Shown in pieces: positions 1-39,762 of a stretch of DNA of 39,762 bases (within the stretch, counting starts at the first letter, position 1; every line of letters begins with the position of its first letter). The notes below the pieces were generated by a model. That model did not search any database, was not told the origin of the DNA, and saw nothing but the letters and a program-made list of their open reading frames with translations. The translations under genes and the position numbers were made by a program. The stretch comes from Candidatus Buchananbacteria bacterium (GTDB lineage: Bacteria; Patescibacteriota; Patescibacteriia; 2-01-FULL-39-33), in assembly GCA_903859075.1 (NCBI GenBank), contig CAIOLF010000051.1, positions 1 to 39,762 on the forward strand, read 5' to 3'.

Positions 1-146
1 CCCTTTTTATCCTTGGCTACAGAAATATAGATTTTCATGACGTCGCCGCAGACCGGATTCCCGACCTGGCCGATGCCGTCGGCGTTTTTTATCACTCCTT
101 GATTATGCGGATGCTGGAAATGATCCAGCACTTTCTGAGTATACAT
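1..146 (-). CDS. iscU: IscU/NifU-family Fe-S cluster scaffold protein, 5' part (runs off the window start)
   Basis: Manual translation from ATG at 146: MYTQKVLDHFQHPHNQGVIKNADGIGQVGNPVCGDVMKIYI, with the DHFxxPxN and GNPxCGD motifs; lies directly downstream of an Rrf2 regulator. Confidence 0.93.
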   Translation of the reverse strand, partial: MYTQKVLDHFQHPHNQGVIKNADGIGQVGNPVCGDVMKIYISVAKDKK

Positions 147-170
147 ATATGTTTGATCGAAAAAAAAGTA

Positions 171-572
171 TTAAATCAGATCCGACAACTTGAACTTACG
201 CAAAGTGCCGATAATATTTTTCTGCAATTCCTGCCAGACGCGCTTGGTCAGGCATTTGCCGCGTGAACAGATCATTTTTCGCGCGTCCTCACTCATGCAA
301 TAAAATAACGATAATGGCCCTTCCAAAGCCTCAACTACTTCAAAAACACTGATATTTCTTGCCGGCCGATAAATCCTATAGCCGCCAGCCATGCCCTTGG
401 AGCTTTTTACCAAATCATTGGCCTTCAACTTGGCCATAAGCTGTTCCAAATAAGAGACGGAGATATGATTTTCCTTGGCGATTTGGGCCAGTGACAACGG
501 CGTTTTGCCCTTATTCCTGGCCAAAGAAGTCATCGCTCTCATGCCATACTCCGTTTTAGTGGTAAACATCAT
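171..572 (-). CDS. Rrf2-family (IscR-like) transcriptional regulator
   Basis: TKTEYGMRAM, SYLEQL and GMAGGY winged-helix motifs plus three C-terminal Cys; upstream of iscU. Confidence 0.92.
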   Translation of the reverse strand: MMFTTKTEYGMRAMTSLARNKGKTPLSLAQIAKENHISVSYLEQLMAKLKANDLVKSSKGMAGGYRIYRPARNISVFEVVEALEGPLSLFYCMSEDARKMICSRGKCLTKRVWQELQKNIIGTLRKFKLSDLI

Positions 573-592
573 AAACTAACTTTTAGAATAAC

Positions 593-611
593 TCCTAGTA
601 ATATACTAGGA
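593..611. promoter_or_regulatory. Palindromic operator, probable Rrf2 autoregulatory site
   Basis: TCCTAGT-AATAT-ACTAGGA between the Rrf2 start and a minus-strand promoter (TTGACA 646-641, 16 nt, TATAAT 624-619). Confidence 0.6.
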
Positions 612-642
612 TATTATAATTATACTACTGCAAAAAGGGTTG

Positions 643-1482
643 TCAAGGGCGGCTGGCAATAATCATTACTTTATCCCCTAATCTCATATTTTCTTCGGAC
701 ATGACGCCTTGCTGGGTTAATTTCTGGTTCCAATCATGAGTGGCGCCAATTAAGGCGGCGTAGTCGTAGCGGTAGCCATTGCCTTTGCGCGTGCCCGGAT
801 CGTTGGTAATAAATTGGCTGCTATTATAGCCCTTGATTACCAGCATATGGTATATCGGGCCTGGCGCCTTAAAATTCGGATTATGCAGATCGCGTCCGGC
901 TGCCGGTATAATGATCAGATTGCCGTTAGACAATTCATATTTTATCTGATCGGCATTAACTTCTCGGCTGATCTTGACATTAAAGCCGAAATAATCCGCC
1001 ATCACCCGCACTATTTCTTCAGCGTTTAGATCCACGCCATAGCCATTGTCCGTTTCCCACTTTACTAGGCGCTGGATTTCCTCTTCCATAATATTATTAT
1101 TCAAAGGCAGTTTTTTAAAATACTTCACCGCCATAATCATTGAAGCTTCTTCGCAGGCCTCTTCATGGAGAGCGTCCCAATTAGTAAGCGGGGCTTGGCT
1201 GGCAAAAAGCACCGGCCACTGCACTTCCGCCGGAATGCTGACTTCTTTGGCGATGCTAGTGGAAACTGGAGCAACTACGGTTTTTTTAGTGGTACTAATG
1301 GTTGTTTTTACCGCCTCAGAACTGGTTTTCATATCTTGGCCAGCGGCTGCCGTGCTGGAAACGGTCGAGGTATTAACCGTAAGAGAATCTTCTTGAACAT
1401 TAACAGTGACCATCTTGCTACTGGAACATCCGGCCAGCAGTAAAACGATGCTTGTTAAAAGAAGCGCTTTTTTTATTAGCAT
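643..1482 (-). CDS. Lipoprotein with C39-like cysteine peptidase domain
   Basis: Lipobox LLAGC, Thr/Ser linker, SQAP...ACEEAS (catalytic Cys), YHMLVIKGY, NDPG. Confidence 0.8.
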   Translation of the reverse strand: MLIKKALLLTSIVLLLAGCSSSKMVTVNVQEDSLTVNTSTVSSTAAAGQDMKTSSEAVKTTISTTKKTVVAPVSTSIAKEVSIPAEVQWPVLFASQAPLTNWDALHEEACEEASMIMAVKYFKKLPLNNNIMEEEIQRLVKWETDNGYGVDLNAEEIVRVMADYFGFNVKISREVNADQIKYELSNGNLIIIPAAGRDLHNPNFKAPGPIYHMLVIKGYNSSQFITNDPGTRKGNGYRYDYAALIGATHDWNQKLTQQGVMSEENMRLGDKVMIIASRP

Positions 1483-2087
1483 GGTGTTTTTTTAGTATTA
1501 TGGCTTAATAAATTTTCAAAAATATTGATATTGATGATATTAATCTCCCCTTCATAGGTGGCCAGATCGCAGCATTGGCCATCGACAAAGCGATAAAGAT
1601 ACTTACCATTCTGTCCGCGAGTGAGATTAATACCCTCGATTTGCTGGACTCTTAAATAAATTTCCAGTTCGCTGTCAATTTTATAATATTCGCGGACAAA
1701 CTGGGCCATAGGGGCATTTTCCCGCAAATACAGAGCGATATCTTCACGCATAACTCCTGCCGGCTCGCCAAAACAAAGTCCCGGCTTATACTTTTCTACC
1801 AAATACAGCTTCATTTTTAATTTATCAGTTAGAACAATCTCCGTATTGGAGCTGGCTGCCGGCAAGCCAGCGTCCGGATAGAAATTGGCAGCCGAATCAA
1901 CGGCTGGGGCTGGCATACTGACTGTTTTTGCCTCTTGGCCAGTGGCGGTTGAGCTAGTCGTGGATACGGTGGGACTATTATCAATATCTTCCAATAACCC
2001 GGCTAATCGACCCGGCGTTTGCCATTGGCATCCAATAATAATTTGTGTAAATATAAACAAAATTAACAAAACCGCCAGTTTCTTCAT
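1476..2087 (-). CDS. Hypothetical lipoprotein
   Basis: Signal peptide ending IIGC, low-complexity linker, Cys-containing C-terminal domain; overlaps the start of the next gene. Confidence 0.65.
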   Translation of the reverse strand: MKKLAVLLILFIFTQIIIGCQWQTPGRLAGLLEDIDNSPTVSTTSSTATGQEAKTVSMPAPAVDSAANFYPDAGLPAASSNTEIVLTDKLKMKLYLVEKYKPGLCFGEPAGVMREDIALYLRENAPMAQFVREYYKIDSELEIYLRVQQIEGINLTRGQNGKYLYRFVDGQCCDLATYEGEINIININIFENLLSHNTKKTPC

Positions 2088-2152
2088 ATTTTTGTCTTTT
2101 TACCGCTATTAATTAACACTTTATAGCTTAATTATAGTGCTTTAAAAAACTA

Positions 2153-2181
2153 TTGACAAATAATCAAAAATTAGCTAAAAT
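2153..2181 (+). promoter_or_regulatory. Sigma70-type promoter of rpmA
   Basis: TTGACA-17 nt-TAAAAT. Confidence 0.65.
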
Positions 2182-2216
2182 ATTCAATGTAACCATAAAT
2201 AATAACTAGCGCAAAT

Positions 2217-2489
2217 ATGGCTCATAAAAAAGCGGGCGGCAGTACGCGTTTAGGACGAGATTCCAATGCGCAACGCTTAGGCATAAAACTATACGGCGGC
2301 CAAAAGGCGGAAGCTGGTTCCATCATAGTCAGGCAGCGCGGCACCAGATACCGCGCCGGCAAAAATACCAAAGTCGGCAAAGATGACAGCGTCTTCGCCA
2401 CCGCTTCCGGCGCCGTGAAATTCGTCAAAAAGAAAGTCAAAAAATTCACTGGCAAACTGGAATACGCCCAAATCGTCAATGTAGAATAA
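2217..2489 (+). CDS. rpmA: 50S ribosomal protein L27
   Basis: [16 protein letters not shown]...IIVRQRG signature. Confidence 0.98.
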
Positions 2490-2498
2490 ATTATTATA

Positions 2499-2530
2499 AC
2501 AATCCTCGGTTTTTTCCGAGGATTGTTTTG
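2499..2530 (+). terminator. Intrinsic terminator after rpmA
   Basis: ACAATCCTCGG/CCGAGGATTGT stem followed by T-rich sequence. Confidence 0.75.
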
Positions 2531-2666
2531 TTTTATATAAATTTAACTAAAAAGCTCCCTAGCCAAATGACAGAATTAAATCACTCCGACGGATAATAAT
2601 AATTTTGTCAAAAATAAATCCGCCCCAGCAATATGCATTGGGGCGAATAAAAATGTGTACGACTGA

Positions 2667-3512
2667 CTAGCCGTTACCTTTGGCCAGCAGCGTCTTGTGA
2701 GCGGTAAGAACCTTGTTGGCGTAATTCTTGGCGTTGCCACTATAACCCTCGAGACTTCCCTGAAGGTCACCGGCGACTTTCAAATGGAAGCGAAGCGCTG
2801 CCGCTCCCAAACGGATGTTATTCTCCGGCTGAATGATTTTGGCGACAATCTCCTTCTCCGTTGTTTTGCGCGAATTTGCATACTTGCGCCAATTCGCTTT
2901 GCGGGCTTTCAGGGACGCGCCCTTGGCCAGCTTGCCCGGCTTGATCTGATCAAGCTCGGCTTTGAGGCCTTTCAGGATCCCCAGATCGTACTTCTTGTCG
3001 ACAAATAAAGCCGTTCTGGGCTGAACTTGCATCAGACCGTAGGCATTGGCCTTGGATTTCGCCCGCAACCGGTAGCGCGACTCAACGTGCGCTATCGCCG
3101 GCAGTATTCCTTGGGGAAGATTGTGCCTTTTCTCTTCGCTCAGAAACTGCCGTGCCATACTATACGCATCTCTTTCCAACAGCTTCGGATTATTGGCCTT
3201 GGCGTATTTCATATATGCCATTGCCAAATCACCTTCAGCATCTTCCAACCCGATTGTCAGTTCTGGCGGCAGAGACGCTCTTGGCCCCGGTTTGTTTGCT
3301 GGCGGCAGAGGCGCCTGAAGCGTAACTTCCTCAGGCGATTTGGGTGGCTGCAGAATCACTGGCTGCACCACCACAATCTGTACTGGTTGCATCGGTTGCG
3401 ATGCCGATGCCGTCTTCATATATGAGTTGTACAAAGCGGCCGAGAAGGCCACGATGGCATAAACAGCTAGACATCCGATGCCTGGCCACCTGCGTTCTGT
3501 TCCTTTTCCCAT
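2667..3512 (-). CDS. Membrane-anchored lytic transglycosylase (SLT domain)
   Basis: AIAHVESRY, AYGLMQV and PENNIRLG motifs; N-terminal TM helix. Start placed at ATG 3512, which has AAGGAG upstream, rather than TTG 3602. Confidence 0.85.
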   Translation of the reverse strand: MGKGTERRWPGIGCLAVYAIVAFSAALYNSYMKTASASQPMQPVQIVVVQPVILQPPKSPEEVTLQAPLPPANKPGPRASLPPELTIGLEDAEGDLAMAYMKYAKANNPKLLERDAYSMARQFLSEEKRHNLPQGILPAIAHVESRYRLRAKSKANAYGLMQVQPRTALFVDKKYDLGILKGLKAELDQIKPGKLAKGASLKARKANWRKYANSRKTTEKEIVAKIIQPENNIRLGAAALRFHLKVAGDLQGSLEGYSGNAKNYANKVLTAHKTLLAKGNG

Positions 3513-3711
3513 GTCTTCTCCTTTGTTGCCTCGCCGTAGTATTGACAAGGGCGGTTTCAAAAGGGCCAACTTAGGCCAAGTTTTCAATTTCAACCAATTC
3601 AACTCATCGTGCCATTATAGCATACATTTCACTATTTGTCAATAGAAAGCACAAAAAAACCAATAAAACCTACTAAAGTTTTATCTATTATCCCCCATAA
3701 AACAATAAAAA

Positions 3712-5358
3712 CTATCGTTTTGCCGCCTTTATCAGACCGAAAAATAAGGGGTGCGGACTTAGCGGCCGCGAAAGGAATTCCGGATGGAATTGCACACCGA
3801 TAAAAAACGGGTGTAGTTTCTTAGGCAATTCAATAATTTCCACCAGTTTGCCGTCCGGACTGGTGCCGGAAAAAATCAAGCCCTTCTTTTCCATCACTTG
3901 CCGGAAATCATTATTAAATTCATAGCGGTGGCGATGGCGCTCAAAAATCTTCTTCTCTCCATACAGCCGGCTAGCCAGTGTTCCCTCTTTGAGTTTGCAA
4001 GGATAGGCGCCCAGCCGCATCGTATTGCCATACTGCTTGTGCGCCAGCTTGGCCGCCTGCTCCGGCATGATATGAATCACCGGATTACGCGTCTTCGGGT
4101 TTATTTCCGTAGTATTGGCGTCCTTGAGGCCACAGACGTGACGCGCGAATTCAATCGTCGCCAGCTGCATGCCATAGCAGAGTCCTAGATAAGGAATCTT
4201 ATTTTCCCTGGCAAATTGAATCGCCGCAATCTTACCTTCCACTCCCCGGCTGCCGAAGCCGCCAGGCACGACCAAGCAGTCAAAATTTTTCAATTCTTTC
4301 AGTTTCTTCTTATCTTTTTCAAAATCATCGCTGTTAATCCATTCAATCACCGGTTTGCGTTTATTGTGCCAAGAGGCGTATTTGAGCGACTCAATAACTG
4401 AAATATAGGCGTCCGGCAGAATAAAATCGCCTGTCTCAAAATATTTGCCCACGATGCCAATACGCACCGGCGGCATTTGGCTCTTGGCCGTAGCGACCAG
4501 CTGGCGCCACTGCTTCATATCTTGTTTTTTGGCCTTTAATCCGAACTGCTTGAGAATCTTGGCGGATAAATTTTCTTTTTCAAAATTAAGCGGCACTTCA
4601 TAAACCACGTCAATGTCCGGCGCGGAAATGATGTGATCCGGCTGGACATTGCAAAATAGAGCCAGCTTGCGCTTGCGCGGCTCGTCAATCGGATGAGTGC
4701 TGCGCCCTAAGATAAAATCCGGCTGGATGCCGACGGAATTAAGCGCTTGGGCGGCAAATTGCGTCGGCTTGGTCTTCATCTCGCCTATTTTGCTGGGTAC
4801 CGGCAGATAACTGACTAAAAAAAACATTACCTTATCGGGTGACTCTAAATGCATCATGCGCGCCGCCTCCAAATATAGGATATTCTGATACTCGCCGACC
4901 GTGCCGCCGATTTCGATAATGGTAATATCCGCCTTAGCTTTTTTGGCTGCGGCCTTGATACGATGGATTATTTCATAAGGAATATGCGGCACCGCCTCGA
5001 CGCATTTACCGCCATACTCAAGATTACGCTCGCGAGCGATAACCGAACCGTACACGCGCCCAGTAGTCATATAATTGAGCCGCTCTATCTCTATGCCTAA
5101 AAATCTCTCGTAATTGCCAATGTCCTGATCGGTCTCATCGCCATCGGTAGTCACAAACACCTCGCCATGCTCCACTGGATTCATCGTGCCGGCATCGACA
5201 TTAAGATAGGGGTCAATTTTTAACGCCGTCACTATCAGGCCGCGCGCTTGCAGAATCCTGCCGATGGAGGCCGCCGCGATACCCTTGCCGACCCCGGACA
5301 TCACTCCACCCACTACAAAAATATACTTGCTCCCCTGAGGGGATTTTTTTGCTTGCAT
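3712..5358 (-). CDS. pyrG: CTP synthase
   Basis: GGVMSGVGKG, KIDPYLNVDAGTMNP, GLCYGMQ, ERHRHRYE, QFHPEF. Confidence 0.98.
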   Translation of the reverse strand: MQAKKSPQGSKYIFVVGGVMSGVGKGIAAASIGRILQARGLIVTALKIDPYLNVDAGTMNPVEHGEVFVTTDGDETDQDIGNYERFLGIEIERLNYMTTGRVYGSVIARERNLEYGGKCVEAVPHIPYEIIHRIKAAAKKAKADITIIEIGGTVGEYQNILYLEAARMMHLESPDKVMFFLVSYLPVPSKIGEMKTKPTQFAAQALNSVGIQPDFILGRSTHPIDEPRKRKLALFCNVQPDHIISAPDIDVVYEVPLNFEKENLSAKILKQFGLKAKKQDMKQWRQLVATAKSQMPPVRIGIVGKYFETGDFILPDAYISVIESLKYASWHNKRKPVIEWINSDDFEKDKKKLKELKNFDCLVVPGGFGSRGVEGKIAAIQFARENKIPYLGLCYGMQLATIEFARHVCGLKDANTTEINPKTRNPVIHIMPEQAAKLAHKQYGNTMRLGAYPCKLKEGTLASRLYGEKKIFERHRHRYEFNNDFRQVMEKKGLIFSGTSPDGKLVEIIELPKKLHPFFIGVQFHPEFLSRPLSPHPLFFGLIKAAKR

Positions 5359-5391
5359 AAAATTTTGTCACCTTAGTTACTTTATAAAATT

Positions 5392-5490
5392 CAAGAAACA
5401 AGATACGAGAAACAAATTAAATTTCTAATTACCAGTATTTTACTTAATAATCGAATTTATTATTTTTTGTATCTTGTACCTTGTTTCTTG
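5392..5490. repeat. 25-bp imperfect inverted repeat built of CAAGAAA/CAAGATA heptamers
   Basis: Arms 5392-5416 and 5466-5490 match at 22/25 positions. Confidence 0.8.
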
Positions 5491-5513
5491 CGCCTTGATC
5501 ATTTAACAAAGGA

Positions 5514-5544
5514 GAAACGTCCCCTGAGAGGCAGCGGACGTTTC
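5514..5544 (-). terminator. Hairpin downstream of rplI
   Basis: GAAACGTCC...GGACGTTTC stem. Confidence 0.55.
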
Positions 5545-5572
5545 TTTATTCTCCTAATAATTTTAGGAAAAA

Positions 5573-6016
5573 TCAACCGGCAATAGCAATCACGGTTATT
5601 TCCGCCTCTAAATTATGATTCAAATTAATCTTAACAGTAAATTCACCTTCTTCTTTTATCGGCTCCGCCAGCAATATTTGCTCTTTTTTTATTTCCCAGC
5701 CCTTGTCTTTTAACTTTTTAGCAATCGCCGTAGCGCCGATAGCGGCATAAAATCTTCCCTCGCTATTGGCTTTGGTCTTAATCTCAACGATTTGTCCGTC
5801 AATCTTGGCTACTGCTTTTTCGGCATTTAGCAGATCCTTAACCGCCAATCGCGTTTTCTCTTCTGCTTGGCGCTTCAGTTTGGCGATATTCTCAGCGGTA
5901 GCCGGTTGCGCCAAATTTCCGGGCAATAAAAAATTACGGGCGTAGCCGTCAGTTGCCTCTTTGATCTCGCCTTGTTTTCCCAAACCTTTAACGTCTTTCA
6001 GAAGTATCACTTTCAT
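5573..6016 (-). CDS. rplI: 50S ribosomal protein L9
   Basis: [20 protein letters not shown]...GYARNFLLP; true start at ATG 6016. Confidence 0.97.
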
Positions 6017-6091
6017 AATAAAAATTATATAAACATTATAATACTTCCGCTTAGGCGCTGGCAATAGTTTTTGTCAAGGCGCTAACTTAGA

Positions 6092-6117
6092 AACCCCCGC
6101 CCAGGAGGGCGGGGGTT
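6092..6117 (-). terminator. Terminator after the S41 protease gene
   Basis: AACCCCCGCCC-AGGA-GGGCGGGGGTT perfect stem. Confidence 0.75.
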
Positions 6118-6123
6118 GTTAAA

Positions 6124-7575
6124 TTATTGTCTGATAATTTCGATGGCTTTATCCAGCTGCGGGTCTCTGTCCTTATTAAAATCTTCAGGGGTCATCTCCA
6201 CCTTTATATCCGGCTCGATTCCCTGCTCGTCAATGGAGCGCCCTTTGGGCGTAAACCATTTGGCGATAGTAATCTTTACCGACGAGCCGTCATCTAGATT
6301 CACCAAATCCTGAACTGATCCTTTGCCGAAAGTCTTGGTGCCGACCAATTTGGCCTTGCCCCAATCCTGCAGGGCGCCGGAGACGATTTCCGAAGCTGAG
6401 GCGCTGCCCCCATCAACCAATACTACTGTCTTATATCCGGCAAGACGCGGAAAGCGATCGGAAGCGTGCTTAATTTCGCTGCCATCGCGCAGTTTTTCCG
6501 AAACTACCACTTCATTGCCGACCCACTCTCCGCCGACATCGATTGCCGACTGCAAGTAGCCGCCGGGGTCATTGCGCAAATCCAGAATTATATTCTTAAT
6601 ATTCTTATTGGCTGTTATTTCTACGATGGCCTTGTCAAGCAGGGGCACCGTATCTTCATTGAATTGCCGCATCTTGATATAAGCGATATCTTTGTCTTTT
6701 ATTTCCCAAGTCACGCTTTTGACCGTAATCGCATCCCTAGTGATTTCAAAATCCTTGGGCGCGTCCATCCCTTCTCGAAAAATTGTCAAGGTGACTTTTG
6801 TTCCTTTGGGTCCACGAATTAAGCTGACCGCTTCGTTAGCCGTCATGCTCTTGGTGCTAGTTCCATTGATTTTTAAAATTAAATCCTTGGGCTTTAAGCC
6901 AGCTTTTTCTGCCGGCGTATCCGGCAAGGGCGCCACGATTATCAGATTATTATTCTTGATCGCAATTTCAGCGCCGATGCCCTCAAAATTACCTTTAAGA
7001 TCCTGCTGGAATTGATTGCTGTCAGTCGGCGTCATAAAAATAGAATAAGGATCGCCGAGCGAACTGAGTATCCCCTGCAGAGCGCCATAAAAAAGCTGCG
7101 TATCCGGAATATCCTTATTGTAATATTTTTCTTTGACAATATTCCAGACTTCCCAGAACTGCTGGAAATTAACATCCTTCTTTAAGTAATCCGGCAAATT
7201 TGCAGTGCTAGTAGCGGTACTGGTAGCAGTGGAAGTGGGAATATTTAAACCTTTAATAATGATCTGATCACTAGCTTTGGCATCATTTATTATTTTGCCA
7301 CCGGCATCGCTGGCGGGCGTGAAATCAACTCCGCCGCCGGCCAGTACGCCGCCGGCAAAGGCTATAATTACAAAAATAGAGACAATCCATAAGGAAATCC
7401 TGGTCGTAATCAACCCGCTTTTACAAGCACCGGTAAAGCAGGGCTTTCTTACCGGCTGACTGCCACTTGGCGGCTGGAACGGCGACCTTGTTGCCGGCGC
7501 TGCTCGGCTAGATATGCTTGCCCGCCTATTATTCTGGCCATTGTTTACGGAGTGAATTTGTTTCATCTTTAACAT
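6124..7575 (-). CDS. ctpA: S41 carboxyl-terminal processing protease with PDZ domain
   Basis: GIGAEI (PDZ), LDLRNDPGG, SASASEI, TFGKGSVQ, GIEPD; N-terminal TM helix. Confidence 0.93.
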   Translation of the reverse strand: MLKMKQIHSVNNGQNNRRASISSRAAPATRSPFQPPSGSQPVRKPCFTGACKSGLITTRISLWIVSIFVIIAFAGGVLAGGGVDFTPASDAGGKIINDAKASDQIIIKGLNIPTSTATSTATSTANLPDYLKKDVNFQQFWEVWNIVKEKYYNKDIPDTQLFYGALQGILSSLGDPYSIFMTPTDSNQFQQDLKGNFEGIGAEIAIKNNNLIIVAPLPDTPAEKAGLKPKDLILKINGTSTKSMTANEAVSLIRGPKGTKVTLTIFREGMDAPKDFEITRDAITVKSVTWEIKDKDIAYIKMRQFNEDTVPLLDKAIVEITANKNIKNIILDLRNDPGGYLQSAIDVGGEWVGNEVVVSEKLRDGSEIKHASDRFPRLAGYKTVVLVDGGSASASEIVSGALQDWGKAKLVGTKTFGKGSVQDLVNLDDGSSVKITIAKWFTPKGRSIDEQGIEPDIKVEMTPEDFNKDRDPQLDKAIEIIRQ

Positions 7576-7770
7576 AATTATTTGCTAATTCAATACACAT
7601 TAGATTATAACAGAAAAGCAAAACTGTTGCAAAAGATTATTTTTACTGATTTTTTCCATCTTTTTTACCGCCAAAATTTATCCAGTCGGGTCAATAACTC
7701 TGGCCTTTATTTTTTTAATAAAAAATGCTAAGATATTACCTAGTTGAACTAATAAAAAAACCGTTAAAAT

Positions 7771-9036
7771 ATGGAAAAATACATCATCAAGGGGGGGCTA
7801 GAACTACACGGCGAAATCAGCGTTTCCGGAGCTAAAAATGAAGCTCTAAAAGTAATTGCCGCGGCCGTACTGTCTGAAGACGTTTGTACGATAAAAAACG
7901 TCCCGGATATTGAAGACATTAATCGTTTGATAGAAATTTTGGAAGATTTAGGTGCCACGGTGGAGCGCAGCGATCACCGGCTGGTAATCAATCCGGCAAA
8001 AATAAACAAGACCGAGCCGACTCCGGAATTGATCCGCAAGCTAAGAGCATCGGTCATGTTTGCCGGACCGCTGCTGGCGCGCGTCGGCGAAGTGACCATG
8101 GCTCACCCCGGCGGCTGCGTTATCGGCCAGCGGCCGATTGATATGTTTTTGGCCGGCTTCCGGGCCTTGGGCGCTGAAGTCATTGAAAATGAGCACCAAT
8201 ACACTTTGCGCGCCAAAAAGCTCAAGGGCGCCAAAATCGTCATGCCCTGGATTGCCGTCACCGCGACCGAATCCTTGATGATGACGGCATGTCTCGCCGA
8301 AGGCACTACCACTATTATCAATGCCGCCATGGAGCCGGAAATTCCCGCTCTAGCCGATTATCTCAATTCCTGCGGCGCCAAAATTTCCGGTGCCGGGACT
8401 CCGATAATTACCATTGCGGGAGTCGAAAAAATCAGCGGCGGCACCTGCGCTCTTATCCCCGACCGCATTGAGGCGGGATCGTTTGTCATTATGGGATTGG
8501 CCACTGGCAGTGAGATCAAAGTCACCAACCTCAATCCTAATCACCTGGAAACGGTAATCACCAACTTGCAAAAAACCGGCGCTAACTTAGAAATCGGATC
8601 GGACTATATTATTACCAGGCCCAGCAAGCTAAAAGGCATTGAACTTCGTACCCATGAATATCCCGGCTTTCCTACCGATCTGCAAGCGCCTTTTACCGTG
8701 CTTATGACCCAAGCCAAGGGAATTTCCTTGATCCATGAGACTATTTATGAAGGCCGCTTGTTTTATACCGACAAGCTGAACCAAATGGGCGCTCATATTA
8801 TCATGTGCGACCCGCACCGCGTCATTGTTAATGGTCCGGCCGAGTTATCCGGAAAAACACTAGAAAGCCCGGATTTGCGTGCCGGCATGGCACTCGTTAT
8901 CGCCGGTCTTGTCGCCAGCGGCAAAACCGCCGTGGAGAACATCTACCAAATTGAGCGCGGCTATGAAAATATCATCAGCCGCCTTAAGGGGCTAGGGGCA
9001 AATATCGAAAAAATCGACGATTGCCTCGTTAAATAA
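7771..9036 (+). CDS. murA: UDP-N-acetylglucosamine 1-carboxyvinyltransferase
   Basis: SGAKN, LRAS, PGGCVIGQRPID, YPGFPTDLQ, DLRAG. Confidence 0.97.
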   Translation: MEKYIIKGGLELHGEISVSGAKNEALKVIAAAVLSEDVCTIKNVPDIEDINRLIEILEDLGATVERSDHRLVINPAKINKTEPTPELIRKLRASVMFAGPLLARVGEVTMAHPGGCVIGQRPIDMFLAGFRALGAEVIENEHQYTLRAKKLKGAKIVMPWIAVTATESLMMTACLAEGTTTIINAAMEPEIPALADYLNSCGAKISGAGTPIITIAGVEKISGGTCALIPDRIEAGSFVIMGLATGSEIKVTNLNPNHLETVITNLQKTGANLEIGSDYIITRPSKLKGIELRTHEYPGFPTDLQAPFTVLMTQAKGISLIHETIYEGRLFYTDKLNQMGAHIIMCDPHRVIVNGPAELSGKTLESPDLRAGMALVIAGLVASGKTAVENIYQIERGYENIISRLKGLGANIEKIDDCLVK

Positions 9037-9041
9037 CCATT

Positions 9042-10379
9042 ATGACCAAGCTCCACCGCCGGATAATTTACATCGTTTTCATCCTTATCTTCCTGATTGC
9101 CGCGCCGACTGTCATTCTCTATACTTCCGGCTATCGTTATAATTTCCAAAAAGCGCGAGTGCAAAAAACCGGCATCATGATGCTTAGCTCCGTGCCGCGC
9201 GGCGCGGAGATCTGGCTTAACGGCAAACAAGTCGACAAAAAAACGACGCCGGCTCGATTGGAATATATTTTGCCGGGCGACTACGAGATTCAATTCAAAA
9301 AATCCGACTACCATGATTGGCAGAAAAAATTGCCCGTTTATGAGAATAACACCACCTTCGCGGAAAAAGTAGTCCTGTGGAAGCAAAGCCAGCCGCAAAT
9401 AATGTCCGCCTCTACTAGCAATTCTTGGCTGCTAACCTCGGATAAACGGCAGGCGGCGATGCTGGCTGCCAGCAACACCCTAGTGCTTTTGGAGGTGGGC
9501 GGCGATCTGACTGATTTTTTAATGGCTAACGAGGCCGGCTTAAGAGACAGCTTTGATTTTAAAGATTATAACCAGGTCAACATTCTTGACTGGTCGCCGG
9601 ATAATAAAAAAATATTGCTGTCCGCCACTGGCAAGGCCGACTATTATCTAGTTTTTAACACTCTAAATAAACAGTTGCAAAAAATCAGCGGCCAATTCAA
9701 AATTATCGACTGGGGCGAAAATAGCGACTTGCTTTATGGCGCAGATAAGCTTGGCTTTTGGCAGATTGATCCAATCGCCGGCCAGCAAAAAATGATATTT
9801 AAGTCATTCTTGCCTGATGACTTCTTAATTGCCGATGGTAAGATATTTTATTTGGAAAATCAGACTTTATGGGAAAAGAATTTGGTTAATGGCCGCAATG
9901 GCGTAGTTACCTCTCCGGTAAAATGCGACCATTGCCACTTGACTAAAAAAATCGGCAATCGTTTCGTGCTACAAGGACGGCAAACGCAAAAACTGCTCAT
10001 TATCGATGCCGCTAACCGTAAAAACGATATGGAAAACAGCGCCAAAAATCTCTACTGGCTAAGTAGCGACTCATTGTTGTTCTATAATGATTGGGAGATG
10101 TATATTTATGACTTGCATAAGAAAGATCCTGAGCTTATCACCAGATTGGGCCAGCCGATCAAAAGCGCTCTGTGGCACCCCAAAGGCAAACATTTAATTT
10201 TTGCCGCTGGAAACAAAATAAACATCATTGAATTGGATAATCGCGAACTGCGCAATGTGATTGACTTGGCAGACAACGCTGAAGTCAAGGATCTGGCTAC
10301 TAGCCGCGATGGCAAAATACTGTACTTCAGCGGCAAAGTTAACGGCACCGAGGGAGTGTATAAATTAGTTTTGCAATAA
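9042..10379 (+). CDS. Membrane-anchored PEGA-domain protein with beta-propeller-like C-terminus
   Basis: TM helix, SGYRY...TG, SVPRGAEIWLNG, PGDYEIQFKKSDYHDW; WSPD/WHPKG repeats. Confidence 0.8.
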   Translation: MTKLHRRIIYIVFILIFLIAAPTVILYTSGYRYNFQKARVQKTGIMMLSSVPRGAEIWLNGKQVDKKTTPARLEYILPGDYEIQFKKSDYHDWQKKLPVYENNTTFAEKVVLWKQSQPQIMSASTSNSWLLTSDKRQAAMLAASNTLVLLEVGGDLTDFLMANEAGLRDSFDFKDYNQVNILDWSPDNKKILLSATGKADYYLVFNTLNKQLQKISGQFKIIDWGENSDLLYGADKLGFWQIDPIAGQQKMIFKSFLPDDFLIADGKIFYLENQTLWEKNLVNGRNGVVTSPVKCDHCHLTKKIGNRFVLQGRQTQKLLIIDAANRKNDMENSAKNLYWLSSDSLLFYNDWEMYIYDLHKKDPELITRLGQPIKSALWHPKGKHLIFAAGNKINIIELDNRELRNVIDLADNAEVKDLATSRDGKILYFSGKVNGTEGVYKLVLQ

Positions 10380-10391
10380 AACAATTCCTCC

Positions 10392-10799
10392 TCAAATTTT
10401 AGATTTTATTTTTTTCAATACTTCCTCCGCTTCCCCCTCGTCATAACTCCGCCCGTGCCACAGCTCCCGGCCATCACCGGCAAGGCGCGGCACGATATGC
10501 CAGTGTACGTGATTAACCACCTGTCCTGATACTACCCCATTATTGAGTTCGAGATTAAAGCCGTCCGCTCCGACTCCCGCCAAAACCGCGGGAGTAATTT
10601 TTTTTATAATACTGATTAATTTAGAAGCCTCCGTTTCCGGCAAATCCAGCAGATTATTATAATGCTTTTTAGGAACCACTAAAGTATGACCGGGATTAAC
10701 CGGGGTAACATCCAAAAAAGCCAAGACATCATCATCTTCATATACTTTATAAGTGGAAATTTCACCGGCGATAATTTTACAAAAGATGCAGTCAGACAT
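10392..10799 (-). CDS. HIT family nucleotide hydrolase
   Basis: DCIFCKI, GHTLVVPKKH, HVHWHIVPR. Confidence 0.95.
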   Translation of the reverse strand: MSDCIFCKIIAGEISTYKVYEDDDVLAFLDVTPVNPGHTLVVPKKHYNNLLDLPETEASKLISIIKKITPAVLAGVGADGFNLELNNGVVSGQVVNHVHWHIVPRLAGDGRELWHGRSYDEGEAEEVLKKIKSKI

Positions 10800-10881
10800 A
10801 GTTTTATAAATTAAAAATTAATTTGATAGTCTATAAAGTCAAAAGTCCTTAAAGTCGTAAAGTCAATAAATAAAATTATAA

Positions 10882-12867
10882 TTATTTTTTCCAAATCAGA
10901 TAGTCGGAAGAAACAATAATTTGCAAACTCTGATTAAGCTGGCCAATAAAATTATTCGGCATACTGGCCGAAGCATCTTTTCTTACAGCAAAAATACAAT
11001 GCTGTTTTTGCGATACCTCTAATGCTTCACTAATAACTGAATTATCGCCGCTGATTAATTTTTGATACAATTGCGGCCGCGCGGCATCAACATAATTTTC
11101 CTGCAGGGGGAAATTGCCATTGACTACTTCCTTGGCGGAGAGCGACTCCAGCGGCAGCAGCAACTCAATATCGCCCAGCACGCAATGATTATTATAATCG
11201 CCTAGAATTTCCTGCCAGACCAGCCGTGCTGCCTGCCAGTCGGCACTATTTACCGAAACTGACAAAACCGGGCCGGAACGGTAAACCAGCACCCCGAGCG
11301 AACAAACGATGATCAATATCAGCGCTAAGGCCAGCCCCTTCATTTTCTTCAGATTATAGACAATCCCCCAAACAACAATCAGCGGCAGTAGCAGAGCGGC
11401 GAAGACCGTCAGCCGGCGCGCCAAGTTTAAGTTGCCGCCGATAAAGATCCAAGACAACGCGTAATTAGCCATGATAATAATGAAAAGCCAGGCGATAAAA
11501 TTCATCAGGCGGTTTTTACAGCGAAAAACATTGATAAGAATCGCCGCTAAAATAAAAATAAAAAACAAGCTCAAAGCCAAAAATTTATAAGTAGATATGT
11601 AAGGCAGATTGCGGCCGGCTTCAAAAAATAGCAGATTGCCGTCGCGCCACCAAGACCACAGGCCGTTAAAAATCAAATGACCGCCAGATAAAATAAACTC
11701 CAAAACAAATATGGAAATAGCGAGTAAAAAAATAATTAAATATTTCAACGCCGGCTTCAATTTGAAAGCTAGGGCCAGTACCAGCGCCATAACTGACAAA
11801 ATGAATGCCAAGCTGTAATTAAAATACATCAGAATGGCAAAAAGAATCAGCGATGGATAATATTTCTTAGTAGCCGGATTTTTGACCGCGGCCGCCGCAA
11901 AAATCAAGAAGTAACTCCACCACAGCGCGCCGTAACCGACCGGAAGACCTTGCGCGCCATAATACTGCAACAGATAAAAAAATCCGGCGAAGGCCGCGGA
12001 AAAAAGAATAAACAAACGATTAGGCCAAATCAGAGCGGCCAGCGCGGCGATAATCAGCGGCAGGAGAATTGACCATAAAATCGGCAACAATAATTTATTG
12101 ATGGAAAACACGCTAACGCCGGTCACCTTGCTGGCGATTATTTCGAGCGACCACTGCAAGCCGTAAGAAATTTTGCCCGGGTCAATTAAAGCGCGCGGAA
12201 TTTTTAATCCTAAAATCTCACTTTGCCATAAATCTTTTGTCAGCAGCGTCGGCTGATATTCCATGCCCGCCGTAATGCGATTTTCCGAAGCCAAGTGCCG
12301 CCACCTGTCGCCACCAAAGCCATTTTCATAAACCAATAAATAAGAATGAACAAGCAATGAGGACAAGACAATCATAATTAGCACGCTGGTAATTTTAGCT
12401 CGGGAAAAAACCGCCAGCACCAGCAATAGCAGTACGCCAAAAATTACTGGCAAATACCAAACAGTGATTGCCTGCCAAGGGCTGAGCAAGCTGCCGCCGC
12501 TTAAAGAAACAAAAAGCAGCCAGCCACCGGCTATAATTAAAATTATAAAAAGAGCAGTCAAAATTTTCGGCCACTGCCAGCGGCCATCAGCTTCAATCAT
12601 TCCGGCTGCCGGCGCTTGTTTTTTTCTAACAATTAAATGCCACCCGATCAGAATCAGCAGAACCGTCAAAAAAGCAACAATTATTGCCGGGTCATCAAGC
12701 TTCAGCCAGGAGGCAAAGATATTAGCGATCAGCCCCAATAAAAAAATCGGCAAAAAAATACCCAGCGGCAAAATTAATCTTTTGTCCAAGGGTAGGATTT
12801 TAAAGAGGATTTTGTTGCCCAGCCAGGAGGAAATTGCCAGCCAGATTATGAATAATAATAGTAACAT
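10882..12867 (-). CDS. Polytopic membrane protein, possibly a GT-C-type glycosyltransferase
   Basis: More than 12 hydrophobic segments; GGDRWRH loop resembles the acidic DxxxH loop of GT-C enzymes (inference). Confidence 0.55.
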   Translation of the reverse strand: MLLLLFIIWLAISSWLGNKILFKILPLDKRLILPLGIFLPIFLLGLIANIFASWLKLDDPAIIVAFLTVLLILIGWHLIVRKKQAPAAGMIEADGRWQWPKILTALFIILIIAGGWLLFVSLSGGSLLSPWQAITVWYLPVIFGVLLLLVLAVFSRAKITSVLIMIVLSSLLVHSYLLVYENGFGGDRWRHLASENRITAGMEYQPTLLTKDLWQSEILGLKIPRALIDPGKISYGLQWSLEIIASKVTGVSVFSINKLLLPILWSILLPLIIAALAALIWPNRLFILFSAAFAGFFYLLQYYGAQGLPVGYGALWWSYFLIFAAAAVKNPATKKYYPSLILFAILMYFNYSLAFILSVMALVLALAFKLKPALKYLIIFLLAISIFVLEFILSGGHLIFNGLWSWWRDGNLLFFEAGRNLPYISTYKFLALSLFFIFILAAILINVFRCKNRLMNFIAWLFIIIMANYALSWIFIGGNLNLARRLTVFAALLLPLIVVWGIVYNLKKMKGLALALILIIVCSLGVLVYRSGPVLSVSVNSADWQAARLVWQEILGDYNNHCVLGDIELLLPLESLSAKEVVNGNFPLQENYVDAARPQLYQKLISGDNSVISEALEVSQKQHCIFAVRKDASASMPNNFIGQLNQSLQIIVSSDYLIWKK

Positions 12868-12937
12868 TTTGTTATTAGGATATTAAGATATTATGATATT
12901 AAATATCCTAAACATTATAATATCTTAAATTAAAATT

Positions 12938-13813
12938 TTAAATATTGAATAACTTCCGCGCGTTAGCCGTAGTTGCCTCCGCTACTTCTTCTAAAGGAAG
13001 TCCTTTCAGTTCAGCGACTTTCTGCGCCACCAGTCGCACATAAGCCGGCTCATTTCGCTGGCCACGATACGGTTCAGGCGTAAGAAATGGCGCGTCAGTT
13101 TCAACTAAAATACGTGAGAGTGGCATGACTTTGACAATTTCCTGAATCCACTCAACCTTTTTCTTGAAAGTTATAATTCCGTTATGGCCAATATAAAAAC
13201 CGAGTTCCATAAATCGCTCCGCTTGTCGCAGCGACCCGGTAAAGCCATGCACCACGCCACGCAGCGGCCCCGCGGCAACAACAGATTGCTCCATAATAGC
13301 AATCGCGTCTTGATAGGCTATAAATTTATCTTCCTTGGTGCCTCGGAAGTGCAGCACCAGCGGCAAGGACAGCTCACGCGACATTTTAATAAACTGACCA
13401 AACACTTCTTGCTGTACCTCCTTAGCCTGGGCGATCTGTTCTGGCGTGAACTGATCAAAATAATAATAATCCAAACCGGTCTCCCCTAGTCCGACAACTT
13501 TGGCCGAGGATTTGGCCAGTTCTAAATATCCGTGATAATCAAAAATTTCTTGCTTGGTGGTAAATTCGTAAGTCTCACCTTCAAAAGTAGCGCTCTCAGT
13601 CACGTCTTGCACTAGATGGATGGGATGCAGGCCGACCACGGCGTAAACGCCGACTGGATATTTGTCAGCGATTTTTACCGTGCGCTCAGAAGTAGACTTC
13701 TGCGCCCCTACATTTACCAGCCAGACGTTGGCACTGAGCGCGCGGCGAATCACGTCGTCTCCATCATCTTTGAAAGCTGCGAAATTTATATGGCAATGGG
13801 AATCAATCAACAT
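12938..13813 (-). CDS. tatD: TatD-family DNase
   Basis: DSHCH, GLHP, GETGLDY, ETDAPFL, RNEP. Confidence 0.95.
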   Translation of the reverse strand: MLIDSHCHINFAAFKDDGDDVIRRALSANVWLVNVGAQKSTSERTVKIADKYPVGVYAVVGLHPIHLVQDVTESATFEGETYEFTTKQEIFDYHGYLELAKSSAKVVGLGETGLDYYYFDQFTPEQIAQAKEVQQEVFGQFIKMSRELSLPLVLHFRGTKEDKFIAYQDAIAIMEQSVVAAGPLRGVVHGFTGSLRQAERFMELGFYIGHNGIITFKKKVEWIQEIVKVMPLSRILVETDAPFLTPEPYRGQRNEPAYVRLVAQKVAELKGLPLEEVAEATTANARKLFNI

Positions 13814-13864
13814 ATAAACTAGTTTTTAGGTTTTAGCTTATAGCTGTTAGCTTTTAATCATTAA

Positions 13865-14386
13865 TTACAACTTGCTAGAGATAGCATGGATGACGACAGT
13901 GGCAGCGTCTTTAATATAACCGGCGGTAAAAGCCAGCCAATGGGCTACCGCTGATCCTGACAGATTATCTTTGATCCAGCCGAGTTCGCCGAAATAACCG
14001 AATAAGAACCCCAGAATAAGGCCACACACGAGTATGCCTTCAATCAAGCCCAGAATAGATCCTCCCAACCGGTTGATGGATTTAAGGAACGGAATGATGG
14101 AAATGATCTTGAACGCCTTTTCAATAAGCCAAAAACCCAAGCCAACCAAACGGTTAGCTAAAACAAAAATCAGAATAAAAGCGATGATGTGCGCCCAGAT
14201 GTTATGCCCCAGCAGTAGCGGCGTCAGCCAGTCGCCGAAGGCATTGTAATAGCGCATGGCCGCCCAAAAACCGGCCGCTAAGCCGATTAAAGCGCCGATG
14301 CCTTGGATCAGGCCCATGACAAATCCGGAGACAGCAAAGACAATAACAATGCCGATGAGAATTATGTCTACAAAAGTGAAAGACAT
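13865..14386 (-). CDS. cvpA: CvpA-family membrane protein
   Basis: VDIIL...SGFVMGLI, NRLGGSILGLIEG. Confidence 0.85.
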   Translation of the reverse strand: MSFTFVDIILIGIVIVFAVSGFVMGLIQGIGALIGLAAGFWAAMRYYNAFGDWLTPLLLGHNIWAHIIAFILIFVLANRLVGLGFWLIEKAFKIISIIPFLKSINRLGGSILGLIEGILVCGLILGFLFGYFGELGWIKDNLSGSAVAHWLAFTAGYIKDAATVVIHAISSKL

Positions 14387-14460
14387 ATTTTTATTAATTA
14401 AGAATTATGGATTAAGAATTAATAATTCAAAATAATTAATTTAATATGATTAAGGCGAAA

Positions 14461-15966
14461 TTATTGGATGCGCGGGAAGAGAGCTTCGCTTTTATTTATT
14501 TTATCACCCGGATTAAGCAATCCCCAATGATTAAGGTCGGATAAATGATAATTGGTGAAATCCGCCTTGCCAACGGTGTTGAGTATTTTTACCGAGGTTT
14601 CAGGCATAATCGGATAAACCATCAGTCCCAGATGCCTGATCAACTCCGATAGATTATAAATCACTTTGGCCAACTTGGCCCGATCGGTCTTGGCTAATTC
14701 CCAGGGCTTATTTTTGTCAATGTAGCCGTCAGCCAGCGTGACTGTCTTTTTTATTCCCTCAATCGCTTTATCGATCTGAAAATTTGCCAGGCCTTCCTGA
14801 TATGATTGCCAAATGGCGGCTACCGGCTCTTTCAATTCATCATCTTGCTCCGGCACGGCGCCGCCGAAATACTTTTCCGCCATCGCCGTCACGCGGCTGA
14901 CCAGATTGCCGATGCCGTTGGCCAGATCGGAATTATATTGCAAGACGAAATTTTCCGCCTTAATGTCGCCATCGGCGCCGAAAGGAAATTGGCAGAGCAG
15001 CAGATAGCGGGCCGGATCGGAACCGAATTGACTGACCAATTCGTTGGGATCGATGATGTTGCCGATTGTCTTGCTCATTTTTTGGCCGTCAATAGTGAAA
15101 TAACCGGTGATAAAAATATTTTTCGGCACTTCTATATCGGCGGCGATAAGCATTGCGGGCCAATAGACGCAATGAAATTTCAAAATATCCTTACCAATAA
15201 TATGCAAATCAGCCGGCCAGAACTTCTTGAAAGCAACATCATCAGCTTGGCCATAGCCCAGAGCCGTAATATAATTCGACAACGCGTCCACCCAGACATA
15301 AATAACTTGGCTAACGTCAAAGGGCACGGGAATGCCCCATTTGACATGTTCGCGAGAAACAGAAAAATCATTCAGCTCTTGTTTAAACAATCCCATCACT
15401 TCTCTGCGCCTTGATTCCGGATGGACTTTAATTTTTCCTTCATCGATCAGTTTCTCCACCTGCGGCAAATAATTCGACAATTTAAAAAAATAATTCTTTT
15501 CTTTGATTAACTCCGGTTTCTTTTTGTGATCCGGGCATTCGCCGCTGACTAAATCTTTTTCGGTAATGAATTTCTCGCAGCCGCTGCAATAAAGCCCCTC
15601 ATATTCGCTCTCATAAATCGCCCCGACCTCTTTGAGACGGTTCAAAATAAAAGCCACGCCCTGCTTGTGCCGCTCTTCGGTGGTCCGAATAAAATCATTA
15701 TTGGAAATATCGAGCCGATCCCAAACCATCTGGAAATGGCCGGAAGTAATGTCACAAAATTCCTGCGGTGTCTGTCCGGCTTTTGCCGCTGATTCCGCCA
15801 CCTTAGAACCATGCTCGTCCGTGCCGGTCAAAAAATGCACTTCATGGCCGAGGAAACGATGGTATCTTGCCAAGACATCGGCGGATATCGTCGCATAGGC
15901 ATGCCCGATATGCGGCTTGTCATTAACGTAATAGATCGGAGTGGTAACATAAAATTTATTATGCAT
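14461..15966 (-). CDS. metG: Methionine-tRNA ligase (short form, no C-terminal tRNA-binding domain)
   Basis: HIGH, GTDEHG, YVWVDAL, KMSKT. Confidence 0.97.
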   Translation of the reverse strand: MHNKFYVTTPIYYVNDKPHIGHAYATISADVLARYHRFLGHEVHFLTGTDEHGSKVAESAAKAGQTPQEFCDITSGHFQMVWDRLDISNNDFIRTTEERHKQGVAFILNRLKEVGAIYESEYEGLYCSGCEKFITEKDLVSGECPDHKKKPELIKEKNYFFKLSNYLPQVEKLIDEGKIKVHPESRRREVMGLFKQELNDFSVSREHVKWGIPVPFDVSQVIYVWVDALSNYITALGYGQADDVAFKKFWPADLHIIGKDILKFHCVYWPAMLIAADIEVPKNIFITGYFTIDGQKMSKTIGNIIDPNELVSQFGSDPARYLLLCQFPFGADGDIKAENFVLQYNSDLANGIGNLVSRVTAMAEKYFGGAVPEQDDELKEPVAAIWQSYQEGLANFQIDKAIEGIKKTVTLADGYIDKNKPWELAKTDRAKLAKVIYNLSELIRHLGLMVYPIMPETSVKILNTVGKADFTNYHLSDLNHWGLLNPGDKINKSEALFPRIQ

Positions 15967-15987
15967 AAATTAAATTTGATTTAATAT

Positions 15988-16665
15988 TTAACTGATAATA
16001 ACCGTGAATTCTCCTTTGCTATTATCATTTTTTAATAATTCAATTACTTGGCTGATGTCGCCGCGGTAAACTGATTCAAATTTTTTGGTCAATTCGCGGC
16101 AGACCATTATTTTCTTCTTTGCCCCCGGGGGCATAGATTCTTTGATTTTTTGGAGTGTTTTCATAATGCGATGCGTTGATTCATAGAAAACCGAGGTTAT
16201 TTCGCTCGCGATAATCTTCTTGACGATCGTCTCTTTGCCTTTTTTATGCGGCAGGAACCCCCAGAATATGAATTTATCAGTCGGCAAACCGGAAATAGAC
16301 AAGGCTGTCGCCAAAGCCGAGGCGCCGGGAACAGGCACGATTTCCACTTGATCTTTTAATTTGGTTACCAGCTCGGCTATCAGCTGATTGCCCGGATCGG
16401 CAATACCGGGCGTGCCGGCATCGGTAATCAGCGCCAGATCGCCCTCGTTTTTTAAATATTTAATCAGCCAGTCAACTTTACCGGCATCGCTATGCTGATG
16501 ATAAGAGACAAGTTTGGCCTTGATCTGATAATGCGCTAGCAATTTACTGGATACCCGGGTATCCTCGCAAGCGATTAGCGGCACCGCGCCCAATATTTCC
16601 AGGGCTCTAAAAGTAATGTCGCCCAAGTTTCCGATGGGCGTAGCAACCACATAAAGCTTATTCAT
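15988..16665 (-). CDS. rsmI: 16S rRNA C1402 2'-O-methyltransferase
   Basis: LYVVATPIGNLGDITFRA, CEDTR, DAGTPGIADPG, RELTKKFE. Confidence 0.96.
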   Translation of the reverse strand: MNKLYVVATPIGNLGDITFRALEILGAVPLIACEDTRVSSKLLAHYQIKAKLVSYHQHSDAGKVDWLIKYLKNEGDLALITDAGTPGIADPGNQLIAELVTKLKDQVEIVPVPGASALATALSISGLPTDKFIFWGFLPHKKGKETIVKKIIASEITSVFYESTHRIMKTLQKIKESMPPGAKKKIMVCRELTKKFESVYRGDISQVIELLKNDNSKGEFTVIIS

Positions 16666-16719
16666 AGTATTTATACCATAACAAAGTTAAGCCAAAAAAT
16701 CAACTTTTTTCAGCCAACA

Positions 16720-16746
16720 AAAGACCCCGCTGCTAGCGAGGTCTTT
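16720..16746 (-). terminator. Terminator hairpin
   Basis: AAAGACCCCGC/GCGAGGTCTTT stem just past the stop of 16760..17647. Confidence 0.6.
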
Positions 16747-16759
16747 AAATTAAAATCGT

Positions 16760-17647
16760 TTATTTAGCGGCTGGCGTGGTGGTTGCCGGCGCCGGCTTAA
16801 CTAACTTATCTTTTGCCAAATCAAAGTATGGCCCGCCCATAACATCCAAACTGGTAAAGATATACGTCCCATCGCTGGCTACCGTACCGACAGTGGCCCA
16901 GACGCTCTTTAAGCTCTGATACTGCTCCGGCTGTCCGCTGATGATAATCGTCGGCACCTTGGTGATATCGTATTGCTTGAGCAAAGCCCGGCCTTCATCC
17001 GAACTAATATCAACTGTCTTAGTATTTTTGAGCGACACGCCAAAATTAGTCAGGGAGGTTTCGTGCAGTTTAACATCATAGCAATCTTTGCAGGCAGTGT
17101 CGGTAATATAGGTAATCGCCACTTCACCCTTAAGCTGTCCGGAGGCGATATCGACAAACGGCGGGATTACTTGGCGCAAAACGAAGGTCTTATCAATGGT
17201 CTCTCCTAAAGAGGTGAAGAAACTCTTGAGCTGCGCGTCTTTATCAAGATCGCCGGTTACTAAAATAGTCGGCACCTGGGTGATTTTGAATTGTTCCGCC
17301 AACTTTTTACCGGCGGCGTCTTCAATATAAACGGTGGTTCTGCCCTTTTCCTTGACTCCGCCCTGTTTGAGGACGTCAAAAAATAGATTGGTGTCCCAGC
17401 ATTTGTCGCCGCAAGATTTGGAGGTGACGATGGTGTATTTGAGCTGGGCATTAATGGTTGTCTGACCGGCGGGATTTTTGACTGCCTTTTTACCAAACAT
17501 CTGGCCGCCGAAAATAACTACTAATGCTACGACTAGAATGATTACGGCGATGACTATGCCGATAATCAATCCTTTGCCAAAAGTGCTCTTTTTGGCCTCT
17601 TGCTCCTCTTCCTTCTTGGCGAAGAGCTTGCCAAATAATTTAGCCAT
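16760..17647 (-). CDS. Membrane-anchored protein with two tandem thioredoxin-like domains
   Basis: TM helix, then CGDKCWD...FKITQVPTILV and CKDCYD...YDITKVPTIII. Confidence 0.6.
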   Translation of the reverse strand: MAKLFGKLFAKKEEEQEAKKSTFGKGLIIGIVIAVIILVVALVVIFGGQMFGKKAVKNPAGQTTINAQLKYTIVTSKSCGDKCWDTNLFFDVLKQGGVKEKGRTTVYIEDAAGKKLAEQFKITQVPTILVTGDLDKDAQLKSFFTSLGETIDKTFVLRQVIPPFVDIASGQLKGEVAITYITDTACKDCYDVKLHETSLTNFGVSLKNTKTVDISSDEGRALLKQYDITKVPTIIISGQPEQYQSLKSVWATVGTVASDGTYIFTSLDVMGGPYFDLAKDKLVKPAPATTTPAAK

Positions 17648-17703
17648 AAGGTTAATTTTAGTTAATTGTTAATCGCTAATATATTTTACACCAAACACAA
17701 AAA

Positions 17704-18450
17704 TTATTCAAATAAAATTTTCATATAGTACATAAAAACCAGGGCTAAGACAAATAATAGCAAAGAAATCACCGACCGAACCAAATTTCTGTCTTTATGT
17801 ATTTCCGGCACCAAATCAGTAGCGGCGATGTACAACAGTCCGCCGGCGGCAAAAGGCAAAAGGAACATCTCCAGTGAATTATTCCAGCCATATAGCGCTT
17901 GGGCGATAAAAACTCCGGCCAAGGCCATTAACTGGCAGATAAAGTTTATAATCAGCGACTTTTTACGGCTAAAGCCGGAATAGACAAAAACGCCCAGGTC
18001 TCCCAGCTCATGCGGCACTTCGTGCAAGAGGATGGAAACAGCTACCGGAAATCCCAGCGCCGGCCCGGCGGCAAAAGCCCCAAAAATAATCATGCCGTCA
18101 ATCATGTTATGGATGCTGTTGCCGATGAAGTTTATCCAGCCGATATGCTTGTGCGTCTCGCAGTCGTCCTCGTGGCAATGGCGCCAGCGCAGATATTTTT
18201 CCAAGATAAAAAAAGCCAAAAATCCGACAATGACGTAAATGAAAGTCGTAAGCGGCGCTAATCCTTGATTTAGGACCTCCGGCAATAAATGAAACATTGA
18301 AGCGCCAATCATTGTTCCGGCGGCAAAAGCAATGGTATAAAACAAAATCCGATGCAATAGCTTTTCTTTGATAAAAAAGCCGAACGCGCCGACAAACGAC
18401 AGCAAACTAATGACGATGACGGCTAAGATTGACCAGAGAAGATTAGACAT
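17704..18450 (-). CDS. ZIP-family metal transporter
   Basis: AFAAG, HLLPE, HCHEDDCETHKH loop, HNMIDG, HEVPHELGD. Start at ATG 18450; the longer ORF runs into tRNA-Val. Confidence 0.93.
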   Translation of the reverse strand: MSNLLWSILAVIVISLLSFVGAFGFFIKEKLLHRILFYTIAFAAGTMIGASMFHLLPEVLNQGLAPLTTFIYVIVGFLAFFILEKYLRWRHCHEDDCETHKHIGWINFIGNSIHNMIDGMIIFGAFAAGPALGFPVAVSILLHEVPHELGDLGVFVYSGFSRKKSLIINFICQLMALAGVFIAQALYGWNNSLEMFLLPFAAGGLLYIAATDLVPEIHKDRNLVRSVISLLLFVLALVFMYYMKILFE

Positions 18451-18460
18451 AAGATAATTT

Positions 18461-18537
18461 TGGTGGACACAATAGGATTCGAACCTACGACCTTTCGAAT
18501 GTGAATCGAACGCTCTAACCAACTGAGCTATGTGTCC
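18461..18537 (-). tRNA. tRNA-Val(CAC)
   Basis: GGACACA acceptor stem, TTCGA-TTCACAT-TCGAA anticodon arm, GGTTCGAATCC, encoded CCA. Confidence 0.96.
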
Positions 18538-18548
18538 ATAGCACTCGG

Positions 18549-18619
18549 TGGACCTAGGCGGAATCGAACCGCCGTCTCAGCAATGCGAATGCCGTGTTCT
18601 ACCGCTGAACCATAGGCCC
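18549..18619 (-). tRNA. tRNA-Ala(CGC), CCA not fully encoded
   Basis: GGGCCTA/TAGGTCC stem with G3:U70, CGGCA-TTCGCAT-TGCTG arm, GGTTCGATTCC; followed by CCG. Confidence 0.94.
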
Positions 18620-18667
18620 GAATTACAGCTGTTATTTTGTCACTTTTTTACATTTTTGTCAAAAAAA

Positions 18668-18696
18668 GTAGAGACGTGGCATCGCCACGTCTCTAC
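18668..18696. repeat. GTAG-type REP-like palindrome, probably also the terminator of the SIMPL gene
   Basis: GTAGAGACGTGGC-ATC-GCCACGTCTCTAC, perfect 13-bp arms. Confidence 0.7.
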
Positions 18697-18709
18697 AAAA
18701 AAATCAAAT

Positions 18710-19510
18710 CTATTTAATCTGATAATTCATGCTCTCCTCAATAATAATCTCCTGACTGCCGGTCGGGATGGTCGGTGAGACCGCCGTGCCGGCGCCTCCG
18801 CCCATGCCGCCTTTGCCGTCATAATAAGGAGTATTGATTCCCGGCGCTTGGACGATATTTTCCCACCAGCCGACTACTTTTTTCAGCTTGACTCCGGCGG
18901 CTCCGGCCAGCGACTGCGCTTTGCCCTGGGCATCAGCCATGGCCTTGACTCTGGCCTGCTGTTTAAGATCTTCGAGATTAGACGGCTCAAAAGAGATCCC
19001 TAAGACCTGATTAGCGCCTGCTTTGCTGGCCTCAGCTATCACTTTATTAAGGCGCTCCTTATTGTTAACAACGTCAGTAACCTTTACGAGTACCTGCTCA
19101 TTGGCATTATAACCGGAAACCACGGAAGTGCCGCTTCCGCCGTTAATGCTGTTGATATAATCGTACTGCGTGTAGAGCGAATAATTTTGCGTAGTAATAT
19201 CCGCATCGGCGATGCCAACGGCTTTGATGGCGGCTACCACCTTGGCGATTTTGCCATTAAGCTGGCTGAGCGCGTCGTCCGCTTTGGCTACCTTATCAAT
19301 TTGCACGCCGAGCGCTACCTTGGCGACATCCGGGGAATAAGCGATCTTGGCTTGCCCGGTAACTGAGACCGTCCATTGCGGATAATTGACGATCCGGTCT
19401 CTGATAATAGAGATAATGCAAATGGCGGCGATGGCAGCAATCAGAATGATTATCACGGCGATTTTTCCGCCATGGCCATGGCAACACTTGGCTTCCTGTT
19501 GGTTATCCAT
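18710..19510 (-). CDS. SIMPL (DUF541) domain protein
   Basis: VSVTGQAKIAYSPD, DITTQNYSL, AGANQV, ARVKAMADAQGKAQSLA. Confidence 0.9.
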   Translation of the reverse strand: MDNQQEAKCCHGHGGKIAVIIILIAAIAAICIISIIRDRIVNYPQWTVSVTGQAKIAYSPDVAKVALGVQIDKVAKADDALSQLNGKIAKVVAAIKAVGIADADITTQNYSLYTQYDYINSINGGSGTSVVSGYNANEQVLVKVTDVVNNKERLNKVIAEASKAGANQVLGISFEPSNLEDLKQQARVKAMADAQGKAQSLAGAAGVKLKKVVGWWENIVQAPGINTPYYDGKGGMGGGAGTAVSPTIPTGSQEIIIEESMNYQIK

Positions 19511-19621
19511 ATAATTAAAGGTTATGCGGCGTTTATTACGCCTTGGTATTAATAATGATAATCTTTATTCTTAATAATGGCAATAGTCCTGGCGATCGGT
19601 TCTTTTTTAATAAAAATAAAA

Positions 19622-19643
19622 AGCGCCCCAATATTGGGACGCT
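19622..19643 (-). terminator. Terminator of the small basic ORF
   Basis: Minus strand AGCGTCCCAA-TA-TTGGGGCGCT then TTTT. Confidence 0.65.
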
Positions 19644-19649
19644 AAAAAA

Positions 19650-19727
19650 TTATTTTTTCTTCTTGGGGGCCTTTTTAGCCGGTTTTTTGACCGTCTTCTT
19701 GGCGCCGCAACCGCAACCGCAAGCCAT
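19650..19727 (-). CDS. 25-aa Cys-motif, Lys-rich small protein (MACGCGCGAKKTVKKPAKKAPKKKK)
   Basis: ATG 19727 to TAA 19650; own terminator; a TATAAT lies upstream on the minus strand; AT-rich leader like host genes. Below the ORF-track cutoff. Confidence 0.7.
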   Translation of the reverse strand: MACGCGCGAKKTVKKPAKKAPKKKK

Positions 19728-19804
19728 ATTGTTTTAATTATTAATAATATCTTAATTATAGCACTTTTAGAAAAAATAAAAAGGGCTTTATGTAAATTGA
19801 TAGA

Positions 19805-20563
19805 TTATTTAATTCTAATTGCTACCGGGCAATGATCCGAACCCATCACTTCCGGTAGAATAAATCCGGCTGCCAATTTTTTTGTGATGCTAGGCGTCGT
19901 AAAAATATAATCAATGCGCCAGCCAAGATTCCTTGCGCGGCAGCTGGCCATATACGGCCACCAACTATAATGCCCGCCATCTTTATGGAATATCCGAAAA
20001 CTGTCTTTGAATTTCATCTGCTCCAAAATATCAAGCTGTTTTCTCTCTTCCGGCGTAAACATGATATTATCGCGGTTCTGCTTGGGTCGGGCCAAATCCG
20101 ATTCCGTATGCGCGATGTTGAAATCCCCTGCCAGAATCACCGGCTTCTTGCTCTTTATTTTTTTCAAATAAACAAATAACTCTTTGTAGGCCGAAAGCTT
20201 ATAATCCAGTTTTTCTTTCTGCCGGCCGCCATGGGGCAGATAGACATTAATCAGAATAAACTTCTTAAAATCCAGCCGCAAAAATCTGCCTTCGCTGTCA
20301 AACTGCTCCAACCCCATCTTTGTGCGCATGTTTAGCGGCCGCTCCCGACAAAACACCGCCGTGCCGCTATAGCCGGGCTTCTTAGCGTGAGAGAAACAGC
20401 AGCTATAACCTTTGATTTTTTTAAGATCGGCGGGAATCTTATCGCCGGCTGCTTTAATTTCCTGCAAACACAAAATATCCGGCTTGCATTTTTTAAACCA
20501 ATTCAAAAATCCTTTGTTATAAACCGAACGCAAACCGTTGACGTTCCAGGAAATGATTTTCAT
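19805..20563 (-). CDS. xth: Exodeoxyribonuclease III
   Basis: SWNVNGLR, LQEIK, GYSG, GDFNIAH, GWRIDY, SDHCP. Confidence 0.96.
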   Translation of the reverse strand: MKIISWNVNGLRSVYNKGFLNWFKKCKPDILCLQEIKAAGDKIPADLKKIKGYSCCFSHAKKPGYSGTAVFCRERPLNMRTKMGLEQFDSEGRFLRLDFKKFILINVYLPHGGRQKEKLDYKLSAYKELFVYLKKIKSKKPVILAGDFNIAHTESDLARPKQNRDNIMFTPEERKQLDILEQMKFKDSFRIFHKDGGHYSWWPYMASCRARNLGWRIDYIFTTPSITKKLAAGFILPEVMGSDHCPVAIRIK

Positions 20564-20683
20564 ATTTTCTCCAATATATCACACGGCAGCTGCCTTAGTC
20601 CAAACAAAATTCAAAGTCTTGACGCCCTAAGCAAATAGTGCTAATATTAAGAGTCAACCAAAGGTACATATGGAGGAGGAACT

Positions 20684-20998
20684 ATGGCCAAGAAAAACGC
20701 TAGGAAAGTGCCAAGAAAGAACGTCGGGAAAACGCCGGAGAAAAAGAGGGAAATCGAGCCAGGGCAGTATTATTTGGCATCTCCTGATTGTCCCTGGGAT
20801 GGAATAGACCTTTACCGATTGAACGCCGTGCACAGCGATGAATTGGTATTTGTCGACGCTTTCGAGAAGAAAGACGACGGAGGGATCGAGAGAATCGAGA
20901 ACCTGCTAATGCCGGCCAGAAACCTGGACTTGCACAAGCAAGTAACAGCACGGACGCTGGTAAGCTTCAGGGTATTGCCGGCGGCAAAGGCGGCGTAA
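20684..20998 (+). CDS. Hypothetical protein
   Basis: GGAGGAG SD, an upstream TTGACG-17-TAATAT promoter, and a downstream hairpin with a T-run. Confidence 0.6.
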   Translation: MAKKNARKVPRKNVGKTPEKKREIEPGQYYLASPDCPWDGIDLYRLNAVHSDELVFVDAFEKKDDGGIERIENLLMPARNLDLHKQVTARTLVSFRVLPAAKAA

Positions 20999-21015
20999 GT
21001 GACAATATTGACAAT

Positions 21016-21055
21016 GACAACCGACGCGGAATCAGCATTTCGCGTCATTTTTTTA
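21016..21055 (+). terminator. Terminator after 20684..20998
   Basis: GACGCGGAAT...ATTTCGCGTC followed by a T8 run. Confidence 0.6.
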
Positions 21056-21068
21056 AAAAAGTTTTATT

Positions 21069-21106
21069 TAAAACGCCTCCCGGCCAGATGGCGGAGAGGC
21101 GTTTTA
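21069..21106 (-). terminator. Terminator after the radical SAM gene
   Basis: TTAAAACGCCTC...GAGGCGTTTTAA. Confidence 0.65.
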
Positions 21107-21118
21107 AGCATATCGAAA

Positions 21119-22531
21119 TTACTCTTTCTTGGCTAAAACATCATTCCAATAAGGATCGGTGATGTCCTTGAGTTCTTTATCAAATTCATACAGCTTCTCA
21201 TGATACTCGTTGTCTTCCAGCGCTTCGCGGGCCGCTTCGTCTTCCGGCTGGACATTACAGGCGCGGACGATTTCCATAAATTCGCGGTGATGGTCGCGAT
21301 TGAGGCAAGGCCGCAATAAATTAGCGCCGCCTTCTTTATCTAGATACTTCTGTTGCCACTCGCGGCCTTTGACGAAAAAATCGGAAAACATGGCATCGGC
21401 GATTTTCTTGCCCTCGCCGTAGAGCTTGCGGACATTATCCTTATAATAAGGAATAAAGACGCAGGGCATGATATTGGCGTTCCAATCGATATAGAAATAA
21501 TTCTTGCCGCAGGAAATACAGCCCTCGGTCATCTCGGCGCTGTTCCAGAAGTCGGCGACAAACCAGCTCTTCTCGCGAATAAGCTGCCGCCATTTTTTAT
21601 AGAGTTCAAAACGCTCCGTCGGACTAAGCATCAGCTCGGTGGTAAAGCCGCGGCCGATAGGCATATACTGAAACATCCACATATAGGTGGCGCCAAGCTC
21701 GCCGAAGTAATAATCGTAAAATTTTTCTCCGGCCAGGATGGCGGCATTTTTTTTGGTCGCGGTAACCGAGATGCCGAAAGGCACCTGGGCTTGCTTTAAA
21801 TTATCAAGGGCCTTAAGCACCCGCTCATGCGTTCCTTCGCCGCGGCGCTCATCGGTCTGTTCTTTGAAACCCTCTACTGAGATAGCTGGAGTAAGATTGC
21901 CGAGCTCGGCCATCTGCTTGGCGATTTCCGGAGTGATCAATGTACCATTAGTATACATTAAGAAAAAACTGTCCGGCCATAATTTTGGCAGATCCAAAAT
22001 CGTATGGCCTTCACTGTTATACATCAGGGGCTCACCGCCGGAAATGACAAAAAATTTCATGCCCATCTCGTCATGGAACTCTTGCATCATCTTATCGAGC
22101 AAGCTCCACTCCAGAGTCTCGCTATTATCGGCGCCGGAAGAGGCATAACAACCGGTACAGCGGAGATTGCATCTCTTGGTCGGACTTAAGACGACCATTG
22201 ACGGCGGATTGGTACCATATTTTTCTTTGTATCTGGCCACCGCTTTATTGCGCTCTTCATTTTCCAGCATCGCGCCTTTGACCATGGTCTGCACGCCGCG
22301 GGCGGCAAATTTTTTGGAAATCAAGCCACGGTTGATGTTTTTCATCACCGCGGTCATAATGGAGCGAACGCCATAATAGCGATCCAGCTTCACCTCATGA
22401 GGAAACTTTTTTTCGTCGATGACCATGGCTTTATAGAGCATCTTGTCTATTTGCTTGGAGACAAGATAGCGCGCCAGCCGGTTACTCATAACCAGCTTGG
22501 TCAGAAGCGAGATGATGGCGTCATTTTTCAT
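21119..22531 (-). CDS. Radical SAM protein with C-terminal SPASM/twitch-like region
   Basis: CNLRCTGC, SGGEPL, YTNGTLI, ISVEG, GCISCG...MPCVF. Confidence 0.92.
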   Translation of the reverse strand: MKNDAIISLLTKLVMSNRLARYLVSKQIDKMLYKAMVIDEKKFPHEVKLDRYYGVRSIMTAVMKNINRGLISKKFAARGVQTMVKGAMLENEERNKAVARYKEKYGTNPPSMVVLSPTKRCNLRCTGCYASSGADNSETLEWSLLDKMMQEFHDEMGMKFFVISGGEPLMYNSEGHTILDLPKLWPDSFFLMYTNGTLITPEIAKQMAELGNLTPAISVEGFKEQTDERRGEGTHERVLKALDNLKQAQVPFGISVTATKKNAAILAGEKFYDYYFGELGATYMWMFQYMPIGRGFTTELMLSPTERFELYKKWRQLIREKSWFVADFWNSAEMTEGCISCGKNYFYIDWNANIMPCVFIPYYKDNVRKLYGEGKKIADAMFSDFFVKGREWQQKYLDKEGGANLLRPCLNRDHHREFMEIVRACNVQPEDEAAREALEDNEYHEKLYEFDKELKDITDPYWNDVLAKKE

Positions 22532-22672
22532 ATTTTTATATTAATAATATTCTAAATATTTAGCCAAAGCAAGGGAATTCTGCGAATATTTTATTAAAAA
22601 TAATCTAACATTTTAATGAAAATAATGCAAGCCCGAACTTAGCGAGGGCACAATTATACTTAAAATAAAAAA

Positions 22673-22705
22673 GTCGGAAGCAATTCTTTCTGAATTACTT
22701 CCGAC
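22673..22705. terminator. Hairpin, probable terminator
   Basis: GTCGGAAGCAATTC/GAATTACTTCCGAC with an A-run on the left (T-run on the minus strand). Confidence 0.6.
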
Positions 22706-22931
22706 GCAAAATTCAATCCTCCGTCATGCCATTATATCAGCCGGCCAAGTATAAAATGGATGCTGGGTGTCCTCAGATAGTACTGGTACGCCTTATTGCC
22801 GACAAGCTCGATGAGGTGTGCCTCTTCGTTGTAGGCCGCCGCCAAAACAACGATCCAGTACAAAACGCCTTGACTAGCAACCGAACCCGCGCCGCTCTCC
22901 GATCTAACATGTTCATCTTCTCTCCTCCTCT

Positions 22932-23732
22932 CTACCGCTTGTCGGCGGCGATACAGTCACGCAGATTAAGACCCCTGGTGATGTTTTCTATCTTAAAACC
23001 AAGTTCCTCCAGATAGCTGACCGCGCTGGCCGGCTCAATACTTGATCTCGCATTGGCGCCAGTGCAGCTAATGGCCAATATAATCCGGCCGCCCGGGATC
23101 AATACTCGGCTGGTTTCCCTCAATGATTTCTTCCAGCCCATAACCCAGGGCAGCACGTCAACCATCCAGATCTGCCCAATGCTGCCCGCGAGAAAAGGCA
23201 GATCAGTGCAGATCCCTTTGACAAAGCTGACGTCAATTCCTTCAACGCTAGCGATTTGTTTCCCTATCCTGATGATTGGCGAAGATCCGTCCAAGCCGAT
23301 GCACTGGCCCGGAATTTTCCCTTCAAGCTTGAGAAAAGAGAGCTGATGGCAAGTGCCGCCGCCGATGTCGGCCACCGCTCCGGCCTCAAATTTGGACCAT
23401 TGCATCAGATAAGCCAGGAGAGCCGCCTCGCTTCTAGGATCACACAGCGCGCCTTGAATGGCAAACGTTCGTTCGTGCATAGCACAGTACTGGGCGTCAG
23501 ACATTCTTCTCATCTCATCGTGAGAAGGGAACCACTGACTCCTATTGCTAAGATCCTCAAAATGTGAAAGCAGATCTCCAAACCCCAAATAGTCCCGGAC
23601 CATCGGGGCTAACGTCAGCACATCTTTGTCAAGAAATGCTTGGCAGAATCTTTCCAGCTCGCCTTGAGGAGCTATGCCTAGACGATTCCTCTGCAGGAAA
23701 TCCAAGAACGAAGACCGTAATTTTTTCGACAT
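22932..23732 (-). CDS. Class I SAM-dependent methyltransferase
   Basis: VADIGGGT, GLDGS, DLPF, RVLIPGGRI; AAGGAG SD. Confidence 0.85.
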   Translation of the reverse strand: MSKKLRSSFLDFLQRNRLGIAPQGELERFCQAFLDKDVLTLAPMVRDYLGFGDLLSHFEDLSNRSQWFPSHDEMRRMSDAQYCAMHERTFAIQGALCDPRSEAALLAYLMQWSKFEAGAVADIGGGTCHQLSFLKLEGKIPGQCIGLDGSSPIIRIGKQIASVEGIDVSFVKGICTDLPFLAGSIGQIWMVDVLPWVMGWKKSLRETSRVLIPGGRIILAISCTGANARSSIEPASAVSYLEELGFKIENITRGLNLRDCIAADKR

Positions 23733-23856
23733 AACCGACTCCTTCTTAAGTTTGGGCTAAGCGTCCCCTAAATGTGAACGTACAACAAGATACAACAATA
23801 GACACTGTATAATAGCAAAATAATAAAAAATTGTCAATATTGGGCTATTTTCCACA

Positions 23857-23885
23857 TTGACAGGCCGGTAATTAATTGTTAAACT
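23857..23885 (+). promoter_or_regulatory. Promoter of the tRNA-Asn transcript
   Basis: TTGACA-17 nt-TAAACT. Confidence 0.65.
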
Positions 23886-23926
23886 AATTTTACGAGTCAA
23901 TTAAAAAGGCTCTTTTTAAATCCTAC

Positions 23927-23976
23927 ATTCCGCGATAGCTTCAGCCAAAGGCTGATCCGCCTCTGGCGGACAATGG
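23927..23976 (+). pseudogene. Duplicated tRNA-Asn 5' fragment interrupted by a 30-nt double hairpin
   Basis: ATTCCGCGATAGCT (23927-23940) plus CAATGG (23971-23976) equals 24020-24039 exactly once 23941-23970 is removed. Confidence 0.75.
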
Positions 23977-24021
23977 CACGCGTAGCGCCTTTGCAGAAGT
24001 TAAAGTCGAATAAAAAATTAT

Positions 24022-24344
24022 TCCGCGATAGCTCAATGGTAGAGCAACCGGCTGTGATCAATAAACGCAGCTTCCGAAAGAAATTTCGGAATGAAAATCG
24101 GGTGAATTCAGGGAAACCTAAATCCAACGCATTGGATATGGCAATCCTGAGCCAAGTCCTGACATTATGTCGGGAAAGGTGCAGAGACTATCCCCTTGGG
24201 GAGTAGTCCTATTTACATAAATAGGCCGAAGCGCCCGATACCTAAATCTCTTAATGAGATACGGTAGTGATATAGTCCACGCTTTAGTGAAAACTAGAGA
24301 CAAGTGTAACCGGTAGGTTGCTGGTTCGAATCCAGCTCGCGGAG
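24022..24344 (+). tRNA. tRNA-Asn(GTT), intron-containing; exons 24022-24055 and 24307-24344; no encoded CCA
   Basis: Joined exons give a TCCGCGA/TCGCGGA acceptor stem, GCTCAATGGTAGAGC D arm, ACCGG-CTGT|TAA-CCGGT anticodon arm, GCTGG-TTCGAAT-CCAGC T arm and discriminator G. Confidence 0.95.
24056..24306 (+). ncRNA. Group I self-splicing intron, 251 nt, no internal ORF
   Basis: P1 GCUGU/GCAGC with U:G at the splice site; P3 ATCGGGTG/CGCCCGAT; P AATTCAGGGAAA; Q GCAATCCTGAGC; R GTGCAGAGACTA; S GATATAGTCC; terminal G at 24306. Confidence 0.94.
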
Positions 24345-25979
24345 CTGAGAATTGGTTTGCTTAAGAGCAGGGGTTAAAACCCCTGTTTTTATTTGGTTTA
24401 TTAACATTTCAGCGGTTCGAACCCTCTCTTTTACCTGAATTGAACTCGGATTCATTTTTTCCATCGCTTGAAATAGATTACCCCAATGAAAATGGGCTTT
24501 TCTATCCATTAAGATGCGGTTCGAACCAAGCAATTTTAGAAAAGCGTTTCTGCCCTCTGGAGAGCACTTATCAAATATAATATCAGAGTATGACGAGAAC
24601 TTTAGTATCTCTTCCTCAGCTTGCCGATTGGTAGTGATTTTGTCATTGACGTTCTCTCTTTTTTCGCTGATTTCAATCTTCTGTACTTCCAAATCTCTTT
24701 TTTTTGTAACATAGTCTTCCTGACTTAAATCACCGGATAATCGCATATCCAATAAGCGGTCCGTTTTAAATTTGATGCTTGCATGTTGCTGATCCAATTC
24801 TTTAGCCAATCCCATATTCATTCCAAGCTCTAAATATTCGTTGTTTTCTATTTCATTCAGCGCCCAGATGGTGAATGGCAATGGGAATTGTATTTTATGG
24901 ATTTCTTCTTTGATTGAGCCAACTAATATTTCTACCGGAACAACGCTTTGATGGCACTTTTTCCCCTTATCCTTGTCATCCTTGCTTTTAGTACAATGGT
25001 AATAGGTATAAAAGTGTTGTTTTCCTGATTTCTGCGTTTTAGTTTTATTATCGGCAGTGATCGCAGCACCGCATTCCCCGCAGGTAAATACTTTATAGGG
25101 ATGTACTGCACCCAACTGGATAGTCTTGGCCTTCAATCCCAAAGCCTCTTGAACCTGATCAAATAGTTTCTTATCAATCATGGCCGTATGCTTGCCGGTG
25201 TAAATATTGCCACTGTCTTTTGGATACTCATAATAACCATAGTAGAAAGTGTTGGTCAAAATATTGTAAATTGTGGATTTGCCTATCTCGCGCCCAAATT
25301 TACCGGTCAATCCGAGTTCCTTATTAGCCACACCAACCAGGGCGCCGCAGGAGTGCTGTCCTCGTGCGGCAATATGAAATAGCTTCTGGACCTTATAAAA
25401 TTTGTCGGGGTTAGTTATAATCTCTTTGTATCCCTTCTTTTCACTACCGTCTGATTTGTATCCCAGAGGTGGAGTATTGGGGAACCAGCCCTTTTCTGCT
25501 TTGCTAATGATGCCTCTTTTACTTGCTATGCTTAAGTCTTTAACATATTGATTTGATATAGCCATTTCGAGCGCCATAATTATAGAATTATCAGACGGAA
25601 GATATGTATGGAGGGGCGTTATGATGGCTTTGATTTTACCAATCTGTAATCGATGAATAATTTTGCCATTCTCTTCCGCATTTCTAGAAAGACGATTAAT
25701 ATGCCAGCAGACAATTCCGTCGTATTTTCCTTTATCAATATCCTTTAGCATTTTATCAAATTCGGGACGATTATCTGGCCAACTAGCACTCTTCGATTCA
25801 CTAATGGTTGTAAGAATGCTGATATCCATTTTTGAGGAAAGAGGCATAGTTTCTTTAATCTGGTCTGGTATCGACTGGACTTGCCGATCTATGGCTTCTC
25901 CAGATTTTCTGACATAAAGAACAAATTTTAATTGGTGAATATTAACTTCATCGGTGTAGATTAGTTTATATTTCTTCAT
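24294..25979 (-). CDS. Large serine recombinase (integrase)
   Basis: YVRKS catalytic motif, RPEFDKML, NRLSRN, PLGY, ILTNTFYYG, Zn ribbon CGECG...YYHC...C, coiled coil. Likely start ATG 25979. Confidence 0.93.
   Translation of the reverse strand: MKKYKLIYTDEVNIHQLKFVLYVRKSGEAIDRQVQSIPDQIKETMPLSSKMDISILTTISESKSASWPDNRPEFDKMLKDIDKGKYDGIVCWHINRLSRNAEENGKIIHRLQIGKIKAIITPLHTYLPSDNSIIMALEMAISNQYVKDLSIASKRGIISKAEKGWFPNTPPLGYKSDGSEKKGYKEIITNPDKFYKVQKLFHIAARGQHSCGALVGVANKELGLTGKFGREIGKSTIYNILTNTFYYGYYEYPKDSGNIYTGKHTAMIDKKLFDQVQEALGLKAKTIQLGAVHPYKVFTCGECGAAITADNKTKTQKSGKQHFYTYYHCTKSKDDKDKGKKCHQSVVPVEILVGSIKEEIHKIQFPLPFTIWALNEIENNEYLELGMNMGLAKELDQQHASIKFKTDRLLDMRLSGDLSQEDYVTKKRDLEVQKIEISEKRENVNDKITTNRQAEEEILKFSSYSDIIFDKCSPEGRNAFLKLLGSNRILMDRKAHFHWGNLFQAMEKMNPSSIQVKERVRTAEMLINQIKTGVLTPALKQTNSQLRELDSNQQPTGYTCL
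24367..24390 (+). terminator. Terminator of the tRNA-Asn transcript, lying inside the recombinase ORF
   Basis: GCAGGGGTT/AACCCCTGT followed by TTTT. Confidence 0.7.
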
Positions 25980-25998
25980 AATATTTATTTTTTTGTTA

Positions 25999-26172
25999 TT
26001 AGTTAAAATTGGTCGTTTGTCGACCATAGGTTCCATTATAATAAATATCATCGTAAACAGCCAGTAGGTTGGTAGCCATTTCTCTGGCTTCTGATACGGG
26101 GAGCCAATCTCCATAGTAGCAGAAGTAATAAATAATGAATTTAGCTAAGGCTAAATCAGTTAACTGGGTCAT
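25999..26172 (-). CDS. 57-aa protein directly upstream of the integrase
   Basis: MTQLTDLALAKFIIYYFCYYGDWLPVSEAREMATNLLAVYDDIYYNGTYGRQTTNFN; ATG 26172, TAA 25999, 19 nt before the integrase ATG. Confidence 0.6.
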   Translation of the reverse strand: MTQLTDLALAKFIIYYFCYYGDWLPVSEAREMATNLLAVYDDIYYNGTYGRQTTNFN

Positions 26173-26296
26173 AGCGGTAAAATAAAATTAATAATTATAT
26201 TCTCCCTCCGCTTCCACCAGCTTAGGTGTTATTCATATTAACCAATAACTCCTGTAATTGTTTCTATTATATTTTAGAGTTATTTTTTATTATTAG

Positions 26297-26332
26297 TGGT
26301 GCTAGCGTAGAGTTGCCCCCACACTAGCACCA
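26297..26332 (-). terminator. Hairpin after 26339..26707
   Basis: TGGTGCTAG/CTAGCACCA. Confidence 0.45.
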
Positions 26333-26338
26333 AAATAT

Positions 26339-26707
26339 TTATCTTTTGTTCGGCTTGCCTTTTTTCGAAGCAAGACTTTTCTTAATCCGACGTTCAACTT
26401 CTTTATCGGTTGGGAATTCGGTGATAAATTGTCCCTCCACCGTTTTAGGCTTCAATTTCTTGACATTTACTGGTTGAAGACAGAAAGGGCAAAAATATTG
26501 TTCGCTTTCCAAGCTGTAATCAATACTAGCCAAACCCCACTTTTTAATACCATGTTTACATATACCCCAAAGCATGATCCCATAGCCAGGGCTATTGTGC
26601 GTGTAAAAAGCATGGTTAAAATGTTTGTGGCATGAGGGGCATTCAAAAGCCTCAAAGGTCGCGGTCTTTAAACTCTCTTTATTCTTTTGTATTTTTTTTG
26701 TTGTCAT
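26339..26707 (-). CDS. Hypothetical Zn-ribbon protein
   Basis: FECPSC...YFCPFC; basic termini. Confidence 0.6.
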   Translation of the reverse strand: MTTKKIQKNKESLKTATFEAFECPSCHKHFNHAFYTHNSPGYGIMLWGICKHGIKKWGLASIDYSLESEQYFCPFCLQPVNVKKLKPKTVEGQFITEFPTDKEVERRIKKSLASKKGKPNKR

Positions 26708-26753
26708 ATTCTTTTTTTATTTTATTAAATTTCTCCCCCCGCTTATCACCAAA

Positions 26754-26969
26754 TTAGGTGTTGTACAGATCCTGCAATAATTCCCTGACTTGCTGCCGAT
26801 CTTTGGGATCGTAGTCACTAGGATCAACCAATTGCAGAAACTTCCTTTTGAGAAGTGACCTGCTCTTGAGCTTGTGCTTCATCAAGGTTGTTTTGAAGCA
26901 AACTAGACTTGACCAGTCTGGATGCTTCTCCAGGATATTCCGGAACTTTTCTTCAAAGCCCATATGCAT
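26754..26969 (-). CDS. Hypothetical protein
   Basis: AAGGAGG SD; overlaps the upstream ORF in operon fashion. Confidence 0.6.
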   Translation of the reverse strand: MHMGFEEKFRNILEKHPDWSSLVCFKTTLMKHKLKSRSLLKRKFLQLVDPSDYDPKDRQQVRELLQDLYNT

Positions 26970-27171
26970 CCTCCTTGGTTACTTTCTGTTTATTCTTTTT
27001 CATCTTGGACTTGTGAACATTAATCAGCTTGTCCAAGAATCCGGCCATGGTTCGAGTGTCCATGTTTCGTTTGATCCACTCCAATTGCTTACGATTGGCT
27101 CGTACCATCGTATTGAAGTAGGATTTTTGATTCCTGCGCATAATTAGGAAGTTATGAGTAAAATTAGCCAT
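26953..27171 (-). CDS. Small basic protein, possibly ribbon-helix-helix DNA-binding
   Basis: TMVRANRKQLEWIK...TMAGFLDKLIN has a strand-helix-helix pattern (inference). Confidence 0.5.
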   Translation of the reverse strand: MANFTHNFLIMRRNQKSYFNTMVRANRKQLEWIKRNMDTRTMAGFLDKLINVHKSKMKKNKQKVTKEDAYGL

Positions 27172-27206
27172 TCATACAATCTCTTGTAAGATAACTATAC
27201 TCCTAA

Positions 27207-27485
27207 CCCCCCTTCGGGTCTCTGGCAGGCACAACTTTCTTATTTTCTTATTATCTTATCGTTTAATTCTTGTTTTTCACTTCTAAGACTCTTATATCCG
27301 GTGTCCTATAATACTAGTTAATAAGCATTATGTAGCACGGTGTCCAATAGTAAATACAGTTATTAAGGATAGGTACAAGAAAAAAGTGGCGATTTGCATT
27401 AAAAATCATCTCTTCTTCTTGCTTTCAATTGTCAAAGTACAGTTTTAATTTAAAAAATTGTGCCTGCCGTCAACCGTCAGGGGGG
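27207..27485. repeat. Bipartite inverted repeats around an AT-rich core with a 15-bp direct repeat
   Basis: CCCCCCT-N10-GGCAGGCACAA (27207-27234) and its inverse (27458-27485); CGGTGTCC(T/A)ATA(A/G)TA at 27299 and 27338. Confidence 0.7.
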
Positions 27486-27845
27486 ATCCTTTCCACCGGT
27501 TATTTTATTCTCGCCCGGTTACCTAGGATAAGGTTGAGTAACGAGAGAAGTTTTGATCCGAAGATCTTTTTTTGGATGATTCCCTTGTTCTCAGTTGCCT
27601 CATTGAAGGGCAGACTTGAGAGGGGAAATGATCCGAGTGTGGATTAGTGGCCACTTACTATTTTCATATATGAGATCATTATATCATAAGTACAAATCCG
27701 TGTCAGCCAACGCAATGAACTTCTGGTGCCATTTTCTATTATTAGCTATAGCCCCGATATTCATTGGTCTTTTTTCAAGGAATTAGGGAGATATTTTATC
27801 GATTAATATTTTCAGAAAAATTTGCAATTATAATTTTTTTCTGAC

Positions 27846-28343
27846 TTAGACACCCCATTTCTCTCTCAACTTAATGAATGATTCTACCCGCTTGGTCGGC
27901 CTGCCATCATAAAGCGCCCGTCTAATTTTCTCACGCTTTTCCATTAGACAAGCCAAGCGATTCATCTTGTAAAGCACGCCCCCCATCAAGCTCTTGCTGA
28001 CCCCCTTCACTTGATACACCAGCTTATGGCAATTCCTGCACGCAAACCTATCTCCGCCAGGAATCAAATACAATACCGAACATCTCCTCCCACACTGACA
28101 TTTGAAGTATTCCTTATCTCCCAGCGGTAACTCCACGCTTTCTATTTCAATTATCTGACTTTTAACCTCGTCATAAGATTGGAAGGTGATATTGGCCAGC
28201 TTCAAATCATTGGTGTAACTCAAAGAATAAGCCACCGACATTTCTTGGCCATCACATTCAGCTTTGGCTAGGTGTGATAATCCGTCATTGGCGCTAAATT
28301 CTCTGATATTTAATTTCCAGCACTGTTCTACCTTAGTAAGCAT
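27846..28343 (-). CDS. Hypothetical protein with Cys-rich Zn-finger
   Basis: YFKCQCGRRCSVLY...FACRNCHKLVY. Confidence 0.7.
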   Translation of the reverse strand: MLTKVEQCWKLNIREFSANDGLSHLAKAECDGQEMSVAYSLSYTNDLKLANITFQSYDEVKSQIIEIESVELPLGDKEYFKCQCGRRCSVLYLIPGGDRFACRNCHKLVYQVKGVSKSLMGGVLYKMNRLACLMEKREKIRRALYDGRPTKRVESFIKLREKWGV

Positions 28344-28671
28344 TGTTTTCTATTTAAATTACTATCTTAATCTAATCGTATCATAAGTCATAAATTTTTT
28401 ACTAACCCTTCCTTAATCCCTTGTAGCTTTCTCTTCTCCGCCCACTCCTCAATTTCTTTCCGCCGGCCAGCTAATACTGTTACCCTAACATCCTTAGCCA
28501 TTGGGTCCCATATCGATTCAACAACTCCCCCATGCCCTCCAACCAAGCTAAAGATTATCCAGCCTACCACTAAATATTTGATTCCAGTTATCCTGGGATC
28601 TTTTATTAATAATTATCCTCAATCTTCGCCAGTAACTCTTGGCGTTCTTTTTGGATAAGAAAGGAAATTAT

Positions 28672-28971
28672 ATGGAGTCAATCGGTGAAGTCCTGGCTAC
28701 TAACTGGTCAGGAAGTCAAAAGACAGCGCAACTGGTGAGGCAGCAAATCCTCGAGAGATTTGGCCCAGAAGCCGCAGAGCAGTACAAGCCCGAAAGTAAC
28801 ACAATGACTTATCGGGAGGCTCTCAAAAGGGGCTACAAAGTAATCAAAGGTCAGAGAAGTCTAAAATCAATCACCTTCGTGGAAAAGGAAGAGTCCAATG
28901 GAGCGACAATACGCATCCCTCGGACAGTCCATTTGTTCTTTGTTCCACTTCAATGTGAGAAAGTAAATTGA
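28672..28971 (+). CDS. ArdC-like N-terminal ssDNA-binding domain protein
   Basis: MTYREALKRGYKVIKGQRS...HLF...Q resembles ArdC WxTxxQAxxxGxxVxKGE...VF..Q; AAGGA SD before ATG 28672. Confidence 0.65.
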   Translation: MESIGEVLATNWSGSQKTAQLVRQQILERFGPEAAEQYKPESNTMTYREALKRGYKVIKGQRSLKSITFVEKEESNGATIRIPRTVHLFFVPLQCEKVN

Positions 28972-28978
28972 TAAATCT

Positions 28979-29209
28979 ATGACTAAGGATTATCTCGTCT
29001 CCTACAAGCCCGGCAATAATCAATTAAAAACTCCCATGATCCGCCTATCTAATAAGCGTTTCTTGGAGAGTATTTCCGGCTTAAATATCGGAGACACCAT
29101 CTGCGTTGAGTATTTGCCCAACGCAATAATTATAAAGAAAATTAATCCACAAAATTATGTCCAAATTCAACTTCAAGATCAAGGGCAGGCTGAACCGATA
29201 TCAGCGTAA
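28979..29209 (+). CDS. SymE/AbrB-fold small protein
   Basis: PMIRLSNKRFLESISGLNIGDTICVEYLPNAIIIK resembles SymE PxLxLxGxWLxxxGFxxGxxVxV. Confidence 0.55.
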   Translation: MTKDYLVSYKPGNNQLKTPMIRLSNKRFLESISGLNIGDTICVEYLPNAIIIKKINPQNYVQIQLQDQGQAEPISA

Positions 29210-29432
29210 TAACCTTGAAATCCTGACCGACGAGACAGTAAGAAGATTAAGATCGGGAGACTGGTCAGCTACTCCTGCCCCGATTCTTAAATGTATAAAT
29301 TGCGGGGGCCGGATTTCCACCTATAATCTTCGCTACTTTGACTACAGAGGAGAGGAAGTTCTCTGCTACCATTGCCAAACAGGAGAAGAAATTCATGCAG
29401 TTCCAGCTAGAGAGGGGGCAAGAATCATATGA
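29157..29432 (+). CDS. Hypothetical Zn-finger protein
   Basis: CINCG...LCYHCQ; ATGA coupling to the next gene. Confidence 0.6.
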   Translation: MSKFNFKIKGRLNRYQRNNLEILTDETVRRLRSGDWSATPAPILKCINCGGRISTYNLRYFDYRGEEVLCYHCQTGEEIHAVPAREGARII

Positions 29433-29896
29433 CTAGAGGAATTGGCGTCCTTCTCACGGACAATTGGCTAGTCAGGACTCAAGAATATAATGGCGATATG
29501 TACCTTGATAATTCTAGTAATGGCTATTATTTCGCTGAAGCCCTAAGAAATGTTAATGATTTTAATTCCTTCCATTATGCCGTCAATGGCTTTAATCAGG
29601 ATTTTTTCGGTTACTCTGACTTTTCTTTGTTCCGCTCAGCCCTTCCTTCCCAACTCGCCTTCACTCAGTACAGCTATATCTCTAGGTGGTTCTCAGACTT
29701 CCTGTTCATCCGAAACGCCACTGACAAGCCATACACTATAGTTGATATCAATAATGAAGCTCTGTTTTTGGAGAAGGGTATTACCGCCATTTATTACTTC
29801 GGTTCTTTCTATGGCACGGTCAATGACTCCGAGCCTCCTTTTTGCCTCAATCGAAAGCAAAAAGAAAATTATATTAATAATCTTCAAAAAATATGA
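29429..29896 (+). CDS. Hypothetical protein
   Basis: 155-aa ORF coupled by ATGA overlaps at both ends. Confidence 0.65.
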
Positions 29897-30237
29897 CGAT
29901 CAATGAAAACACCTATAATCCGATCCAGATTAATTACACCATTCGAAGAAATGCCAATGGAGAAGTAACTGAAAGAAGCACCATGGTTAATGTGAGGACA
30001 GAGAGTTCCGATGAGGCCATCAAACTCTACAATGAACTCAAAGCGCAACTCAACGGTGAATTGTCTGGCACCCCTCATACTACTGAGGACAACTCCGGTA
30101 GCTCCGTCCAATTATTTAATGACAAATCAGATACCTGTCCAAAGTGCGGTAGTGATTTAAAACTCAGGAAAGGTCGAAGCGGAGAGTTCTGGGGTTGCAG
30201 CAATTATCCGAGTTGCCGGTACACCCAACAAGCGTAG
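29893..30237 (+). CDS. Protein with topoisomerase-type C4 Zn finger
   Basis: [30 protein letters not shown]. Confidence 0.85.
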
Positions 30238-30246
30238 AGAATAATC

Positions 30247-30282
30247 AAAGCCCTGGTTCAATAGCACGGATCAGGGCTTTTT
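30247..30282 (+). terminator. Operon terminator
   Basis: AAAGCCCTGGTTC...GGATCAGGGCTTTTT. Confidence 0.75.
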
Positions 30283-30310
30283 AATTTCTTTTATAATTAA
30301 TTTCTAATCT

Positions 30311-30517
30311 ATGTCCAATAATAATCGCCTTATCTATCACTTGAAGAATTATCAAGTCAAAGAAAATGCCAATGTCTGGAGATGTTCAAGTTGCCACCAG
30401 TTATTTCTAAAACACCGTCTATATCTCCAATATCCTCATTTACCCAAACCGCCAAGAGTATTTTGCTCTCATTGCCTGGATTTAGTAAGGGTTAGGAGGA
30501 ATTACGCACCAGCTTAG
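30311..30517 (+). CDS. Small Zn-finger protein
   Basis: CSSC...CSHC. Confidence 0.5.
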   Translation: MSNNNRLIYHLKNYQVKENANVWRCSSCHQLFLKHRLYLQYPHLPKPPRVFCSHCLDLVRVRRNYAPA

Positions 30518-30636
30518 GATTTTAACCATATTTCCGAGCCACAGAGACCTTCAGGAGCGATTTTTATTTCCAAATTAAGTATTTATCCATTCCAAGCAAT
30601 TCCAGAGCTAAAAGAGCTTAATTTGGCACCTGCTTG

Positions 30637-30665
30637 TTGCAAAATCTCTGTTATTTTGGTATAGT
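30637..30665 (+). promoter_or_regulatory. Sigma70-type promoter with extended -10
   Basis: TTGCAA-17 nt-TATAGT, with TG before the -10. Confidence 0.6.
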
Positions 30666-30693
30666 AAAAAGTACAATCTATACACAATCTAAA

Positions 30694-30820
30694 CCATCGG
30701 ATTTATCTGGTGGCATGATTGAAAGACTCATGACAATACTAACCCCCACGGTTAGCAACTTGTCATGAGCCATGTTTGGAAACGGACATGGGCCGAAAGG
30801 CTAGCTGGCGTGGGGTTTTG
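30694..30820 (+). ncRNA. Putative structured RNA leader of unknown family
   Basis: Several stems with G:U pairs, two GAAA tetraloops and a 7-bp loop-to-3' complement (CCCCACG/CGTGGGG). Confidence 0.6.
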
Positions 30821-30854
30821 TGTTTGTATAAAAAATTAATTATTTATTAAAAAT

Positions 30855-31295
30855 ATGTCAGAAACAAACAGTAATCATAACACCAAGCGGTTATTAATAA
30901 TCGTCTTGGCAATCATCTGTGTTATCATTGTTTTTTTTGTTGCCCTTGGAATATTAATTAGTAGTGTAGAAAAACAAAAAGCGGAAGCCGAATCAGTTAA
31001 ACAGCAAAGTCAGTTAATTATCAACGAACAGAAAGAGGATACAAGGCAAAGAAATCTTGATCGGTGCTATCAGGATGCTGACAGTCAATATAATTCTGTT
31101 TGGAGATCTAATTGCGATACCGTCTATCAAAATTGTCTGAGCAATAAAGCGACAAATTATCTTTACGCTAAAGTAAATTGCCAAATCTACAATCCCGAAA
31201 ATCCCAATTGTAATCTTCCTTCTGAAACAGCTAAAACTCTTGAATCGAGCAAGCAAAATGCTAGAAAAGAGTGTTTACAAAGGTATTCCAACTAA
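30855..31295 (+). CDS. Membrane-anchored Cys-rich protein
   Basis: N-terminal TM helix, coiled coil, six Cys in the predicted exterior part. Confidence 0.7.
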   Translation: MSETNSNHNTKRLLIIVLAIICVIIVFFVALGILISSVEKQKAEAESVKQQSQLIINEQKEDTRQRNLDRCYQDADSQYNSVWRSNCDTVYQNCLSNKATNYLYAKVNCQIYNPENPNCNLPSETAKTLESSKQNARKECLQRYSN

Positions 31296-31319
31296 TTAAT
31301 CTAAATAATATATAATTCT

Positions 31320-33410
31320 ATGAAAAAATTAACATCCTGCATATTGTTCTCTCTGCTTATCTTCGTGGCTTTGCCTGTTGTGGTTGCTAGTGCCCAGACT
31401 GTTGGAGGAGGCGGTGGCGGTGGGGTTTCATATACTGCTCCAATCCCTCAAGTCATCACTCTTAACCCCGGCTGGAATGTCATCTCCGTTCCTAACCTCG
31501 TTAACTCTCACAGTTTTTCTTCTCTAGACAAGAACTTTGATATTAAATTGCTCGAGTCCGGCAAGTGGAAGAGCATGAGCCAGCTTAATCAAAGTGAGTT
31601 CCAACCACTCTTTGGCTACTTCGTTAAGAACAAAACTAAGACCAGTCAGACTTTAACCTTGAATTACAAAGGCAATGTCTCAGCAGATGAAGTCAAGTTC
31701 TCCAGGCAGATGAAAGATGGCATTAATGTTATCGGTATTGCCAATCCTCAATACGCCTTAAAGCAATCAGATCCTAACTCTGGTAAAGATAACGCCAGCA
31801 GTATCCTAGGAGACACCAATAAATGCGTCATAGCTCTCTTTGACTTCACCTATACCAACCCCGATGACTCTTCAGTTAAGATTTCCCAAGGGTGGCTACT
31901 CAAGAATATTTTTAGTTTCAAGAAGATTAAGGATCTCAAAGAAACCAAGGCTTATGGCGTCTGGCTCAAGAAAGATTGCCAGTATAAGGGATATCAAGAA
32001 CCTACTGCTCCGGTTATTCAAATAGGCCAATTGACTGTAAGCAAGAATTCAGGATATTCAGACATTAATGCTGTCGCCAATATGACTAATGTTAGAATTG
32101 GTGAATATGTCTTTAGTGCTGCCAATGAAGACCTGATCCTTCGTTCTTTAAATCTTAACTTCCTCTTTGGTTATGACAAAGTAAGAAATGTCCGTTTAGT
32201 TATCGATGGCACTACTCTTGATACTGTTTCCCAATTATCTTCCAGCTCAACCATTTACTCTCTCAATCTTTTTAAATTATCTCAAGGTCAAAGCAAAGCC
32301 ATTTCAATTTATGCCGATATTAATACTGACGCCACCGGAACGATTCAAACTCAAATCGCTAACCAGTCTGATGTCATGGCTATGGGAACGAGTTATGGCG
32401 TAATGGCTAATGTCTCAGGCACTCCGGCAATAGGTCAGACAGTCTCAATCATTAATTCTAAGATAATCGCTTTTCAAAATTCTGTTAATTATAGTTTGAT
32501 TCCTGCAGGCGTAAGCGGTGTTAACTTGGCCACTGTCTTTTTTCAGGCAAGGGACGGGAGTTTTAAAATAGACAACCTGGCTTTTAAATCGGCTACCCAG
32601 GCAACCAGTATAGAAAACATCCGCCTAGTTTCGAATAATACCGTTATTGCCTCCGGCAGGACGAATCAAGATAATCAGATTAAATTCAGTGACATTAATT
32701 TTGTCATCCCCAATGGAACCGTTGCCAACTTGAGATTAGTTGCTGACATCTCCCCAGTCAATTTCATCTCCGGAGAAATATTCCGCTTTGATTTAGATCC
32801 TACGGGTTTTGCAGCTCAAGAAGTGGCAACCGGTAATGCAGTGCCTAGTTATGAATCATCAAATCCTATCATTGGCAATCAGATAGTAGTCAGAAAGAGC
32901 GTACTCCATATCACCACTCTTCAGTCATCAGGGATTTTAGTTAATGGCGACAATAATTTAATTAGATTTAGTGTTGCCTCCGATGTTGTAGGCCCTATCA
33001 GTTGGAAGAAGATCACTCTTAATTCTCAGGTTTCGGATGGTATTAATCTTTCCAACCTTCGTCTGTATGATGGCGCCAACAATTTAATCAACACTGACAT
33101 TACTCTTCAAGCCAATGGCGATATTATCATAGAGTTACCACAAGAGGAGTATGTACCAGCGGGAGTCTCTAATAGCTACATTTTAAAAGCAACGGTGGAT
33201 GGTACAGAAGTTCCTAATGCCTTCATCTCTACACGGATTAAGGGATCTATCGGCACTTTAGGCACAACTTCAGCCTATAACCCCAACATTGATAATTTCA
33301 TCTGGTCCGATCTCTCTTCTGGTGACAGTCACTCTTTGACTTCTTCTGATTGGTGCGATGCCAATTATGTGATGACCTTGCCTTCCAATTCCTATATCCT
33401 AACCAAATAA
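31320..33410 (+). CDS. Secreted surface protein with beta-sandwich (Ig-like) repeats
   Basis: Signal peptide, Gly7 tract, LNPGWNVISVP motif, three similar beta-rich modules ending in IYADI, LVADI and LKATV. Confidence 0.7.
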   Translation: MKKLTSCILFSLLIFVALPVVVASAQTVGGGGGGGVSYTAPIPQVITLNPGWNVISVPNLVNSHSFSSLDKNFDIKLLESGKWKSMSQLNQSEFQPLFGYFVKNKTKTSQTLTLNYKGNVSADEVKFSRQMKDGINVIGIANPQYALKQSDPNSGKDNASSILGDTNKCVIALFDFTYTNPDDSSVKISQGWLLKNIFSFKKIKDLKETKAYGVWLKKDCQYKGYQEPTAPVIQIGQLTVSKNSGYSDINAVANMTNVRIGEYVFSAANEDLILRSLNLNFLFGYDKVRNVRLVIDGTTLDTVSQLSSSSTIYSLNLFKLSQGQSKAISIYADINTDATGTIQTQIANQSDVMAMGTSYGVMANVSGTPAIGQTVSIINSKIIAFQNSVNYSLIPAGVSGVNLATVFFQARDGSFKIDNLAFKSATQATSIENIRLVSNNTVIASGRTNQDNQIKFSDINFVIPNGTVANLRLVADISPVNFISGEIFRFDLDPTGFAAQEVATGNAVPSYESSNPIIGNQIVVRKSVLHITTLQSSGILVNGDNNLIRFSVASDVVGPISWKKITLNSQVSDGINLSNLRLYDGANNLINTDITLQANGDIIIELPQEEYVPAGVSNSYILKATVDGTEVPNAFISTRIKGSIGTLGTTSAYNPNIDNFIWSDLSSGDSHSLTSSDWCDANYVMTLPSNSYILTK

Positions 33411-33427
33411 GCGTTTTAAGATATGCC

Positions 33428-33462
33428 AAAAGCCCCTGGAATCTTGTCTTTCTGGGGCTTTT
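33428..33462 (+). terminator. Terminator
   Basis: AAAAGCCCCTGGA...TCTGGGGCTTTT. Confidence 0.7.
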
Positions 33463-33520
33463 AGGTGTTTGCCATTTTCAATAATTAATGGCAGAATTAT
33501 AACAAATTACCAATAATATT

Positions 33521-34567
33521 ATGGCTACATTATTTGTCTTCCTATTCCTGGCTTCCCTGGTAGTTTTAGTCGTGGGTCTCATCAAGCCGTCTTGGGTCAT
33601 CAAGTGGGGCCAAAAGAGAGGTCGCAAGCAAGTTGGCCTGTACTATAGCATTTCTACAATAGTATTCTTCTTCCTCATAGCCGCCTTTGCCCCTCCAGTA
33701 GAGAAAACAAACATTAAAGCAGATAAGTCAGTGGAGAATGCTTCAATTACCACTTCAACCTCTACCACTACTCCTAATACCTCTACTTCTACCATTGACT
33801 CTGTTGTTTCTTCTTCTGATCCGAATCTAAGCAGTCCCTTGAATGAGGTTACTAATTCTAATCAGACAGCCGCTCAGGCAAGTGTGGTTAGTCCGACAGT
33901 TTCCCCAGCAGCCAATCAGCCTGTCAAAACTTCAGATACTCCTCAGCTTTTCAAAGTCACTAAAGTTGTTGATGGCGATACGATAGAAATTAGTACTGGT
34001 GAAAGAGTCAGGTATATCGGCATGGACACTCCGGAGACAGTTGATCCCAGGAAGTCGGTGCAGTGTTTTGGCAAAGAAGCTAGCAACAAGAATAAGGAAC
34101 TAGTCGAAGGCAAGGAAGTCAGATTGGTTAAAGATATTTCCGACAAAGACAAGTATGGAAGACTGCTAAGATATGTTTATGTCGGGGATACTTTTATAAA
34201 TTTGGAATTAGTTAAACAAGGATATGCTAGCTCATACAGCTATCCGCCGGACATCAAATACCAATCCCAGATACTTCAAGCTCAGAAAGATGCACAAGTC
34301 GCTAAGCTAGGTCTTTGGTCTGCTTGCGATGGCACTCAAGCGGTTGCTACCACTACTGTCGTTGTTCCTCAGGCTACCACTCAAACTCAAGGAAGTAATG
34401 GTTGCGATATTAAAGGTAATATAAGTTCAGGAGGAAAAATTTACCATCTGCCTGGCTGTGGCAGTTATGATAAGACAGTAATTGATGAAAGTGCTGGTGA
34501 AAAATGGTTTTGCACTGAGGCCGAGGCAGTGGCCGCAGGATGGAGGAAAGCATTAAATTGTCCGTAG
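33521..34567 (+). CDS. Membrane-anchored thermonuclease (SNase) with C-terminal Cys-containing domain
   Basis: VVDGDTI, VRYIGMDTPE, DKYGRLLRYV, GLW; two TM helices and a Ser/Thr linker; CDIKGNIS...IYH...WFCTEAEAVAAGWR tail. Confidence 0.92.
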   Translation: MATLFVFLFLASLVVLVVGLIKPSWVIKWGQKRGRKQVGLYYSISTIVFFFLIAAFAPPVEKTNIKADKSVENASITTSTSTTTPNTSTSTIDSVVSSSDPNLSSPLNEVTNSNQTAAQASVVSPTVSPAANQPVKTSDTPQLFKVTKVVDGDTIEISTGERVRYIGMDTPETVDPRKSVQCFGKEASNKNKELVEGKEVRLVKDISDKDKYGRLLRYVYVGDTFINLELVKQGYASSYSYPPDIKYQSQILQAQKDAQVAKLGLWSACDGTQAVATTTVVVPQATTQTQGSNGCDIKGNISSGGKIYHLPGCGSYDKTVIDESAGEKWFCTEAEAVAAGWRKALNCP

Positions 34568-34644
34568 AAAAGTTATATATTTTTTGCTAGCGTAATTTTA
34601 AAATGGTAAAATTAAAATAATAATTAACTTAACAACTCAACAAT

Positions 34645-34854
34645 ATGGCAGCCGACCCACAAGTAATCGCAGCCACTCATGCAGTTGCCAAGACGATAGC
34701 AGTCTATGGAAGCATTGCTGTTTTGCTAGCCGCTATTATTGGCATACCACTAGGATTGCTTGTCAGATCACTTGAGAATAAAGCAGCGAAACTCGGCAGG
34801 GATTTCAGAGGCAGAAAAAACAAACGCAAGAATATAGTTAAAGATAATTTCTAA
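34645..34854 (+). CDS. Small single-pass membrane protein
   Basis: One TM helix and a basic tail; followed by a hairpin. Confidence 0.55.
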   Translation: MAADPQVIAATHAVAKTIAVYGSIAVLLAAIIGIPLGLLVRSLENKAAKLGRDFRGRKNKRKNIVKDNF

Positions 34855-34863
34855 AAATAAAGG

Positions 34864-34892
34864 AGGGCAGAGATATGGTGGTCTCTGCCCTC
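34864..34892. terminator. Hairpin between convergent genes
   Basis: GAGGGCAGAGA/TCTCTGCCCTC. Confidence 0.7.
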
Positions 34893-34913
34893 GGGTTGGT
34901 GTGCCTTTACGTT

Positions 34914-36104
34914 TCACTTGCCAAAAAATCGGGTAACACTGAGTGAGACAAGATTGGCACTATCTTTGTACTCTCCCGGTGCTACAAACCCATGATGATG
35001 GTCAACTTTGCGTTCGCCCCAGCCGTAGTTATAGCCGAGATCCAAACGCCAGTTTTTGCTGGGCGTGTATCCGAAGCCAACTCCAACGCCCGGGCCAGGA
35101 ACTTCTGGGGCAATAGGACTTTGCGTCGCTTTGGGAATCGCCGCTGTATGCCAGCAAAATCCTGCACGCAACATTAGTTTGTCCGTTGCTGCATACTCAG
35201 CCCCAATGTTTGCACTGAAGTTGCTGTGCCAATTCATCGCCTGGCGATAGGTGAATAGTCCGCCTAGTTTGGCCGTCATGTTCTTGTCCGCTTCATAGTT
35301 GTACCAAGTGCCATCCAATAGAAGTGTCAATCGCTGGTTGGCTTTGATCTTGAGTCCCACTCCTAGTCGTCCCGGAAATGTAAACTCTGTTTCCATTTTG
35401 GTTTTAAGAAGCGGTAATCCCAGAAGTGACAACTTGGTTGAACCGTTAAGCGGTGTCTTGTTGGGTAGTACGCCGGAGATGCCGAAAGTCACTGAGTCAT
35501 TAAAGCGATAAAGCAGTCCTGCGCCAACACTTACTCCTATGCCGGTGGCGTTAGCATCCATGCCAATCGCTTCAACCGGTCTTCCGACAAGTTGGACTGG
35601 TGCCACATTGGTAAACTGCGCATAACCGACATTGAGATTCAGTCCTAGCGACAATTTATCAAATCGGTAAGCGATGGCAGGAACTATTTCCGTCATATTG
35701 AGCATGCCTTCTTTCCAGGGAAAGTCTCCTTTGTATTTGCCTCCCAGACCGCCGACCACATGCCAACCGATACCGCCACTTAAGCGATCGGTCAGACGAG
35801 TGGAAAAGCCGCCGAAGGGCATAGCCAGAAGTTCTTTCTCTGAATTTTTGGAGTAGCCCGCATTCTCATATCGGGCTCCCGCAAGTATCCCCTCCATGCC
35901 GCACTGTAAAGCAGTGTTTTCGATGAGGGTCAACCCTGCGGGGTTATAGTAGTACGCCGAGGCATCGATGGGATCGGCAATTTGTGCACCGCACATTGCC
36001 ATAGCCCTGGGTCCGACGCTAGCGCTTACCCTGTTGACACCTCCGGCTGAAGCCAAAGGCGAAATCAACATGGTTATGGCCATCATTATTGCTATTGTTT
36101 TCAC
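34914..36104 (-). CDS. fadL: FadL/OmpP1/TodX-family beta-barrel transporter
   Basis: Signal peptide, RAMAMCGA...DASAYYYNPAGL hatch motif, alternating beta strands, GAEY...LRAG, near-terminal Phe; AAGGAG SD and GTG start. Confidence 0.85.
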   Translation of the reverse strand: MKTIAIMMAITMLISPLASAGGVNRVSASVGPRAMAMCGAQIADPIDASAYYYNPAGLTLIENTALQCGMEGILAGARYENAGYSKNSEKELLAMPFGGFSTRLTDRLSGGIGWHVVGGLGGKYKGDFPWKEGMLNMTEIVPAIAYRFDKLSLGLNLNVGYAQFTNVAPVQLVGRPVEAIGMDANATGIGVSVGAGLLYRFNDSVTFGISGVLPNKTPLNGSTKLSLLGLPLLKTKMETEFTFPGRLGVGLKIKANQRLTLLLDGTWYNYEADKNMTAKLGGLFTYRQAMNWHSNFSANIGAEYAATDKLMLRAGFCWHTAAIPKATQSPIAPEVPGPGVGVGFGYTPSKNWRLDLGYNYGWGERKVDHHHGFVAPGEYKDSANLVSLSVTRFFGK

Positions 36105-36288
36105 TAGAGTTCTCCTTGTGTTTTTTGGCTTAATTTGAAGGTTCGGTCATGAAATATCTGAACATTAAATATTACTATAATTTAGATAAAAAGTCAATGG
36201 TTGACCTTATCGGGCTGGACAAATTTATAATATTGTGCTATTATTATATATTGATGATTTCTGCTATAATGGAGACTGAATAAGAGGA

Positions 36289-37455
36289 ATGTACCTTCAC
36301 ATTACACTTGGGAGACATAACATGCAAACCAGAAAGAAACGAATTGTTTTGAGGACCTTCAATGTCCTGCTGGCTGCTGTCCGCGACTTGTTAATTTTGC
36401 TCCTGCCATCATTTTTTGGTCGATTGCTGATCACGAAAGGTGATTATGCCTTCTTGATTCATCCGCGCGATTTGGATGACGTATCAAGAAAGTATACCTT
36501 CTCAAAATATTTCAATCCTAAATTAGTACGTTGGACAATAAGGCATATGTGGCCTGTTATTGGTTCACGGATTACAGGATTGAAGTCTTTGGAGGATGGT
36601 AGGGAATTGGTTGGCTATCTAATGATCTGCCCCATTACGGCAGAACAGATGCATACCGATCGCAAACTGGCACAGAAACGGATTTTGCAGACAGTGCAGT
36701 TGGCTGAAAAGCTCGGCTGTAAGACTATCGGCTTGGGAGCGTTGTCGGCATCGATGACAAGAGGCGGGGAATATCTGGTGGATAAGGTGAAGATCGGAGT
36801 TACAACCGGTCATGCCTATACCACCCTGGTGATTATTCAGACAGTTGAAGAAATCGCCAGGCGCAAAGGCATCAATCTGAAAGAAAAAACCGTAGCGGTT
36901 TTAGGGGCAGCTGGACTTATGGGCAATCCATGTTCCAATCTGCTGGCTCAGAACGGCATCGGCAGACTCTTGATGATTGATCGCCCGCAGAATCAGGAAA
37001 CCTTGAGGCAACTGACACTGGGAGTCAATCCCCATTGCCAGGTTGATATCTCAACCGACCTCAACTCGCTCAAAGAGGCTGACATCATTGTCGTGGTGAC
37101 TAACGCGCTTTCGGCTATCGTCAAACCGGAGCACTTGAAGGAAGGAGCGATCCTTGTCGACGACAGTCAGCCGCGCAATACCTCGCCGGCGCTATTGAAA
37201 GCCAGGCCAGACGTCTTGATTCTTGATGTGGTCGCATCCGCACCAGGAGTCCATACCCACTTCCCGCTGGATTTTCCTTGCAAGCATGATGTCTTCACCT
37301 GTATGGGTGAAGTGTTGATCCTCGCCGCGCATGGCTGGAAAGACAATTATGCCATCGGAAAATTCGATTATGGTCTAGTTGCGGAAATTGCCGATTTGGC
37401 CAAAGCAGTTGGGCTTTGTCCGGCGCCGTTCCGCAGCTTTAACCAGCTCGTCTAG
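36289..37455 (+). CDS. Acyl-ACP/acyl-CoA reductase-like NAD(P)-dependent oxidoreductase (COG5322-like)
   Basis: AFLIHP, LGALS, TTGHAYT, VAVLGAAGLMG, VDDSQPRN, VFTCMGE (compare cyanobacterial AAR TTGNTHT and FACFAE). Alternative start at 36322. Confidence 0.75.
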   Translation: MYLHITLGRHNMQTRKKRIVLRTFNVLLAAVRDLLILLLPSFFGRLLITKGDYAFLIHPRDLDDVSRKYTFSKYFNPKLVRWTIRHMWPVIGSRITGLKSLEDGRELVGYLMICPITAEQMHTDRKLAQKRILQTVQLAEKLGCKTIGLGALSASMTRGGEYLVDKVKIGVTTGHAYTTLVIIQTVEEIARRKGINLKEKTVAVLGAAGLMGNPCSNLLAQNGIGRLLMIDRPQNQETLRQLTLGVNPHCQVDISTDLNSLKEADIIVVVTNALSAIVKPEHLKEGAILVDDSQPRNTSPALLKARPDVLILDVVASAPGVHTHFPLDFPCKHDVFTCMGEVLILAAHGWKDNYAIGKFDYGLVAEIADLAKAVGLCPAPFRSFNQLV

Positions 37456-37488
37456 GACCTATCCTCGTGATAGGTCCTTCTTTATTTT
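37454..37488 (+). terminator. Hairpin after the reductase gene
   Basis: AGGACCTATC/GATAGGTCCT followed by T-rich sequence. Confidence 0.65.
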
Positions 37489-37513
37489 TGTAAAATGTGC
37501 TATAATATTAGAT

Positions 37514-39762
37514 ATGGATTTCCAAAATATTTTATTACTGGCAGTAACCATCATAAATCTCATTTGGGGTATTTTAATCCTTTCCCAAAGCAAGGGTAAG
37601 AAAGAAAACATTTTTTTCAGCTTAGTTGTTTTTAGTGTTGTATCTTGGTCGATAGCTATGATGGGTTATCGATGGGCCTCAAATAATTATACTCTAATTT
37701 GGTGCCGATTTTTGTATGTAACAGCCGTTTTAATACCGCTGTTCTTTTTATTTTTTAATTATCTTTTTCCCAAGCAAAAAGAAGGTTTCAAAATTCAACA
37801 AGCCATATTCATATCTTTACCGGCAGTAGCATTAATATTGTTGACTATTTTCTCAGATACTATTATTGCAAATGCATACAGAATACCGCATCAGGAAAAT
37901 AAGATTATTTTTGGAAGTTTGTATCTTTTTTATGTTGCTTATATTGTGGGTTATTTTAATTGGTCGTTCTTTCATTTGATTACAAATTATAAGAAGTATA
38001 CTGGGGTAATTAAAGCACAGATACGCTATATATTTCTAGGTGCTTTCATGGCCTCATTTGTGGCCATGGCGACTAATCTTTTATTGCCCTGGTTTAATTA
38101 TTTCGTATTCAATTGGTTTGGGCAGTTTTCTACCGTTTTATGGGTTTCTTTCACCTCTTATGCTATTATCCGTTATCGTTTAATGGATATCAGGATTATT
38201 GTTAGGAATGTTGCTGTCTATTTTGGCATCTCTCTCATTGCCTATGGTTTCTTCTATTTTTTGATTTGGTTTTATGACAATTTTTTCGGCGGGTCCTATT
38301 CTTTGATTGCTTATGCGGTAGGATTAATTATCGCCCCGGTATTTGTTGCAATTTTACTTAGCGTTTATAGGTTGCTATTATTTGTCGCCAATAAGTATCT
38401 TTTTTCATCGCTTTCTAGTTATCAGGAAACAATGGCTAAGCTAATCAAGGAATTAAACTATTCTATTGATTTGCAGAAGATAACTGATCTGATTGTAAAT
38501 ACCATTAAGCAGACCATGCAGCTTAATCGAGCCGGGGTTTTATTGCTGGATAAGAGCCAATCGCCTGATTTGTATCGAATTGCCAAAGTGATTGGTTTCA
38601 ATGAACAAAACGGCATTTCCTTGGTGCGGGATAATTTTTTAACTAAGTATTTAGAGAAAACAAAACTTCCTCTGGTCAGTGATGAATTGATTCTTTTGGC
38701 CAGGGATGCTAAAAGCAAGAAAGAGCAGGAAAGTTTTGAGAGATTATATGAACACATGGAGCATATTGAGGCCTCATTGTGTCTGCCATTGATCAGCAAC
38801 AAGAAGTTAATCGGTATTATTGTTTTGGGACTGAAAACATCGGGAGATGCTTACAGCAAAGAAGATTTGGAGTTGTTAGATATTTTGGCCAACCAAGCCA
38901 GCATTGCTATTAACAACGCTCAACAGTATAAGGAGATCCAAGAATTCAATGGAACGCTCAAGCAAAAAGTGACAGAGCAAACTGAAGACATCACCAAGAA
39001 GAGTCAATATCTACAAGAATTACTGGAGATGAAGTCAGATTTCTTAAGAGTAGTCAATCATCAATTGAATACTCCCTTGTCTATTATCAAAAGCGCCTAT
39101 TCAATGGTTAAGGAAGGCACTTTCTCTGCGGATAAGGGTTTTGAATATTCTTCCGGCGGATTACAACGTTTGGATGATACGGTCCAGGACTTCTGGGATG
39201 CCTATGAGCTTGAAGGCAATAAGATGAAAATGAATCCCGCTCAGACCGATATTGAGCAGGCAGTAAACGAATTAATCAAAGAGAAAGAAAAAATGCAGTT
39301 GGCCATAGAGAGAAAGATTAAAGTCTCTGTAATCAAGCCAACATTCAAAATTCCTCTTGCCTGGTGTGATCCCAAGAAGATTGTTCATGTCATTTCCAAT
39401 CTACTTGATAATGCGGTATATTACACCAGAGAAGGAAGTGTTACCGTCAGCTATGAATTGCAGGGCAATAATCTGTTGAAAGTTAATGTTAAAGATACAG
39501 GTACCGGTATTTCAGACGAAGACAAAAAAAGATTATTTCAAAAATTCTCCAGGGGTGTGAAATCAACCAACCTTCATCCGGACGGTTCCGGTTTAGGATT
39601 ATATATTGCCAAGAAAATTATAGAAGGTAATGATGGTGAACTCACTTGTTTCAGCGAAGGGGTAGATAAAGGAGCCACTTTCAGTTTTACCGTTCCTATT
39701 TATACTAATCAGAAGCCAGTTCCGGAAGGTGAATTTGATTATATAACTATGGATCAGAATAG
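37514..39762 (+). CDS. Sensor histidine kinase: HisKA_7TM-type membrane domain, GAF, HisKA, HATPase (runs off the window end)
   Basis: Manual translation from ATG 37514: many TM helices ending YAIIRYRLMDI; GAF LCLPL...LIGIIVLG...YSKEDLELLDILANQASIAINNA; NHQLNTPL, NLLDNA, DTGTGI, GSGLGL. Absent from the ORF track because there is no stop in the window. Confidence 0.92.
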   Translation, partial: MDFQNILLLAVTIINLIWGILILSQSKGKKENIFFSLVVFSVVSWSIAMMGYRWASNNYTLIWCRFLYVTAVLIPLFFLFFNYLFPKQKEGFKIQQAIFISLPAVALILLTIFSDTIIANAYRIPHQENKIIFGSLYLFYVAYIVGYFNWSFFHLITNYKKYTGVIKAQIRYIFLGAFMASFVAMATNLLLPWFNYFVFNWFGQFSTVLWVSFTSYAIIRYRLMDIRIIVRNVAVYFGISLIAYGFFYFLIWFYDNFFGGSYSLIAYAVGLIIAPVFVAILLSVYRLLLFVANKYLFSSLSSYQETMAKLIKELNYSIDLQKITDLIVNTIKQTMQLNRAGVLLLDKSQSPDLYRIAKVIGFNEQNGISLVRDNFLTKYLEKTKLPLVSDELILLARDAKSKKEQESFERLYEHMEHIEASLCLPLISNKKLIGIIVLGLKTSGDAYSKEDLELLDILANQASIAINNAQQYKEIQEFNGTLKQKVTEQTEDITKKSQYLQELLEMKSDFLRVVNHQLNTPLSIIKSAYSMVKEGTFSADKGFEYSSGGLQRLDDTVQDFWDAYELEGNKMKMNPAQTDIEQAVNELIKEKEKMQLAIERKIKVSVIKPTFKIPLAWCDPKKIVHVISNLLDNAVYYTREGSVTVSYELQGNNLLKVNVKDTGTGISDEDKKRLFQKFSRGVKSTNLHPDGSGLGLYIAKKIIEGNDGELTCFSEGVDKGATFSFTVPIYTNQKPVPEGEFDYITMDQN

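Follow-up and report, generated by a model that had tools for sequence, protein, structure and literature searches.

The three genes that close the window, the whole stretch of 39,762 nucleotides analysed here, look like an undescribed module that makes and senses a greasy signal. They encode a FadL channel, an NAD(P)-dependent enzyme resembling thioester reductases with the AAR fold (COG5322 type) and a HisKA_7TM-GAF histidine kinase. We tentatively read the trio as a signalling cassette in which an enzyme and a receptor serve one hydrophobic molecule derived from fatty acids, and give this reading slightly less than an even chance. The current view of Patescibacteria is that they rely on host lipids and possess few regulatory systems. 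The cassette yields testable ligand-receptor candidates for this uncultured radiation and would be the first lead to what the HisKA_7TM domain does, as the literature found named no ligand for any such domain.

The FadL gene (34914–36104, minus strand, 396 aa) and the divergently oriented reductase gene (36289–37455, plus strand, 388 aa) are separated by a 184-bp AT-rich gap (36105–36288), which has a GC content of 29.3% compared with 43.5% for the whole window. The kinase gene (37514–39762, plus strand) lies 3′ of the reductase, and its frame is still open at the contig end. This gene order had been described in the first-pass annotation, and all its positions were reproduced. The gap contains two divergent promoter-like sites placed back-to-back, TTGACT-17-TAATAT on the FadL side (36197–36169, minus strand) and TGGACA-17-TATTAT with TG on the reductase side (36216–36244, plus strand). 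Just 3′ of the FadL stop codon, a terminator-like hairpin (34863–34892, minus strand) combines an 11-bp stem including 7 GC pairs with a T tract. A second terminator- or attenuator-like hairpin (37454–37478, plus strand; 10-bp stem, T tract) lies between the reductase stop and the kinase start. Since this interval also holds a promoter-like site, strict co-transcription of reductase and kinase may fail. FadL translation starts at a GTG with AAGGAG 5′ of it, and the probable kinase start is the ATG at 37514 (MDFQNI). As read from the sequence, an alternative reductase start at 36322 is more typically spaced from an upstream Shine-Dalgarno-like motif, GGGAG.

By its predicted fold and the position of its Cys, the reductase is a member of the AAR-fold, Cys-dependent thioester reductases (COG5322 superfamily: AAR, PigE-N, KecF-C and carmabin TAD). 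Structure prediction and comparison with AAR, which the first-pass annotation had proposed, recovered the AAR fold: in a Foldseek comparison of the model (pLDDT 92.1), AAR 6jzy ranked first (E 2.9e-20, TMt 0.80) and the carmabin TAD entries 9e4s, 9e50 and 9e56 came next, with TMq values of 0.70–0.72 for the top PDB hits. In sequence searches, the best NCBIfam match was the PigE N-terminal domain model NF053554 (1.4e-35) and the top PDB match was PigE itself (4PPM, E 5.9e-22). The Rossmann motif G-x-G-x-x-G reads GAAGLMG. Residue C338 in FTCMGE shares an alignment column with both AAR 6jzu Cys294 and the Cys of PigE; the title of PDB entry 6jzz gives AAR-C294S and that of 9e56 a Cys2238-dephosphocoenzyme A disulfide. 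This catalytic Cys is present in 25 of 27 aligned reductase rows. The two rows lacking it are the two loci of the surveyed class without a kinase, and every kinase-linked copy has it.

The AAR-like enzyme of the first-pass annotation was therefore borne out in fold and in the Cys at the AAR position but not in orthology. The match to the AAR model TIGR04058 (E 3.3e-20) scored 72.7 bits against an equivalog cut-off of 449.7, and assignment as an AAR orthologue was rejected. Cyanobacterial AAR (PDB 6JZQ, 6JZU, 6JZY) shares fold, Rossmann motif and aligned Cys with the present reductase, whereas identity is only 22–23%, an N-terminal helix (residues 9–47; R32, D33 and P40 nearly invariant) is absent from AAR, and the ADO partner is missing. 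ADO (PF11266) was found in none of five reductase-bearing genomes, while the Synechococcus control was positive, which speaks against an AAR-ADO alkane pathway. AAR belongs to that pathway; the partner of the present enzyme is a sensor kinase instead. The thioester-reducing domains of PigE, KecF and carmabin TAD (9E4S) have the Cys in common with the present reductase. Whereas these domains are parts of larger proteins with an aminotransferase or a megasynthase, the present reductase stands alone; no aminotransferase gene adjoins it, and the gene that follows encodes the kinase.

All kinase domains were matched by Pfam on the plus strand: HisKA_7TM (PF16927) at 37532–38191 with 36.6 bits (cut-off 28.6), GAF at about 38468–38911, HisKA at about 39029–39193 and HATPase_c at about 39368–39700 with 81.2 bits. 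Two more hydrophobic stretches 3′ of HisKA_7TM were read by eye as putative TM helices. Across 26 kinase rows, H516 (counted from 37514) was invariant, and D632/N633, D661-G663-G665, F675 and G691-G693-G695 were conserved. The protein thus combines the features of a HisKA_7TM kinase, namely the 7TM domain, the phospho-acceptor His and the N, G1, F and G2 ATP-binding boxes. The end of the window overlaps the start of another contig, C24, by 12 nt in frame. Beyond the kinase, C24 encodes a 157-aa receiver that is 61% identical to the receiver following the closest kinase. Receivers that follow the kinase are either ORFs of 123–157 aa matched by the receiver profile or, at four loci (L015, L020, L092 and L094), proteins with the receiver domain as the only Pfam match. 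Such bare receivers make output through protein contact plausible.

A survey of 401 genomes of the same Patescibacteria class detected the reductase family in 24 genomes at 27 places. At 22 of these places a HisKA_7TM kinase followed immediately in the same orientation; two had one intervening gene (GMC oxidoreductase or NadE), one was located at a contig end and two lacked a kinase. The spacers ranged from −32 to +145 bp, and stop and start codons overlapped in several loci. Eleven loci from Nitrospirota and Elusimicrobiota gave the same picture: the kinase was directly downstream in eight, divergently adjacent in two and cut in one, making it the immediate neighbour of the reductase in ten of ten assessable loci. 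HisKA_7TM was matched 182 times in 151 genomes, a background of about 1.2 per genome. As the present genome contains only two HisKA_7TM kinases and the arrangement recurs widely, the pairing exceeds chance. An enzyme gene and a membrane-kinase gene are kept as neighbours across lineages, as is characteristic of synthase-sensor cassettes. Two related Patescibacteria and one Nitrospirota MAG also contained the complete trio, and the order at the Nitrospirota locus L249 was FadL-reductase-kinase-REC-REC/HD-GYP. The question raised by the first-pass annotation, whether the trio genes co-occur elsewhere, can be answered positively for the pair in three phyla and for the recurring trio. The conserved core consists of enzyme and kinase, and FadL, which adjoined only 3 of the 27 class reductase places, is an optional third member.

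Among the HisKA_7TM loci listed, the kinase was immediately preceded in 26 of 30 by an ORF of 215 aa or more in the same orientation. The ORFs 5′ of these listed kinases encode mostly SAM methyltransferases, besides FAR-type reductases, a class I/II aminotransferase and further proteins. The second HisKA_7TM kinase of the present genome is located after a pyruvoyl histidine decarboxylase. Different enzymes can thus occupy the position before the kinase, and methyltransferases are commoner there. The 7TM part diverges much faster than the rest of the kinase. Among kinases 55–73% identical in TM8-9 plus GAF, mean 7TM identity was 28.4% for pairs with different enzymes (31 pairs) versus 41.5% for pairs with the same enzyme (7 pairs). 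Identities of same-enzyme pairs went down to 25.8%, and the best 7TM match of the window kinase (41%) was a kinase with a different enzyme. At the sequence level, the 7TM domain therefore appears to track enzyme type partly and not strictly, an indirect hint that the enzyme product may be the kinase ligand.

The window reductase groups with Nitrospirota sequences (51–60% identity), whereas the nearest relatives of FadL and of the kinase body are of Patescibacteria type. The Nitrospirota-like origin of the reductase suggests that such modules move between phyla. Failure to co-occur elsewhere combined with unrelated origins had been named in the first-pass annotation as evidence against a module; co-occurrence was seen, but the nearest relatives of the three genes do differ.

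The surroundings of other reductase copies point to lipid chemistry. One cluster (G024) has the order KAS-FabG-ACP-FabA-KAS-reductase-kinase. The KecF domain is predicted by the authors of PMC6498172 to reduce an ACP-bound polyketide to the aldehyde, and the logic of the G024 cluster is the same. An AMP-binding enzyme is encoded directly 5′ of the reductase in three loci, a GMC oxidoreductase lies beside some copies, a CER1-like_C reductase is found within the trio of G024 and G015, and locus L095 carries a 3-hydroxyacyl-CoA dehydrogenase and a methyltransferase. A search of the present genome (93% complete) for ACP, an AMP-binding enzyme and a ketosynthase found none of them, leaving an acyl thioester substrate without a visible source there. 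The absence of ADO and fatty-acid synthesis genes observed initially thus extends beyond the window.

The proposed cassette would connect a FadL channel with a small-molecule enzyme, whose product acts on a HisKA_7TM sensor kinase and, through it, on a stand-alone receiver. Using NAD(P)H and Cys338, the reductase would reduce an acyl thioester to a hydrophobic aldehyde or act on a related imported molecule. The product would enter the membrane, where the 7TM domain of the neighbouring kinase would detect it; the kinase would then phosphorylate a CheY-like receiver, probably that encoded where C24 begins. FadL would pass the hydrophobic signal or a precursor through the outermost envelope layer. 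The initial idea of a synthase-transporter-receptor set gains from the enzyme-kinase pairing and from the lipid genes near other copies; it loses from the optional FadL, the swappable enzyme and the missing acyl source. Given that missing source and the differing nearest relatives, the lipid nature of the signal is something that we infer.

Fatty-acid-derived signals and multi-pass membrane kinases also characterize the Rpf/DSF (RpfF-RpfC-RpfG) and CqsA-CqsS systems. Their synthases are a crotonase or a PLP enzyme, the ligase RpfB accompanies Rpf, and Rpf output runs through REC-HD-GYP. In a further system, phcB is located directly upstream of phcS. According to two reports on Ralstonia, the methyltransferase PhcB makes methyl 3-hydroxymyristate, which is detected by the sensor kinase PhcS (PMC8578825, PMC11960443). 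PhcB-PhcS and the present cassette both combine genes for a fatty-acid-modifying enzyme and a membrane sensor kinase. The closest parallel would be the methyltransferase versions of the cassette, including L095 with its 3-hydroxyacyl-CoA dehydrogenase, and the likeness drawn here is one of function. Like Rpf, the Nitrospirota locus L249 has a REC-HD-GYP-type protein as its last member, and the AMP-binding ligase near some reductase copies parallels RpfB. Unlike in Rpf and CqsA-CqsS, the present synthase has an AAR fold and the sensor domain is HisKA_7TM; the Patescibacteria cassette ends in a bare receiver rather than in the Rpf output. By analogy, the genes could well function like the signal-maker and receptor pairs PhcB-PhcS, CqsA-CqsS and RpfF-RpfC-RpfG, built from other protein families, and we regard this as almost a balanced proposition.

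The lipid enzymes beside other reductase copies, the adjoining FadL gene, the fatty-acid synthesis genes not found in the present genome and the bare receivers, which fit output by protein contact, would also suit a lipid-homeostasis or scavenging loop resembling DesK-DesR-Des of Bacillus. Here the kinase would sense membrane state or host-lipid supply, and the reductase would be a regulated tool, not a signal maker; acyl chains imported by FadL may be remodelled, for example to aldehydes or alcohols for membrane lipids, with the stand-alone receiver controlling the reductase. We consider such a loop unlikely. Unrelated chemistries (methyltransferases, histidine decarboxylase, aminotransferase) precede near-orthologous kinases, and one task in membrane homeostasis would hardly account for this. 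Moreover, the hypervariable 7TM part is expected of a ligand-specific receptor, and the patchy occurrence of the family ill suits a core lipid pathway.

The close coupling of the two genes allows another interpretation. Strict gene order with overlapping stop and start codons, the conserved extra N-terminal helix and the cofactor-binding Rossmann folds of both commonest neighbours, reductases and methyltransferases, are consistent with a co-sensor that binds the kinase and informs it of a cytoplasmic cue, such as the acyl-thioester level or the ratio of NAD(P)H to NAD(P)+, catalysis being secondary. In Chloroflexota, the same reductase family occurs in LbH-reductase-REC-GGDEF operons with no adjoining membrane sensor, so that the link could be to the phosphorelay and not to a ligand. 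However, the Cys retained in all kinase-linked copies and the substrate-making genes (KAS, ACP, AMP-binding) beside some of them argue for real substrate turnover, and we rate a co-sensor as distinctly unlikely.

The FadL ORF matched Pfam Toluene_X/FadL (PF03349) over its full length (residues 13–392 on profile positions 3–419 of 421; E 1e-33) with 116.9 bits at a gathering score of 29.7. The predicted structure (pLDDT 86.1) is a 14-strand-type barrel with a signal-peptide-like N-terminal helix and hatch helices. It superimposed best on 3dwo (TMq 0.83), followed by E. coli FadL and TodX (0.75–0.83 for 3dwo, 1t16 and 3bs0). The NPA motif of the hatch is kept as YYNPAGL, with N54 invariant in 29 aligned rows. 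The protein therefore resembles E. coli FadL and the TodX/TbuX/CymD channels in profile match, superposition and hatch motif, but is only 14–20% identical to them. The closest relatives, at 50–62% identity, include the Patescibacteria loci G292 (57%) and G355 (50%); below these, identity falls to 29% in other phyla. FadL was found in 18 of the 401 class genomes (22 places), one copy containing an in-frame TGA.

FadL normally requires an outer membrane. In contrast to the setting of E. coli FadL and TodX/TbuX/CymD, Omp85/BamA, secretin and TolC-type OEP were each found in none of five genomes of the family, with working positive controls, and a BAM-assembled outer membrane as FadL residence was thus not indicated. 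This bears on the nature of the envelope and on host-lipid uptake. It would also fit a bystander FadL, either a relic or a gene serving the envelope in some unrelated way, beside a unit of reductase and kinase, as would the in-frame TGA, the rarity of FadL next to the reductase and the absence of a nearby kinase at about half of the FadL places. Nevertheless, a HisKA_7TM kinase lies at most three genes away at 10 of the 22 class FadL places despite only about 1.2 kinases per genome. The gene in between encodes the reductase, a CER1-like reductase, a SAM methyltransferase or an unknown Rossmann protein, and the divergent FadL layout stays while the enzyme changes. The same trio at the Nitrospirota locus, a housekeeping-like GC3 (0.51) and retention in 9 of 11 family genomes likewise leave a bystander role improbable.

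The extremely improbable proposal that the reductase acts on signalling proteins, for instance by reducing receiver aspartyl-phosphate in chemical analogy to aspartate-semialdehyde dehydrogenase, would constitute a new two-component off-switch and could draw on weak Rossmann-level Semialdhyde_dh matches and on the genetic ties to two-component proteins across four phyla, among them Chloroflexota with REC-GGDEF, but the fold and the nearest solved relatives are those of lipid and polyketide thioester reductases and lipid genes adjoin some copies.

The signalling cassette can be extended to a broader scenario, which is speculative and in our view unlikely to hold as a whole. HisKA_7TM kinases of Patescibacteria and some double-membraned phyla would be GPCR-like receptors, each wired to the gene of a ligand-making or -editing enzyme, and enzyme-sensor units would be swapped across lineages and phyla onto a conserved kinase body, with a FadL branch lacking BAM. 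If true, they would represent a modular chemical language of ultra-small symbionts with hosts or kin. FadL without BAM might reside in an outer layer that has escaped recognition or, as a lipid tap, in the host outer membrane. Candidate ligands may include fatty aldehydes, methyl esters, acyl-amino compounds and histamine.

The three genes on which the first-pass annotation had based a lipid or aldehyde signalling module, encoding FadL, a reductase resembling cyanobacterial acyl-ACP reductase (AAR) and a 7TM-GAF histidine kinase, were present in the window as it described. Profile searches of 401 genomes of the host class within Patescibacteria found the reductase family at 27 places in 24 genomes. 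ORFs within about 6 kb on each side were scored with our own profiles, and a HisKA_7TM kinase was the next same-strand gene at 22 of the 27 places; one of these, in genome G048, was scored from its coordinates because the ORF filter had retained a longer antisense frame. Spacers between the two genes ranged from -32 to +145 bp, and at seven loci the genes overlapped or lay no more than 11 bp apart. At two places a single gene intervened, encoding a GMC oxidoreductase and NadE, respectively, and one place was cut by the contig end. At the two places without a kinase, the encoded protein lacks the cysteine described below, which all other family members retain. HisKA_7TM kinases gave 182 matches in 151 genomes of the class, approximately 1.2 per genome, 95 of the 151 being positive; the genome of the window has two. 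Given this low number per genome, pairing at 22 of 27 places cannot be due to chance. In addition, a HisKA_7TM kinase was located no more than three genes away at 10 of the 22 FadL places in the class, in agreement with the proposed co-occurrence.

The reductase gene (36289-37455, forward strand) encodes a protein with a predicted AAR fold (pLDDT 92.1). Structural comparison, which had been suggested with AAR in mind, returned cyanobacterial AAR as the top match (E = 2.9e-20, TMt 0.80), followed by carmabin TAD entries, one of which (9e56) names a Cys2238-dephosphocoenzyme A disulfide in its title. Cys338 of the FTCMGE motif aligned with Cys294 of AAR and with the corresponding cysteine of PigE, and thus occupies the catalytic position assigned to it from the sequence. 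The designation as AAR-like holds for the fold; orthology to AAR was ruled out by a score of 72.7 bits, below the cut-off of 449.7. Residues 9-47 (window 36289-36430) form an additional N-terminal helix not found in AAR. It carries a conserved RD...LP motif, of which R32, D33 and P40 are nearly invariant within the Nitrospirota-type group, and may serve in docking to the membrane or to the kinase. Twenty-two longer relatives of 493-818 aa (P0097, P0105, P0112, P0118, P0125 and 17 others) have N-terminal extensions of 120-455 aa. None of the extensions matched our own profiles, including HisKA_7TM, and a crude hydropathy scan detected at most two TM-like stretches in each. When P0097 and P0118 were searched against PDB sequences, the reductase part alone was matched. 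A fusion of reductase and 7TM region as Rosetta-stone evidence was therefore rejected.

The enzyme encoded between FadL and the kinase is not always a reductase of this type. FadL-linked loci harbor the AAR-like reductase in the window, a CER1-like_C reductase (PF12076) approximately 20% identical to it in genomes G024 and G015, both of one family, and a Methyltransf_20-type SAM methyltransferase at four loci; at a fifth methyltransferase locus the kinase is six genes off. One of the methyltransferase loci (L095) also contains a 3-hydroxyacyl-CoA dehydrogenase. Two loci (genomes G292 and G375) encode an unrecognised 347-aa Rossmann protein, and one locus has no recognised enzyme. The 347-aa protein was not accepted as a hidden reductase, as the Rossmann match obtained with hhalign covered 45 columns at 75% probability. 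Beyond the FadL-linked loci, in 26 of the best 30 HisKA_7TM loci of the class the gene directly upstream is an ORF of 215 aa or more in the same orientation. According to our own profiles, nine of the 26 ORFs are methyltransferase-like, four are reductases and 13 belong to neither group. A Pfam tally was compiled for 27 ORFs, namely 23 of the 26, those in the enzyme position at three kinase-linked FadL loci, and the FadL-adjacent ORF of L093, a locus with no kinase nearby. As family totals not assigned to individual members, it comprised SAM-methyltransferase families in up to nine members, NAD_binding_4 (FAR-type), DFP and epimerase-type families in two each, and a class I/II aminotransferase, HAD, ThiF and an OmpR-type regulator once each. 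The second HisKA_7TM kinase of the window's genome (548 aa; locus L088, G000:C5:2608-6264) directly follows a pyruvoyl-dependent histidine decarboxylase (PF02329, E = 5.6e-55), making this locus a candidate pair of histamine-maker and 7TM receptor.

The membrane sensor varies as well. FadL-linked kinases share 55-73% identity in TM8-9 and GAF, with much greater divergence in the 7TM part. Mean 7TM identity was 28.4% for kinases linked to differing enzymes (31 pairs) compared to 41.5% for those sharing the same enzyme (7 pairs), a descriptive comparison of overlapping sets and non-independent pairs. The 7TM part of the window kinase is 41% identical to that of the G292 kinase, which is linked to the 347-aa enzyme, 34-36% identical to those of reductase-linked kinases from Nitrospirota and 26-33% identical to those of methyltransferase-linked kinases. 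Its GAF and catalytic core clearly belong to the FadL-linked group of Patescibacteria.

The kinase gene (37514 to 39762, forward strand) runs off the contig end and encodes HisKA_7TM, GAF, HisKA and HATPase_c domains with conserved histidine and ATP-binding boxes. By our reading of the sequence, two further hydrophobic helices are present besides HisKA_7TM. When the 7TM region was looked up in the ESM Atlas, all clusters retrieved were HisKA_7TM clusters. The last 12 nt of the window (39751-39762) are identical to the first 12 nt of contig C24 of the same genome, in the frame of the kinase, which continues for 22 codons beyond the overlap before a stop codon. A stand-alone receiver of 157 aa follows (C24:84-557). 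With the receivers after the two closest kinases, in G292 (61%) and G375, it shares 60-61% identity; a receiver follows the kinase at some loci only. Stand-alone HisKA_7TM proteins of 223-229 aa without a kinase part were observed upstream of the reductase, adjoining it in L050 (G375:C6) and L052 (G247:C11) and three genes off in L055 (G338:C2). All three loci have a full kinase downstream in addition.

FadL (34914-36104, reverse strand) matched the FadL/Toluene_X profile along its full length (E = 1e-33) and retains the NPA hatch motif. Its model (pLDDT 86.1) superposed on FadL, TodX and TbuX structures with TMq values of 0.75-0.83. The gene diverges from the reductase gene across a gap of 184 bp (29% GC) that contains promoter-like sites arranged back-to-back. 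FadL was found in 18 of the 401 class genomes and in 9 of 11 sampled host-family genomes, and the commonest layout of its loci is that of the window, with FadL divergent from the enzyme gene and the kinase after the enzyme. FadL is conserved in the host family even though searches of five host-family genomes detected no Omp85/BamA, secretin or TolC-type protein, positive controls being matched in every case. The nearest relatives of FadL are from Patescibacteria, whose loci are among those at 50-62% identity; beyond Patescibacteria, identity drops to 29%. GC3 values of FadL (0.51) and reductase (0.55) compare with 0.53-0.58 for housekeeping genes of the contig, and FadL was GC-richer than its surroundings in all eight relatives checked. 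Recent import or contamination as the source of the GC-rich FadL was ruled out on these grounds. In the pair of loci L091 (G375:C2) and L090 (G292:C3), one FadL copy is split into two ORFs by an in-frame TGA and one cassette kinase is split, with HATPase_c on its own 141-aa ORF; decay or sequencing errors are possible causes.

The reductase-kinase pair extends beyond Patescibacteria. The window reductase is 17-38% identical to other Patescibacteria copies and 51-60% identical to Nitrospirota proteins. In a quick, midpoint-rooted ML tree it fell into a 10-row clade (SH-aLRT 98) together with one unlabelled 87% relative and eight Nitrospirota rows. Searches for related loci gave three with the window reductase alone and 11 from Nitrospirota and Elusimicrobiota with an alignment of Nitrospirota-type reductases. 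In the latter, the kinase follows the reductase at eight loci and is divergently adjacent at two; one locus is cut. The Nitrospirota locus L249 brings the whole trio together outside the class, in the order FadL-like protein, reductase (60% identical to that of the window), 7TM-GAF kinase, receiver, and receiver fused to an HD-GYP-type phosphohydrolase. The reductase family also occurs in 51 of 301 sampled Chloroflexota genomes. There, the gene for the stand-alone form is flanked by those for a hexapeptide-repeat protein and a REC-GGDEF response regulator, as annotated for L002, L191, L194 and L197; the further loci match these in gene sizes. The operon of L189-L212 comprises a hexapeptide-repeat protein (~425 aa), the AAR-like reductase, REC-GGDEF (~300 aa) and an unknown protein (~165 aa). 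A second Chloroflexota form of 685-790 aa has an unrecognised N-terminal half fused to the reductase.

Several other reductase copies are surrounded by lipid genes. In G024, copies on two contigs lie beside a KAS-FabG-ACP-FabA-KAS cluster. An annotated AMP-binding enzyme is encoded directly 5′ of the reductase in L054, with homologues assigned by cluster membership in L055 and L062 and near the reductase in L053 and L020; a GMC oxidoreductase adjoins another copy. COG5322 domains have been proposed to act as thioester-to-aldehyde reductases of polyketide-type pathways (PMC6498172). The two G024 clusters (L016, G024:C4; L017, G024:C3) are near-identical, run KAS-FabG-ACP-FabA-KAS-reductase-kinase-kinase-kinase-receiver and represent a small FAS/PKS-like set in a 1.2-Mb genome of Patescibacteria, which are described as lacking fatty-acid synthesis. 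ACP, AMP-binding enzyme, ketosynthase and aldehyde-deformylating oxygenase were not found in the window's own 93%-complete genome, which extends to the genome the absence of the oxygenase and of fatty-acid synthesis genes noted initially for the window. Unless the substrate is no classical acyl thioester, it must be supplied from elsewhere, perhaps by way of FadL.

The best-supported reading, which we favor tentatively, is a cassette of signal-maker and receptor for a hydrophobic molecule. The enzyme, here the reductase, would make the signal, the HisKA_7TM kinase would act as its receptor and FadL would serve as passage. This reading is based on the strict genetic coupling of enzyme and kinase, the retained catalytic cysteine, the interchangeable enzyme position before a membrane sensor of hypervariable sequence, the occurrence of lipid genes near other reductase copies and the HD-GYP end of the Nitrospirota version. 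Such a cassette would be analogous to PhcB-PhcS, Rpf/DSF and CqsA-CqsS. Alternatively, the genes could form a lipid-homeostasis loop. The reductase might instead be a docked co-sensor. FadL might be a bystander of the enzyme-kinase pair, a view to be weighed against the recurrence of the window's layout. Direct action on the phosphorelay is the last and by far the least likely alternative. Literature searches found no description of the FadL-reductase-kinase cassette, in line with the initial statement that none was known, and no relevant literature on AAR adjoining kinases or on FadL in CPR or Patescibacteria.

The window is a complete contig of an 895-kb host genome assembled in 72 contigs. 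The nearest matches of its CTP synthase are Patescibacteria MAGs (up to 77% identity), the closest named groups being Magasanikbacteria (68-69%), Falkowbacteria (68%) and Portnoybacteria (66%). At 24294-26114 the window encodes a large serine recombinase with Resolvase, Recombinase and Zn-ribbon domains. Downstream of this gene, GC content falls to 38-42% as far as ~34.6 kb, and many small ORFs are present. This region also encodes a 696-aa protein (31320-33410) that has no Pfam match and whose N-terminus shows a signal-like helix and a run of Gly residues; at 33521-34567 it encodes an SNase-type nuclease with a membrane anchor. The stretch from 24294 to 34567 may be an integrated element immediately upstream of the cassette.
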